Virus record (IMG/VR): IMGVR_UViG_2737471869_000025
Origin: a virus
Taxonomy: Duplodnaviria; Heunggongvirae; Uroviricota; Caudoviricetes
Reading direction: 5' to 3' (one strand)
DNA: 32,991 nt
In this document: positions 1 to 32,991 of the stretch, one piece after another
How the letters are laid out: each line of letters opens with the position of its first letter
How positions within the stretch are numbered: position 1 is the stretch's first letter
Made by a program: the position numbers and the translations under genes
Notes under the pieces: model-generated
What the model saw: the letters and a program-made list of their open reading frames with translations, nothing else
Told to the model about the DNA's origin: nothing
Databases searched by the model: none

Positions 1-333
1 ATGGGGGAAGGTGAGGTGAATAAAATAGCTGCTATATCATTAATTAGTGTTTTTCTTATGTCTGGTTGTGCTGTGCATAATGATGAGACAAGTATCTGTA
101 AATTTGGCCTTGCATATAAAAGTAATATTCAGCGTAAACTCGATAACCAATACTACACCGAAGCCGAAGCTTCTTTAGCCAGGGGCAGAATATCTGGTGC
201 AGAAAATATAGTAAAAAATGATGCAGCCCATTTCTGTGTTACTCAGGGCAAAAAAATGCAGATAGTTGACCTGAAGACAGAAGGTGCAGGATTACATGGC
301 GTCGCTCGTCTGACATTCAAATGTGGAGAGTGA
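1..333 (+). CDS. Hypothetical host lipoprotein (left flank, outside the prophage)
   Basis: ORF beginning with ATG at window position 1; hydrophobic stretch followed by lipobox-like LMSGC; lies outside attL. Identity not recognised. Confidence 0.45.
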   Translation: MGEGEVNKIAAISLISVFLMSGCAVHNDETSICKFGLAYKSNIQRKLDNQYYTEAEASLARGRISGAENIVKNDAAHFCVTQGKKMQIVDLKTEGAGLHGVARLTFKCGE

Positions 334-395
334 GAATATTTTTTGGTAAGCGTCAAATATGCGCGTTCTGGCTGTGCGTAGCCGGAACCTGTGGG

Positions 396-428
396 AGCAC
401 GATGCCGATAAGTGAAAGGCATCGTGCT
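396..428. repeat. Perfect 11-bp inverted repeat (hairpin) in the left flank
   Basis: agcacgatgcc (396..406), 11-nt loop, ggcatcgtgct (418..428); no following T-run, so not a clear intrinsic terminator. Confidence 0.4.
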
Positions 429-490
429 ATGAAGGAGGATTCTATCGATGTGGTCAATGGAAGACGGTTACCAGAGATAGGGCTTATGCA

Positions 491-518
491 TAAAAAATAA
501 GCCCGTGTAAGGGAGATT
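491..518. repeat. attL: attL core, 28-bp direct repeat of the prophage
   Basis: taaaaaataagcccgtgtaagggagatt is identical at 491..518 and 31458..31485; matches the P2 attachment core as recalled; integrase gene immediately inside. Confidence 0.85.
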
Positions 519-597
519 TAGGGTGTCACCAGTAGGGGCTTTCAACGGTACAATGCGGGTTTGAGCGGCATAAATTACCACTGAAAGCCCTTAAACG

Positions 598-1611
598 TTA
601 CTCTACTGTGGACACTGTGTGGACACTCTCGACCTCAGTACCACCTCTTAGCGGATTAAGAGAAATGGCGTCCTGAAGGTACTCTGGCGCAAAATGAGCG
701 TAAACCATAGTTTGCTCAATCCGCGTGTGACCTAGTATCCGTTGTAGCGTGATAATACTTCCTCCATTAATCATGAAATGAGTGGCAAAGCTGTGCCTTA
801 GTGCATGTGTAGCTTGCCCCATTGGCAAATCCGGTTTTATTGCTTTCATTGTTCGTCTGAAGCGAGGGTAATCAGCATCAGGGAATAAAAAACCTCGTTT
901 GTTATCCGCGATCATTTTGGCAACAGCCTCTGAGATCGGGACGGTGCGTGGTTTGTTTGTTTTCGTTTTAACAAACGTGACGCGGTTATGGATGATATTT
1001 TCTGCTTTCAAACGAGCTGCTTCTCCCCAACGTGCTCCAGTACTCAGGCAAAGAATCGCAATCTTTTTGTTGTCGCCGTCAAGAGCAGCAAGCAGTAAGG
1101 CAATTTCTTCCTGTGTGAGATAGCCTGTGTCTGGTTTTTCCTCCTTAAGCCTTTTTGTCCCTCTGATAGGGTGCTCACCAAAGAATAACTCCGCTTCAAT
1201 CAGGGCTGTAAACATGCCGCTAATACATGTTAAATCACGATTGATACTCGAAGGTTTAATACCCTGACTTCTTCGGGTGGCGCAGTACTGGCTGATAAGC
1301 GATTTCGTAATTTGAAATGCGCATGGGTCATTCGTTATTTTTGTGAAGATTTCAATTTTTCCAAGATTAGATTTCCCATGCTCTTCGTGTTTACCCTTTA
1401 AATCCCACCAGATCTGTGTCAGCTCTGACAGACGTCGCTTGTCTGTTGGTTTTGATAGCCATTCTTTATTGTGGTGGTTGTACAACGTGTATTTCTCGAA
1501 AGCGACAGCTTCGCTTTTCTTATCAAACTTCCTACGGATGCGTTTTCCATTACGTCCAGTAGGGCGGATGTCCACTTCATATCGACCATCATCGAGTTTT
1601 TTGATTGCCAT
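598..1611 (-). CDS. int: Tyrosine integrase (P2 Int-like)
   Basis: 337 aa, near-identical to P2 integrase as recalled; conserved C-terminal HALRHSFATHF...LGH...Y motifs; adjacent to attL. Confidence 0.95.
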   Translation of the reverse strand: MAIKKLDDGRYEVDIRPTGRNGKRIRRKFDKKSEAVAFEKYTLYNHHNKEWLSKPTDKRRLSELTQIWWDLKGKHEEHGKSNLGKIEIFTKITNDPCAFQITKSLISQYCATRRSQGIKPSSINRDLTCISGMFTALIEAELFFGEHPIRGTKRLKEEKPDTGYLTQEEIALLLAALDGDNKKIAILCLSTGARWGEAARLKAENIIHNRVTFVKTKTNKPRTVPISEAVAKMIADNKRGFLFPDADYPRFRRTMKAIKPDLPMGQATHALRHSFATHFMINGGSIITLQRILGHTRIEQTMVYAHFAPEYLQDAISLNPLRGGTEVESVHTVSTVE

Positions 1612-1726
1612 CAGAAAACCCTCCGAGTGGTGTGTTTTTTTGCGACTACTAATCGCTTTTTTCGTGGTGGCTGAAATTTAGCCACCAATAGTAGGCACTT
1701 GTGATGAATATATTCACGATGAATTG

Positions 1727-2026
1727 TTAACCAGTCTTTTGACCGGAGTGGGGCGATGTTGTTTCGTTTTGCCCAAAGTGTGCGAGAGCGGGCGCAATTT
1801 GCCCGGACTCAGGAGCGATCTGATTGGTCATGAACCATAAAGTGTATTTGGTGAATTGTGGGGTCTGCAGGATGTTCATCATGACATCTGTTGGAGGTGT
1901 TGAACGACCACTTTCATAGTAACTCAGCGTGCCATACGGAACCCCTGTTAAATCAGCAAGTTGTTGTCTGCTCAAATACTCTGATTTTCGCATTAAGACT
2001 ATCTTCTCGCTTATCGTGTTTGACAT
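1727..2026 (-). CDS. C: Immunity repressor C
   Basis: 99 aa, HTH region (LSRQQLADLTGVPYGTLSYYE); position and divergent orientation relative to cox as in P2. Confidence 0.9.
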   Translation of the reverse strand: MSNTISEKIVLMRKSEYLSRQQLADLTGVPYGTLSYYESGRSTPPTDVMMNILQTPQFTKYTLWFMTNQIAPESGQIAPALAHFGQNETTSPHSGQKTG

Positions 2027-2059
2027 GGTGTTTAGATCTCAATAGTATTTAGTTTAGAT
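2020..2059 (+). promoter_or_regulatory. Early promoter Pe with C-repressor operator direct repeats
   Basis: -35 TTGACA (2020..2025), 17-bp spacer, -10 TAGTAT (2043..2048); direct repeats gtttagat at 2030..2037 and 2052..2059 flank the -10, 22 bp centre to centre, the arrangement described for the P2 C operator. Confidence 0.6.
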
Positions 2060-2140
2060 GTAGATTGTTTAGTGCTTGGATGTGGGCACTAAAAGGCATT
2101 ATAAGACATTAAACGCAATTCATGAGGGCTAGAGGACGAC

Positions 2141-2416
2141 ATGAGCAAGCAAGTAACACTCATGACTGATGCGATTCCTTATCAGGAGTTCGCAAAACTA
2201 ATAGGAAAATCGACAGGAGCGGTTCGTCGGATGATCGATAAAGGAAAGCTGCCTGTAATTGATATGACCGATCCACAATCAGCTTCAGGTCGTGCAGGTG
2301 AATATTGGGTATACCTTCCGGCATGGAATAACGGACTAAAACTGGCTTATGAAAGCCGCCCTAAAGAGATTCGTGACGGCTGGTTGATGTGGTTAGGTCT
2401 CGGTGAACCACGTTAA
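2141..2416 (+). CDS. cox: Cox (excisionase / transcriptional regulator)
   Basis: 91 aa, first gene of the rightward early operon after Pe; matches P2 Cox as recalled. Confidence 0.9.
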   Translation: MSKQVTLMTDAIPYQEFAKLIGKSTGAVRRMIDKGKLPVIDMTDPQSASGRAGEYWVYLPAWNNGLKLAYESRPKEIRDGWLMWLGLGEPR

Positions 2417-2426
2417 GGAGAACCGT

Positions 2427-2597
2427 ATGAATGAGCCTCGTTGTATTGCTCAGTTACTGCGTAACAAAAGCCCCAGGGCGATTGACTTCACCATCACCCA
2501 CGGTAAGGGGCGTAAGGGAATCATTATCCGCACCAAAAAACAGAGTCCGTTAAAAAAGGCTCTGACCTTTCTGAAAAGCCGGAGGGTATGGAAATGA
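2427..2597 (+). CDS. Small early protein (P2 orf78-like)
   Basis: ORF track frame 2403..2597; ATG at 2427 preceded by AAGGAG is the likely start; conserved position between cox and B. Confidence 0.5.
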   Translation: MNEPRCIAQLLRNKSPRAIDFTITHGKGRKGIIIRTKKQSPLKKALTFLKSRRVWK

Positions 2598-3094
2598 CAG
2601 TGATGACGCTCAATCTCGTTGAAAAACAGCCAGCAGCTATGCGCCGGATAATTGGCAAGCATCTTGCCGTCCCTCGCTGGCAGGATACATGTGATTATTA
2701 TAATCAGATGATGGAGCGCGAACGGCTAACGGTTTGCTTTCATGCACAGTTAAAACAGCGTCACGCAACGATGCGTTTTGAAGAAATGAACGACGTCGAA
2801 CGTGAACGACTGGTTTGTGCAATTGATGAATTGCGTGGCGCATTCTCAAAACGCCGTCAGGTTGGTGCAAGTGAGTATGCATATATTAGTTTTTTAACAG
2901 TCAGTCAGCGTCGCACTTTATTTATGCACGCACGACTGACTGAAAAAGAATTCAACCAGCCATACTGGCGAATTAATGAAGAATCATGTTACTGGCGTGA
3001 TGCTTTGTTCCGTGCATTACGTGAATTATTCAGCCTGTTTGAGTATGCACCGACAATTCTGACGTCGGTAAAACCAGAGCAATATCTGCATTAA
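2594..3094 (+). CDS. B: Replication protein B (helicase-loader-like)
   Basis: Matches P2 gpB as recalled; start moved to the second ATG (2594), which has a GGAGGG Shine-Dalgarno 8 nt upstream, giving 166 aa. Confidence 0.85.
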   Translation: MTVMTLNLVEKQPAAMRRIIGKHLAVPRWQDTCDYYNQMMERERLTVCFHAQLKQRHATMRFEEMNDVERERLVCAIDELRGAFSKRRQVGASEYAYISFLTVSQRRTLFMHARLTEKEFNQPYWRINEESCYWRDALFRALRELFSLFEYAPTILTSVKPEQYLH

Positions 3095-3157
3095 ATAATT
3101 AACCAGAGTTTTTAACGCACTTAATCGTGCGGGGCTTCTTTTTGCCTGGAGAAAGTC

Positions 3158-3382
3158 ATGCATACAGTTTCTGAAAATCAGTGCGGTATATACGCATTAC
3201 TGCTGCAACAGGCCAGAACCGAAGCACAGGCCGACGCTGCGACGCGCTTTTCTTCTCATCTTGACGCCATGATTCGCCACATCACAAAGGCGGAGTTATC
3301 CCGCGTGGAGATAGTCGAGCTGCTCAGTCAGGAGTCGGAAAAATTTCACAATATCGGATTGTCTCGCGGGAAGGTGCTTTGA
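3158..3382 (+). CDS. Early hypothetical protein (P2 orf80-like)
   Basis: 74-aa ORF in conserved early-operon position. Confidence 0.6.
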
Positions 3383-3684
3383 TGTCCTGTTCTCATTCAG
3401 TTGTATTACTGAATAACGCCTTAAAAATCGCCGTTATGAAAAATGGTGATTTGTCTCTTATTCAACTTTGTCTTGATAAAGAAAAACGCGACATAACTGA
3501 ATCTGTTATCGCGATTTATCAGAATGAATTAAACCTCCTGTCTGATGTGGTCAATTTACTTGTTAAACGCGCTGTATTCCACAAGCAAATTTCATCCGTG
3601 GATGAGCTGACAAAATTAACGACAGAAATCGCCAGCTATTGCGCTGATGAATTCAAGAAACTGAACGATAAAAGGAGCTGGTAA
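3379..3684 (+). CDS. Early hypothetical protein (P2 orf81-like)
   Basis: 101-aa ORF, start overlaps the stop of the preceding gene (translational coupling). Confidence 0.6.
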
Positions 3685-3908
3685 TGCCGGACAACGTAGA
3701 TTTTATTCAGGAACAACAGGCTGAATTACTGGAGCGCCAGATTAACGCGGCAAGGGTAAAACATTGCGGTGTTTCTTCGCTGGTTTGCGAAGAGTGTGAT
3801 GCGCCAATACCTGCTGCCCGTCGTGCGGCTTATCCGTCAGCCACGCGTTGTGTTTCCTGTCAGTCAGTCTTTGAAGCAAAAAACAAACATTACCGGAGAA
3901 CGGCATGA
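3684..3908 (+). CDS. TraR/DksA-family C4 zinc-finger protein (P2 orf82-like)
   Basis: 74 aa with CxxC...CxxC (CEECDAPIPAARRAAYPSATRCVSCQ) typical of the TraR/DksA zinc finger. Confidence 0.7.
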   Translation: MPDNVDFIQEQQAELLERQINAARVKHCGVSSLVCEECDAPIPAARRAAYPSATRCVSCQSVFEAKNKHYRRTA

Positions 3909-4180
3909 GTATTCGTATTGAAATTGGCGAACGTTATGTCGTTACCAGTGACAGCTTTCAGTTTATTCTCCACGAGAAAAAGAGGGCTGAAAGCGGTAAA
4001 AACGCCGGTCAGGAATGGCTGGCGGTAGTTGGTTATTACCCGAAATTAAGCCAGCTCGTTTCCGGCATGATGCATCACGATATTCTGACCGGAAGCGCAA
4101 AGTCTTTTGCTGATTTAAACGCGCAGGTTGAGCAACTCAGCAAGCGTTGTTCAGAGGCTTTTGGCTCACATGGCCGTTAA
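3905..4180 (+). CDS. Early hypothetical protein (P2 orf83-like)
   Basis: 91-aa ORF, overlaps the start of gene A. Confidence 0.55.
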   Translation: MSIRIEIGERYVVTSDSFQFILHEKKRAESGKNAGQEWLAVVGYYPKLSQLVSGMMHHDILTGSAKSFADLNAQVEQLSKRCSEAFGSHGR

Positions 4181-6434
4181 AGCCTCCGGGCATTTTGTCC
4201 CTCCGTCAGCATTTGCCGCAGGCACCGGTAAGACGTTTACCGGTGCTTATGCATGGAACGCGCCACGCGAGGCCGTCGGGCGCGAAAGACCCCTTACACG
4301 TGACGAGATGCGTCAGGTGCAAGGTGTTTTATCCACGATTAACCGCCTGCCTTACTTTTTGCGCTCGCTGTTTACTTCACGCTATGACTACATCCGGCGC
4401 AATAAAAGCCCGGTGCACGGGTTTTATTTCCTCACATCCACTTTTCAGCGTCGTTTATGGCCGCGCATTGAGCGCGTGAATCAGCGCCATGAAATGAACA
4501 CCGACGCGTCGTTGCTGTTTCTGGCAGAGCGCGACCAGTATGCGCGCCTGCCGGGGATGAATGACAAGGAGCTGAAAAAGTTTGCCGCCCGTATCTCATC
4601 ACAGCTTTTCATGATGTATGAGGAACTCTGCGATGCCTGGGTGGATGCGCATGGCGAGAAAGAATCGCTGTTTACGGATGAGGCGCAGGCTCACCTCTAT
4701 GGTCATGTTGCTGGCGCTGCACGTGCTTTCAATATTTCCCCTCTCTACTGGAAAAAATACCGTAAAGGACAGATGACCACGAGGCAGGCATATTCTGCCA
4801 TTGCCCGCCTGTTTAACGATGAGTGGTGGACTCATCAGCTTAAAGGCCAGCGTATGCGCTGGCATGAGGCGTTACTGATTGCTGTCGGGGAGGTCAATAA
4901 AGACCGTTCTCCTTATGCCAGTAAACATGCCATTCGTGATGTGCGTGCGCGCCGCCAGGCAAATCTGGAGTTTCTTAAATCGTGTGACCTTGAGAACAGG
5001 GAAACCGGCGAGCGCATCGACCTTATCAGTAAGGTGATGGGCAGTATTTCTAATCCTGAAATTCGCCGGATGGAGCTGATGAACACCATTGCCGGTATTG
5101 AGCGTTACGCCGATGCAGAGGGTGATGTGGGGATGTTTATCACGCTGACCGCGCCGTCAAAGTATCACCCGACACGTCAGGTCGGAAAAGGCGAAAGTAA
5201 AACCGTGCAGCTTAATCACGGCTGGAACGATGAGGCATTTAATCCAAAGGATGCGCAGCGTTATCTCTGCCGTATCTGGAGCCTGATGCGCACGGCATTC
5301 AAGGATAATGATTTACAGGTCTACGGTTTGCGTGTCGTCGAGCCACACCACGACGGAACGCCGCACTGGCATATGATGCTTTTTTGTAATCCACGCCAGC
5401 GTAACCAGATTATCGAAATCATGCGTCGCTACGCGCTCAAAGAGGATGGCGACGAAAGAGGAGCCGCGCGAAACCGTTTTCAGGCAAAACACCTTAACCG
5501 GGGCGGTGCTGCGGGATATATCGCGAAATACATTTCAAAAAACATCGACGGCTATGCACTGGATGGTCAGCTCGATAACGATACCGGCAGACCGCTGAAA
5601 GACACTGCGGCGGCTGTTACCGCATGGGCGTCAACGTGGCGCATCCCGCAATTTAAAACGGTTGGACTGCCGACAATGGGGGCTTACCGTGAACTACGCA
5701 AATTGCCTCGCGGCGTCAGTATTGCTGATGAGTTTGACGAACGCGTCGAGGCTGCTCGCGCCGCCGCAGACAGTGGCGATTTTGCGCTGTATATCAGCAC
5801 GCAGGGTGGGGCAAATGTTCCGCGCGATTGTCAGACTGTCAGGGTTGCCCGTAGTCCGTCGGATGACGTTAACGAGTACGAGGAAGAAGTCGAGAGAGTG
5901 GTCGGCATTTACGCGCCGCATCTCGGCGCGCGTCATATTCATATCACCAGAACGACGGACTGGCGCATTGTGCCGAAAGTTCCGGTCGTTGAGCCTTTGA
6001 CTTTAAAAAGCGGCATCGCCGCGCCTCGGAGTCCTGTCAATAACTGTGGAAAGCTCACCGGTGGTGATACTTCGTTACCGGCTCCCACACCTTCTGAGCA
6101 CGCCGCAGCAGTGCTTAATCTGGTTGATGACGGTGTTATCGAATGGGATGACCCGGATGTCGTGAGGGCGCTCAGAGGTGCATTGAAACACGGACTGAGA
6201 ACACCAAATCGTCAGCAAAGAAACGGAAGCCCGTTAAAACCGCATGAAATAGCGCCATCAGCCAGACTGACCCGGTCGGAACGAATGCAAATCACCCGTA
6301 TCCGCGTTGACCTTGCTCAGAACGGTATCAGGCCGCAGCGATGGGAACTTGAGGCGCTGGCGCGTGGAGCGACATTGGTATATGGCGAAAAAAAATTCAC
6401 ATATCAGCTTGTTGATAAGCAGTTTGGTTTTTAA
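4170..6434 (+). CDS. A: Replication initiation protein A (rolling-circle nickase)
   Basis: Near-identical to P2 gpA over most of its length as recalled; true start is the ATG at 4170 (MAVKASG...), not the upstream TTG of the ORF track; C-terminal ~25 aa diverge from P2. Confidence 0.9.
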   Translation: MAVKASGHFVPPSAFAAGTGKTFTGAYAWNAPREAVGRERPLTRDEMRQVQGVLSTINRLPYFLRSLFTSRYDYIRRNKSPVHGFYFLTSTFQRRLWPRIERVNQRHEMNTDASLLFLAERDQYARLPGMNDKELKKFAARISSQLFMMYEELCDAWVDAHGEKESLFTDEAQAHLYGHVAGAARAFNISPLYWKKYRKGQMTTRQAYSAIARLFNDEWWTHQLKGQRMRWHEALLIAVGEVNKDRSPYASKHAIRDVRARRQANLEFLKSCDLENRETGERIDLISKVMGSISNPEIRRMELMNTIAGIERYADAEGDVGMFITLTAPSKYHPTRQVGKGESKTVQLNHGWNDEAFNPKDAQRYLCRIWSLMRTAFKDNDLQVYGLRVVEPHHDGTPHWHMMLFCNPRQRNQIIEIMRRYALKEDGDERGAARNRFQAKHLNRGGAAGYIAKYISKNIDGYALDGQLDNDTGRPLKDTAAAVTAWASTWRIPQFKTVGLPTMGAYRELRKLPRGVSIADEFDERVEAARAAADSGDFALYISTQGGANVPRDCQTVRVARSPSDDVNEYEEEVERVVGIYAPHLGARHIHITRTTDWRIVPKVPVVEPLTLKSGIAAPRSPVNNCGKLTGGDTSLPAPTPSEHAAAVLNLVDDGVIEWDDPDVVRALRGALKHGLRTPNRQQRNGSPLKPHEIAPSARLTRSERMQITRIRVDLAQNGIRPQRWELEALARGATLVYGEKKFTYQLVDKQFGF

Positions 6435-6935
6435 TCAAATAGTGTATTAAATGTACTAAAATGTATCTTTTTATATAAAAAACAAAGTGCTGAATCAATT
6501 CTCAGTTTTTGTATTTTTTAGATCGTAAACCGATTAGTGTTACCAAGAGTATTCAGTTAATAGGGCTTTAATTTTTTGCTTCCCTGTTTTGGTGGTTATG
6601 TGGTACTGTTTTTTTATACAGTTTTTGAGGTTGCTGAGAAATAGAAAATGATAGAGTTATATGCGAGCCTTAGTTTAATTCGTTGTAATTAGGATTGGGT
6701 ATATCATTCGTACTGTCAGTGGTCATATACCACTAAGCAAAGCAATAGAATCCTACGAATTATTGTTTAAATAGTAACATTGGCAATTATAACGGCAGTA
6801 TCTGTGTTTTGTCTGTCAGTGGTTACATCGAGAGTATGTGATTTGCATTACATAACTAGTTGATGTTCCTTAGTTGTAGATAGAAAGTATTCGATTTATT
6901 ATAAGAGTACAAAAATTTATGCTAAGGATACTAGA

Positions 6936-7127
6936 ATGGAGTGGATTACACATATAATCACTTTCTTTGTCGGACTAGGAGCGGGTTGGTCGATTCGTGT
7001 CGTGTTTTCATCTAGAAAGCAAATTGGTGATTCCAGCGTGAACTCAAACAATCATACAGTTACTCAAACTGGTAACAGTGTTACAAATGGAAGTATTGTT
7101 GGCGGTAATCAGGATAGGTCACATTAA
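6936..7127 (+). CDS. Small membrane protein of the cargo cassette (single TM helix, Gly/Asn-rich tail)
   Basis: 63 aa; hydrophobic ITHIITFFVGLGAGWSIRVVF then polar tail ending with a GNSVTNGSIVGGNQ motif; first gene of an AT-rich four-gene block. Confidence 0.5.
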   Translation: MEWITHIITFFVGLGAGWSIRVVFSSRKQIGDSSVNSNNHTVTQTGNSVTNGSIVGGNQDRSH

Positions 7128-7138
7128 GAGGTGTTGGT

Positions 7139-7702
7139 GTGTCTATCGAACAGTCAGGAAATACCGTAACAAATGGCAACATAATTTCTGGTGATCAGAC
7201 TAATCATATATTCAATTATCCTGTTAAAGGAACTAACAGGGAGATACAGAAACTTTATGAGTGTTTGAAGAGAGGTGATATAGGGGAAGCGGTTCCGGGG
7301 TTTTGTGCTGAACTAGAGCATTATATGTCCCTTCAGCCTGATATTGATGTTCGGGGGTTAGACGCTAAATTACTCGAGAGTAATAGAAAAGATTTGTTGT
7401 TTTTAGCTAAGCAGATGAAGGAAAAAGCGACAAAAGCTATAATGCGTCGCCAGACGTCAAAAACTGCACAAAGAATATTTGTAATAATTTTAGATCAAAT
7501 TCATTTTGATTTTATAACGAAAGTAACACCACTTATAGAAGCGGATAGCTCCAGAGTGATTGTTGATGAGAAAATCGCTTCAATAATTGATGAATTATAT
7601 TCGTCTTTGGGAGAAAACTTGCTAGAGCTAACAGCAAAAGATCTCTTGGGATTACTATTTTTTCTGGGTGGCAATTGCCATATAAGGTGGGATAAATGCT
7701 AA
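7139..7702 (+). CDS. Hypothetical protein of the cargo cassette (187 aa)
   Basis: GTG start 7 nt after an AAGAGG Shine-Dalgarno; N-terminus GNTVTNGNIISGDQ repeats the C-terminal motif of the upstream ORF; no recognisable catalytic motif. Confidence 0.6.
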   Translation: MSIEQSGNTVTNGNIISGDQTNHIFNYPVKGTNREIQKLYECLKRGDIGEAVPGFCAELEHYMSLQPDIDVRGLDAKLLESNRKDLLFLAKQMKEKATKAIMRRQTSKTAQRIFVIILDQIHFDFITKVTPLIEADSSRVIVDEKIASIIDELYSSLGENLLELTAKDLLGLLFFLGGNCHIRWDKC

Positions 7703-8196
7703 TTTACCATCCAGCATATGATGCATATCATTGTTTATTCAGAATGATTGCTCTTATAGACCATGTAAATGAAATTGAGGTAGATAAGGCCAGGATTTTG
7801 GACTTCTATCTGCTATTTCCTGCTTTGGTATCTGAAATTAGAATGCCTCATAATTATTCTTCAATGAAGAAAGAAGCGAAGAAGTATTCTAATATATATC
7901 GGGATCCTATTAATGTTACATCTACATTCAGAGATATGTATGAAATTCAAATGGCAGCAATAAGATGTCTTGCAGCTACTGGGTTGGTTGAGATGGATTG
8001 TCTTGAGAAAAACATTATAAAGAGAACAGATAAGTCTGTTCCAGATGGCTTATTACTTTCTATTAATAATTTTATTAATACGAATAAAACTATTAATACA
8101 TTTATCATAGACACACTATCTAAATTCCATTTGGTTGGAAAAGATGGTTTAAAAGATAGAACGAAGTTAATGGAGTTTAGATATGACTATTCTTAA
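7696..8196 (+). CDS. Hypothetical protein of the cargo cassette (166 aa, possible middle component)
   Basis: Start overlaps the upstream stop and its own stop overlaps the ATPase start (operon-like coupling); no recognisable motif. Confidence 0.6.
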   Translation: MLIYHPAYDAYHCLFRMIALIDHVNEIEVDKARILDFYLLFPALVSEIRMPHNYSSMKKEAKKYSNIYRDPINVTSTFRDMYEIQMAAIRCLAATGLVEMDCLEKNIIKRTDKSVPDGLLLSINNFINTNKTINTFIIDTLSKFHLVGKDGLKDRTKLMEFRYDYS

Positions 8197-10120
8197 TCCA
8201 TCTTTTTTTGTTAGTAAATTAAAAGTTTTCCAAGCTGGGCATGAAGCCTTTAGCTGTGTTTTCCATAAAGGGGTAAATGTAATAAGGGGGCGAAATAGCT
8301 CTGGCAAAACTACTGTTATGGATCTTTTAGCATTTTCACTTGGTGCTGAAAATATTAGCTTGAAACCAACAGCTCTTTTATGTTCATTTACCATGGTTGA
8401 AGTGCTTTTGAATAATAATCTTGCCTGTTTTAAGCGGGAGATAAGTTCAGAATCCATGCGACCGTTGAGTATTTTTTGGGGCTCGATGGATAAAGCTCTT
8501 AACTCATCACCGAGTCAGTGGCAAACTTATCCTTTTAAGCGTTCAGAAAAATCACTGAGTTTTTCTCAGGTAATTTTAAATGCTTTAGATATGCCTCTAG
8601 CTCAAGGAGAGGGTGCTTCAATTTTAACAATGCATCAAATCCTACGTGTATTATATGCAGATCAGCCATCTCTTCATAGTCCTATATTTAGGAACGATAA
8701 TTTTGATAGAGCTCTAACACGAGAGACTATTGGTGATTATTTATGTGGTATATTTGATGACAAACTTTATAGCTCTTTGATTAGGCTTAAACAAGTTGAT
8801 GCTGAACTTTCGACAAAAATTGTTGAGCTGAAAAGCATATTTAAAGTTCTTGGACGCTCTGGGCAATCGCAGCATGTAAGTTTTATTGACGATAAAATAA
8901 AAGAGCTAAGAGAGAAGAAAGAAAAGATCAATGGCGAGCTTATCTCTCTCAAAGAGAGTAATAACTCTTCTGTTAATGATAAAAATGCTGATAAAACTAA
9001 AACTAACAACCTTCGAAAAAAATTAAATAAAGCGAAAGAAGAAGAAGTAAAAAATATTGACAGTATCCATATGTTAGAAATGGAGATAGCTGACTCTGAA
9101 ATGTTCATTAATGAGTTAGAATCCAGATTGCGCTCTCTTAATGAATCAAGTATTGCCAGAGACTATTTTAGCAACGTTAAATTTCAATTTTGTCCCAGTT
9201 GTTTAAGTGAGTTGAATATTTCCTCTGAAAATGAGTGCTCATTATGTAAAAATCACGCGCCAGAGGGTAGTGATGCTCCTCAATTATTAAGGATGAAAAA
9301 TGAGATTTCTATCCAATTAAAAGAATCCAGAGATCTTCTTGAGCATAATTATGTAAAACTGAGAGAGCTTAAGAGCCAATCTCCTGCTTTAAAGCAAAAA
9401 GTGCGAGATTTAATTCGTGAATATGAAGAAGTCTCTAAGGTTTGGGAAAATGCCTATGAAATAGAGTTTGAAACTCTTACTAAGGCTCTGGGACGTGTTG
9501 AAGAAGAAATTAAACAGGCTTGTGAATTACAAAAACTTAGTGATGTAATATCTGATTTGCAAAAAGAACGTGATAGTCTGCAGTTAGAGAAGGAGAGATT
9601 GTCCTCTTTAATTGAATCTTTGGAGAGTAAAGAGGAATATAGGAAGAAGGATATTTCTAAAACTATAGAAAAAATTATGAAAAGACTTCTTAAAAAAGAT
9701 CTTCCATTGCAGACTGAATTTATTGATCCCAGAAAAGTTAATTTTAGCTTTGCCGATAATACTGTTTATGTAAATGGGGCTAAGTATTTTTCAGAAAGTT
9801 CAGCAGTTGTATTAAGACATCTCTTTCATTTAGCATTGTTAACTGCAAGCATTGAAAAAAAATACATGAGATTACCTCGTTTCCTAATGCTTGATGGAAT
9901 TGACGATGGTGGAATGGAGAAAGAGCGCAGTCACAATCTGCAGAAAATAATAGTACAAGAAACTCAATCGTATCAATATGATTTTCAAATAATTTATGCG
10001 ACATCGGAGATTAATCCAGAATATGAAAATACCGATTTGATTGTTGGTCGGTATTTTAATCCAGATGATAAATCATTAAAGATAAATTATACCGCTCTTG
10101 ATAAAGATTTATTGAACTAA
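8183..10120 (+). CDS. SMC/Rad50-like ABC ATPase with coiled coil and putative zinc hook (candidate defence ATPase)
   Basis: 645 aa; Walker A GRNSSGKTT (aa 36-44); Walker B/D-loop-like RFLMLDGIDDGG (aa 566-577); about 300 aa of charged heptad-like sequence between the lobes; CPSC-x11-CSLC at aa 337-355, the midpoint. Confidence 0.8.
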   Translation: MTILNPSFFVSKLKVFQAGHEAFSCVFHKGVNVIRGRNSSGKTTVMDLLAFSLGAENISLKPTALLCSFTMVEVLLNNNLACFKREISSESMRPLSIFWGSMDKALNSSPSQWQTYPFKRSEKSLSFSQVILNALDMPLAQGEGASILTMHQILRVLYADQPSLHSPIFRNDNFDRALTRETIGDYLCGIFDDKLYSSLIRLKQVDAELSTKIVELKSIFKVLGRSGQSQHVSFIDDKIKELREKKEKINGELISLKESNNSSVNDKNADKTKTNNLRKKLNKAKEEEVKNIDSIHMLEMEIADSEMFINELESRLRSLNESSIARDYFSNVKFQFCPSCLSELNISSENECSLCKNHAPEGSDAPQLLRMKNEISIQLKESRDLLEHNYVKLRELKSQSPALKQKVRDLIREYEEVSKVWENAYEIEFETLTKALGRVEEEIKQACELQKLSDVISDLQKERDSLQLEKERLSSLIESLESKEEYRKKDISKTIEKIMKRLLKKDLPLQTEFIDPRKVNFSFADNTVYVNGAKYFSESSAVVLRHLFHLALLTASIEKKYMRLPRFLMLDGIDDGGMEKERSHNLQKIIVQETQSYQYDFQIIYATSEINPEYENTDLIVGRYFNPDDKSLKINYTALDKDLLN

Positions 10121-10124
10121 CAAC

Positions 10125-10154
10125 CAAAACCATGCATAACCATGCATGGTTTTG
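10125..10154 (+). terminator. Hairpin immediately after the cargo operon (possible terminator)
   Basis: 12-bp perfect stem 10125..10136 / 10143..10154 with 6-nt loop, 5 nt after the ATPase stop; the T-run is partly inside the stem, so strength is uncertain. Confidence 0.45.
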
Positions 10155-10263
10155 CATTTATATCAGCTTGTTTTTGAATCGGGGCAAGTCCAGAGGTGGT
10201 AAGCTGTTTGGAGAAAACTGCAACTGCATTAAAACCGCCCCACGAAGCGGGCGGGCGAGGCGG

Positions 10264-10282
10264 GGAAAGCACTGCGCGCTGG
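10264..10282. other. cos: cos cohesive-end site (19 nt)
   Basis: ggcgaggcggggaaagcac matches the P2 19-nt cohesive end as recalled; located between the cargo and Q as in P2; flanked by GC-rich dyads. Confidence 0.65.
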
Positions 10283-10441
10283 CGGTGGTGCTGATTTTAT
10301 TTTTTCAGCGTCTGAGCGCGTCGTGATGGCGTTTAGATTGTTCGCCGGGGGCGTTGGTGTGTATGCGGGCTGTTTTGCGCGGTGGTGAGCGTGTGAGGGC
10401 GTGATGACGGGGTGTAAAAAGCCGCCCGCAGGCGGCGATGT

Positions 10442-11476
10442 TCAGCCGTTGTCAGTGTCCAGTGAGTAGTTTTTAAAGCGGATGACCTCCTGACCGAGCC
10501 AGCCGTTTATTTCCCGAATCCTGTCCTGTAGCGGGATAAGCTCATTGCGGACAAAGACCTTTGCCACTTTCTCAATATCGCCCAGCGACCCGACGTTCTC
10601 CGGCTTGCCGCCCATCAACTGAAAGGGGATGCGGTGCGCGTCCAGCAGGTCAGCGGCGCTGGCTTTTTTGATATTAAAAAAATCGTCCTTCGTTGCCACT
10701 TCACTGAGCGGGATAATTTTAATGCCGTCGGCTTTCCCCTGTGGGGCATAGAGAAACAGATTTTTAAAGTTATTGCGGCCTTTCGACTTAACCATGTTTT
10801 CGCGAAGCATTTCGATATCGTTGCGGTCCTGCACGGCATCGGTGACGTACATGATGTATCCGGCATGTGCGCCGTTTTCGTAATACTTGCGGCGGAACAG
10901 CGTGGCTGATTCATTCAGCCAGGCAGAGTTAAGGGCGCTGAGATATTCCGGCAGACCGTACAGCTCCTGATTAATATCCGGCTCCAGCAGGTGAAACACG
11001 GAGCCGGGCGCGAAAGGTGTCGGCTCATGGAAGGACGGCACCCACCAGTAAACATCCTCTTCCACGCCACGGCGGGTATATTTTGCCGGTGAGGTTTCCA
11101 GTCTGATGACCTTACCGGTGGTGCTGTAACGCTTTTCCAGAAACGCATTACCGAACACCAGAAAGTCCAGCACAAAGCGGCTGAAATTCTGCTGTGAAAG
11201 CCACGGATGCGGGATAAATGTCGAGGCCAGAATATTGCGTTTAACGTAAATCGGCGAGCTGTGATGCACGGCAGCACGCAGGCTTTTTGCCAGACCGGTA
11301 AAGCTGACCGGCGGCTCATACCATCTGCCGTTACTGATGCACTCGACGTAATCCAGAATGTCACGGCGGTCGAGTACCGGCACCGGCTCGCCAAAGGTGA
11401 ATGCCTCCATTTTCGGGGCGCTGGCGGTCATTTTTTTTGCCGCAGGTTGCGGTGTTTTCCCTTTTTTCTTGCTCAT
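10442..11476 (-). CDS. Q: Portal protein
   Basis: 344 aa, matches P2 gpQ as recalled; position next to cos and upstream of P. Confidence 0.95.
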   Translation of the reverse strand: MSKKKGKTPQPAAKKMTASAPKMEAFTFGEPVPVLDRRDILDYVECISNGRWYEPPVSFTGLAKSLRAAVHHSSPIYVKRNILASTFIPHPWLSQQNFSRFVLDFLVFGNAFLEKRYSTTGKVIRLETSPAKYTRRGVEEDVYWWVPSFHEPTPFAPGSVFHLLEPDINQELYGLPEYLSALNSAWLNESATLFRRKYYENGAHAGYIMYVTDAVQDRNDIEMLRENMVKSKGRNNFKNLFLYAPQGKADGIKIIPLSEVATKDDFFNIKKASAADLLDAHRIPFQLMGGKPENVGSLGDIEKVAKVFVRNELIPLQDRIREINGWLGQEVIRFKNYSLDTDNG

Positions 11477-13248
11477 CAGTAAAACTCCAGAATGGTGGAT
11501 GTCAGCGGTGTGCTGATACCGGCGGTGAGTGGCTCATTTAACAGGGCGTGCATGGTCGCCCAGGCGAGGTCGGCGTGGCTGGCTTCCTCGCTGCGGCTGG
11601 CCTCATAGGTGGCGCTGCGTCCGCTGCTGGTCATGGTCTTGCGGATAGCCATGAACGAGCTGGTGATGTCGGTGGCGCTGACGTCATATTCCAGACAGCC
11701 ACGGCGAATAACGTCTTTTGCCTTGAGCACCATTGCGGTTTTCATTTCCGGTGTGTAGCGGATATCGCGCGCGGCGGGATAGAACGAGCGCACGAGCTGG
11801 AACACGCCGACACCGAGGCCGGTGGCATCAATACCGATGTATTCGACGTTGTATTTTTCGGTGAGTTTGCGGATGGATTCCGCCTGAGTGGCAAAGTCCA
11901 TGCCTTTCCACTGGTGACGCTCAAGTATTCTGAATTTGCCACCGGCCACCACCGGCGGTGCCAGCACCACGCATCCGGCACTGTCGCCACGGTGTGACGG
12001 GTCGTAACCAATCCATACCGGGCGGGAGCCGAACGGATTCACGGCAAACGGCGCATAGTCTTCCCATTCTTCCAGCGTGTCGACCATGCAGCGTTGCAGC
12101 TCCTCGAACGGGAACACCGACGCCTTGTCGTCAACAAATTCACACATGAACAGGTTTTTAAAATCGTCGGCGCTGTTTTCGCGTTTAAGCTGCTCAATGT
12201 CGAACAATGTGCAGCCGCCTTTCAGCGCGTCCTCAATGGTGACAATCTGTCGCCACTGGCCGTCCGCACAGAGAAGCCCACCGGCAAGGGCGTTATGACT
12301 GACGTCGATTTCCACGCGTTCAGCGGCACTGGCGCGTCCCCGGTTAAACAGTTCACCCGACCAGAACGGATAGGCGTCGTGCGCCAGCGTGGACGGGGTG
12401 GAGAAATAGGTCGAGCGCAGGTGACTCTGTGAGGCCATACCTGATGCCACCTTACGCAGTACCTGAAAATTCGGGATCCAGAAAATCTCGTCGACGTACA
12501 GGTCGCCGTTATGGCTCTGTGCGGTGTTGGAGTTGGTGCCGAGAAAAATTAGTTTTGCGCCGTTATTGCCCAGGACAATCGGGTCACCGGTCAGGTCAAC
12601 GTCAACCAGACGGGCAAAGGCGATGATGTATTCGCGGAACACATACGCCTGCGTTTTACTGGCCGACAGAAAAATCTGGTTATGACCGGTTTTCAGGGCG
12701 CGCAGCAGCGCCTCGCGGGAAAAATAAAACGTCGCGCCAATCTGGCGGGATTTCAGGATATCGCGGATGCGGTGCTCAAGCCCGGCGCGATACCAGTGCA
12801 ACTGATATTCGAAAGACTGCTCAAAGAAAATCTGCTCCAGCTTTTCGATGGCCTCGTCACTGAAAAAATTCTTTTTCGGTTTGCGACGCCCGCCTTTGTT
12901 GCGGTTAGCGACGTTCGGATTAAGGTCTGCCTCGTTGCCGGTCTGACTGTAGCGGTTTACCCGTGCCAGTCGTTCAATCTGGCGTCCGAGCAGGTCAATT
13001 TCCTTGAAGTCACCGCCGGTTTTCTGCGGTTTGATGATGAGCTGGGTCAGCCGCGCTTCCAGACTCATTTCGACACGGCTGATGGGGGCAACGCTGTCCC
13101 AGCCGTCGCGCTGTTTCCAGCTCTGCACCGTCGGGCGTTTCATCTGCAACATGGCGGCAATCTGCGGCACGGAAAATCCCTGCCAGTACAGCAGCGCCGC
13201 CTGACGACGCGGGTCGTGTAAAAGAGTGGTGTCTGTGGTGATGGTCAT
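11476..13248 (-). CDS. P: Terminase large subunit (ATPase)
   Basis: Matches P2 gpP as recalled; start taken at the ATG giving MTITTDTTLL (590 aa) rather than the longer ORF-track start. Confidence 0.95.
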   Translation of the reverse strand: MTITTDTTLLHDPRRQAALLYWQGFSVPQIAAMLQMKRPTVQSWKQRDGWDSVAPISRVEMSLEARLTQLIIKPQKTGGDFKEIDLLGRQIERLARVNRYSQTGNEADLNPNVANRNKGGRRKPKKNFFSDEAIEKLEQIFFEQSFEYQLHWYRAGLEHRIRDILKSRQIGATFYFSREALLRALKTGHNQIFLSASKTQAYVFREYIIAFARLVDVDLTGDPIVLGNNGAKLIFLGTNSNTAQSHNGDLYVDEIFWIPNFQVLRKVASGMASQSHLRSTYFSTPSTLAHDAYPFWSGELFNRGRASAAERVEIDVSHNALAGGLLCADGQWRQIVTIEDALKGGCTLFDIEQLKRENSADDFKNLFMCEFVDDKASVFPFEELQRCMVDTLEEWEDYAPFAVNPFGSRPVWIGYDPSHRGDSAGCVVLAPPVVAGGKFRILERHQWKGMDFATQAESIRKLTEKYNVEYIGIDATGLGVGVFQLVRSFYPAARDIRYTPEMKTAMVLKAKDVIRRGCLEYDVSATDITSSFMAIRKTMTSSGRSATYEASRSEEASHADLAWATMHALLNEPLTAGISTPLTSTILEFY

Positions 13249-13421
13249 GAATACCTCGCCGTGATGAATACACGGCAAGGCTACTGAGTCGCGCCCCGCG
13301 ATTCGCTAAGGTGCTGTTGTGTCAGTGATAAGCCATCCGGGACTGATGGCGGAGGATGCGCATCGTCGGGAAACTGATGCCGACATGTGACTCCTCTAAT
13401 CACTATTCAGGACTCCTGACA

Positions 13422-14276
13422 ATGGCAAAAAAAGTCTCAAAATTCTTTCGTATCGGCGTTGAGGGTGACACCTGTGACGGGCGTGTCATCAGTGCGCAGG
13501 ATATTCAGGAAATGGCCGAAACCTTTGACCCGCGAGTCTATGGTTGCCGCATTAACCTGGAACATCTGCGCGGCATCCTGCCTGACGGTATTTTTAAGCG
13601 TTATGGCGATGTGGCCGAACTGAAGGCCGAAAAGATTGACGATGATTCGGCGCTGAAAGGCAAATGGGCGCTGTTTGCTAAAATCACCCCGACCGATGAC
13701 CTTATCGCGATGAACAAGGCCGCGCAGAAGGTCTACACCTCAATGGAAATTCAGCCGAACTTTGCCAACACCGGTAAATGTTATCTGGTGGGTCTGGCCG
13801 TCACCGATGACCCGGCAAGCCTCGGCACGGAATACCTGGAATTCTGCCGCACGGCAAAACACAACCCCCTGAACCGCTTCAAATTAAGCCCTGAAAACCT
13901 GATTTCAGTGGCAACGCCTGTTGAGCTGGAATTTGAAGACCTGCCTGAAACCGTGTTCACAGCCCTGACCGAAAAGGTGAAATCCATTTTTGGCCGCAAA
14001 CAGGCCAGCGATGACGCCCGTCTGAATGACGTGCATGAAGCGGTGACCGCTGTCGCTGAGCATGTGCAGGAAAAACTGAGCGCCACTGAGCAGCGCCTTG
14101 CTGAGATGGAAACCGCCTTTTCCGCACTTAAGCAGGATGTGACTGACAGGGCGGATGAAACCAGTCAGGCATTCACCCGCCTGAAAAACAGTCTCGACCA
14201 CACCGAAAGTCTGACCCAGCAGCGCCGCAGCAAGGCCACCGGCGGTGGCGGTGACGCCCTGATGACGAACTGCTGA
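13422..14276 (+). CDS. O: Capsid scaffolding protein
   Basis: Matches P2 gpO as recalled; start at ATG 13422 (MAKKVSKFF, 284 aa). Confidence 0.93.
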   Translation: MAKKVSKFFRIGVEGDTCDGRVISAQDIQEMAETFDPRVYGCRINLEHLRGILPDGIFKRYGDVAELKAEKIDDDSALKGKWALFAKITPTDDLIAMNKAAQKVYTSMEIQPNFANTGKCYLVGLAVTDDPASLGTEYLEFCRTAKHNPLNRFKLSPENLISVATPVELEFEDLPETVFTALTEKVKSIFGRKQASDDARLNDVHEAVTAVAEHVQEKLSATEQRLAEMETAFSALKQDVTDRADETSQAFTRLKNSLDHTESLTQQRRSKATGGGGDALMTNC

Positions 14277-14334
14277 CCGGCGTCAGTCAGTCCGGAAAAA
14301 CCTTCACGATTAACCCTTAATTTCAGGAAAAACT

Positions 14335-15408
14335 ATGCGCCAGGAAACCCGCTTTAAATTTAATGCCTACCTGTCCCGTGTTGCCGAACTGAACGGCATC
14401 GACGCCGGTGATGTGTCGAAAAAATTCACCGTTGAACCGTCGGTCACCCAGACCCTGATGAACACCATGCAGGAGTCCTCTGATTTTCTGACCCGCATCA
14501 ACATTGTGCCGGTCAGCGAAATGAAAGGGGAAAAAATTGGTATCGGTGTCACCGGCTCCATCGCCAGCACCACCGACACCGCCGGTGGCACCGAGCGTCA
14601 GCCGAAGGACTTCTCGAAGCTGGCGTCTAACAAGTACGAATGCGACCAGATTAACTTCGATTTTTATATCCGCTACAAAACGCTTGACCTGTGGGCGCGT
14701 TATCAGGATTTCCAGCTCCGTATCCGTAACGCCATTATCAAACGCCAGTCCCTTGATTTCATCATGGCCGGTTTTAACGGCGTGAAGCGTGCCGAAACCT
14801 CTGACCGCAGCAGCAATCCGATGCTGCAGGATGTGGCGGTTGGCTGGCTGCAGAAATACCGCAATGAAGCCCCGGCGCGTGTGATGAGCAAGGTCACTGA
14901 CGAGGAAGGCCGCACCACCTCTGAGGTCATCCGCGTGGGTAAGGGCGGTGATTATGCCAGCCTTGATGCACTGGTGATGGATGCGACCAACAACCTGATT
15001 GAGCCGTGGTATCAGGAAGACCCTGACCTTGTGGTGATTGTGGGGCGTCAGCTACTGGCGGACAAGTATTTCCCCATCGTTAACAAAGAGCAGGACAACA
15101 GCGAAATGCTGGCCGCTGACGTCATCATCAGCCAGAAACGCATCGGTAACCTGCCGGCGGTACGCGTCCCGTACTTCCCGGCGGATGCGATGCTCATCAC
15201 GAAGCTGGAAAACCTGTCCATCTACTACATGGATGACAGCCATCGCCGCGTGATTGAGGAAAACCCGAAACTCGACCGCGTGGAGAACTACGAGTCAATG
15301 AACATTGATTACGTGGTGGAAGACTACGCCGCCGGTTGCCTGGTGGAAAAAATTAAGGTCGGTGATTTCTCCACACCGGCTAAGGCGACCGCAGAGCCGG
15401 GAGCGTAA
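14335..15408 (+). CDS. N: Major capsid protein
   Basis: 357 aa, matches P2 gpN as recalled. Confidence 0.95.
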   Translation: MRQETRFKFNAYLSRVAELNGIDAGDVSKKFTVEPSVTQTLMNTMQESSDFLTRINIVPVSEMKGEKIGIGVTGSIASTTDTAGGTERQPKDFSKLASNKYECDQINFDFYIRYKTLDLWARYQDFQLRIRNAIIKRQSLDFIMAGFNGVKRAETSDRSSNPMLQDVAVGWLQKYRNEAPARVMSKVTDEEGRTTSEVIRVGKGGDYASLDALVMDATNNLIEPWYQEDPDLVVIVGRQLLADKYFPIVNKEQDNSEMLAADVIISQKRIGNLPAVRVPYFPADAMLITKLENLSIYYMDDSHRRVIEENPKLDRVENYESMNIDYVVEDYAAGCLVEKIKVGDFSTPAKATAEPGA

Positions 15409-15411
15409 CCG

Positions 15412-16155
15412 ATGACGAGTCCCGCACAGCGCCACATGATGCGGGTCTCGGCAGCGATGACCGCGCAGCGGGAAGCCGCCCCGCTGCGACATGCAACTGT
15501 CTATGAGCAGATGCTGGTTAAGCTCGCCGCAGACCAGCGCACACTGAAAGCGATTTATTCAAAAGAGCTGAAGGCCGCGAAAAAGCGCGAACTGCTGCCG
15601 TTCTGGTTGCCGTGGGTGAACGGCGTGCTGGAGCAGGGCAAAGGTGCACAGGATGACATTCTGATGACGGTCATGCTGTGGCGTCTGGATACCGGCGATA
15701 TTGCCGGTGCGCTGGAGATTGCCCGTTATGCCCTGAAGTACGGTCTGACCATGCCGGGTAAACACCGCCGCACCCCGCCGTACATGTTCACCGAGGAGGT
15801 GGCGCTTGCGGCCATGCGTGCCCACGCTGCCGGTGAGTCTGTGGATACCCGCCTGCTGACGGACACCCTTGAACTGACCGCCACGGCTGACATGCCTGAT
15901 GAAGTGCGCGCAAAGCTGCACAAAATCACCGGTCTGTTTCTGCGTGACGGTGGTGATGCCGCCGGTGCGCTGGCTCACCTGCAACGTGCGACACAGCTCG
16001 ACTGTCAGGCAGGCGTCAAAAAAGAGATTGAACGACTGGAGCGGGAGCTGAAACCGAAGCCGGAGCCGCAGCCCAAAGCGGCCCCCCGCACTCCGCGTAA
16101 GACCCGGAGCGTGACACCGGCAAAACGTGGACGCCCGAAAAAGAAAGCCAGTTAA
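15412..16155 (+). CDS. M: Terminase small subunit
   Basis: 247 aa, matches P2 gpM as recalled. Confidence 0.93.
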   Translation: MTSPAQRHMMRVSAAMTAQREAAPLRHATVYEQMLVKLAADQRTLKAIYSKELKAAKKRELLPFWLPWVNGVLEQGKGAQDDILMTVMLWRLDTGDIAGALEIARYALKYGLTMPGKHRRTPPYMFTEEVALAAMRAHAAGESVDTRLLTDTLELTATADMPDEVRAKLHKITGLFLRDGGDAAGALAHLQRATQLDCQAGVKKEIERLERELKPKPEPQPKAAPRTPRKTRSVTPAKRGRPKKKAS

Positions 16156-16254
16156 CAACCGAATGCGCCCCGCGCCAGGGCGGCACGCCGGTCAGTGAGG
16201 GTGAATCACCTGACACTGCACCGGCGTCCACCGCCCGACTTTTCAGAGGTAGTC

Positions 16255-16764
16255 ATGATGACGCTGATTATTCCGCGAAAGGAGGCTCCCGTGTCCGGTG
16301 AGGGTACGGTGGTCATCCCGCAACCGGCAGGCGACGAGCCGGTGATTAAAAACACGTTCTTTTTTCCCGATATCGACCCGAAGCGCGTCCGGGAACGTAT
16401 GCGCCTTGAGCAGACCGTCGCCCCCGCCCGTCTGCGAGAGGCCATCAAGTCAGGCATGGCGGAGACGAATGCGGAGCTGTACGAGTACCGCGAACAGAAA
16501 ATTGCCGCCGGTTTTACGCGTCTGGCGGACGTCCCTGCGGACGATATCGACGGTGAAAGCATCAAGGTTTTTTACTACGAGCGCGCCGTGTGTGCGATGG
16601 CGACCGCGTCGCTTTATGAGCGTTACCGCGGCGTGGATGCCAGTGCGAAAGGCGACAAGAAGGCCGACAGCATTGACAGCACCATTGATGAGCTGTGGCG
16701 GGATATGCGCTGGGCGGTGGCGCGCATCCAGGACAAGCCGCGCTGCATCGTGAGTCAAATCTGA
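16255..16764 (+). CDS. L: Head completion/stabilisation protein
   Basis: Matches P2 gpL as recalled; start at ATG 16255 (MMTLIIPRK, 169 aa). Confidence 0.93.
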   Translation: MMTLIIPRKEAPVSGEGTVVIPQPAGDEPVIKNTFFFPDIDPKRVRERMRLEQTVAPARLREAIKSGMAETNAELYEYREQKIAAGFTRLADVPADDIDGESIKVFYYERAVCAMATASLYERYRGVDASAKGDKKADSIDSTIDELWRDMRWAVARIQDKPRCIVSQI

Positions 16765-16967
16765 TGAAGACCTTTGCGCTACAGGGCGACACGCTCGACG
16801 CCATTTGTGTCCGGTATTACGGGCGCACTGAGGGCGTGGTTGAGACCGTGCTCGCCGCAAATCAGGGACTGGCTGAACTGGGTGCGGTGCTGCCACACGG
16901 CACCGCCGTCGAACTGCCCGACGTTCAGACCGCGCCCGTGGCTGAAACTGTCAATCTGTGGGAGTAA
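16764..16967 (+). CDS. X: Tail protein X
   Basis: 67 aa from ATG 16764, which overlaps the L stop; matches P2 gpX as recalled. Confidence 0.9.
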   Translation: MKTFALQGDTLDAICVRYYGRTEGVVETVLAANQGLAELGAVLPHGTAVELPDVQTAPVAETVNLWE

Positions 16968-16970
16968 CGC

Positions 16971-17252
16971 ATGACAGCAGAAGAAAAAAGCGTCCTGTCG
17001 CTTTTCATGATTGGGGTGCTGATTGTTGTCGGCAAGGTGCTTGCCGGTGGTGAACCTATCACCCCGCGTCTGTTTATCGGGCGCATGTTGCTCGGTGGTT
17101 TTGTCTCAATGGTTGCCGGTGTTGTTCTGGTGCAGTTTCCTGACCTGTCACTGCCTGCGGTGTGCGGCATTGGCTCCATGCTGGGTATCGCCGGTTATCA
17201 GGCGATTGAGATTGCCATTCAGCGCCGCTTTAAGGGCAGGGGGAAACAGTAA
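16971..17252 (+). CDS. Y: Holin
   Basis: 93 aa with hydrophobic TM segments; matches P2 gpY as recalled. Confidence 0.9.
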   Translation: MTAEEKSVLSLFMIGVLIVVGKVLAGGEPITPRLFIGRMLLGGFVSMVAGVVLVQFPDLSLPAVCGIGSMLGIAGYQAIEIAIQRRFKGRGKQ

Positions 17253-17749
17253 TGCCGGTAATTAACACGCATCAGAATATCGCCGCCTTTCTCGACATGC
17301 TGGCGGTGTCCGAAGGGACGGCGAATCATCCGCTGACGAAAAACCGGGGCTATGACGTGATAGTCACCGGACTGGACGGGAAGCCGGAAATTTTCACCGA
17401 CTACAGTGACCACCCGTTCGCACATGGCCGACCGGCGAAGGTGTTTAACCGTCGCGGTGAAAAATCCACGGCCTCCGGTCGCTATCAGCAGCTTTACCTG
17501 TTCTGGCCGCATTACCGTAAACAGCTTGCCCTGCCGGATTTCAGTCCGTTGTCACAGGACAGACTCGCCATTCAGTTGATCCGCGAACGCGGTGCACTGG
17601 ATGACATCCGGGCGGGACGCATTGAGCGCGCCATTTCACGCTGTCGCAATATCTGGGCGTCCCTGCCGGGAGCCGGTTACGGTCAGCGTGAGCATTCACT
17701 GGAAAAACTGGTCACCGTCTGGCGTACCGCTGGCGGCGTACCGGCTTAA
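17252..17749 (+). CDS. K: Endolysin
   Basis: 165 aa, matches P2 gpK as recalled. Confidence 0.93.
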   Translation: MPVINTHQNIAAFLDMLAVSEGTANHPLTKNRGYDVIVTGLDGKPEIFTDYSDHPFAHGRPAKVFNRRGEKSTASGRYQQLYLFWPHYRKQLALPDFSPLSQDRLAIQLIRERGALDDIRAGRIERAISRCRNIWASLPGAGYGQREHSLEKLVTVWRTAGGVPA

Positions 17750-17763
17750 ACGGAGTAAACACC

Positions 17764-18189
17764 ATGAAGAAATTATCCCTTTCACTGATGCTGAACGTGT
17801 CGCTGGCGCTGATGCTGGCACTGTCCCTGATTTACCCGCAGAGCGTGGCCGTCAGTTTTGTCGCCACCTGGGCGATTCTGGCGACGGTTATCTGTGTGGT
17901 TGCCGGTGGTGTCGGCGTGTATGCCACTGAGTATGTGCTGGAACGCTACGGGCGGGAGCTGCCGCCGGAATCGCTGGCCGTGAAGATTGTCACGCCGCTG
18001 TTTTTGCAGCCGGTGCCGTGGCGCAGACGGGCGGCGGCTCTGGTGGTGATGGTGGCGACGTTTATCTCGCTGGTTGCCGCCGGGTGGATTTTTACTGCAC
18101 TGATTTATCTCGTGGCGTCGCTGTTTTTCCGGCTGATACGTAAAGCCTGTCGTCAGCGTCTTGAGGGGCGGGAACTATGTCAAAGCTGA
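17764..18189 (+). CDS. lysA: Lysis timing protein LysA (membrane protein)
   Basis: 141 aa, several TM segments; matches P2 LysA as recalled. Confidence 0.9.
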   Translation: MKKLSLSLMLNVSLALMLALSLIYPQSVAVSFVATWAILATVICVVAGGVGVYATEYVLERYGRELPPESLAVKIVTPLFLQPVPWRRRAAALVVMVATFISLVAAGWIFTALIYLVASLFFRLIRKACRQRLEGRELCQS

Positions 18190-18602
18190 TGATTGTGCTG
18201 GTTGTGTTGTTATCACTGGCGGTAGCGGCGCTGTTTCTGGCGAAGCATGAAAACGCCAGCCTGCGCACCTCACTGGACAGGGCGAGCAACGTCGCCAACG
18301 GGCAGCAGACGACCATCACCATGCTGAAAAATCAGCTTCATGTTGCCCTCACCAGGGCAGACAAAAACGAGCTGGCGCAGGTGGCACTGCGTCAGGAACT
18401 GGAAAACGCCGCGAAGCGTGAAGCACAGCGCGAGAAAGCCATCACGAGGTTACTTAATGAAAACGAAGATTTTCGCCGCTGGTATGGCGCTGACCTGCCT
18501 GATGCTGTGCGCCGGTTGCACCAGCGCCCCGCCTGCACCGACGCCAGTGATTGTCCACAACGCCTGCCCGAAAGTGAGCCTTTGCCCGATGCCGGGCAGT
18601 GA
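18177..18602 (+). CDS. lysB: LysB (Rz-like inner-membrane spanin)
   Basis: 141 aa, N-terminal TM then coiled-coil-like region; matches P2 LysB as recalled. Confidence 0.9.
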   Translation: MSKLMIVLVVLLSLAVAALFLAKHENASLRTSLDRASNVANGQQTTITMLKNQLHVALTRADKNELAQVALRQELENAAKREAQREKAITRLLNENEDFRRWYGADLPDAVRRLHQRPACTDASDCPQRLPESEPLPDAGQ

Positions 18603-18747
18603 CCCGCAGACGAACGGCGATTTAAGTGCTGATATCCGGCAGCTTGAGAACGCGCTGGCACGCTGTGCCAGCCAGGTGAAAATGATTAAACACTGTCAGG
18701 ACGAAAACGATGCTCAAACCCGACAGCCTGCGCAGGGCGCTGACTGA
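18457..18747 (+). CDS. lysC: LysC (Rz1-like outer-membrane lipoprotein spanin), nested in a different frame of lysB
   Basis: ATG at 18457 gives MKTKIFAAGMALTCLMLCAGC with an LCAGC lipobox, 96 aa; begins inside lysB and extends past its stop. Confidence 0.85.
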   Translation: MKTKIFAAGMALTCLMLCAGCTSAPPAPTPVIVHNACPKVSLCPMPGSDPQTNGDLSADIRQLENALARCASQVKMIKHCQDENDAQTRQPAQGAD

Positions 18748-19177
18748 TGCCGTCACGGTGCTGAAAACCAGTCCAGAGATGCTGCGGATATTCGTGGATA
18801 ACGGGAGTATTGCCTCCACGCTGGCGACGTCGCTGTCGTTCGAAAAGCGTTACACGCTCAATGTCATTGTGACCGACTTTACCGGTGATTTTGACCTGCT
18901 CATTGTGCCGGTGCTGGCGTGGCTGCGGGAAAATCAGCCCGACATCATGACCACTGACGAAGGTCAGAAAAAGGGCTTCACGTTTTATGCAGACATCAAC
19001 AATGACAGCAGCTTTGATATCAGTATCAGCCTGATGCTGACCGAGCGCACGCTGGTCAGTGAGGTGGACGGCGCACTGCATGTGAAGAATATCCCGGAAC
19101 CTCCGCCGCCGGAGCCGGTCACCCGCCCGGTGGAGCTGTATATCAATGGCGAACTGGCGAGCAAGTGGGATGAATGA
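18710..19177 (+). CDS. R: Tail completion protein R
   Basis: 155 aa, matches P2 gpR as recalled. Confidence 0.92.
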   Translation: MLKPDSLRRALTDAVTVLKTSPEMLRIFVDNGSIASTLATSLSFEKRYTLNVIVTDFTGDFDLLIVPVLAWLRENQPDIMTTDEGQKKGFTFYADINNDSSFDISISLMLTERTLVSEVDGALHVKNIPEPPPPEPVTRPVELYINGELASKWDE

Positions 19178-19622
19178 GTTTAAGCGTTTTGAAGACCGGC
19201 TGGCCGGACTGACTGAATCGCTGTCGCCGTCAGGGCGTCGGCGACTGAGTGCCGAACTGGCGAAGCGCCTGCGGCAGAGTCAGCAGCGCCGGGTGATGGC
19301 ACAGAAAGCCCCGGACGGCACACCCTACGTGCCACGCCAGCAGCAGAGCGCCAGAAAAAAGACCGGTCGTGTTAAGCGAAAAATGTTTGCGAAACTTATC
19401 ACCAGTCGTTTTTTGCATATCCGCGCCAGCCCTGAACAGGCATCAATGGAGTTTTACGGCGGGAAGTCACCGAAAATAGCCAGTGTGCATCAGTTCGGTC
19501 TGTCGGAAGAAACCCGGAAAGACGGTAAGAAAATTGATTATCCGGCGCGTCCTCTGCTCGGCTTTACCGGTGAGGATGTGCAGATGATTGAAGAGATTAT
19601 CCTGGCTCACCTCGACCGTTAG
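19170..19622 (+). CDS. S: Tail completion protein S
   Basis: Start at ATG 19170 (MNEFKRFEDRL, 150 aa); matches P2 gpS as recalled. Confidence 0.92.
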   Translation: MNEFKRFEDRLAGLTESLSPSGRRRLSAELAKRLRQSQQRRVMAQKAPDGTPYVPRQQQSARKKTGRVKRKMFAKLITSRFLHIRASPEQASMEFYGGKSPKIASVHQFGLSEETRKDGKKIDYPARPLLGFTGEDVQMIEEIILAHLDR

Positions 19623-19688
19623 TTGTGCCATTCCCGACACCTCATCGTTACATTGCCGCCGGTATGACCCGGCGGCATCCTTCCCGTT

Positions 19689-20324
19689 ATGAACACTCTC
19701 GCAAATATCCAGGAACTCGCGCGCGCACTGCGCAACATGATCCGCACCGGCCTTGTCGTCGAAACCAACCTTAAAGCCGGTCGCTGCCGTGTGCAGACCG
19801 GCGGCATGTGCACCGACTGGCTTCAGTGGCTGACCTGTCGTGCCGGGCGTTCGCGCACATGGTGGGCACCTTCCGTGGGGGAGCAGGTGCTGATTCTGGC
19901 CGTGGGCGGTGAACTTGACACGGCGTTTGTTCTGCCGGGGATTTATTCCGGCGATAACCCCGCGCCGTCTGCGTCGGCGGATGCCCTGCATATCCGTTTC
20001 CCTGACGGGGCGGTGATTGAGTATGAACCCGAAACCAGTGCACTCACGGTAAGCGGAATTAAAACGGCCAGCGTGACGGCTTCTGATTCTGTTACTGCCA
20101 CGGTGCCGGTGGTCATGGTGAAAGCATCAACCCGCGTCACCCTGGACACACCGGAGGTAGTCTGCACCAACAGGCTGATTACCGGCACGCTGGAAGTGCA
20201 GAAGGGCGGGACGATGCGCGGCAACATTGAACACACCGGCGGTGAACTCTCATCAAACGGTAAGGTACTGCATACCCATAAACACCCCGGCGACAGCGGC
20301 GGCACAACCGGGAGCCCTCTATGA
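19689..20324 (+). CDS. V: Baseplate spike protein
   Basis: 211 aa, matches P2 gpV as recalled. Confidence 0.93.
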   Translation: MNTLANIQELARALRNMIRTGLVVETNLKAGRCRVQTGGMCTDWLQWLTCRAGRSRTWWAPSVGEQVLILAVGGELDTAFVLPGIYSGDNPAPSASADALHIRFPDGAVIEYEPETSALTVSGIKTASVTASDSVTATVPVVMVKASTRVTLDTPEVVCTNRLITGTLEVQKGGTMRGNIEHTGGELSSNGKVLHTHKHPGDSGGTTGSPL

Positions 20325-20668
20325 CAGCGCGTTATCTCGGAATGAATCGCAGTGATGGCCTGACTGTCACTGACCTTGAGCATATCAGCCAGAGTATCGG
20401 CGATATCCTGCGCACACCGGTCGGCTCACGGGTGATGCGTCGTGATTACGGCTCGTTGCTGGCGTCAATGATTGACCAGCCGCAGACCCCGGCGCTTGAG
20501 TTGCAGATTAAGGTCGCCTGTTACATGGCGGTGCTGAAATGGGAACCCCGCGTCACCCTGTCATCCGTCACCACTGAGCGCAGTTTTGACGGGCGAATGA
20601 CAGTTACGTTAACCGGCCAGCACAACGACACCGGCCAGCCACTTTCGTTAACCATCCCTGTGAGTTGA
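20321..20668 (+). CDS. W: Baseplate protein W (gp25-like)
   Basis: 115 aa, matches P2 gpW as recalled. Confidence 0.93.
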   Translation: MTARYLGMNRSDGLTVTDLEHISQSIGDILRTPVGSRVMRRDYGSLLASMIDQPQTPALELQIKVACYMAVLKWEPRVTLSSVTTERSFDGRMTVTLTGQHNDTGQPLSLTIPVS

Positions 20669-20672
20669 AACC

Positions 20673-21581
20673 ATGCCGATTATCGACCTGAACCAGCTAC
20701 CTGCACCGGATGTGGTCGAGGAGCTGGACTTTGAAACCATTCTTGCCGAACGCAAGGCGACACTGATTTCCCTTTACCCGGAAGACCAGCAGGAGGCGGT
20801 CGCCCGTACCCTGACGCTGGAATCTGAGCCTCTCGTCAAACTGCTGGAGGAAAATGCTTATCGTGAGCTTATCTGGCGTCAGCGTGTGAATGAGGCCGCA
20901 CGGGCGGTAATGCTGGCCTGTGCCGCCGGTAATGACCTTGATGTGATTGGTGCCAATTACAACACCACACGCCTGATTATCACCCCGGCAGACGATTCGA
21001 CCATCCCGCCGACACCGGCAGTGATGGAATCTGATACTGATTATCGTCTGCGTATTCAGCAGGCGTTTGAAGGTTTAAGCGTCGCCGGGTCGGTGGGGGC
21101 CTATCAGTATCATGGTCGCAGTGCCGACGGGCGTGTCGCGGATATTTCTGTCACCAGTCCGTCTCCGGCCTGCGTCACCATCTCTGTGCTGTCACGTGAA
21201 AATAACGGTGTTGCATCCGAAGATCTGCTGGCCGTGGTGCGTAACGCCCTTAATGGCGAGGACGTCAGGCCGGTGGCCGACCGTGTGACCGTGCAGTCTG
21301 CCGCCATTGTTGAATACCAGATAAACGCCACGCTTTACCTTTACCCAGGCCCCGAAAGCGAACCCATCCGCGCTGCCGCCGTGAAAAAACTGGAAGCGTA
21401 TATCACGGCACAGCACCGGCTGGGGCGCGACATCCGTCTGTCTGCCATTTATGCCGCCTTGCATGTTGAAGGTGTGCAGCGTGTCGAGCTGGCTGCACCG
21501 CTGGCCGACATCGTGCTCAACAATACGCAGGCGTCTTTCTGTACCGAATACAGCGTCGTGACCGGAGGCCCGGATGAGTGA
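20673..21581 (+). CDS. J: Baseplate protein J
   Basis: 302 aa, matches P2 gpJ as recalled. Confidence 0.93.
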   Translation: MPIIDLNQLPAPDVVEELDFETILAERKATLISLYPEDQQEAVARTLTLESEPLVKLLEENAYRELIWRQRVNEAARAVMLACAAGNDLDVIGANYNTTRLIITPADDSTIPPTPAVMESDTDYRLRIQQAFEGLSVAGSVGAYQYHGRSADGRVADISVTSPSPACVTISVLSRENNGVASEDLLAVVRNALNGEDVRPVADRVTVQSAAIVEYQINATLYLYPGPESEPIRAAAVKKLEAYITAQHRLGRDIRLSAIYAALHVEGVQRVELAAPLADIVLNNTQASFCTEYSVVTGGPDE

Positions 21582-22185
21582 TTCGCGACTGCTGCCGACC
21601 GGCTCATCACCGCTTGAAGTTGCCGCCGCAAAAGCCTGTGCGGAAATTGAAAAAACACCGGTCAGTATTCGTGAGCTGTGGAACCCGGACACCTGCCCGG
21701 CAAATCTGCTGCCGTGGCTGGCGTGGTCATTTTCGGTTGACCGCTGGGATGATAAGTGGCCGGAAGCGACAAAACGCGCTGTTATCCGCGATGCGTATTT
21801 CATTCACTGCCATAAGGGCACTATAGGCGCAATCCGGCGTGTGGTGGAGCCGCTCGGCTATCTGATTGAGGTGAGGGAGTGGTGGCAGCTCAACGAGGAG
21901 CCGGGGACATTCCGCATCGTTGTTGGCGTGCTTGAGCAAGGTATTACCGAGGAAATGTATCAGGAGCTGGAGCGCCTCGTTGCTGATGCAAAACCGGCAA
22001 GCCGCCATCTGACGGGACTGGCTATCAGTTTAAGTACAACCGGCAACATTTTTGCCGGTGCGGGATGCTATCACGGTGACGCCCTGACGGTTTATCCCTA
22101 CACCCCGGAGGCCATTATTGTCGGAGGGGATTATTTCCCGGCCTCGGCCATTCATTTAATTGATAACCTGAGAGTAAACGCATGA
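21574..22185 (+). CDS. I: Baseplate/tail protein I
   Basis: 203 aa; N-terminal two thirds match P2 gpI as recalled, C-terminal part differs and is longer. Confidence 0.88.
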   Translation: MSDSRLLPTGSSPLEVAAAKACAEIEKTPVSIRELWNPDTCPANLLPWLAWSFSVDRWDDKWPEATKRAVIRDAYFIHCHKGTIGAIRRVVEPLGYLIEVREWWQLNEEPGTFRIVVGVLEQGITEEMYQELERLVADAKPASRHLTGLAISLSTTGNIFAGAGCYHGDALTVYPYTPEAIIVGGDYFPASAIHLIDNLRVNA

Positions 22186-23588
22186 CAGTGAAATACTACG
22201 CCATTCTGACTAATCAGGGCGCAGCACGGCTGGCTAACGCGACGATGCTCGGCAGTAAGCTGAATCTGACGCAAATGGCCGTTGGTGATGCGAATGGTGT
22301 CTTGCCGACACCAGACCCGGCACAGACAAAACTGATTAACCAGAAACGCATCGCGCCGCTGAATCTTCTGAGTGTTGACCCGAACAACCAGAGCCAGATT
22401 ATTGCGGAGCAAATCATCCCTGAGAACGAGGGCGGATTCTGGATCCGTGAGATTGGGCTTTATGATGATGAAGGCGTACTCATTGCGGTGGCAAACTGCC
22501 CGGAAACGTACAAACCGCAGTTGCAGGAAGGAAGCGGTCGTACCCAGACTATCCGCATGATTCTGGTTGTCTCGAATACCGAAGCCATCACGCTGAAAAT
22601 CGACCCGTCGGTGGTACTGGCGACCCGTAAATACGTGGATGATGAAGTCCTGGAATTAAGGCTGTATGTGGATGACCAGATGAGAAACCACATTGCCGCA
22701 CAGGATCCTCATACCCAGTATGCACAGAAACATAATCCGACATTTACCGGAGAACCAAAAGCGCCGACGCCTGCCGCAGGAAATAACACCACGCGGATTG
22801 CGACTACTGCGTTTGTTCAGGCCGCTATTACCGCTCTGATTAACGGTGCGCCAGCCACGCTGGACACACTGAAAGAAATTGCCGCAGCCATTAACAATGA
22901 CCCGAAATTCAGCACCACCATTAACAATGCGCTGGCACTGAAAGCGCCGCTGTCGAGTCCCGCACTTACCGGAACGCCAACAGCACCTACTGCGGCACAG
23001 TCGGTCAACAATACACAGATTGCCACCACGGCTTTTGTGAAATCAGCAATTGCGGCAATGGTGGGTTCTGCCCCTGCGGCACTGGATACACTGAATGAAC
23101 TGGCGGCGGCGCTGGGGAATGACCCTAACTTTTCAACAACAGTGCTTAATGCACTGGCAGGCAAACAACCGCTGGACAATACGCTTACTAATTTGAGTGG
23201 AAAGGATGTTGCTGGTCTTCTCGCATACCTTGGTTTGGGAGAAGCGGCAAAAAGGGATGTTGGCACAGGTGCAAATCAGATCCCTGATATGAGTTCGTGG
23301 ACAAAGGGAATCTCAACGGATGCAATCTGGATCAGGTTTCCAGACGGGACAATTATCCAGATGGGGGCGATTGGAGCTTCAAACACAGATATTACCTTTC
23401 CCATACCGTTTCCATCACAGTGCATGATTTTTATAGCAATGCCACGTAGTTCAGCATCAACGGCTTTCATTGGCACTGTTCAGGAGGACTCATTACGTCG
23501 GTCCAGAACAGGGACACGAGTGCTGGGTTTTAGCGGCGTAACGCCAGTAACGACAGCTGCTTTCGGCTATTTAGCGATCGGAAGATAA
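22182..23588 (+). CDS. H: Tail fiber protein (H-like, mosaic)
   Basis: 468 aa; conserved tail-fiber N-terminal core (FWIREIGLYDDEGVLIAVAN) and two tandem ~54-aa repeats, with a divergent C-terminal receptor-binding part; shorter than the P2 H I recall. Confidence 0.85.
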   Translation: MTVKYYAILTNQGAARLANATMLGSKLNLTQMAVGDANGVLPTPDPAQTKLINQKRIAPLNLLSVDPNNQSQIIAEQIIPENEGGFWIREIGLYDDEGVLIAVANCPETYKPQLQEGSGRTQTIRMILVVSNTEAITLKIDPSVVLATRKYVDDEVLELRLYVDDQMRNHIAAQDPHTQYAQKHNPTFTGEPKAPTPAAGNNTTRIATTAFVQAAITALINGAPATLDTLKEIAAAINNDPKFSTTINNALALKAPLSSPALTGTPTAPTAAQSVNNTQIATTAFVKSAIAAMVGSAPAALDTLNELAAALGNDPNFSTTVLNALAGKQPLDNTLTNLSGKDVAGLLAYLGLGEAAKRDVGTGANQIPDMSSWTKGISTDAIWIRFPDGTIIQMGAIGASNTDITFPIPFPSQCMIFIAMPRSSASTAFIGTVQEDSLRRSRTGTRVLGFSGVTPVTTAAFGYLAIGR

Positions 23589-23591
23589 ATA

Positions 23592-24035
23592 ATGACTCAT
23601 TATTACTACAGTGCGTCTGAAAACGCGTTTTTTCCCGCAGTGCTGGAAGAACAGTACAAAAAGGCTGGCACATTCCCGGATGATGCCAGGGAGGTTGATG
23701 CTGATGTGGCCGTTACTTTTATAGGGAATCCGCCTGATGGCAAAATTCGTATTGCCGGGAGTGACGGGATGCCGAGGTGGGGAGATATTCCACCACCAAC
23801 CCATGCAGAAATTATTGCTGAGGCTGAACGAGAAAAACAACGCCGTATTGATGTCGCAAACGAATTCATGAATAACAAGCAGTGGCCCGGTAAAGCCGCT
23901 ATTGGTCGTCTGAAAGGTGACGAACTGGCGCAATATAATTTGTGGCTGGATTACCTGGACGCACTGGAACTGGTCGATACTTCCAGTGCGCCAGATAATG
24001 AATGGCCTACGCCTCCGGCAGTTCAGGCCAGATGA
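23592..24035 (+). CDS. G: Tail fiber assembly protein (Tfa)
   Basis: 147 aa with the conserved Tfa C-terminal region (LWLDYLDALELVDTSSAPDNEWPTPP); directly downstream of H. Confidence 0.88.
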   Translation: MTHYYYSASENAFFPAVLEEQYKKAGTFPDDAREVDADVAVTFIGNPPDGKIRIAGSDGMPRWGDIPPPTHAEIIAEAEREKQRRIDVANEFMNNKQWPGKAAIGRLKGDELAQYNLWLDYLDALELVDTSSAPDNEWPTPPAVQAR

Positions 24036-24420
24036 CATCCGGCGCGGTGCTGGTATCTGTTGCCGTCACCGCGTCAGTGTAATCCAGCACGGCGTTAAGT
24101 CGGGTTGTTTCTGCCTGCGTCAACTTCCGTCCGGCCTGTAATTTCAGCTGAATCAGACTAATGGAAGCCATTGCTGCATCAATCAGTGACTGGCGCTGTG
24201 CTTCTGCTGCATCTACTGCTGCGCCGTGCTGTGCCTCGGTATCTGTCACCCATTTCTCACCATTCCATTCATCGTATGGCGTTAACGGGGCGATAGTGGT
24301 TGTATTTTCAGGATAATCACCCGGAGCTGTGATTTCTTTCGATTCTCCTGTTTCGGTGCTATAGACGATTTCACCGCGATGATCTGGCACATATTCCCAT
24401 GAATTTAAATCTACAGAGCG
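24007..24420 (-). pseudogene. Inverted, 5'-truncated second tail fiber assembly gene (Tfa' remnant)
   Basis: Minus-strand ORF 24007..24531 has Tfa-like sequence only in its C-terminal ~135 aa (WEYVPDHRGEIVY...LDYTDAVTATDTSTAPDVIWPELP); the first ~37 codons are antisense of the invertase remnant. Confidence 0.6.
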
Positions 24421-24454
24421 ACAGATTGCATAACCAGCTTTATGTGTACCTGGT

Positions 24455-24703
24455 GCATCCGAGCGGACACGCGCCGGACTGGAAGCGGCCAGAGCCAAAG
24501 GCCGTATTGGTGGCAGACGTCCGAAACTCACCGCGAGTGAGTGGGAGCAGGTCGGACGGTTGCTGGCTGCGGGGGAATCTCGTCAACGTGTGGCGTTGAT
24601 TTTTGATATTGGCCTGTCCACGCTCTATAAAAAATTCCCCTCATCAGCGACAAAGAATAAATTGTGTCATCCCTTAGCCAACCGGGACAAATAGCCTGAC
24701 ATC
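24455..24703 (+). pseudogene. 3' fragment of a Gin/Pin/Hin-family serine DNA invertase (C-terminal HTH domain only)
   Basis: In-frame translation ERTRAGLEAARAKGRIGGRRPKLTASEWEQVGRLLAAGESRQRVALIFDIGLSTLYKKF resembles the invertase C-terminus; no catalytic N-terminal domain and no start codon; not in the ORF track. Confidence 0.65.
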
Positions 24704-24753
24704 TCCGGCACAACTGAAAATACCACTCACCCATTAACCACGGAGTTAAACGG

Positions 24754-25944
24754 ATGAGTGACTATCATCACGGCGTGCAGGTGCTGGAGATTAACGACGG
24801 CACCCGCGTCATTTCCACTGTATCCACGGCCATTGTCGGCATGGTCTGCACGGCCAGCGATGCGGATGCGGAAACCTTCCCCATCAATAAACCGGTGCTG
24901 ATTACCAATGTGCAGAGCGCAATTGCAAAGGCTGGTAAAAAAGGCACGCTGGCGGCATCGTTGCAGGCCATCGCCGACCAGTCAAAACCGGTCACCGTTG
25001 TCGTGCGTGTGGAAGACGGCACCGGCGACGACGAGGAAACGAAACTCGCGCAGACCGTTTCCAATATCATCGGCACCACCGACGAAAACGGTCAGTACAC
25101 CGGACTGAAAGCCCTGCTGGCGGCGGAGTCGGTAACCGGTGTTAAACCGCGTATTCTCGGCGTGCCGGGACTGGACACCAAAGAGGTGGCTGTTGCACTG
25201 GCATCAGTCTGTCAGAAGCTGCGCGCTTTCGGGTATATCAGCGCATGGGGCTGTAAAACCATTTCCGAGGTGAAAGCCTACCGTCAGAATTTCAGCCAGC
25301 GTGAGCTGATGGTCATCTGGCCGGATTTCCTCGCATGGGATACGGTTGCCAGTACCACCGCCACCGCGTATGCCACCGCTCGTGCGCTGGGTCTGCGCGC
25401 TAAAATCGACCAGGAGCAGGGCTGGCATAAAACGCTGTCCAATGTCGGGGTGAACGGTGTTACCGGCATCAGCGCCTCTGTATTCTGGGATTTGCAGGAG
25501 TCCGGCACCGATGCTGACCTGCTGAACGAGGCAGGTGTCACTACGCTGATTCGCCGCGACGGTTTCCGCTTCTGGGGGAACCGTACCTGCTCTGATGACC
25601 CGCTGTTCCTCTTTGAAAACTACACCCGCACCGCGCAGGTGCTGGCCGACACGATGGCTGAGGCGCACATGTGGGCGGTGGACAAGCCCATCACCGCAAC
25701 GCTGATTCGCGACATCGTTGACGGCATCAATGCCAAATTCCGTGAGCTGAAAACAAACGGCTATATCGTGGATGCGACCTGCTGGTTCAGCGAAGAATCC
25801 AACGATGCGGAAACCCTCAAGGCCGGAAAACTGTATATCGACTATGACTATACCCCGGTGCCTCCTCTCGAAAACCTGACCCTGCGCCAGCGTATTACTG
25901 ATAAATACCTGGCAAATCTGGTCACCTCGGTTAACAGCAATTAA
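24754..25944 (+). CDS. FI: Tail sheath protein
   Basis: 396 aa, matches P2 gpFI as recalled. Confidence 0.95.
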   Translation: MSDYHHGVQVLEINDGTRVISTVSTAIVGMVCTASDADAETFPINKPVLITNVQSAIAKAGKKGTLAASLQAIADQSKPVTVVVRVEDGTGDDEETKLAQTVSNIIGTTDENGQYTGLKALLAAESVTGVKPRILGVPGLDTKEVAVALASVCQKLRAFGYISAWGCKTISEVKAYRQNFSQRELMVIWPDFLAWDTVASTTATAYATARALGLRAKIDQEQGWHKTLSNVGVNGVTGISASVFWDLQESGTDADLLNEAGVTTLIRRDGFRFWGNRTCSDDPLFLFENYTRTAQVLADTMAEAHMWAVDKPITATLIRDIVDGINAKFRELKTNGYIVDATCWFSEESNDAETLKAGKLYIDYDYTPVPPLENLTLRQRITDKYLANLVTSVNSN

Positions 25945-25956
25945 GGAGCCTGACCG

Positions 25957-26475
25957 ATGGCAATGCCGCGCAAACTCAAGTTAATGAACGTCTTTCTGAA
26001 CGGCTACAGCTATCAGGGCGTCGCGAAGTCCGTCACGCTACCAAAACTGACCCGTAAGCTCGAAAACTATCGCGGTGCGGGGATGAACGGCAGCGCACCG
26101 GTAGACCTCGGCCTTGATGACGATGCGCTGTCAATGGAGTGGTCGCTCGGTGGCTTCCCGGATTCGGTTATCTGGGAGCTTTACGCCGCAACCGGCGTGG
26201 ATGCCGTGCCGATTCGTTTTGCAGGCTCTTATCAGCGTGACGATACCGGCGAAACGGTGGCCGTCGAAGTGGTCATGCGTGGCCGTCAGAAAGAAATCGA
26301 CACCGGTGAGGGTAAACAGGGAGAAGACACCGAGTCGAAAATCTCCGTGGTCTGCACCTATTTCCGGCTGACGATGGACGGTAAGGAGCTGGTCGAAATC
26401 GACACCATCAACATGATTGAGAAGGTGAACGGCGTCGACCGGCTGGAGCAACACCGCCGCAATATCGGCCTGTGA
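25957..26475 (+). CDS. FII: Tail tube protein
   Basis: 172 aa, matches P2 gpFII as recalled. Confidence 0.95.
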   Translation: MAMPRKLKLMNVFLNGYSYQGVAKSVTLPKLTRKLENYRGAGMNGSAPVDLGLDDDALSMEWSLGGFPDSVIWELYAATGVDAVPIRFAGSYQRDDTGETVAVEVVMRGRQKEIDTGEGKQGEDTESKISVVCTYFRLTMDGKELVEIDTINMIEKVNGVDRLEQHRRNIGL

Positions 26476-26531
26476 TTTTCATCCGGTCAGCCTGGCTGAC
26501 CGGTTAACCCCGATTCAGAAGTGAGAAAACC

Positions 26532-26807
26532 ATGAACAAAGAAAATGTGATTACCCTGGACAATCCGGTCAAGCGTGGTGAGCAGGTTATCGAACAGGTC
26601 ACGCTGATGAAACCTAATGCCGGGACGCTGCGCGGTGTCAGTCTGGCTGCGGTCGCAAACTCCGAAGTCGATGCACTGATTAAAGTGCTGCCGCGCATGA
26701 CGGCACCGATGCTGACCGAGCAGGAGGTCGCCGCACTGGAACTGCCTGACCTTGTGGCGCTGGCCGGTAAGGTGGTCGGTTTTTTGTCGCCGAACTCGGT
26801 GCAGTGA
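26532..26807 (+). CDS. E: Tail assembly chaperone E
   Basis: 91 aa, matches P2 gpE as recalled; contains the T6G slippery site near its 3' end. Confidence 0.9.
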   Translation: MNKENVITLDNPVKRGEQVIEQVTLMKPNAGTLRGVSLAAVANSEVDALIKVLPRMTAPMLTEQEVAALELPDLVALAGKVVGFLSPNSVQ

Positions 26808-26959
26808 CGTTCCCGAAAAATCTCTCGGTCGATGACCTGATGGCGGATGTGGCAGTGATATTTCACTGGCCGCCATCAGAACTGTATCCCATGAGCCTGA
26901 CCGAACTCATCACATGGCGCGAAAAGGCGCTCCGGCGAAGCGGAAACACGAATGAGTAA
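26532..26959 (+). CDS. E': E+E' tail chaperone made by programmed -1 frameshift
   Basis: Slippery GGTTTTTTG near 26779..26787; the -1 frame continues open (...LSVDDLMADVAVIFHWPPSELYPMSLTELITWREKALRRSGNTNE) to a TAA overlapping the T start; same arrangement as P2 E/E' and lambda G/GT. Confidence 0.75.
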
Positions 26960-29399
26960 CAATGTAAAATTACAGGTATTGCTCAGGGCTGTTGACCAGG
27001 CATCCCGCCCGTTTAAATCCATCCGCACAGCGAGTAAGTCGCTGTCGGGGGATATCCGGGAAACACAAAAATCACTGCGCGAGCTGAACGGTCAGGCATC
27101 CCGTATTGAGGGATTTCGCAAGACCAGTGCACAGCTCGCCGTGACTGGTCATGCACTTGAAAAGGCACGGCAGGAGGCCGAAGCACTTGCCACACAGTTT
27201 AAAAACACTGAACGTCCGACCCGTGCTCAGGCGAAAGTGCTGGAATCCGCAAAGCGTGCGGCGGAGGACTTACAGGCGAAATATAACCGCCTGACGGATT
27301 CCGTTAAACGCCAGCAGCGGGAACTGGCCGCTGTGGGAATTAATACCCGCAATCTTGCACATGATGAGCAGGGGCTGAAAAACCGTATCAGTGAAACCAC
27401 CGCACAGCTTAACCGGCAGCGTGACGCGCTGGCGCGTGTCAGTGCACAACAGGCAAAACTTAACGCAGTCAAACAGCGTTATCAGGCAGGAAAAGAACTT
27501 GCCGGAAATATGGCCTCAGTGGGCGCTGCCGGTGTGGGGATTGCGGCGGCGGGAACGATGGCCGGAGTTAAGCTGCTGATGCCCGGTTATGAGTTTGCGC
27601 AGAAAAACTCAGAATTGCAGGCCGTGCTCGGTGTGGCAAAAGATTCCGCCGAAATGGCCGCGCTCCGCAAACAGGCGCGCCAGCTCGGCGACAATACTGC
27701 CGCCTCGGCGGATGATGCTGCCGGTGCGCAGATTATCATTGCGAAAGCCGGTGGGGATGTTGATGCCATTCAGGCGGCAACGCCGGTCACGCTGAATATG
27801 GCGCTGGCGAACCGCCGCACGATGGAAGAAAACGCCGCCCTGCTGATGGGGATGAAATCCGCCTTTCAGCTTTCAAACGATAAGGTCGCTCATATCGGGG
27901 ATGTTCTCTCCATGACGATGAACAAAACCGCCGCCGATTTTGACGGTATGAGCGATGCGCTGACCTATGCCGCACCAGTGGCAAAAAATGCCGGTGTCAG
28001 CATTGAAGAAACCGCCGCAATGGTCGGGGCGCTGCATGACGCAAAAATTACCGGTTCAATGGCGGGGACGGGAAGCCGTGCCGTGTTAAGCCGCCTGCAG
28101 GCACCGACGGGAAAAGCATGGGATGCACTGAAAGAGCTTGGTGTGAAAACCTCAGACAGCAAGGGAAACACCCGACCAGTATTTACCATTCTGAAAGAAA
28201 TGCAGGCCAGTTTTGAGAAAAACCGGCTCGGTACTGCCCAGCAGGCTGAATACATGAAAACCATTTTCGGGGAGGAGGCCAGCTCAGCCGCCGCTGTGCT
28301 GATGACTGCCGCCTCAACCGGAAAGCTGGACAAACTGACCGCTGCGTTTAAAGCCTCAGACGGGAAGACCGCAGAGCTGGTAAATATCATGCAGGACAAC
28401 CTCGGCGGTGACTTTAAGGAGTTTCAGTCCGCTTATGAGGCGGTGGGGACTGACCTGTTTGACCAGCAGGAAGGCGCACTGCGTAAGCTCACGCAGACGG
28501 CCACAAAGTATGTGTTAAAACTCGACGGCTGGATCCAGAAAAACAAATCACTGGCGTCAACCATTGGCCTCATTGCCGGTGGCGCGCTGGCACTTACTGG
28601 CATCATCGGTGCCATTGGTCTTGTAGCCTGGCCGGTTATCACCGGCATCAATGCCATCATCGCGGCAGCAGGCGCAATGGGGGCAATCTTCACGACGGTT
28701 GGCAGTGCTGTTATGACGGCCATCGGGGCGATTAGCTGGCCGGTTGTGGCCGTGGTGGCCGCCATTGTCGCCGGGGCGTTGCTTATCCGTAAATACTGGG
28801 AGCCTGTCAGCGCATTCTTTGGCGGTGTGGTTGAAGGGCTGAAAGCGGCATTTGCGCCGGTGAGGGAGCTGTTCACGCCACTGAAACCGGTGTTTGACTG
28901 GCTGGGCGAAAAGTTACAGGCCGCGTGGCAGTGGTTTAAAAATCTGATTGCCCCGGTTAAAGCCACACAGGACACCCTGAACCGTTGCCGTGACACGGGG
29001 GTCATGTTCGGGCAGGCACTGGCTGACGCGCTGATGCTGCCGCTTAATGCGTTCAACAAACTGCGCAGCGGTATTGACTGGGTACTGGAAAAACTCGGGG
29101 TTATCAACAAAGAGTCAGACACACTTGACCAGACCGCCGCCAGAACTCATGCCGCCACGTATGGCACCGGTGGTTATATTCCGGCGACCAGCTCTTATGC
29201 AGGTTATCAGGCTTATCAGCCGGTTACGGCACCGGCTGGCCGCTCTTATGTAGACCAGAGTAAAAACGAATATCACATCAGCCTGACGGGTGGTACTGCG
29301 CCGGGGACACAGCTTGACCGCCAGTTACAGGATGCGCTCGAAAAATACGAGCGGGATAAACGTGCGCGCGCCCGTGCCAGCATGATGCATGATGGTTAA
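26952..29399 (+). CDS. T: Tail tape measure protein
   Basis: 815 aa, matches P2 gpT as recalled; hydrophobic Gly/Ala-rich segment. Confidence 0.95.
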   Translation: MSNNVKLQVLLRAVDQASRPFKSIRTASKSLSGDIRETQKSLRELNGQASRIEGFRKTSAQLAVTGHALEKARQEAEALATQFKNTERPTRAQAKVLESAKRAAEDLQAKYNRLTDSVKRQQRELAAVGINTRNLAHDEQGLKNRISETTAQLNRQRDALARVSAQQAKLNAVKQRYQAGKELAGNMASVGAAGVGIAAAGTMAGVKLLMPGYEFAQKNSELQAVLGVAKDSAEMAALRKQARQLGDNTAASADDAAGAQIIIAKAGGDVDAIQAATPVTLNMALANRRTMEENAALLMGMKSAFQLSNDKVAHIGDVLSMTMNKTAADFDGMSDALTYAAPVAKNAGVSIEETAAMVGALHDAKITGSMAGTGSRAVLSRLQAPTGKAWDALKELGVKTSDSKGNTRPVFTILKEMQASFEKNRLGTAQQAEYMKTIFGEEASSAAAVLMTAASTGKLDKLTAAFKASDGKTAELVNIMQDNLGGDFKEFQSAYEAVGTDLFDQQEGALRKLTQTATKYVLKLDGWIQKNKSLASTIGLIAGGALALTGIIGAIGLVAWPVITGINAIIAAAGAMGAIFTTVGSAVMTAIGAISWPVVAVVAAIVAGALLIRKYWEPVSAFFGGVVEGLKAAFAPVRELFTPLKPVFDWLGEKLQAAWQWFKNLIAPVKATQDTLNRCRDTGVMFGQALADALMLPLNAFNKLRSGIDWVLEKLGVINKESDTLDQTAARTHAATYGTGGYIPATSSYAGYQAYQPVTAPAGRSYVDQSKNEYHISLTGGTAPGTQLDRQLQDALEKYERDKRARARASMMHDG

Positions 29400-29413
29400 G
29401 GAGGTGACGAAAA

Positions 29414-29893
29414 ATGATGCTCGCGTTAGGTATGTTTGTTTTTATGCGCCAGACGCTGCCACACCAGACCATGCAGCGTGAATCAGATTATCGCTGGCCG
29501 TCAAATTCCCGTATCGGCAAACGGGATGCCTTTCAATTTCTCGGTGTGGGTGAGGAAAACATCACGCTTGCCGGTGTGCTTTATCCCGAACTGACCGGCG
29601 GAAAGCTGACGATGACCACGCTCAGGCTGATGGCTGAGGAAGGCCGGGCGTGGCCGTTGCTGGATGGCACTGGCATGATTTACGGCATGTATGTCATCAG
29701 CAAGGTGAGTGAAACAGGGAGTATTTTCTTTGCAGACGGCACACCCCGGAAAATTGATTTTACGCTGTCGCTCACCCGCGTTGATGAATCACTGGCCGCG
29801 CTTTATGGCGATATCGGTAAACAGGCGGAATCGCTCATCGGTAAGGCTGGCAGTATGGCGACTAAATTCACGGGTATGACGGGGGCGGGATAA
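29414..29893 (+). CDS. U: Tail protein U
   Basis: 159 aa, matches P2 gpU as recalled. Confidence 0.93.
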   Translation: MMLALGMFVFMRQTLPHQTMQRESDYRWPSNSRIGKRDAFQFLGVGEENITLAGVLYPELTGGKLTMTTLRLMAEEGRAWPLLDGTGMIYGMYVISKVSETGSIFFADGTPRKIDFTLSLTRVDESLAALYGDIGKQAESLIGKAGSMATKFTGMTGAG

Positions 29894-31056
29894 TGCTGGA
29901 TGCACTGACATTTGATGCAGGCAGTACGCTGACGCCGGATTACATGCTGATGCTCGACAGCAGGGATATTACCGGCAATATCAGCGACCGTCTGATGAGC
30001 ATGACCCTGACGGATAACCGGGGCTTTGAGGCTGACCAGCTTGATATTGAACTGAACGATGCCGACGGGCAGGTCGGACTACCGATTCGTGGCGCTGTCC
30101 TGACGGTGTATATCGGCTGGAAAGGTTTTGCCCTGGTATGCAAAGGGAAATTCACCGTTGATGAGGTTGAACACCGGGGCGCGCCGGATGTGGTCACCAT
30201 CCGCGCCCGGAGTGCAGATTTTCGTGGCACGCTCAATTCCCGCCGGGAAGGCTCCTGGCATGACACCACGCTCGGTGCGATTGTTGAGGCGATTGCCTCC
30301 CGTAACAGGCTGGAAGCCAGTGTCGCTCCGTCACTGGCCGGAATTAAAATCCCGCACATCGACCAGTCGCAGGAGTCCGATGCGAAATTCCTGACCCGTC
30401 TTGCTGAACGCAACGGCGGTGAGGTGTCGGTAAAAATGGGAAAACTGCTGTTTCTCAAAGCGGGGCAGGGGGTGACGGCCAGCGGTAAAAAAATCCCGCA
30501 GATTACCATCACCCGCAGCGACGGCGACCGTCATCATTTTGCGATTGCTGACCGTGGAGCCTACACAGGCGTAACGGCAAAGTGGTTACACACCAAAGAC
30601 CCGAAGCCACAAAAGCAGAAGATAAAACTGAAACGCAAAAAGAAAGAGAAACACCTGCGCGCACTGGAGCACCCGAAAGCGAAACCGGTCACGCAGAAGA
30701 AAGCGCCAAAAGTACCGGAGGCGCGCGAAGGTGAATACATGGCCGGTGAGGCTGACAATGTTTTTGCCCTGACCACGGTATATGCCACGAAAGCGCAGGC
30801 CATGCGCGCCGCTCAGGCGAAGTGGGATAAGCTGCAACGGGGCGTTGCGGAGTTCTCCATCAGCCTGGCTACCGGTCGTGCAGATATTTACACGGAAACA
30901 CCGGTCAAAGTGTCAGGCTTTAAGCGCGTCATAGACGAGCAGGACTGGACAATCACTAAGGTGACACATTTTCTGAATAATAGCGGCTTCACGACGTCCC
31001 TGGAGCTTGAGGTCAGGCTTTCTGATGTGGAGTACGAAACAGAAGATGACGAGTGA
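29893..31056 (+). CDS. D: Tail protein D (late control D family)
   Basis: 387 aa, matches P2 gpD as recalled. Confidence 0.93.
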   Translation: MLDALTFDAGSTLTPDYMLMLDSRDITGNISDRLMSMTLTDNRGFEADQLDIELNDADGQVGLPIRGAVLTVYIGWKGFALVCKGKFTVDEVEHRGAPDVVTIRARSADFRGTLNSRREGSWHDTTLGAIVEAIASRNRLEASVAPSLAGIKIPHIDQSQESDAKFLTRLAERNGGEVSVKMGKLLFLKAGQGVTASGKKIPQITITRSDGDRHHFAIADRGAYTGVTAKWLHTKDPKPQKQKIKLKRKKKEKHLRALEHPKAKPVTQKKAPKVPEAREGEYMAGEADNVFALTTVYATKAQAMRAAQAKWDKLQRGVAEFSISLATGRADIYTETPVKVSGFKRVIDEQDWTITKVTHFLNNSGFTTSLELEVRLSDVEYETEDDE

Positions 31057-31137
31057 TGTTTTTATTTTATCTATTTGTTTTATAAGGATAAATTAACTAA
31101 AATGGCACCATCAACAAAACCGGAAGAGGTGCTCGCG

Positions 31138-31356
31138 ATGTTTCATTGTCCTTTATGCCAGCATGCCGCACATGCGCGTACAAGCCGCTATATCACTGAC
31201 ACGACAAAAGAGCGTTATCACCAGTGTCAGAACGTGAATTGCAGTGCCACGTTCATCACTTATGAGTCGGTACAGCGATACATCGTGAAGCCGGGAGAAG
31301 TCCACGCCGTCAGGCCGCACCCGTTGCTGTCAGGGCAGCAAATTATGTGGATGTAA
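31138..31356 (+). CDS. ogr: Late gene transcriptional activator Ogr (zinc finger)
   Basis: 72 aa from ATG 31138 (MFHCPLCQHAAHARTSRYITDTTKERYHQCQNVNCSATF); the ORF-track start at 31075 is an upstream extension. Confidence 0.92.
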   Translation: MFHCPLCQHAAHARTSRYITDTTKERYHQCQNVNCSATFITYESVQRYIVKPGEVHAVRPHPLLSGQQIMWM

Positions 31357-31367
31357 TTACAAACAGA

Positions 31368-31394
31368 AAGCCCCTCAGTCGAGGGGCTTTTTTT
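31368..31394 (+). terminator. Rho-independent terminator downstream of ogr
   Basis: GC-rich stem aagcccctc / gaggggctt with 4-nt loop, followed by a T-run. Confidence 0.8.
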
Positions 31395-31457
31395 GTCGAT
31401 GTGGTCAATGTGTGGACGTGGCCAGAAATAAATCCTTTTATTTCAATTTGTTGTACG

Positions 31458-31485
31458 TAAAAAATAAGCCCGTGTAAGGGAGATT
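31458..31485. repeat. attR: attR core, 28-bp direct repeat; also the 3' terminator end of cyaR
   Basis: Identical to 491..518; continues directly into the cyaR body. Confidence 0.85.
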
Positions 31486-31545
31486 ACACAGGCTAAGGAG
31501 GTGGTTCCTGGTACAGCTAGCATTTTATGGGTTATGTTTTTCAGC
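31459..31545 (-). ncRNA. cyaR: CyaR (RyeE) Hfq-binding small RNA
   Basis: Reverse complement gctgaaaaacataacccataaaatgctagctgtaccaggaaccacctccttagcctgtgtaatctcccttacacgggcttatttttt matches CyaR as recalled, including terminator hairpin and U-tail; lies between yegQ and the prophage as in E. coli. Confidence 0.85.
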
Positions 31546-31600
31546 GAAACGGATGATAACCTTAATAAATGCAGCTGTATGTGATCGGTTTCTAAGAATT
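31546..31600 (-). promoter_or_regulatory. cyaR promoter with class II CRP site
   Basis: On the minus strand, -10 TATCAT (31553..31558) and a CRP-like site TGTGA-N6-TCTAA (31580..31595) centred about 42 bp upstream of the sRNA 5' end. Confidence 0.6.
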
Positions 31601-31629
31601 TTCCATACGGGAAAAATAATCGAAATTAA

Positions 31630-32991
31630 TCACTTACCGTGTGGGTTACGCGTGGTTTCCCCGGAGAAATTACGCATCAGCAGAGCGTAATTGAGCTCAA
31701 GATCCTGCGGGACCGGGAGCCACACAGTATAACCATCGCCTGGTGCGACCGGCATCGCTTCACCTTTGGCGTTTTCCATGTGCTCAAGGGTAAAGTTAAT
31801 GTTGCCTTGCGGCGTCATCAGCTCAAGGCTGTCGCCAACGGAGAATTTATTTTTCACCGCTACCGCCGCGAGGTCCCCCTTGCGCTCACCGGTAAACTCA
31901 CCAACAAACTGCTGGCGGTCAGAAACTGAATAACCGTATTCGTAGTTCTGATAATCGTCGTGAGTATGACGACGCAGGAAACCTTCGGTATAGCCACGAT
32001 GCGCCAGACCTTCCAGAGTTTCCAGCAGGCTGGTATCGAACGGTTTGCCCGCAGCGGCGTCATCGATAGCTTTACGGTAAACCTGTGCGGTGCGTGCGCA
32101 ATAGTAGAAAGATTTAGTACGGCCTTCGATTTTCAGCGAATGCACGCCCATTTTGGTCAGGCGTTCTACATGGGCGATGGCGCGCAGATCTTTCGAGTTC
32201 ATGATGTAAGTGCCGTGCTCATCTTCAAACGCGGTCATATACTCGCCCGGACGCTGGGTTTCTTCGATCATAAACACTTTGTCGGTTGGCGCGCCGATAC
32301 CCAGCGTCGGCTCAACATTTTGCACCGGAATCGGCTCGTACTTGTGTACGATGTTGCCAACGTCATCTTCTTTCCCTTCCTGGACGTTGTACTCCCAGCG
32401 GCAGGCGTTGGTGCAGGTACCCTGGTTCGGATCGCGCTTGTTGATATAGCCAGAGAGCAGGCAGCGACCGGAGTAGGCCATGCACAGTGCGCCGTGAACG
32501 AAGATCTCGATCTCCATATCCGGCACCTGATTGCGGATCTCTTCAATCTCTTCCAGCGACAGCTCGCGAGAGAGGATCACGCGGGTCAGGCCCATTTGCT
32601 GCCAGAATTTCACCGTCGCCCAGTTTACGGCGTTAGCCTGCACCGAGAGGTGGATCGGCATTTCAGGGAAGTGCTCACGCACCAGCATAATCAGCCCTGG
32701 ATCGGACATAATCAGCGCATCCGGCCCCATTTCCACCACCGGTTTCAGGTCACGGATAAAGGTTTTCAGCTTGGCGTTGTGCGGTGCAATGTTGACCACG
32801 ACATAAAACTTTTTCCCCAGCGCGTGGGCTTCATTGATGCCGAGCTGAAGATTTTCGTGGTTGAATTCGTTGTTGCGCACACGCAGGGAGTAACGCGGCT
32901 GGCCCGCATAAACAGCATCTGCGCCATAAGCGAAAGCGTAACGCATATTTTTCAGCGTTCCCGCCGGGGAAAGGAGTTCCGGTTTAAACAT
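31630..32991 (-). CDS. yegQ: Peptidase U32-family protein YegQ (TrhP)
   Basis: 453 aa, full length; matches E. coli YegQ as recalled; start codon is the last three bases of the window. Confidence 0.9.
   Translation of the reverse strand: MFKPELLSPAGTLKNMRYAFAYGADAVYAGQPRYSLRVRNNEFNHENLQLGINEAHALGKKFYVVVNIAPHNAKLKTFIRDLKPVVEMGPDALIMSDPGLIMLVREHFPEMPIHLSVQANAVNWATVKFWQQMGLTRVILSRELSLEEIEEIRNQVPDMEIEIFVHGALCMAYSGRCLLSGYINKRDPNQGTCTNACRWEYNVQEGKEDDVGNIVHKYEPIPVQNVEPTLGIGAPTDKVFMIEETQRPGEYMTAFEDEHGTYIMNSKDLRAIAHVERLTKMGVHSLKIEGRTKSFYYCARTAQVYRKAIDDAAAGKPFDTSLLETLEGLAHRGYTEGFLRRHTHDDYQNYEYGYSVSDRQQFVGEFTGERKGDLAAVAVKNKFSVGDSLELMTPQGNINFTLEHMENAKGEAMPVAPGDGYTVWLPVPQDLELNYALLMRNFSGETTRNPHGK

Follow-up and report, generated by a model that had tools for sequence, protein, structure and literature searches.

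A 15-nt match between the Escherichia coli locI attB flank and the P2 integrase P-arm site: a possible relic, shared across the species, of an ancient P2-type attR arm

P2-type prophages in E. coli are found at a classical site beside cyaR, and the present locus raises the question of whether the bacterial DNA bordering such a prophage on its left holds the trace of an older phage. The window, meaning the whole stretch of 32,991 nucleotides that was analysed, contained in order yegR, a 158-bp spacer, attL, a P2-like prophage, attR, cyaR and yegQ, and this arrangement is that of the classical P2 locI site. The left bacterial flank was formed by yegR (1-333, + strand), a small lipoprotein-like gene recognized as an ORF and annotated as yegR at the same position in K-12, O157:H7 and B-type genomes. 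The spacer between yegR and the core (334-491) corresponded to the canonical B arm, the left bacterial arm of the P2 locI attB. It was followed by the attL copy of the 27-bp P2 core, AAAAAATAAGCCCGTGTAAGGGAGATT (492-518), which was identical to the annotated P2 attP core. The integrase gene of the prophage (598-1611, - strand), an ORF supported by the P2 int annotation, carried inside its 3' end two Int repeats of the P' arm, TGTGGACACT (607-616 and 618-627), which were located by a direct-repeat search and from the P2 P' arm annotation. At the other end of the prophage lay the D gene (29893-31056) and ogr (31138-31356, + strand), the late-gene activator and final prophage gene, whose ORF matched P2 ogr. 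Beyond ogr we found its Rho-independent terminator, a GC stem followed by a T-run (31367-31394, + strand), for which a homologous feature is annotated in P2. Next came the Int P-arm binding site TCGATGTGGTCAATGTGTGGACGTGGCC (31396-31423, + strand; homologous to the P2 protein_bind feature 24293-24320) and the P-arm IHF binding region (31427-31460, + strand; homologous to the P2 feature 24324-24357). The attR copy of the 27-bp core (31459-31485) is also part of the cyaR 3' terminator. The CyaR (RyeE) sRNA gene (31462-31547, - strand) was identified with Rfam RF00112 (100.7 bits, E 3e-19), and the right bacterial flank was formed by yegQ (31630-32991, - strand), an ORF annotated as yegQ in matching genomes. 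The prophage was a complete Peduovirus, with approximately 97% identity to phages 10W and P24C9 over approximately 74% of the queried part. The 3' end of cyaR is a documented P2 insertion site, and the P2-type insertions listed at "cyaR RNA" comprise Wphi2 in E. coli W, "ogr-D'" in K-12 and P2*B in REL606 (PMC3032704).

A first-pass annotation of the window had pointed out a 15-mer shared by the left flank and the phage arm next to ogr. The search of the window confirmed TCGATGTGGTCAATG exactly at 445-459 (flank copy) and 31396-31410 (phage copy), both on the + strand and 46 and 62 bp to the left of their respective cores, as that annotation had stated. The two cores (492-518 and 31459-31485) shared one more identical base on the left. 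No further copy of the 15-mer was present in the window with up to 2 mismatches. A third, 12-nt partial copy, GATGTGGTCAAT, occurred at 3544-3555 in the prophage early region and was at chance level, with 74 such 12-mer pairs in the window. Another exact direct repeat, CGGCACCGATGCTGACC, was observed at 25503-25519 and 26701-26717 in the tail-gene region; this repeat has no relation to the att sites and is consistent with chance, approximately 0.6 repeats of at least 15 nt being expected per window.

The same annotation had regarded a chance 15-bp match in a 33-kb window as unlikely, and this argument was wrong. Approximately 0.57 exact direct 15-mer repeats are expected per window, and 46% of simulated 33-kb windows contained at least one. 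Pure coincidence could thus be proposed on the grounds that roughly one exact 15-mer repeat is expected per two 33-kb windows, that an unrelated repeat of at least 16 nt is present here, and that the surroundings of the 15-mer align unconvincingly. We nevertheless consider coincidence improbable, since each copy lies less than 65 bp to the left of its core and both have the same orientation. None of 3000 simulations restricted to the 160 nt to the left of each core, read in the same orientation, produced a common substring of 15 nt. The arithmetic chance of such an arm-restricted match was approximately 2e-5 (160 x 160 / 4^15), and the estimate was still below 1e-3 with other arms and orientations allowed for. 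In addition, the matched sequence is a known protein-binding site. These results supported the conclusion that the shared 15-mer is not due to chance and is most economically explained as phage-derived.

In the P2 reference record (AF063097), the Int "P arm" binding site at 24293-24320 reads TCGATGTGGTCAATGTGTGGACGTGACC and is followed by the IHF site, the attP core, the Cox sites and the P' arm. The 15-mer was exactly the first 15 nt of this annotated site, and the phage copy in the window occupied the corresponding first 15 nt of the Int P-arm site of the prophage. It contained the first arm-type repeat, TGTGGTCA, which fits the arm-type repeat consensus tgTGGaCa (PMC3448106). When compared with the P arm of P2 attP (AF063097, 24293-24357), the flank 15-mer was identical to the start of the footprint and shared its side of the core and its orientation. 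It differed in that only one of the two arm repeats was intact, in that it lay 16 bp closer to the core, and in that neither an IHF site nor an upstream ogr or ogr terminator accompanied it. P2-type phages with unrelated cores and hosts carried the arm module (G)ATGTGGTCAATGTGTGGAC or variants of it: the two-repeat module reads TCGATGTGGACGCTATGTGGACA in WPhi and fiAA91-ss, AATGTGGTCGATATGTGGACA in Klebsiella Kp4845-1 and AGATGTGGTCAATGTGTGGACA in Yersinia vB_YenM_42.18. The P' arm of the prophage was built from the same motif, with TGTGGACACT occurring twice in 607-627. Since the module is found in phages with other cores and hosts, and again in the P' arm, the motif belongs to the phage lineage. 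Judged from these comparisons, it does not appear to be borrowed from the E. coli host flank.

The homology between phage and host att sites is classically explained in part by the capture of host DNA. By this precedent, the P arm of P2 could have been captured from the bacterial flank through aberrant excision, which would make the phage copy the derived one. We regard this direction as very unlikely. The occurrence of the arm module in phages of other cores and genera suggests that TGTGGTCAATG is ancestral among P arms, the motif is repeated in the P' arm without a counterpart in the cyaR-side flank, and the flank was absent outside Escherichia (Kluyvera and Enterobacter compared). We therefore infer that the sequence passed from phage to chromosome.

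The likeness of the flank to a P arm was largely confined to these 15 nt. In the alignment of flank and phage arm, by which the first-pass annotation had meant its reading to be judged, local, global and ungapped-extension comparisons gave nothing robust outside the core and the 15-mer. Aligned globally, the remaining 32 nt of flank and 48 nt of P arm scored no better than shuffled sequences (p 0.09-0.15), and with the flank variant common in other lineages the value was p 0.24. The 50 nt to the left of the two copies were unrelated (p 0.39). Ungapped extension gave p values from 0.017 to 1.0, depending on which phage and host variants were paired. The best feature past the 15-mer was a GT.ACCAGA.ATA block, which kept the register of the P2 reference arm, and 460-491 (+ strand), the part of the flank that leads to the core, resembled a P arm marginally at most. 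The components of a functional P arm were likewise incomplete in the flank. Of the two direct repeats approximately 11 bp apart, the first (TGTGGTCA) was intact, and the position of the second, which read GAAGACGG in the flank as against TGTGGACG, was degenerate. No IHF site was found between the repeats and the core, where the flank was 16 bp shorter, and the flank was not preceded by ogr and a Rho-independent terminator. A distant blastn of 334-491 against 50,697 phage records returned only records that included host flank. Of the 118 hits from an IMG/VR scan for a flank-type arm, two were chance matches within an unrelated gene and all others represented host flank at attL. A flank-type arm after ogr, as would be expected of a potential donor, was seen neither in the phage records nor in the IMG/VR contigs.

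The distribution of the flank among E. coli genomes indicated how the 15-mer should be read. Of 5426 complete E. coli genomes, 5366 contained the sequence at 334-491, and the K-12 and BL21-type copies matched it with 100% identity. In two genomes with an empty attB, O157:H7 and a BL21 derivative, yegR was followed without interruption by the 158 bp, the core, cyaR and yegQ, and the 15-mer was already in place 46 bp from the core. Site states were assigned from junction-spanning queries, by which 99% of the 5426 genomes were classified. The site was empty in 4208 genomes (contiguous junction query), carried a P2-type attL in 817, where the junction was annotated 'site-specific integrase', and carried a K-12-type junction remnant in 356. 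The same left flank was found in all three states. The 15-mer was kept in the most divergent E. coli lineage sampled, and Shigella flexneri had a 1-nt variant. These results demonstrated that 334-491 is the canonical left flank of the E. coli locI attB. The 15-mer is a fixed part of that flank rather than something left behind in the strain of the window, and it says nothing about that strain's own history.

The first-pass annotation had also interpreted the flank as a decayed remnant of an earlier P2-like prophage, as at ogrK/yegZ in K-12. In K-12, the identical 158 bp are followed by a truncated core (ending in AAGCCCGTGTA and continuing as GCAGAG), D', ogrK, the P arm and an intact core, so the ogrK/D' remnant lies to the right of the truncated attL core. 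The P arm of the remnant has its own second copy of the 15-mer. The cryptic remnant (ogrK, yegZ/D') occupies the same chromosomal site at cyaR (PMC3032704) and shows that deletion can leave a P arm and core beside cyaR. Unlike the flank, it comprises approximately 640 bp of phage DNA in a good state of preservation, is restricted to 356 of 5426 genomes, and lies to the right of the truncated core, whereas the 15-mer flank lies to the left of it and is near-universal. In the window, the attL core was intact and was followed by int and the full prophage, and the K-12 junction (GTGTA joined to GCAGAG) was absent from 334-518. The K-12 remnant is a separate event and not the equivalent of the left flank.

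The idea of an older P2-like arm at attB was consequently upheld in part. The shared 15-mer, its identity with the start of the Int P-arm site, the common side and orientation, and the similar distance from the core all stood; the attribution to a particular strain did not. A decayed arm left in the strain of the window by an earlier P2-like prophage would account for a 15-mer at a comparable offset from the core, and K-12 shows that such remnants occur at the cyaR site. This explanation was effectively refuted by the flank itself, which was 100% identical to the flanks of empty-site and K-12 genomes and was shared by 5366 of the 5426 genomes. Moreover, the K-12 remnant falls outside 334-491, to the right of the truncated attL core, and 334-491 contained no alignable arm, ogr or D sequence.

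Several further junctions were observed at this site. E. coli ECGI0523 (L010) had a yegR flank only approximately 88% identical to that of the window, yet it carried a K-12-type truncated-core/D' junction; the occurrence of this junction in a divergent lineage therefore indicates that the ogr-D' remnant is either old or spread by recombination. In one IMG/VR contig (L092), the core was truncated exactly as in K-12 (ending in GCCCGTGTA) approximately 60-70 nt downstream of the 15-mer (compare L001:2660-2690) and was joined to DNA without similarity to the prophage of the window. The recurrent breakpoint inside the core might correspond to the Int cleavage/overlap region, or it might reflect a different element using a shorter core. 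In P2-like prophages at the same site (IMG/VR L056, L108 and 4 others), the int-side arm diverged right after GTGTAAGGG (CGTTT...), and the shared core was shorter than 27 bp.

A perfect 15-mer beside noise is unlikely under uniform neutral decay (heterogeneity p about 0.0014). This unevenness, an exact half-site match amid scrambled neighbours, would be accounted for if the flank copy were a functional bacterial-side arm-type site for Int, able to alter integration or excision, whose origin may still be that of a relic. The retention of the 15-mer in all E. coli lineages sampled, save for the 1-nt change in Shigella, would also agree with a working site. We consider this unlikely for the following reasons. 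Conservation within E. coli needs no selection, as approximately 2.4 variable columns were expected in the 15-mer and 1 was seen in the lineage alignment, a difference which was not significant. The repeats of arm sites act in pairs, and the flank has only a degenerate second repeat. The core is identical in Kluyvera and Enterobacter, which have no such site, and at least Enterobacter gained an insertion there. The host also has no obvious reason to keep a phage-binding site, and no present function of the flank 15-mer is indicated. There is a small chance that P2 integrase would bind the bacterial-side half-site as an extra Int contact in attB or in the locI attL, biasing integration or excision. 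If this were so, part of the site preference of P2 would lie outside the 27-bp core, and continued binding of Int to the half-site would bear on how P2 selects its preferred site and exits from it.

The interval between yegS and cyaR in other genera provided a further comparison. The genome collection was scanned with a strict cyaR pattern, which gave 6 loci. Outside Escherichia, in Kluyvera and Enterobacter, the core and cyaR were identical and the left flank was unrelated. In Kluyvera, yegS begins 78 nt from the identical core. In E. coli, approximately 880 bp of partly AT-rich DNA (yegR and the spacer) lie between yegS and the core. The GC content was 38-39% in yegR and its upstream region compared with 50-54% in the neighbours; for yegR itself it was 0.39, and for yegS and yegQ 0.50-0.54. 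The AT-rich yegR was largely confined to Escherichia, and its homologues carried PF27694. Enterobacter hormaechei CP170191.1 (L006) had approximately 1.9 kb between two copies of the core (native coordinates 499-525 and 2403-2425), in which two ORFs of 321 and 199 aa were present and an integrase was absent, and its left core lay 78 nt from yegS, as in Kluyvera. This segment is a clear insertion at the core, and it has the look of a remnant without integrase that occupies the same hotspot in a different genus. It shares with the E. coli arrangement the additional DNA that separates yegS from the cyaR core at this hotspot. It differs in having kept both cores and no arm-type site, whereas E. 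coli has one core and one half-site. No second, degenerate core that could represent an old attL was found near yegS in E. coli (p 0.5-0.8).

We also considered whether the 15-mer or the hairpin described below had travelled with a yegR cassette, and this was rejected, as both were absent where yegR homologues sit at other loci; any linkage of yegR to the relic is therefore tentative. Some E. coli lineages kept approximately 175 bp after yegR (L020:3320-3500; L029, L051 and L135) that resembled the second gene of a two-gene yegR cassette. This cassette was intact at other loci in other taxa (L017:3322-3654 and L023:490-816), beside nitroreductase and Ivy. In one Enterobacter genome, a yegR homologue occurred without the partner gene and had IS elements on either side.

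Two other features of the left flank were analysed. The perfect 11-bp hairpin at 396-428 (+ strand), which the first-pass annotation had reported near the 15-mer, was correct, with arms at 396-406 and 418-428 that were complementary at 11 of 11 positions and an 11-nt loop. Its predicted free energy was -27.3 kcal/mol (z -4.7). Among 10 aligned lineage sequences the loop varied, and the stems differed only by one C-to-T substitution, after which a G-T pair remains. The hairpin lacked the marks of an intrinsic terminator: 396-428 had no T-run on either strand, and the scan gave no terminator-like site. Its interpretation as a relic of the ogr terminator was rejected for want of both sequence similarity and a T-run. 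It is conserved in E. coli, probably represents a structure of the yegR 3' end, and has no demonstrable phage link. In addition, 10-codon ORFs in the same frame started inside both copies of the 15-mer (448-480, encoding MWSMEDGYQR and a stop; 31399-31431, encoding MWSMCGRGQK and a stop), and the flank ORF had AAGGAGG upstream, 9 nt from the ATG. A conserved peptide was rejected, as the substitutions among lineages were mostly nonsynonymous and the Shigella sequence was frameshifted, and the strong AAGGAGG motif was confined to K-12-type flanks.

Collectively, the most likely reading is that the left-flank 15-mer, shared across the species, is what remains of an ancient P2-type attR arm, and we assign this reading a probability of approximately one half. 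A P2-type element would have integrated at the 3' end of cyaR before E. coli diversified. It would then have been lost through deletions that left the attR junction, namely the arm site, the core and cyaR, and perhaps also cargo in the form of the AT-rich yegR segment. The arm would since have eroded except for the 15-nt block, and the eroded attR would have become the attB used by present-day P2 phages, including the intact prophage of the window. This history of integration and then deletion is consistent with the situation in K-12, where deletion remnants keeping the P arm and core do form at the cyaR site, and with the insert of E. hormaechei, which shows the kind of intermediate that we propose. 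Against it, the similarity past the 15-mer was not robust, the second repeat and the IHF site were unrecognisable, the decay was uneven (p about 0.0014), and neither a second core relic nor a donor phage arm was found.

The finding is a minor addition to a well-known classical site, and it carries a caution that a repeat near att sites should not be read as strain-specific prophage history. It also suggests that the "bacterial" attB of P2 at cyaR may be the worn end of an older integrated element, as at other hotspots.

What the first reader, a model, noticed from the sequence alone, without database searches (positions are those of the whole stretch)
6330..6470. Cargo boundary falls inside the 3' end of replication gene A
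gpA tracks my recollection of P2 gpA until about its last 25 residues, then diverges and ends in AT-rich codons (GEKKFTYQLVDKQFGF) before a long AT-rich spacer. The left recombination junction of the cargo therefore seems to lie within the A coding sequence, giving a chimeric A C-terminus.
Basis: partly seen in the sequence, partly recalled or inferred. Interest (0 to 1): 0.4.

Follow-up and report, generated by a model that had tools for sequence, protein, structure and literature searches.

The report
Diverged gene A tail at P2 hotspot
The last 20 codons of the replication gene A of this P2-like prophage are a strongly diverged but still homologous version of the normal gene end, inherited together with the neighbouring defence-gene cassette; it is an ordinary edge of a well-known phage variable region.

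Summary
Against phage P2, gene A (4170-6434) has 3.5% mismatches over 1500 nt, then 36.7% over its last 60 nt. The change point is 6371/6372 (p=1.5e-15), and tail GC is 0.32 against 0.56 upstream.

The tail is not foreign cargo DNA. It keeps the invariant residues of the gpA C-terminus (Y, F, Y, then D..GF) and is predicted to start with the same beta-hairpin.

In about 83 P2-type loci there are more than 55 tail alleles. The residues after GF track the downstream cargo, so P2's own end is equally cargo-linked. In the tail dS and dN are both raised and dN/dS is 0.32. This points to older, imported alleles with relaxed constraint, not diversifying selection.

The cargo is a four-gene Lamassu / ABC-3C cassette (6832 to about 10197) in the known gpA-gpQ hotspot, next to cos. 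The same cassette occurs in 186-like phages.

The AT-rich spacer holds a relic of the 186 SOS promoter p95, with an invariant LexA box at 6604-6623.

Carriers of this cassette share a near-identical block from inside A to about 10200, which indicates exchange by flanking homologous recombination.

Verdict: ordinary, low to moderate interest.

The parts
4170..6434 (+). Gene A, the rolling-circle replication endonuclease gpA (754 aa). The backbone part is 96% identical to P2 gpA.
   Evidence: BLASTP against P2 gpA. Pfam PF05840 Phage_GPA, E=3e-124. Active-site tyrosines Y450 and Y454 are invariant in 62 homologues.
5985..6059 (+). ori island inside gene A. The P2 nick site maps to about 6028. 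This is the most conserved DNA stretch across diverged lineages.
   Evidence: The P2 nick annotated at 29892 maps through an ungapped match. Identity is 89-95% to lineages that are otherwise 55-80% identical. The block shared with L016 starts at about 6000.
6336..6371 (+). Conserved block coding QRWELEALARGA, immediately left of the break. It is the likely crossover anchor.
   Evidence: Per-codon diversity is about 0-0.09, except the last two codons (0.15-0.22, third positions), with 1-3 residue types. Identity is 83-97% in the 30 nt before the tail for six of seven compared loci, including a locus from a 71-76% gpA lineage; L100 scored 0.23 at the fixed offset.
6372..6434 (+). Diverged, AT-rich tail allele of gene A (TLVYGEKKFTYQLVDKQFGF plus stop). 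It is linked to this cargo.
   Evidence: 36.7% mismatch to P2 with change point at 6371. The tail is identical in all carriers of this cargo. AlphaFold predicts a beta-hairpin TLVY/KFTY with pLDDT about 87-90.
6435..6831 (+). AT-rich non-coding spacer, found only with this tail and cassette.
   Evidence: Found only in the same 19 E. coli genomes. No Rfam family and no terminator. Only the region around the LexA box aligns with other lineages.
6580..6623 (+). Relic of the phage 186 SOS promoter p95. The -35 is TTCCCT (6580-6585), followed by an 18-nt spacer. The -10 is TACTGT (6604-6609). The LexA box is TACTGTTTTTTTATACAGTT (6604-6623).
   Evidence: Aligns with the annotated 186 p95 promoter and LexA site with the same geometry. 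The box core is invariant in 10 lineages within a spacer of 49% mean identity. It is the only such site in the 33-kb window, with 0.23 expected.
6832..10197 (+). Lamassu / ABC-3C defence cassette with four genes. These are a small membrane protein (6936-7127), a CTD9 protein (7139-7702), middle component MC5 (7696-8196) and an SMC-like ATPase LmuB (8183-10120).
   Evidence: Pfam PF20285 CTD9 (2e-29) and PF20291 MC5 (1e-52). PADLOC LmuB, 1e-46. RefSeq names. About 75% DNA identity to cassettes in other Peduoviridae, starting at 6832-6861.
10125..10154 (+). 13-bp-stem hairpin just after the last cassette gene. It resembles a terminator.
10198..10219 (.). Right junction of the cargo. From here on, other P2-like prophages with different cargo match again.
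   Evidence: Matches of over 2000 E. coli records begin at query positions 3763/3772/3784. Backbone-level mismatches resume at about 10200.
10254..10272 (+). P2 cohesive end site cos (GGCGAGGCGGGGAAAGCAC).
   Evidence: Read directly from the sequence. Identification as the P2 cos sequence rests on my own knowledge; the position agrees with the cosR annotation at the end of the P2 record.
10442..11476 (-). Portal gene Q, the right flank of the hotspot.
   Evidence: ORF, annotated as portal protein in near-identical genomes.

Best explanation
Positions 6372-6434 are a rare and strongly diverged, but homologous and probably functional, allele of the C-terminal tail of gpA.

The last 20 or so codons of gene A are the graded left edge of the known gpA-gpQ (tin/old) hotspot of P2-like phages. 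Here old alleles from different Peduoviridae lineages persist because they are physically linked to the cargo.

In this prophage the tail, an AT-rich spacer carrying a relic of a 186-type SOS promoter, and a Lamassu/ABC-3C cassette most likely arrived together from another, unsampled P2-like lineage. The crossover would have been in the conserved RWELEALARGA-coding block (inferred).

Since then the whole unit has moved between E. coli P2 backbones by ordinary homologous recombination. The left crossovers lie further inside A, near ori or at about 6280. The right crossover lies at about 10200, beside cos (shown by shared blocks).

The protein tolerates the swap because the tail keeps its aromatic skeleton. 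Its first half forms a hairpin in a small helix-helix-hairpin end domain, and the variable positions fall between the conserved ones (predicted).
For: - The break is sharp: 3.5% against 36.7% mismatches, change point 6371.
- Synonymous differences also rise, from 39/488 conserved codons upstream to 4/10 in the tail (p=0.007).
- Across 80 unique P2-type sequences the tail has dS 0.45 against 0.21 upstream, dN 0.14 against 0.03, and dN/dS 0.32. This means deeper coalescence and relaxed constraint.
- Y+4, F+9 and Y+11 are invariant and D, W, G, F nearly so in 83 loci.
- Related tails occur in Citrobacter, Klebsiella and Enterobacter gpA, with YGEKKF common and one ending at GF*.
- There are more than 55 tail alleles. 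The residues after GF are specific to each of about 35 cargo clusters, and the depth of divergence varies between alleles.
- All carriers of this cargo have this tail.
- Against L016 there are 3 mismatches in 6000-10199, but about 2.4% to the left and 2% to the right. Against L017 the shared block starts at about 6280.
- The cassette is shared with 186-like and intermediate lineages, at 76-85% protein identity while gpA is only 30-63% identical.
- The spacer keeps the 186 p95 promoter and LexA box.
- The hairpin is predicted with pLDDT 87-90.
Against: - No donor lineage with this tail was found. The best DNA identity of any other tail is 72%.
- No phage record has this tail. A metagenome scan found only the same prophage.
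- In the other lineages that carry the cassette the gpA tails are unrelated to this one. Joint import of tail and cassette is therefore inferred only from their linkage in E. coli.
- The strong G/C to A/T bias (14 against 4) would also fit local decay in place.
- Tail GC does not correlate with cargo GC across alleles.
- The RWELEALARGA block is only moderately conserved at DNA level in the more distant lineages.
Confidence: 0.6

Rival explanations
1. In-place rapid divergence. The tail is the ordinary P2 tail that accumulated many AT-biased substitutions next to the AT-rich insert, through relaxed constraint or local mutational bias, without being imported.
For: - Changes are G/C to A/T 14 times and the reverse 4 times.
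- All tails are compositionally intermediate, with mean GC 0.44 between 0.565 upstream and 0.38 downstream.
- No donor was found.
- dN/dS is higher in the tail.
Against: - The step is abrupt at one codon.
- The tail differs from P2 at 36.7% of its 60 nt, as much as tails from lineages with only 60-80% gpA identity.
- The tail is identical in all 19 or more carriers, although their backbones differ by 2-5%.
- Other alleles show mosaic patterns, with the same end combined with different inner parts.
Confidence: 0.2
2. An illegitimate recombination junction inside A fused unrelated cargo DNA in frame, creating a new chimeric C-terminus.
For: There is a sharp break inside the coding sequence. The codons are AT-rich like the cargo.
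Against: - 10 of 20 residues are identical to P2, without gaps, and include all family-invariant positions.
- The same hairpin is predicted.
- The cassette in other lineages starts 400 nt further right and sits behind other tails.
Confidence: 0.05
3. Diversifying selection. The gpA tail is a specificity determinant, for example for self-recognition between co-resident P2-like replicons or for escape from defence systems that sense gpA. It is driven to vary and co-adapted with the cargo.
For: - There are more than 55 alleles in about 83 loci, with 5-9 residue types at variable positions set between invariant ones.
- The tail is linked to defence cargo.
Against: - dN/dS in the tail is 0.32, and dS is raised as well.
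- Linkage is expected from simple adjacency.
- There is no known function for the tail.
- The mini-domain has no structural relative.
Confidence: 0.08

Closest known systems
The gpA-gpQ (tin/old, cos-proximal) defence hotspot of P2-like phages (Rousset et al. 2022, PMC9122126; NAR 2026, PMC13586616; iLund4u preprint 10.1101/2024.10.15.618418)
   Same: Same position between replication gene A and portal gene Q, next to cos. The cargo is AT-rich, highly variable and defence-related, and cassettes are exchanged between phages.
   Different: Those studies delimit the hotspot by whole genes. In the text searches I ran they do not mention that the variable zone begins about 20 codons inside A, nor that the gpA C-terminus co-varies with the cargo. 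Older P2 literature (Nilsson et al. 2004) could not be read here.
SOS operon of coliphage 186 (p95 promoter with LexA box, then tum, then orf97), located between gene A and cos
   Same: The window spacer has the same -35 / 18-nt spacer / -10 geometry, with a LexA box overlapping the -10. It aligns with the annotated 186 site. In 186-like loci the Lamassu cassette replaces orf97, downstream of a truncated tum.
   Different: The window has no tum coding sequence. Its backbone is P2-type, and P2 is classically not SOS-inducible (own knowledge). The -35 is weaker (TTCCCT against TTCACA). LexA binding and promoter activity are untested.
Lamassu / ABC-three-component (ABC-3C) defence systems
   Same: It has an SMC-like ATPase matching LmuB, a middle component MC5 and a protein with the ABC-3C C-terminal domain CTD9.
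   Different: The CTD9 protein is only 187 aa and has no recognisable effector domain. An extra conserved 63-aa membrane protein shares a GNxVTNGxIxxGxQ motif with its N-terminus. Defence activity is untested.
Mosaic junctions made by relaxed or short-homology recombination between temperate phages (e.g. De Paepe et al. 2014, PMC3945230; title and abstract seen, body not read)
   Same: There are sharp similarity breaks next to a short conserved stretch. Modules are shared between phages that are otherwise much more diverged.
   Different: Here the break lies inside an essential gene and leaves a homologous, in-frame, full-length end. The recombinase involved is unknown.

Membership tests
P2 gpA / Phage_GPA rolling-circle replication endonuclease | Match to the family profile over the catalytic region | tested here: met
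   PF05840, E=3e-124, residues 133-462. 96% identity to P2 gpA.
P2 gpA / Phage_GPA rolling-circle replication endonuclease | Two active-site tyrosines (Y450 and Y454 in P2, from my own knowledge of the P2 literature) and a histidine motif | tested here: met
   Y450 and Y454 (YIAKY) and HHDGTPHWH are invariant in 62 aligned homologues.
P2 gpA / Phage_GPA rolling-circle replication endonuclease | ori with its nick site inside the 3' part of the gene | tested here: met
   The P2 nick site maps to about 6028 in an ungapped match. Positions 5985-6059 form the most conserved island. Nicking itself is not testable here.
P2 gpA-gpQ defence hotspot | Variable, AT-rich cargo between gene A and cos / gene Q, differing between otherwise similar prophages | tested here: met
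   GC profile. Only 19 of about 1680 E. coli genomes with this A gene have this cargo. About 35 cargo clusters occur in 88 loci.
Lamassu / ABC-3C | SMC-like ABC ATPase (LmuB), middle component (LmuC/MC) and an effector-side protein with an ABC-3C C-terminal domain, in one operon | tested here: met
   PADLOC LmuB 1e-46. Pfam MC5 1e-52 and CTD9 2e-29. The genes overlap or abut on one strand.
Lamassu / ABC-3C | A recognisable effector domain and demonstrated anti-phage activity | tested here: inconclusive
   No effector domain was found in the 187-aa or 63-aa proteins in Pfam, NCBIfam or PADLOC. Activity is not testable with these tools.
186-type SOS operon (p95 / LexA / tum) | LexA box CTGT-N8-ACAG overlapping the -10 of a promoter downstream of gene A | tested here: met
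   Positions 6604-6623. It aligns with the annotated 186 site, is invariant in 10 lineages and is unique in the window.
186-type SOS operon (p95 / LexA / tum) | A tum antirepressor gene directly downstream | tested here: not met
   There is no tblastn match to Tum in the window, whereas 186-like carriers keep the first 61 residues.
186-type SOS operon (p95 / LexA / tum) | LexA binding and SOS-dependent transcription | not testable with these tools
   This needs a gel-shift assay, reporter assay or RNA measurement.

The most novel reading that the evidence does not exclude
The gpA C-terminal hairpin could be a cargo-linked specificity element rather than a passive hitch-hiker. It might distinguish self from rival P2-like replicons, or escape defence systems that sense the replication protein. 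In addition, the Lamassu cassette in this P2-type prophage could be wired to the host SOS response through an inherited 186 p95 / LexA operator, which would give a DNA-damage-induced defence module in a phage that is itself not SOS-inducible.
Probability: 0.1. Interest if true: 0.6.

Novelty: new member of a known kind. Interest (0 to 1): 0.27.

Why it matters
It refines where the left edge of a much-used defence-gene hotspot lies. The edge is inside the essential replication gene, not after it. Gene-level pipelines that extract 'everything between gpA and gpQ' therefore miss that the gpA C-terminus is part of the exchanged unit.

It also shows that P2's own gene end is not a neutral reference.

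The practical value is modest. It gives better delimitation of cassettes, a natural map of which gpA end residues tolerate change, and a testable hint that some hotspot cargos, here a Lamassu system, may be under LexA control through a promoter inherited from 186-like phages.

Tried and rejected
- **Short protein query.** A 44-aa tail query in the large protein search returned only 17 short fragments and no informative relatives.
- **Phage records.** A tblastn of the tail against 50,697 phage records found no phage with this tail. The best match was 79.5% over 44 aa.
- **Metagenome scan.** A back-translated pattern for the tail peptide found one contig, which is the same prophage.
- **Species-representative genomes.** These gave only 12 loci, none with this tail.
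- **Tail GC against cargo GC.** There is no correlation across alleles (r=0.20 by allele, r=0.00 by cluster). Composition is therefore not simply inherited from the cargo.
- **Rfam.** Nothing credible in 6000-10600.
- **Consensus scans.** No plus-strand promoter and no terminator in 6250-7200. The p95-like promoter is too weak for that scan and was found only by homology.
- **Full-length AlphaFold model of gpA.** Poor overall (mean pLDDT 49). Only the end domain was usable.
- **Foldseek against the PDB.** The 70-aa end domain had no match below E=1.
- **Diversifying selection.** Tested as the main driver. dN/dS is 0.32, so it was rejected as the primary explanation.
- **Assembly artefact.** Rejected because 19 complete genomes and independent contigs share the sequence.
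Full report
**What the window is.** The region is the early-right end of a P2-like prophage. It contains cox-B-type genes, then replication gene A (4170-6434), an AT-rich insert, the cos site and the portal gene Q on the other strand. gpA is 96% identical to P2 gpA over 754 aligned residues. It matches Pfam Phage_GPA, and the two catalytic tyrosines are invariant among homologues. The P2 origin nick maps to about 6028, inside A.

**Checking the observation.** The protein ends ...ARGATLVYGEKKFTYQLVDKQFGF*, whereas P2 ends ...ARGATVNYDGKKFTYPVADEWPGFSTVMEWT*.
- At DNA level the window differs from P2 at 53 of 1500 positions upstream and at 22 of the last 60 coding positions (Fisher p=1.5e-15). 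The most likely change point is 6371.
- Tail GC is 0.32, against 0.56 just upstream.
- Differences from P2 run G/C to A/T 14 times and the reverse 4 times.
- The tail is followed by about 500 nt at 30-35% GC.
- The same sequence is in 19 complete E. coli genomes and in IMG/VR contigs.

The break lies 20 codons before the stop.

**Is the tail foreign?** It is not.
- The two tails align without gaps, and 10 of 20 residues are identical.
- In 83 unique P2-type loci gathered from IMG/VR, species-representative genomes and reference records, positions Y+4, F+9 and Y+11 after ARGA are invariant. D+15, W+17, G+19 and F+20 are nearly so. The positions between them carry 5-9 different residues.
- The same skeleton is seen in gpA of Salmonella, Citrobacter, Klebsiella, Enterobacter and Kosakonia (74-85% identity). 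There YGEKKF, the state in this window, is common. One Klebsiella protein also stops right after GF.
- AlphaFold models of the whole protein were poor overall but confident at the end. A model of the last 70 residues agrees. Both give two helices followed by a beta-hairpin formed by TLVY and KFTY (pLDDT about 87-90). The last ten residues are less ordered.
- No solved structure resembles this mini-domain.

The first half of the 'diverged' tail is therefore a structural element of gpA, and the reading frame ends exactly where the conserved module ends.

**The tail zone is generally variable and tied to the cargo.**
- The roughly 95 loci carry more than 55 different tails.
- I clustered the first kilobases downstream into about 35 cargo types. 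The residues after GF are specific to each type, for example STVMEWT with orf91-type cargo, LLPI/SLPI, WHQFE and QDEVSFFI.
- The inner 20 residues show several variants per cargo type, and the depth at which they depart from the majority sequence differs between alleles.
- In P2 itself the A stop overlaps the start of orf91, so P2's last seven residues are as cargo-dependent as any.
- Megablast matches of this window to 40 sampled E. coli records out of 1,682 mostly end between 6356 and 6419, inside the tail zone.
- All tails are compositionally intermediate (mean GC 0.44). This one is the third lowest of 59 allele representatives. Tail GC does not follow cargo GC.

**Imported, decayed or selected?**
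- Synonymous differences at conserved codons rise from 8% upstream to 40% in the tail against P2 (p=0.007).
- Across 80 unique sequences, dS is 0.45 in the tail against 0.21 upstream. dN is 0.14 against 0.03, and dN/dS is 0.32.

Both classes of change are raised and dN/dS stays below 1. This fits older alleles with relaxed constraint and gives no support to pervasive diversifying selection. The 30 nt before the break (RWELEALARG) stay 83-97% identical in six of the seven loci compared, including one whose gpA segment is only 71-76% identical; L100 scored 0.23 at the fixed offset. That makes this block a plausible crossover site. No donor was found. The closest other tail is 72% identical in DNA. 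No phage record has this tail, and a metagenome scan found only the same prophage. Import therefore remains an inference, and local AT-biased decay cannot be excluded.

**How the unit moves now.** Among carriers of this cargo, the L016 contig differs from the window at about 2.4% of positions in 4000-5999 and at about 2% beyond 10200. It has only 3 differences in 6000-10199. For L017 the near-identical block begins at about 6280. Recent exchange therefore occurs by homologous recombination in the flanks, well inside gene A on the left and beside cos on the right. The left end of the L016 block coincides with the origin island 5985-6059, the most conserved DNA across lineages.

**What the cargo and the spacer are.**
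- The four genes encode a 63-aa membrane protein, a 187-aa protein with the ABC-3C domain CTD9, middle component MC5 and an SMC-like ATPase matching Lamassu LmuB.
- The same four-gene cassette, at 76-85% protein identity, lies in the A-Q interval of viral contigs whose gpA is only 30-37% identical (186-like) or 61-63% identical.
- DNA similarity to these cassettes starts at 6832-6861 and runs to about 10280.
- Their gpA tails are of their own backbone type, not this one.
- Aligning the spacers revealed one invariant element, TACTGT-N8-ACAGT, at 6604-6623 in the window.
- It aligns with the annotated LexA site and p95 promoter of phage 186, with the same -35 / 18 nt / -10 geometry. It is the only such site in the window, with 0.23 expected by chance.
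- In the 186-like loci it is followed by the first 61 codons of tum. The window has lost tum.

The 'long AT-rich spacer' thus contains a relic of the 186 SOS operon promoter. This implies that the cassette passed through a lineage with that arrangement, and it may still be LexA-controlled (untested).
- On the right, a 13-bp-stem hairpin follows the ATPase gene.
- Other P2 prophages match again from 10198-10219.
- cos lies at 10254-10272.

**Comparison with what is known.** The gpA-gpQ hotspot is well described, but at the level of whole genes (PMC9122126, PMC13586616, 10.1101/2024.10.15.618418). My text searches in these papers found no mention of a boundary inside A, of gpA tail variation or of LexA. 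The finding is therefore a correct but small refinement of a known system, and the cargo is a member of a known defence family.

**Verdict.** The case is ordinary. The most useful by-products are the general picture of the gpA tail as the graded edge of the hotspot, and the LexA box relic.

Noticed in passing
window 6580-6623: A relic of the phage 186 SOS promoter p95 with a LexA box (TACTGTTTTTTTATACAGTT) lies in the spacer upstream of the Lamassu cassette. It is invariant in 10 diverged lineages. In 186-like loci a truncated tum gene follows it, and the window has lost that gene. Two other P2-type cargo types (L069, L019) also have a LexA box within 50 nt of the A stop.
   Followed up: yes
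window 7060-7200: The C-terminus of the 63-aa membrane protein (TQTGNSVTNGSIVGGNQ) and the N-terminus of the next protein (EQSGNTVTNGNIISGDQ) share a repeated motif. The arrangement is conserved in the distant cassettes (L109). It may be a pairing interface, or a split of an ancestral membrane effector.
   Followed up: no
window 6713-6728 and 6813-6828: A direct repeat CTGTCAGTGGTYAYAT occurs twice, 100 nt apart, in the part of the spacer that has no relative elsewhere. It could be an operator-like site or a chance match.
   Followed up: no
window 10125-10154: A perfect 13-bp-stem hairpin lies directly after the LmuB stop codon, at the right end of the cassette. It resembles a terminator on both strands.
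   Followed up: partly
window 5985-6059: The origin (nick-site) island inside gene A is 89-95% identical to lineages that are otherwise 55-80% identical. It coincides with the left end of the block shared with contig L016, so it may serve as a recombination anchor between diverged phages.
   Followed up: partly
L124 (E. coli NCTC9100) 2734-4515: One carrier of the same cargo has a 593-aa reading frame annotated as a Cox family protein that ends at the position of the gene A stop, just upstream of the same spacer. This suggests a deletion fusing cox to the 3' part of A, that is, a defective prophage that kept the defence cassette. The fusion was inferred from the annotation only and not checked by alignment.
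   Followed up: partly
E. coli records: Many complete E. coli assemblies begin exactly at the ATG of P2 gene A (matches start at record position 1531 for window 5700). Genome-rotation tools apparently mistake this prophage replication gene for the chromosomal start gene.
   Followed up: no
L027, L043, L048, L050, L058, L061, L067 (about 1 kb after the A stop): Homologues of phage 186 orf97 (75-79% protein identity) sit in the hotspot of P2-type prophages that also have the orf91-type tail. This is another example of cargo shared between 186-like and P2-like lineages.
   Followed up: no
window 4128-4170: The mechanical ORF list starts gene A at TTG 4128. Comparison with P2 places the start at ATG 4170.
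   Followed up: yes

What the first reader, a model, noticed from the sequence alone, without database searches (positions are those of the whole stretch)
9191..9247. CxxC-x11-CxxC motif at the exact midpoint of the ATPase coiled coil (putative zinc hook)
Residues 337-355 (CPSCLSELNISSENECSLC) are the only cysteine cluster in the 645-aa protein and lie at its midpoint, between two long charged helical stretches. Rad50/SbcC dimerise through a zinc hook at the same position. Two CxxC pairs in one chain could instead form an intramolecular zinc knuckle capping the coiled-coil apex.
Basis: partly seen in the sequence, partly recalled or inferred. Interest (0 to 1): 0.65.

Follow-up and report, generated by a model that had tools for sequence, protein, structure and literature searches.

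The report
Four-cysteine zinc apex of Lamassu LmuB
The cysteine cluster is real and strictly conserved, and it sits at the tip of the coiled coil of LmuB, the Rad50-like sensor ATPase of a Lamassu anti-phage system carried by a P2-like prophage; zinc-hook motifs in LmuB, including two-copy versions like this one, are already described in the literature, so the finding is correct but not new.

Summary
Window 9191-9247 encodes C337-P-S-C340-x11-C352-S-L-C355 in a 645-aa ORF (8183-10120, +). These are 4 of its 9 cysteines and the only cluster. The motif lies in the non-helical apex (residues 327-364) between two coiled-coil arms of about 135 residues each.

Chance is excluded. Random cysteine placement gives such a motif in 2e-4 of trials. 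All 120 close homologs keep it, and so do 148 of 150 mutually <50%-identical representatives (spacer 11-20).

The protein is LmuB of a short Lamassu (ABC-3C) system: an MC5 LmuC, an effector-less CTD9 LmuA and a PADLOC LmuB match. It sits in an AT-rich cargo slot of a P2-like prophage.

Zinc hooks in LmuB are published, and hook mutants lose defence. Haudiquet et al. 2025 already record short LmuBs with zero, one or two CxxC copies.

Whether the four cysteines bind zinc within one chain or across two chains is unresolved. A monomer AlphaFold model of the apex (module pLDDT 71-85, β-bridges flanking each CxxC) and the spacing favour an intrachain zinc ribbon. I could not test dimers or metal.

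In passing: a conserved small membrane ORF upstream shares a co-varying motif with the CTD9 protein and may be the missing effector.

The parts
9191..9247 (+). Four-cysteine apex module, C337-P-S-C340-x11-C352-S-L-C355, of LmuB
   Evidence: Translation. The four Cys plus P338 and L354 are invariant in 57 aligned homologs. The motif is kept in 120/120 close homologs and 148/150 representatives.
9191..9202 (+). First knuckle, CPSC (C337, C340); family consensus F-x-F-C-P-x-C-[LFY]
   Evidence: The AF2 fragment model has beta-bridge residues at 336 and 343 flanking it.
9236..9247 (+). Second knuckle, CSLC (C352, C355); family consensus C-x-[LV]-C-[KT]
   Evidence: The AF2 fragment model has beta-bridge residues at 351 and 358 flanking it.
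9161..9274 (+). Non-helical apex of the coiled-coil hairpin (residues 327-364) that holds the module
   Evidence: DSSP of the AF2 models. Full length: helices 269-326 and 365-418, apex pLDDT <50. Apex fragment with an 88-sequence alignment: helices 283-330 and 364-409, apex pLDDT 71-85.
8759..9160 (+). Ascending coiled-coil arm of LmuB (residues ~193-326, with breaks at 227-234 and 259-268)
   Evidence: AF2 secondary structure.
9275..9691 (+). Descending coiled-coil arm of LmuB (residues ~365-503, with a break at 419-423)
   Evidence: AF2 secondary structure.
8183..10120 (+). lmuB: SMC/Rad50-like ABC ATPase, 645 aa. Walker A is G36-RNSSGKT-T44; Walker B is FLMLD571-G572.
   Evidence: PADLOC LmuB PDLC03862 E 9.9e-47. 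Pfam AAA_23. Best Foldseek PDB matches are LmuB chains 9hqu_A (E 7e-18), 9uxh_F and 9nyg_B, followed by Rad50.
7696..8196 (+). lmuC: ABC-3C middle component 5, 166 aa; overlaps lmuA by 7 nt and lmuB by 14 nt
   Evidence: Pfam PF20291 MC5, E 1.1e-52, full length. RefSeq annotation.
7139..7702 (+). lmuA-like gene: 187 aa with the CTD9 domain at residues 73-184 and no recognisable effector domain; the N-terminus carries the G-N-x-V-x-N-G-x-I-[IV]-x-G-D-Q motif
   Evidence: Pfam PF20285 CTD9, E 2.4e-29. All 114 homologs found are 125-223 aa and none has an enzymatic domain.
6936..7127 (+). Small ORF, 63 aa: N-terminal hydrophobic helix plus a C-terminal G-N-S-V-T-N-G-S-I-V-G-G-N-Q motif; candidate fourth component
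   Evidence: Conserved directly upstream of the CTD9 gene in all 25 loci examined, including loci whose LmuB is only 37-39% identical. Matches phrog_17975 at E 1.5e-45. Annotated 'hypothetical protein' in RefSeq.

Best explanation
The motif is the apex ('hook-position') module of LmuB, the Rad50-like DNA-sensing ATPase of a short Lamassu / ABC-3C defence system (small TM ORF, LmuA-CTD9, LmuC-MC5, LmuB) carried as cargo by a P2-like prophage.

I think the four invariant cysteines most likely bind one structural Zn2+ within each chain. The two CxxC turns would act as the two knuckles of a miniature zinc ribbon that caps the antiparallel coiled coil. The zinc-stiffened cap, together with the conserved hydrophobic residues around it (F334, F336, L341, L/I344, L354), would form the distal surface where the two LmuB arms meet. 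It would also be where LmuC and the LmuA C-terminal domain are held in the resting complex, as seen at the coiled-coil tip in solved Lamassu complexes.

When the ATPase heads engage a DNA end, the folded coiled coils rearrange and the CTD9 protein is released to oligomerise.

Shown here: the identity as LmuB, the apex position and the conservation. Inferred: zinc binding, intrachain coordination, the docking role and the release step.

The confidence of 0.55 is for the whole statement including intrachain coordination. That this is the zinc-hook-position module of a Lamassu LmuB I hold at about 0.9.
For: Identity: PADLOC LmuB E 1e-46; MC5 and CTD9 neighbours; top structural matches are LmuB chains 9hqu, 9hqx, 9uxh and 9nyg.

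Apex position: AF2 helices flank residues 327-364.

Selection: invariant C337/P338/C340/C352/L354/C355; 120/120 and 148/150 conservation, with only the spacer varying in length (11-20) and sequence; chance 2e-4.

Intrachain reading:
- All four Cys are needed in every lineage.
- The spacer behaves like an exposed loop.
- The monomer AF2 apex model reaches pLDDT 71-85 in the module, with single beta-bridge residues just before and three residues after each CxxC (336/343 and 351/358). That is the geometry of zinc knuckles, not of a helix-turn-helix hook.
- The family profile's best PDB sequence hit is MSMEG_4306 (5y05), a coiled-coil protein with a C4 zinc ribbon, aligned through the first CxxC at E 5.8e-4.
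- One homolog carries the JGI name 'predicted nucleic acid-binding Zn-ribbon protein'.
- Sub-threshold Pfam hits that span both knuckles are zinc-ribbon families (DZR_2 at 5.7e-4, DZR at 0.014-0.04). Rad50_zn_hook scores E 1.5, and only on helix.

Literature:
- LmuB hooks are required for defence in the Salmonella system, and LmuA-CTD and LmuC bind at the hook region (bioRxiv 10.1101/2025.03.14.643221).
- LmuA-CTD binds the distal end of the LmuB coiled coil in the Bacillus system (bioRxiv 10.1101/2025.06.23.660979).
- V. cholerae LmuB has no hook yet still forms LmuA1B2C1, so an interchain zinc is dispensable for dimerisation in short Lamassu; short LmuBs have 0, 1 or 2 CxxC copies (PMC12663957).
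Against: - No metal, dimer or complex data exist for this clade.
- An AF2 monomer cannot show an interchain site, so its fold is biased toward the intrachain solution. I had no coordinates and could not measure S-S distances.
- The full-length model left the apex at pLDDT <50.
- All zinc-ribbon Pfam hits are below the gathering thresholds.
- The ancestral state of the family is an interchain hook, and the first knuckle keeps the hook-like CPxC.
Confidence: 0.55

Rival explanations
1. Interchain double zinc hook. The two LmuB chains are clamped at the apex by two Zn ions, each bound by one CxxC from each chain (knuckle 1 with 1' and 2 with 2', or swapped 1 with 2'). This would be a reinforced version of the Rad50/SbcC hook.
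For: LmuB descends from SbcC/Rad50-type proteins with an interchain CxxC hook, and hooks of the two protomers are juxtaposed in solved LmuB dimers (PMC12663957; bioRxiv 10.1101/2025.03.14.643221; bioRxiv 10.1101/2025.06.23.660979). The first knuckle keeps the hook-like CPxC. The Rad50 hook 1l8d is among the top, though non-significant, Foldseek hits of the apex model.
Against: I know of no precedent for a two-zinc hook in SMC-like proteins (own knowledge). The spacer between knuckles varies from 11 to 20 residues and is poorly conserved, which is easier to reconcile with a loop in a small domain than with a fixed two-site symmetric interface. The Pfam Rad50_zn_hook model does not match the cysteines. 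The monomer model folds the module on its own with fair confidence.
Confidence: 0.27
2. The four cysteines form an intrachain zinc ribbon whose main job is ligand sensing, for example binding nucleic acid or a phage protein at the tip of the coiled coil, rather than a structural or docking role.
For: Small C4 zinc ribbons often bind nucleic acids (own knowledge). The best PDB sequence hit belongs to the COG1579 family, which is annotated as nucleic-acid-binding Zn-ribbon proteins.
Against: In the solved Lamassu complexes DNA ends are bound by the LmuB heads and LmuC, not by the apex, and the apex is occupied by LmuC and LmuA-CTD (PMC12663957; bioRxiv 10.1101/2025.03.14.643221). The variable loop of the module is acidic or polar, not basic.
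Confidence: 0.08
3. The cysteines do not bind zinc. Instead they bind iron (rubredoxin-like or a bridging Fe-S cluster) or form disulfides, making the apex a redox switch.
For: CxxC...CxxC is also the rubredoxin ligand pattern (own knowledge). Nothing in my data distinguishes between metals.
Against: All characterised relatives (Rad50, SbcC, LmuB) are described as zinc hooks in the papers read. The cytoplasmic location argues against stable disulfides. There are no aromatic or Gly signatures of rubredoxin around the knuckles in the alignment.
Confidence: 0.05

Closest known systems
Short Lamassu LmuB with two CxxC copies (Haudiquet et al., PNAS 2025, PMC12663957); probably their 'clade O', which lost the LmuA effector domain
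   Same: SMC-like LmuB of about 600-650 aa, with an LmuC and an LmuA that has only a C-terminal domain. Two CxxC motifs at the putative dimerisation position. [quoted passage not shown]
   Different: Nothing that I can show. I could not see their figure or tables to confirm the clade assignment. That paper gives no structure or mechanism for the two-copy form and never mentions a membrane component.
Solved LmuB hooks: Salmonella enterica LmuACB (PDB 9hqu, 9hqx) and Bacillus LmuAB (9ux7; hook 285-CQYC-288)
   Same: Best structural matches of the full-length model. The hook sits at the distal tip of a folded coiled coil. LmuA-CTD (and LmuC) bind there. Hook mutants lose defence in the Salmonella system.
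   Different: Only 13-16% sequence identity, and no sequence-level PDB hit. The Bacillus hook has a single CxxC, with the two chains' hooks juxtaposed. Zinc density was not resolved in either structure. I could not retrieve the Salmonella sequence to count its CxxC motifs.
Rad50 / SbcC zinc hook (Pfam PF04423; PDB 1l8d, 5gox)
   Same: An ABC ATPase head split by an antiparallel coiled coil, with a CxxC (often CPxC) at the apex.
   Different: Rad50 has one CxxC per chain, and the zinc is shared by two chains. Here there are two CxxC per chain, the Pfam model does not match the cysteines, and the coiled coil is far shorter.
COG1579 proteins CT398 / HP0958 / MSMEG_4306 (PDB 4ilo, 3na7, 5y05): coiled-coil hairpin plus intrachain C4 zinc ribbon
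   Different: They have no ATPase head. Their ribbon follows the hairpin rather than being inserted at its tip (own knowledge). The similarity is weak and largely compositional, so this is not evidence of homology.

Membership tests
Lamassu LmuB (ABC-3C coiled-coil ABC ATPase) | N- and C-terminal halves of an SMC/Rad50-type ABC head, separated by an antiparallel coiled coil of about 300 residues | tested here: met
   Walker A GRNSSGKTT, and invariant signature-like FSESS and Walker B LMLD. Pfam AAA_23 and SMC_N. AF2 topology. Foldseek top hits are LmuB chains at E 7e-18 to 1.5e-12.
Lamassu LmuB (ABC-3C coiled-coil ABC ATPase) | Match to curated LmuB profiles | tested here: met
   PADLOC LmuB models PDLC03862 (E 9.9e-47), PDLC03859 (4.7e-35) and PDLC03863 (1.3e-28), each nearly full length.
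Lamassu / ABC-3C operon | lmuA-lmuC-lmuB gene order with a 'middle component' and an LmuA C-terminal domain of a catalogued type | tested here: met
   Pfam MC5 E 1.1e-52 and CTD9 E 2.4e-29 in the two genes directly upstream, with overlapping coding ends. The same order occurs in 25 loci.
Lamassu / ABC-3C operon | LmuA carries an N-terminal effector domain (nuclease, lipase, protease, Sir2 and so on) | tested here: not met
   The LmuA-like protein is 187 aa with only CTD9 at residues 73-184. All 114 homologs are 125-223 aa and lack an enzymatic domain. This is consistent with the published effector-less clade (PMC12663957).
Lamassu / ABC-3C operon | Confers phage or plasmid defence | not testable with these tools
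   Only context is available: AT-rich cargo (32-38% GC against 48-60% in the flanks) between the P2 replication gene and the portal gene. [quoted passage not shown]
Rad50/SbcC-type zinc hook | CxxC at the apex of the antiparallel coiled coil | tested here: met
   C337-P-S-C340 lies in the non-helical apex 327-364.
Rad50/SbcC-type zinc hook | One CxxC per chain, so that two chains share one Zn (2+2 ligands) | tested here: not met
   Two CxxC per chain, and all four Cys are invariant.
Rad50/SbcC-type zinc hook | Match to Pfam PF04423 Rad50_zn_hook | tested here: not met
   One of 8 apex fragments hit at E 1.5 (9.2 bits against a cut-off of 24.3), and only on the helix, not on the cysteines.
Rad50/SbcC-type zinc hook | Zn-dependent dimerisation | not testable with these tools
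   No multimer prediction, coordinates or metal data were available.
Intrachain C4 zinc ribbon / double zinc knuckle | Two CxxC turns about 10-20 residues apart, each at the tip of a beta hairpin | tested here: inconclusive
   Spacing is 11-20. The AF2 monomer apex model has beta-bridge residues at 336/343 and 351/358 with pLDDT 71-85. However, a monomer model cannot show the alternative, and no coordinates were returned.
Intrachain C4 zinc ribbon / double zinc knuckle | Match to a curated zinc-ribbon family above threshold | tested here: not met
   The best hits are DZR_2 at E 5.7e-4 (20.1 bits against 27) and DZR at 0.014-0.04. All are below the gathering scores.

The most novel reading that the evidence does not exclude
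In this LmuB clade the ancestral interchain zinc hook has been converted into an intrachain four-cysteine zinc cap. The cap serves as the docking platform for MC5 and CTD9. The 'missing' effector of this Lamassu type is the conserved 51-68-aa membrane protein encoded just upstream. It would pair with the CTD9 adaptor through the short G-N-x-V-x-G-D-x-V-G-G-D-type motif that both carry and that co-varies between them. DNA-end sensing would then release CTD9, whose oligomerisation clusters the transmembrane helices and kills the cell through the membrane. This would be a split, non-enzymatic Lamassu effector.
Probability: 0.25. Interest if true: 0.6.

Novelty: already known. Interest (0 to 1): 0.3.

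Why it matters
The finding correctly picks out the functional tip of a phage-borne immune sensor, but it adds little as it stands. LmuB zinc hooks have been described, mutated and partly visualised, and two-copy CxxC variants have been counted across the family.

One question remains open. Does a second CxxC turn the Rad50-style interchain clamp into a self-contained zinc cap? If so, dimerisation and effector sequestration in these compact SMC-like sensors would rest on protein contacts rather than on a shared metal. That is a modest but testable point about how SMC-like machines were remodelled for immunity.

The side observation may be worth more. It is a conserved small membrane protein with a motif matched to the effector-less LmuA, and it offers a concrete candidate for how 'effector-less' Lamassu systems kill.

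Tried and rejected
- **Chance or low-complexity artefact:** rejected by the random-placement test and by conservation.
- **Sequence search of the PDB:** the protein and a 57-sequence profile found no LmuB or Rad50 hook. Only head-domain P-loop hits and coiled-coil noise appeared, apart from 5y05.
- **Full-length AF2:** left the apex unmodelled at pLDDT <50. A fragment run with a more diverse alignment fixed this, but the tool returns no coordinates. I therefore could not measure Cys-Cys distances, and no multimer option exists.
- **Pfam on 8 apex fragments:** only sub-threshold hits.
- **Programmed frameshift or split pseudogene:** I considered that the small ORF and the CTD9 gene might be one gene joined by a frameshift. 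I rejected this because the relative frames differ between loci (same frame in L012, different in the window, L003 and L006). The stop plus restart arrangement is kept in all 25 loci, and no fused homolog was found.
- **Literature gaps:** Krishnan et al. 2020 (NAR), which defined MC5 and CTD9, is not held. The supplements of PMC12663957 are not held, so I could not confirm the clade label or whether the small ORF was noted there.
- **Salmonella LmuB:** I could not obtain the 9hqu sequence to count its CxxC motifs.
Full report
**1. The observation**

Window 9191-9247 on the + strand reads TGT CCC AGT TGT ... TGC TCA TTA TGT. It translates to CPSCLSELNISSENECSLC, residues 337-355 of the 645-aa ORF at 8183-10120. 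The protein has nine cysteines (25, 67, 82, 188, 337, 340, 352, 355, 447), so the four in this stretch are its only cluster. The spacer between C340 and C352 is exactly 11 residues.

The phrase 'exact midpoint' holds for the coiled coil, not for the protein. The motif centre is residue 346 of 645. AlphaFold2 puts helical arms at about 193-326 and 365-503, with the motif in the non-helical stretch between them.

**2. More than chance**

Placing nine cysteines at random in 645 positions gives a CxxC-x5-25-CxxC arrangement in 61 of 300,000 trials, or 2e-4.

- All 120 best homologs from the 5.8-billion-protein search (52-99% identity) have the motif at the same place.
- In a 57-sequence alignment F334, C337, P338, C340, C352, L354 and C355 are invariant. 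F336, S339 and L341 are nearly so.
- An exhaustive profile search of 1.84 billion cluster representatives found 1,640 relatives (E ≤ 0.001).
- Of the best 150, which are mutually below 50% identity, 148 carry CPxC-x(11-20)-Cx[LV]C. The spacer lengths are 11 (46 sequences), 12 (72), 13 (18), 14 (7), 15 (3), 16 (1) and 20 (1).
- The other two retain three of the four cysteines.
- The residues between the knuckles are variable, polar or acidic, and tolerate insertions and deletions.

**3. What the protein is**

The two genes directly upstream, with overlapping ends, match Pfam families of the ABC-three-component systems. The gene at 7696-8196 is 'middle component 5' (E 1.1e-52). The gene at 7139-7702 has 'C-terminal domain 9' at residues 73-184 (E 2.4e-29).

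The 645-aa protein matches PADLOC LmuB models almost end to end (E 9.9e-47). It has a Walker A motif, GRNSSGKTT. Its AlphaFold2 model (pLDDT 78) finds solved LmuB chains as its best PDB matches: Salmonella 9hqu_A at E 7e-18, then 9hqx, 9uxh and 9nyg, ahead of Rad50, JetC and SMC heads. Identity is only 13-16%. Sequence searches of the PDB find no LmuB at all. So this is LmuB of a short Lamassu (ABC-3C) system, from a clade that is distant from all solved examples.

**4. Where it sits**

The cassette (about 6500-10000) has 32-38% GC. It lies between a P2-type replication endonuclease gene (4128-6434) and the portal and terminase genes (10442-13278, minus strand), which have 48-60% GC. A region covering at least 80% of window 6400-10450 occurs in only 19 of 5,426 complete E. 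coli genomes, whereas 2,156 genomes match some part of it. A second, 55%-identical version occupies the same slot of another P2-like prophage. Burkholderia copies sit in a defence island next to a type I restriction gene. This is typical variable defence cargo of P2-like phages (PMC13586616).

**5. What is already known**

Three sources describe LmuB as Rad50-like with a zinc hook at the far end of the coiled coil.

- A 2023 review states that many, but not all, LmuBs carry 'CPxCG or similar' (PMC10586767).
- The Salmonella LmuACB study reports that defence requires the LmuB zinc hook. It also reports that LmuC and the LmuA C-terminal domain sit at the hook region, and that zinc density could not be resolved (bioRxiv 10.1101/2025.03.14.643221).
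- The Bacillus LmuAB structure shows a single 285-CQYC-288 hook juxtaposed between the two chains, with LmuA-CTD bound at that distal end (bioRxiv 10.1101/2025.06.23.660979).

[quoted passage not shown] They found that long LmuBs have one copy and short ones zero, one or two, and concluded that short LmuBs 'may employ divergent dimerization strategies'. They also describe a clade that lost the LmuA effector domain while keeping LmuC and LmuB (PMC12663957). The V. cholerae LmuB that they solved has no hook yet still forms LmuA1B2C1.

What has not been published, as far as the held papers show, is a structure or mechanism for the two-copy form.

**6. One chain or two**

I could not run a dimer prediction, and the structure tool returns no coordinates. 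The evidence is therefore indirect.

A fragment model (residues 282-410) built on 88 diverse sequences reached mean pLDDT 90.8. It has helices at 283-330 and 364-409. The module between them has pLDDT 71-85, with isolated β-bridge residues at 336, 343, 351 and 358. These fall immediately before, and three residues after, each CxxC. That is the pattern of two zinc knuckles, as in a zinc ribbon, rather than a helix-turn-helix hook.

Further indirect evidence:

- The family profile's best PDB sequence hit is MSMEG_4306 (5y05), a coiled-coil protein with an intrachain C4 ribbon, aligned through the first CxxC at E 5.8e-4.
- One homolog carries the JGI name 'predicted nucleic acid-binding Zn-ribbon protein'.
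- On eight apex fragments, the weak Pfam hits that span both knuckles are zinc-ribbon families (DZR_2 5.7e-4; DZR 0.014-0.04). All are below threshold.
- The Rad50 hook model scores E 1.5, and only on helix.

Against over-reading this evidence:

- A monomer model cannot show an interchain site.
- The full-length model left the apex below pLDDT 50.

I put the intrachain cap at roughly twice the likelihood of a two-zinc interchain hook.

**7. How it most likely works**

In every solved Lamassu complex the tip of the folded LmuB coiled coils holds the LmuA C-terminal domain, and LmuC where present. DNA ends are bound at the heads. Activation releases LmuA, which then oligomerises through its C-terminal domain (PMC12663957 and both preprints above).

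By analogy, the four-cysteine module here would be a zinc-stiffened cap. It would keep the apex in shape and present the conserved hydrophobic residues as the contact surface for the second LmuB, MC5 and CTD9. This step is inferred, not shown.

**8. Side observations**

The LmuA-like protein has no effector domain. All 114 homologs found are 125-223 aa with CTD9 only.

Directly upstream (6936-7127) lies a 63-aa ORF with an N-terminal hydrophobic helix. An equivalent 51-68-aa ORF precedes the CTD9 gene in all 25 loci examined, from E. coli to Burkholderia, Pseudomonas, Methylibium and Acinetobacter. This holds even where LmuB identity falls to 37-39%. It matches a PHROG family of unknown function (E 1.5e-45).

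The C-terminal tail of this small protein and the N-terminus of the CTD9 protein carry the same short motif, and the motif changes in parallel between lineages:

| Lineage | Small ORF tail | CTD9 protein N-terminus |
|---|---|---|
| This window | GNSVTNGSIVGGNQ | GNTVTNGNIISGDQ |
| Burkholderia and relatives | NRAGGDIVGGDM | NDVGGDLVGGDK |
| Methylibium | AGGDVAGRDIN | AGGHVAGRDVN |
| Acinetobacter | NGKMVGRDDNS | ADKIVGRDDNS |

The reading frames of the two genes differ between loci, so this is not a frameshifted single gene.

CTD9 elsewhere accompanies lipase effectors and is predicted to form cyclic oligomers (bioRxiv 10.1101/2025.03.14.643221). A reasonable but untested idea follows: the membrane peptide is the effector of this 'effector-less' Lamassu, recruited through the matched motif and clustered when CTD9 oligomerises. 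The PNAS paper never uses the word 'membrane'. I could not check Krishnan et al. 2020, which defined these families.

The Walker B of this clade reads LMLD-G with an invariant glycine where Glu, Gln, Ser or Thr is reported for other LmuBs (PMC12663957).

**9. Verdict**

It is the known zinc-hook position of a known defence ATPase, in its already catalogued two-CxxC form. Novelty is low. The remaining interest lies in the unresolved coordination mode and in the conserved membrane ORF next door.

Noticed in passing
window 6936-7127 (+), with 7139-7210 (+): A 63-aa ORF with an N-terminal hydrophobic helix lies directly upstream of the effector-less CTD9 gene. It is conserved in all 25 loci examined (LmuB identity down to 37%) and matches phrog_17975. 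Its C-terminal motif (GNSVTNGSIVGGNQ) recurs at the N-terminus of the CTD9 protein (GNTVTNGNIISGDQ), and the two copies co-vary between lineages. It is a candidate fourth component or membrane effector of this Lamassu clade.
   Followed up: partly
window 7139-7702 (+): The LmuA-like protein is only 187 aa, with CTD9 at residues 73-184 and no enzymatic effector domain. All 114 homologs found are similarly short. This probably corresponds to the published 'clade O' of short Lamassu that lost the effector domain.
   Followed up: partly
window 9878-9919 (+), LmuB residues 566-579: Walker B reads R-F-L-M-L-D-G-I-D-D-G-G-M-E, with D571-G572 invariant across 57 homologs. There is no Glu, Gln, Ser or Thr after the Asp, unlike the hhhhD[Q/S/T/E] reported for short LmuBs. 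This suggests very low ATP hydrolysis or a relocated catalytic residue.
   Followed up: no
window 6435-10130: An AT-rich cargo island (32-38% GC against 48-60% in the flanks) lies between the P2-type replication gene and the portal gene, preceded by about 500 bp of AT-rich non-coding DNA. A region covering at least 80% of window 6400-10450 is present in only 19 of 5,426 complete E. coli genomes. A 55%-identical version, together with a KAP NTPase gene, fills the same slot in another P2-like prophage (L002).
   Followed up: partly
[not shown]
   Followed up: no
window 7696-7702 and 8183-8196 (+): lmuA and lmuC overlap by 7 nt, and lmuC and lmuB by 14 nt. The small ORF stops 11 nt before the GTG start of the CTD9 gene, with a GAGGTG ribosome-binding site between them. 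This layout suggests translational coupling of all four genes.
   Followed up: no

Follow-up and report, generated by a model that had tools for sequence, protein, structure and literature searches.

Relic of a Din-family tail-fiber switch in a P2-like prophage of Escherichia coli, probably left by a single deletion

The DNA between the tail-fiber chaperone gene G and the sheath gene FI of a P2-like prophage is best explained as the relic of a Din-family host-range switch that was inactivated by one deletion of about 1.07 kb. We place the probability of this explanation as a whole, from ancestral switch through single deletion to relic locus, at roughly 0.9. The window analyzed here is the entire 32,991-nucleotide stretch of IMG/VR record IMGVR_UViG_2737471869_000025. 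In phage Mu (gin), phage P1 (cin) and the e14 element (pin), an invertase together with an enhancer and Fis inverts a segment of DNA, thereby swapping the C-terminal receptor-binding part of the fiber and its chaperone. The ancestor of the present locus would have carried an invertible host-range cassette of this Din family (Gin/Cin/Pin/Hin-type) between the fiber gene and the sheath gene, laid out as the constant part of H, a crossover site, the variable tip Hv with G, then in opposite orientation a second chaperone gene G' and tip H'v, a second crossover site and the invertase gene. In such a switch, inversion of the segment by the invertase would fuse the other tip to the constant part of H and bring its chaperone downstream, with a change in host range. 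A single illegitimate deletion in a P2-type ancestor with an active switch would then have joined codon 51 of G' to invertase codon 120/121. The deletion would have cost the locus the start of G', all of the alternative tip, the right-hand crossover site and, from the invertase gene, both the promoter region and the catalytic domain. The features that can still be recognized are listed in Table 1.

Table 1. Coordinates of the features of the relic switch locus and of its right-hand border in the window (L001, locus of phage pro483).
Feature	Position	Strand	Description
Tail fiber gene H	22182..23588	+	468 aa; constant part, crossover site, then variable tip
26-bp Din-type crossover site	23218..23243	.	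TTCTCGCATACCTTGGTTTGGGAGAA; encodes LLAYLGLGE within H; sole site left
Variable fiber tip Hv (gp53-like)	23244..23588	+	Expressed orientation
G, tail-fiber assembly chaperone, intact	23592..24035	+	147 aa; Caudo_TAP
G' remnant	24007..24459	-	3' 150 codons and stop of a 200-codon second Tfa gene
Deletion junction	24459..24460	.	Window 24459 = L001 3733; window 24460 = L001 4803
Invertase remnant	24460..24694	+	Codons 121-197 of a 197-codon Gin-like invertase (24461-24691) and stop (24692-24694)
Counterpart of the P2 pF activator-binding site	24657..24685	+	P2 annotation 17555-17583; right cassette edge
FI, tail sheath gene	24754..25944	+	First F operon gene, right bound of locus; 98% to P2 FI, full length (tblastn)

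The expressed fiber and the missing parts of the switch

The predicted product of H matched two Pfam families, Phage_tail_fib (1e-62, residues 1-150) and Gp53-like_C (5e-11, residues 385-468). For comparison we used Escherichia phage pro483 (NC_028943), which provides an intact reference at the same P2 position; positions in its locus are marked L001. The constant part of H (window 22001-22934) is 98.6% identical to pro483, and H as a whole has the same length as H of an intact relative, the P2-like prophage Tig228. The variable tip Hv is 98.5% identical to a gp53-like tip that lies in the silent orientation beside the invertase in E. coli 4114 (NZ_CP071328.1, 2600071-2602825). The chaperone G matched Caudo_TAP (PF02413) at 2.6e-30 over residues 10-142, and is equal in length to G of both E. 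coli 4114 and Tig228.

H contains an extra 213 bp (71 codons; window 22935-23147) that are missing from pro483 H. This insertion corresponds to one more repeat unit of approximately 71 aa (…TTAFV…APA.LDTL.E.AAA..NDP.FSTT…). The presence of one additional unit relative to pro483 indicates that the length of the fiber shaft varies by whole repeats.

Crossover sites were identified by scanning with a Din-type 26-mer consensus; the validity of the scan rests on the inverted pairs found in intact relatives. In pro483 the scan located 26-bp sites at L001 2460-2485 and 4363-4388, an inverted pair around the invertible segment, and a repeat search returned an inverted repeat pair bracketing the segment at L001 2457-2486 and 4362-4391. 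The Tig228 locus has two sites by the scan (3819-3844 and 5693-5718). The E. coli 4114 locus has one by the scan (5648-5673), for which the repeat search supplied an inverted partner at 3826-3845. The scan found no crossover site in the stretch from H to FI of P2 itself. The original prediction had pointed to the interior of H and to the vicinity of 24430 as places for gix-like sites. One such site does lie inside H, at 23218-23243, and agrees in every base with the left site of pro483 (L001 2460-2485); we take it to resemble the gix/cix/pix consensus. Near 24430 there is neither a site nor a half-site, and the whole window yielded no second crossover site at up to 8 mismatches or as half-sites.

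Other parts of the switch are also missing. By tblastn, the alternative tips of pro483, E. coli 4114 and Tig228 found no match anywhere in the window, nor was there any other invertase sequence or catalytic domain. When the locus is compared with a working Din-family switch, the HTH domain of the invertase is present, and the catalytic domain, the paired inverted sites and the paired tip/chaperone sets are absent. The deletion took away the first 359 bp of the invertase gene. In the Gin, Hin and Cin systems, the Fis-dependent recombinational enhancer acts in cis from within the 5' part of the invertase gene, and an enhancer at this usual place would have been lost with the deleted 5' part. With one site, no catalytic domain and no alternative tip, inversion should be impossible. 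Comparison with intact relatives supports the proposal that the locus is the relic of an invertible segment and that the fiber is now fixed. The fiber would thus be locked in the Hv (gp53-like)/G state, presumably the only fiber made.

The deletion junction and the two gene remnants

The gene order in pro483 is G, a minus-strand 200-aa Tfa (G') with a 176-aa tail collar fiber tip, a crossover site, a 197-aa DNA invertase and the sheath gene. Pfam assigned Resolvase (residues 3-135) and HTH_7 domains to the invertase, Caudo_TAP to the Tfa and Collar to the tip. By blastn, window 23726-24459 corresponds to L001 3001-3733 at 89% identity, and window 24460-25000 corresponds to L001 4803-5343 at 95%. 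At this shared genomic position the window and pro483 run collinear up to one gap and again beyond it, with exactly 1069 bp (L001 3734-4802) absent from the window. In pro483 the missing interval contains the first 50 codons of G', the 176-aa Collar-domain tip, the right crossover site (L001 4363-4388), a spacer, and the first 120 codons of the invertase, which make up nearly all of the Resolvase domain. The 1069-bp gap relative to pro483, along with the other intact relatives, confirms each of the losses that had been proposed for this locus, namely those of an alternative tip, a crossover site and the invertase catalytic domain. The description of the switch as decayed holds for these losses and fails for their manner, as they represent one clean deletion rather than a gradual process, and the remnant frames are open and near-identical to intact alleles. 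With relatives standing in for the true parent, the size and content of the lost piece would be as they appear in those relatives; the best proxies for the left side (the e14-like cassettes of E. coli S56 and A29) and for the right side (pro483) belong to different elements.

We also examined the junction for traces of how the deletion arose. There is no microhomology at the junction when pro483, E. coli 4114 or Tig228 is taken as the left parent. With the closest left alleles, those of S56 and A29, the microhomology is 1 nt, a C at 24460 that is shared with the invertase side. Repeat- or microhomology-mediated deletion was dismissed on the basis that at most 1 nt is shared at the junction. 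An 8-nt sequence, GCGCCGGA, shared 12 nt away in Tig228, was considered as a deletion repeat and judged to be a chance occurrence. A deletion could in principle have been made by the invertase itself, acting on a crossover site and a pseudo-site in direct orientation, and serine invertases can occasionally use secondary sites. Such an event is extremely unlikely here, as neither breakpoint lies at or resembles a 26-bp crossover site, the right breakpoint falls inside the invertase gene, and the real left site in H is untouched. We conclude that the deletion was, as far as the sequences on its two sides indicate, illegitimate and essentially blunt, being neither site-specific nor repeat-mediated.

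The left side of the junction carries the remnant of G', which lacks the first 50 codons and the native start but retains residues 51-200 based on protein alignment. Alignments of this region by blastn with pro483, E. coli 4114 and Tig228 all stop at 24459. The original prediction of a second, 5'-truncated Tfa gene on the minus strand was correct as to its presence, the minus-strand ORF 24007-24531 matching Caudo_TAP (PF02413) at E=6e-32 over profile positions 1-131 of 131, but homology extends to 24459 rather than to about 24420. The 29-bp overlap of G and G' (24007-24035) was likewise found as described, and the same overlap exists in pro483. The remnant is longer than G, contains no internal stops, and is identical to an intact allele at 149 of 150 positions. 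The 24 codons that extend the frame from 24459 to a GTG at 24531 are antisense to the invertase remnant, and direct reading of the sequence revealed no Shine-Dalgarno-like sequence ahead of this GTG. The resulting 174-aa chimeric ORF (G' remnant plus antisense invertase) had no entry on record in an exact look-up, because gene callers took a shorter start.

The right side of the junction carries the remnant of the invertase. The plus-strand frame from 24455 reads ASERTRAGLEAARAKGRIGGRRPKLTASEWEQVGRLLAAGESRQRVALIFDIGLSTLYKKFP... and ends at the stop at 24692-24694; the remnant has no start codon. Over 24455-24691 this frame contains a complete resolvase HTH_7 domain (E=1e-13). This was the only domain identified by Pfam, with no Resolvase catalytic domain (PF00239, bearing the N-terminal nucleophile serine) in the remnant. 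The earlier reading of this gene as the C-terminal HTH part of an invertase on the plus strand is therefore borne out by the HTH_7 match, with two corrections: homology begins at 24460, and the frame ends at the stop given above and not at 24703. The kinship to Gin-type invertases is real, the 77 residues of the remnant aligning to residues 121-182 of the solved Gin invertase 3uj3 (E=1e-22). The remnant also aligned with the Hin DNA-binding domain 1hcr (E=4e-10). Residues 121-197 of the pro483 invertase match it at 94.8% identity (73/77; tblastn), again with no internal stops. A promoter/terminator scan of 23500-24800 found no promoter-like sites near either remnant and only weak terminator-like hairpins.

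A potential concern is whether the two remnants have been kept for a function, either as a short Tfa translated from the chimeric ORF of 174 codons, or as a peptide consisting of the HTH alone, which would bind crossover sites and block invertases acting in trans. Both frames are open, the G' remnant covers the whole Caudo_TAP profile and exceeds G in length, and the HTH_7 domain is complete. We nevertheless consider a retained function very improbable. The native start codons are gone, no Shine-Dalgarno-like sequence precedes the GTG and no promoter-like site lies near either remnant, the tip that is cognate to G' is absent, and the open frames are accounted for by the recency of the deletion. 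Both remnants are thus likely to be silent, non-functional pseudogene fragments, their frames remaining open because the deletion is recent.

Mosaic structure and rarity of the junction

From 23230, a position inside the crossover site, to 24459, the window is 98.5% identical to the cassette of E. coli 4114. In that strain the Hv-G-G' module is found in the silent orientation beside the invertase, within a prophage that has a different baseplate module (ymfQ, gp46, gp47). All 12 remaining differences from the E. coli 4114 cassette are located at window 24403-24454, in the 57 bp left of the junction. Window 24300-24460 shows 100% identity to the e14-like cassettes found in E. coli S56 and A29. 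The last 57 bp before the junction thus switch to another G' allele, which indicates a mosaic joint inside G'. The start of homology to the E. coli 4114 cassette inside the crossover site indicates that fiber cassettes are common to different phage families. Based on this mosaic pattern, the invertible segment behaves as an exchangeable module that is bounded by the crossover site.

Although it is now an orphan, the site in H might still be acted on by Pin/Gin-type invertases that come from co-resident prophages. The 98.5% identity of Hv-G-G' to an unrelated prophage, with homology starting inside the site, is in keeping with such activity, which we regard as improbable; the coincidence of the module boundary with the site would be explained equally well by ordinary homologous recombination or by the cassette structure itself. 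If the site is still used, the locked fiber gene could now and then acquire a different tip-plus-chaperone cassette from one of these prophages, or could drive chromosomal rearrangement.

The mosaicism also bears on where the deletion took place. The truncated module could have been imported ready-deleted from another element, in which case this phage lineage would never have had a working switch. The region is indeed strongly mosaic: an e14/Mu-like prophage of an unrelated type has a cassette with 98.5% identity to Hv-G-G', recombination joints occur at 23230 and around 24403, and G contains a 7-SNP tract. The right side of the junction makes such an import quite unlikely, as the invertase remnant, and the way in which it is fused to the pF region, belong specifically to the P2/pro483 arrangement, with 95% identity and collinearity through FI. 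The deletion spans a G' of e14-like type and an invertase of P2 context, and therefore happened in a P2-type genome that had the full cassette.

The exact junction (CCNGGNGCATCCGAGCGGACNCGNGCCGG) found no match in GTDB species representatives or in IMG/VR. Junction-spanning and wider queries found no record covering the junction among 5,426 complete E. coli genomes and 50,697 phage records. By way of exact look-ups of H and G, the junction was found in two NCBI assemblies. GCA_000819375.1 carries it on contig JWZR01000040.1, with 100% identity to the window over 12.4 kb, and GCA_047261955.1 carries it on a 5.0-Mb contig, with 99.95% identity over 13.4 kb. The window and GCA_047261955.1 differ at 7 positions in these 13.4 kb, all of them in G between 23810 and 23998 (189 bp), and at each of the 7 GCA_047261955.1 has the common allele seen in E. 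coli 4114. This 7-SNP tract resembles the product of a brief recombination or gene-conversion event within the chaperone gene. As the junction is present in two assemblies, one of which differs from the window by the tract in G, it represents a real but rare allele that has persisted through at least one later recombination. Because the two assemblies are almost identical, they may both stem from a single recent lineage, in which case they would not be independent evidence that the allele has spread.

These data also address whether the locus could be an artifact, with an invertible region mis-assembled or collapsed in the record and an intact switch present in the real genome. Assemblers can be misled by invertible segments, which occur as mixed populations, and none of the four collections named above contains the junction. 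An artifact of this type is very unlikely, however, given that the junction is found in two separate NCBI assemblies, one of them on a 5.0-Mb contig, and that the breakpoints fall at no crossover site or repeat, where inversion-related mis-joins would be expected. The original prediction had allowed that correction of the assembly might restore an intact invertase and an alternative fiber; the recurrence of the same junction speaks against any assembly error.

The P2-type setting and comparison with known switches

Judging from its sequence, the window is an integrated P2-like (Peduovirus) prophage of E. coli that adjoins yegQ and is otherwise intact. The P2 gene order, a full-length set of essential genes and the att core repeats are all present, and the right flank (31500-32991) is yegQ, with 100% identity to E. 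coli chromosomes. Full-length matches to P2 genes at 82-100% identity were obtained by tblastn for Q through I, FI through ogr, int, C, cox, B and A, and approximately 72% of the first 25 kb matched P2 and its relatives at about 97% identity. Apart from the switch the phage looks viable, with all essential P2 genes at full length. By the same tblastn analysis, P2 H matched over its N-terminal part only (43%) and P2 G had no match in the window, nor was there a counterpart of orf30, fun(Z), orf91, tin or old, all of which P2 can dispense with.

Several additional features of the prophage were recorded. It is bounded by 35-nt direct repeats (484-518 and 31451-31485) that hold the 27-nt P2 att core (AAAAAATAAGCCCGTGTAAGGGAGATT), and a second, imperfect repeat pair is found just outside the att repeats (440-479 and 31391-31430). 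The slot occupied in P2 by orf30, between S and V (window 19622-19689), is empty, with about 66 bp separating the two genes, and orf91 is missing after gene A. The cargo slot that holds tin and old in P2 contains at window 7139-10120 a three-gene ABC-3C/Lamassu-like defense-type system. Its genes encode a 187-aa protein with Pfam CTD9, a 166-aa MC5 middle component, and a 645-aa AAA/SMC-type ATPase that matches PADLOC LmuB at 1e-46. The cargo DNA itself is unmatched in phage records, window 6400-10450 matching only over about 230 bp at its right edge, by the portal gene.

In P2 (NC_001895), the interval between G and FI contains a terminator after G followed by fun(Z) on the minus strand (15675-17261). 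Unlike the window, it contains no invertase, no second Tfa and no crossover site. The absence of Z/fun from the window had been predicted and was verified, as P2 fun(Z) gave no tblastn match in the window at E<1e-5 and P2 15275-17571 has no DNA homology there. The two are alike in their flanking genes and in the pF promoter region from P2 17572 onward. Homology to P2 is lost within gene I, at window 22004, and is regained at 24674, equivalent to P2 17572, within the pF activator-binding region. The last 7 codons and the stop of the invertase (window 24657-24694) lie inside the counterpart of the pF activator-binding site, fused as in pro483. The TTGTG...CCAAC dyad of this site is kept and a single base (24677) differs from pro483, so the promoter of the F operon should be unaffected.

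Phage pro483 has in common with the window the P2 backbone, the position of the locus, the left crossover site, the 29-bp overlap of G and G', and the fusion of the 3' end of the invertase gene to the pF region, with 89-98% nucleotide identity over the parts that the window retains. It differs in being intact, in having an expressed tip that is not gp53-like C, and in lacking the extra 213-bp repeat in H. We found nothing relevant to the switch in the literature on pro483. The architecture proposed for the ancestral state is like that of the Mu G segment with gin, the P1 C segment with cin, and the e14 P segment with pinE, all with two convergent tip-plus-chaperone sets, inverted 26-bp sites and a serine invertase. 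These switches are complete and active, whereas the window has one site, one tip and no catalytic domain. Within P2-like prophages, invertase-driven switching of fiber C-termini has been seen by sequencing in EPEC E2348/69, where one locus has three repeats and four variants (Goldberg et al. 2014, PMC4272514). The EPEC loci invert, but the locus in the window cannot. Of invertible segments, a further paper (PMC9942202) cites only that of P1.

Inactive copies of the cassette occur elsewhere. The recombinase of the Tig228 P2-like prophage is frameshifted (5774-6341 of that locus), and the e14-like element of E. coli S56 has a frameshifted recombinase and a partial stfP (2135-2443 and 4388-4944 of that locus). 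In these two elements the same cassette family was inactivated by frameshift mutation, in contrast to the deletion fusing G' to the invertase in the window. The locus described here is an instance of ordinary decay of a known type of switch at a known P2-like position, for which active inversion and other decayed copies are already known. The particular junction is new to the large collections searched.

The significance of the relic is small beyond annotation, and a specialist would not be surprised by it. For annotation, the two short ORFs after G should be treated as pseudogene remnants of a tail-fiber assembly gene and a DNA invertase, and not as genes. For host range, a single, fixed specificity should be predicted for this prophage, and for phage engineering the locus offers a naturally locked H/G pair in a P2 backbone. 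The locus also illustrates that fiber modules, bounded by the crossover site, are common to P2-like and e14/Mu-like elements. In terms of phage evolution, it would provide a clean example of the loss of a host-range switch through one illegitimate deletion rather than through slow decay.

Follow-up and report, generated by a model that had tools for sequence, protein, structure and literature searches.

A P2-type prophage at the 3′ end of the small RNA gene cyaR in Escherichia coli

Gene content of the locus

The stretch of DNA analysed here (the window, 32,991 nucleotides) consists of phage DNA enclosed by host DNA on both sides. On the left lies host yegR (positions 1–333, plus strand), the 3′ part or the whole of the gene, with an open reading frame that starts at the window edge, as assigned from the RefSeq annotation of matching genomes and the list of open reading frames. 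It is followed by its downstream intergenic region. On the right, the small RNA (sRNA) gene cyaR is followed by trhP (yegQ), which encodes a U32-family tRNA hydroxylase (31630–32991, minus strand; Pfam Peptidase_U32, 5e-89, and RefSeq annotation).

Judged by its sequence, the DNA between these flanks (491–31485) is a complete P2-type (Peduovirus) prophage. A megablast search with positions 491–25000 returned P2, Peduovirus P24C9, P22H1 and P22H4, and Escherichia phages 9W and 10W, with ~97% identity over the common parts. When all P2 proteins were used as tblastn queries, every essential gene except H was recovered at full length with 93–100% identity. The genes recovered at this level comprise the early set int, C, cox, orf78, B, orf80-83 and A; Q, P, O, N, M, L, X, Y, K, lysA, lysB, R and S; and V, W, J, I, FI, FII, E, T, U, D and ogr. 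Both the set and its order correspond to those of P2, namely int-C-cox-B-A, cos, Q-P, O-N-M-L, the lysis genes, the tail genes and D-ogr.

The tyrosine integrase gene int (598–1611, minus strand) encodes a protein with Pfam Int_N and Phage_integrase domains that shares 335 of 337 residues with P2 Int (99.4% identity). The products of the adjacent immunity repressor gene C (1727–2026, minus strand) and of cox (2141–2416, plus strand), which encodes the excision directionality factor and repressor of Pc, are each 100% identical to their P2 counterparts. The P2 cohesive-end sequence cos, GGCGAGGCGGGGAAAGCAC, is found at 10254–10272 (plus strand). The last phage gene before the right attachment site is the late-gene activator ogr (31138–31356, plus strand; Pfam Ogr_Delta, 1.1e-21), 98.6% identical to P2 Ogr, followed by the terminator hairpin of ogr and the F operon (31367–31390), which was located both from the P2 record (feature 24265–24288) and by a terminator scan.

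Five genes that are non-essential in P2, orf30, fun(Z), orf91, tin and old, are absent or replaced. The slot held by old and tin in reference P2 is occupied by a three-gene ABC-3C/Lamassu-like defence cassette (7139–10120, plus strand), made up of a CTD9-domain protein (7139–7702), the middle component MC5 (7696–8196) and an LmuB-like ABC ATPase (8183–10120), all on the plus strand. The tail-fibre region (22182–24734) is also unlike that of P2: H is shorter and 43% identical, and in place of fun(Z) there are a second tail-fibre-assembly open reading frame (Caudo_TAP, 24007–24531) and a small open reading frame (24528–24734) in inverse orientation. These inverse frames resemble a fibre cassette that is spare or was formerly invertible; no invertase was noticed.

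The sRNA gene and the two attachment-site repeats

An Rfam scan of the whole window gave a single match above threshold, CyaR_RyeE (RF00112), at 31462–31547 on the minus strand. Its score of 100.7 bits (E = 3e-19) is well above the gathering score, 47, and the match covered model positions 1–85 of 85, untruncated. The cyaR (ryeE) gene, ~87 nt in length, was accordingly placed at 31459–31545 (minus strand), with its start at 31545, its terminator hairpin at 31494–31467 and its U-tail at 31466–31459. The interval proposed in the first-pass annotation of this DNA, 31458–31545, agrees with these limits, running from the K-12-type transcript start (GCUGAAAAAC..., 31545) to the end of the U-tail. 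By terminator scan and folding, the hairpin has an 11-bp stem and a 6-nt loop, UCUCCC, and is followed by UAUUUUUUA; the tail after this stem and loop was given by the terminator scan as TATTTTTT. The minimum-free-energy fold of CyaR (–19.8 kcal/mol, z = –3.0) reproduced both the small internal hairpin and the terminator hairpin.

The gene is transcribed toward the right end of the prophage, so that it and ogr converge. At 77 nt past the CyaR hairpin, the terminator hairpin of ogr has a terminator-like score on the cyaR (minus) strand too, and any read-through from CyaR would meet this hairpin or proceed antisense into ogr. Over cyaR, the RefSeq feature lists of the matching genomes give 'none': the sRNA is unannotated in these E. 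coli records, so that the prophage seems to sit 'between genes'. The overlap with cyaR is easily missed for this reason, as annotation pipelines omit the gene in these RefSeq records.

Compared with the K-12-type locus over 31458–31640, the window has a single difference, at position 31607; this base precedes the cyaR start by 62 nt and a CRP-type site by 12 nt. Compared with one empty-site genome across the cyaR region, it differs at this position and in the length of an A-run discussed below. The expectation that the CyaR-like sequence would align to reference cyaR was thus borne out, the window being identical to K-12 within the RNA. So was the proposal that the right attachment site (attR) supplies an intact CyaR 3′ end, since the RNA, its terminator and the first bases downstream are those of the K-12 allele.

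The CRP-type site, TGTGATCGGTTTCTAA (31580–31595), was identified by pattern match with 2 mismatches. Its centre precedes the cyaR start by ~42 nt; the whole site is host DNA and is identical in the empty-site and K-12 loci. A sigma-70 consensus scan gave no promoter match for cyaR; this is not counted against expression, because such a miss is expected for CRP-activated class II promoters with a poor –35 element. Control of CyaR by CRP is documented in literature cited in PMC3333887. The K-12 allele has been used experimentally as an Hfq-binding sRNA with an intrinsic terminator, for which a double-terminator assay gave 41% read-through, and sRNA function was found to need a long U-tail (PMC9765468). 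From its identity to this allele, CyaR is expected to be made and to be functional in this lysogen.

The 28-mer TAAAAAATAAGCCCGTGTAAGGGAGATT occurs in the window as two exact copies, at 491–518 and 31458–31485. No copy was found in 100 dinucleotide-preserving shuffles, with up to 3 mismatches tolerated. In the P2 record the canonical core is 27 nt long (attP 24356–24382), as against the 28-bp repeat of the window, and the 28th base (T at 491 and 31458) is a coincidental identity contributed by the host flank of this strain. A weaker similarity continues leftward beyond the core (440–479 compared with 31391–31430). Matches of the left host flank in empty-site genomes end at 518, and matches of the right host flank in other complete E. 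coli genomes start at 31458/31459; these limits coincide with the outer edges of the two core copies.

The left copy (attL, 491–518), which comprises the 27-nt P2 core and 1 nt, is without a cyaR body, as the first-pass annotation had stated: the CyaR model matches only at 31462–31547. At attL the terminator scan found no terminator-like site, and by folding, the phage DNA after the core cannot form the CyaR hairpin. The right copy (attR, 31458–31485) reads AATCTCCCTTACACGGGCTTATTTTTTA on the minus strand and holds the final 2 nt of the 5′ arm of the CyaR terminator, the loop, the entire 3′ arm and the U-tail, that is, the last 24–27 nt of CyaR. The remaining nine nt of the 5′ arm (31486–31494) are host DNA outside the core. 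The earlier description of the core as the terminator stem plus U-tail therefore holds for the loop, the 3′ arm and the U-tail and needs correction for the stem, which is not wholly contained in it. On the minus strand of the left host arm (480–506), an 8-bp hairpin, GGGCTTAT...ATAAGCCC, was also observed, as it was in one empty-site genome. Its first arm is common with the descending arm of the CyaR terminator, and it is a possible alternative or secondary structure just past the tail in empty-site strains and at attL.

The phage arms of the attachment site were located by transferring the sites annotated in the P2 record. The P′ side (535..632) contains the Cox binding region (~535–608, from P2 24399–24472 through a near-identical alignment) and the Int arm-type repeats TGTGGACACTGTGTGGACA (~606–632, from P2 24470–24496), which overlap the 3′ end of int. 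The P arm (31396–31460), mapped through a gap-free alignment, contains Int arm-type sites (31396–31423, P2 24293–24320) and the IHF site (31427–31460, P2 24324–24357). In the P2 record, the Int P arm and IHF site are on the ogr side of attP and the Cox sites and Int P′ arm on the int side; by alignment, the Int, IHF and Cox binding sites annotated there are all present in the window. When attP was rebuilt from the left side of attR, one core and the right side of attL, it aligned to P2 24290–24500 free of gaps and with few substitutions. This match, together with the P2-type prophage lying between the repeats, upholds their original assignment as attL and attR. The whole attP was found at at least 97% identity in ten phage records, while many other P2-type phages have the P arm alone in common and differ in core and integrase. 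P2 Int is a tyrosine recombinase with two DNA-binding parts, a core-binding domain for core-type sites and an N-terminal domain for arm-type repeats (consensus tgTGGaCa), and the P2 attB is identical to the attP core (PMC3448106).

Empty sites and the host arm

An artificial empty site of 189 nt was constructed by joining 425–518 to 31486–31580. Alignment to a prophage-free locus had been suggested as a check at the outset, and the rebuilt attB proved 100% identical over its 189 nt to two prophage-free genomes. To count the junctions among 5,426 complete E. coli genomes, symmetric junction queries were used, for which 80% coverage is reached by true junctions only. The empty-site junction was found in 4,208 genomes, the attL junction with a P2-type int side in 817, and the attR-type junction (ogr, P arm, core, cyaR) in 1,205, or ~1 in 5, K-12 among them; the collection is rich in laboratory strains and these proportions are not population frequencies. 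The excess of attR over attL (~390 genomes) reflects remnants of the K-12 kind.

The A-run at the core edge (492–497 and 31459–31464), which corresponds to the CyaR U-tail, is polymorphic. Six A are present in the window, P2 attP and the K-12 attR, and seven in the attL remnant of K-12 and in one empty-site genome. Prophage-free genomes include carriers of either allele, and about two thirds of the sampled empty sites have the 189-nt span of the 6-A allele. We considered whether the prophage takes one U from the CyaR tail, leaving 6 of 7, and rejected this, given that some prophage-free genomes are identical to the 6-A rebuilt site and that most sampled empty sites are 6-A. Because the 6-A allele is present in genomes free of the prophage, the length of the run is polymorphic in the host, and the phage is not its cause. 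The pattern in K-12, a truncated attL core with 7 A and an attR core with 6, fits an exchange of strands on the right-hand side of the A-run. In that case the phage would have supplied the U-tail of K-12 CyaR, if not more of it, as this one polymorphism suggests. The sequence past the U-run is ACGUAC... in the window versus AUGCAU... at the empty site, and a small quantitative effect on CyaR termination, from this changed sequence or from a run of 6 versus 7 U, is possible.

The host 'B' arm of the attachment site (440–490) is conserved in ~5370 of the 5,426 E. coli genomes. In E. coli, Shigella and other Escherichia lineages, it reads as a decayed copy of the P arm (compare 31391–31457), ~50 nt in length, on the yegR side of the core. 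The best preserved part is the block 445–459, TCGATGTGGTCAATG, which holds an intact Int arm-type site (motif TGTGGTCA), is the same as 31396–31410 and is collinear with the core; further matches extend up to CCAGA-ATA, with a 16-nt gap. In global alignments to the P2 P arm, the flanks of E. coli and Escherichia sp. MOD1-EC7003 scored above all of 2,000 shuffles (0/2000), and that of Shigella flexneri had a lower score, reached by 5 of 2,000; the Kluyvera and Enterobacter-labelled flanks gave background scores and showed no likeness in the same alignments. Escherichia sp. MOD1-EC7003 also keeps the IHF-site block, ATAAATCCTTCTGTTTCATTG; compared with this genome, E. coli has lost 16 nt. Just past yegR (379–417) there is a perfect 11-bp inverted repeat, AGCACGATGCC...GGCATCGTGCT. 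With the P-arm-like block as reference, its place is the one taken in the phage by the hairpin of the ogr terminator; no T-run accompanies it on either strand.

We hypothesize, tentatively and with slightly less than even confidence, that the 'empty' Escherichia attB at cyaR is itself a fossil attR, the scar of an old P2-type junction. The opposite course, a capture of the host arm by the phage, seems less probable, since of the two copies it is the host's that has degenerated. A further candidate explanation, that the likeness marks a second K-12-like remnant to the left of attL, was rejected, as the flank is ordinary yegR-cyaR intergenic sequence in ~5370 genomes. If the flank is indeed a fossil attR, the DNA downstream of the CyaR terminator would have been phage-derived since before the split of these Escherichia lineages. 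P2 would then favour a site that was once a junction and that has an arm-type Int site, which might add to the preference, and the two P-arm copies would offer short homology for the recombinational deletion of resident prophages. An old phage arm in a host site bears on the origin and persistence of preferred attachment sites. This observation is the only part of the analysis that may be new, and it is a modest one.

The core and the cyaR body are also found in Kluyvera, including K. intermedia with a P2-like attR. In other Kluyvera species and in two Enterobacter hormaechei-labelled records, different small inserts between yegS and the core abut the same core, for example a putative toxin-antitoxin pair, HicB-like or RelE/antitoxin-like. 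The two Enterobacter hormaechei-labelled records carry a cyaR identical to that of E. coli, and their labels look doubtful. The 3′ end of cyaR thus looks like a cross-genus insertion hotspot, within a contig scan that was made with an exact 26-mer and leaves out lineages with any substitution in it (for example E. albertii, E. fergusonii and Salmonella).

Integration at cyaR and comparison with known systems

The repeats flanking the prophage, the natural empty site, the overlap of the core with the 3′ end of an RNA and the unchanged RNA together make up the pattern of an integration that regenerates an RNA 3′ end. On this basis, the prophage almost certainly entered an attB in the cyaR terminator by P2-type Int/IHF recombination, with identical cores keeping the sRNA sequence unchanged. 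P2 integration requires Int and IHF, and excision additionally requires Cox. Phage attP and host attB would have recombined site-specifically with the help of Int and IHF, the 27-nt host core being the same as that of the phage and consisting of the 3′ part of cyaR: the loop, the descending arm and the U-tail of its intrinsic terminator. Because the two cores are identical, strand exchange within them provides each junction with a core copy. At attR, the host CyaR body and the 5′ arm of the hairpin adjoin one copy, which makes up the rest of hairpin and tail; the sequence of the sRNA is therefore unchanged, and only past the tail does phage DNA begin (the P arm, followed by the ogr terminator). 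At attL, the second copy adjoins the int side of the phage, with neither sRNA body nor promoter. CyaR would be expected to be transcribed still from its CRP-dependent promoter, which is wholly in host DNA, and excision by Int, IHF and Cox would restore attB.

An integration that is neutral in sequence might nonetheless alter CyaR output, if the phage DNA past the tail and a run of 6 rather than 7 U made termination or Hfq binding weaker and left lysogens with less functional CyaR or more read-through antisense to ogr. The run of 7 A/U in one empty-site genome, against 6 in the window, P2 attP and the K-12 attR, would be in keeping with such an effect, as would the need of sRNAs for a long U-tail and the 41% read-through at the K-12 CyaR terminator (PMC9765468), and a second hairpin on the same strand, the ogr terminator 77 nt downstream. 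However, the 6-A allele is also present in prophage-free genomes, two sampled ones being 100% identical to the rebuilt attB, and the K-12 attR-type allele is the one in which CyaR is studied as an Hfq-binding sRNA; we therefore consider altered output improbable.

Slightly less probable again is that the element is a defective, fixed prophage remnant that is no longer able to use the site. P2-derived remnants are common at this position, as seen from the ~390 more genomes with attR than with attL and from K-12, which has only D′-ogr. The present prophage lacks, or has other genes in place of, old, tin, orf91, fun(Z) and orf30, and its tail-fibre genes are unlike those of P2, with H only 43% identical. 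Yet the missing genes correspond to known non-essential cargo slots, the essential P2 genes are full length at 93–100% identity, the att junctions on either side are undamaged and the cos sequence is retained; from its sequence, the prophage would be viable. An origin of the repeats by chance or by faulty assembly, with a CyaR-like sequence other than cyaR, is hardly credible in view of the absence of any match in the shuffles, the Rfam score of 100.7 bits and the identical junctions in hundreds of independent complete genomes. No feature of the sequence speaks against integration by P2-type recombination into the cyaR terminator.

The arrangement is already known and ordinary. The E. coli W genome paper of 2011 assigns three elements to the insertion site 'cyaR RNA', namely Wphi2 (P2-type) from strain W, ogr-D′ from K-12 and P2*B from strain B, and lists the rybB ncRNA, the ssrA tmRNA and several tRNAs as further prophage insertion sites in E. 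coli (PMC3032704, Table 2). The characterization of the site in the first-pass annotation as a tRNA-like integration strategy is apt and already established by this tabulation of cyaR, rybB and ssrA. In a search of the literature on CyaR with P2, attachment or integration, this paper gave the only direct statement found, the classical P2-site and CyaR papers lying outside the search.

The closest system is phage P2 itself at its high-identity E. coli site, with the same 27-nt core, P and P′ arms, and IHF and Cox sites, the same int...ogr order relative to the host flanks and a 99% identical Int. Unlike P2, the present prophage has the ABC-3C/Lamassu-like cassette in place of old, tin and orf91, lacks fun(Z) and orf30 and carries different tail-fibre genes. 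In the classical naming (locI or locH), the high-identity site is probably 'locI', a name that reportedly goes back to Barreiro and Haggard-Ljungquist in 1992, who are said to have sequenced P2 attachment sites and described the K-12 D′-ogr-attR remnant. The CyaR papers of 2008–2009 are likewise said to have noted the neighbouring P2 remnant.

The K-12 cryptic P2 remnant (D′-ogrK) has the same attR junction, with ogr, P arm, core and cyaR in this order, and an identical CyaR. In K-12, only ~0.6 kb of phage DNA is kept and the attL core is truncated at ...AAGCCCGTGTA, whereas the window holds a whole prophage; the order in the K-12 derivative is yegR, truncated core, D′ fragment, ogrK, P arm, core and cyaR. 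The 'wild-type' 3′ flank of K-12 cyaR is thus itself a phage junction. The locus offers a textbook case of how an identical core spares the target gene of a temperate phage.

Prophages at the 3′ ends of tRNA and tmRNA genes, such as 186 (tRNA-Ile), HP1 (tRNA-Leu), and Fels-2 and SopE-phi (ssrA), likewise carry an attP that copies the 3′ end of a structured RNA, and the gene is regenerated on integration (PMC3448106). In contrast to these, the window has an Hfq-dependent sRNA as the target and a short core of 27 nt, and the duplicated part is half of a terminator hairpin with its U-tail rather than an acceptor or T-arm. Other small RNA genes also serve as attachment sites, each with a different integrase and core: the end of rybB is an attB for P2-type prophages in E. 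coli W, B and Crooks (PMC3032704), the sdsR/ryeB locus is a phage attachment site in Salmonella (PMC3333887), and the ffs 4.5S RNA gene is an attachment site in Enterococcus (PMC12540744).
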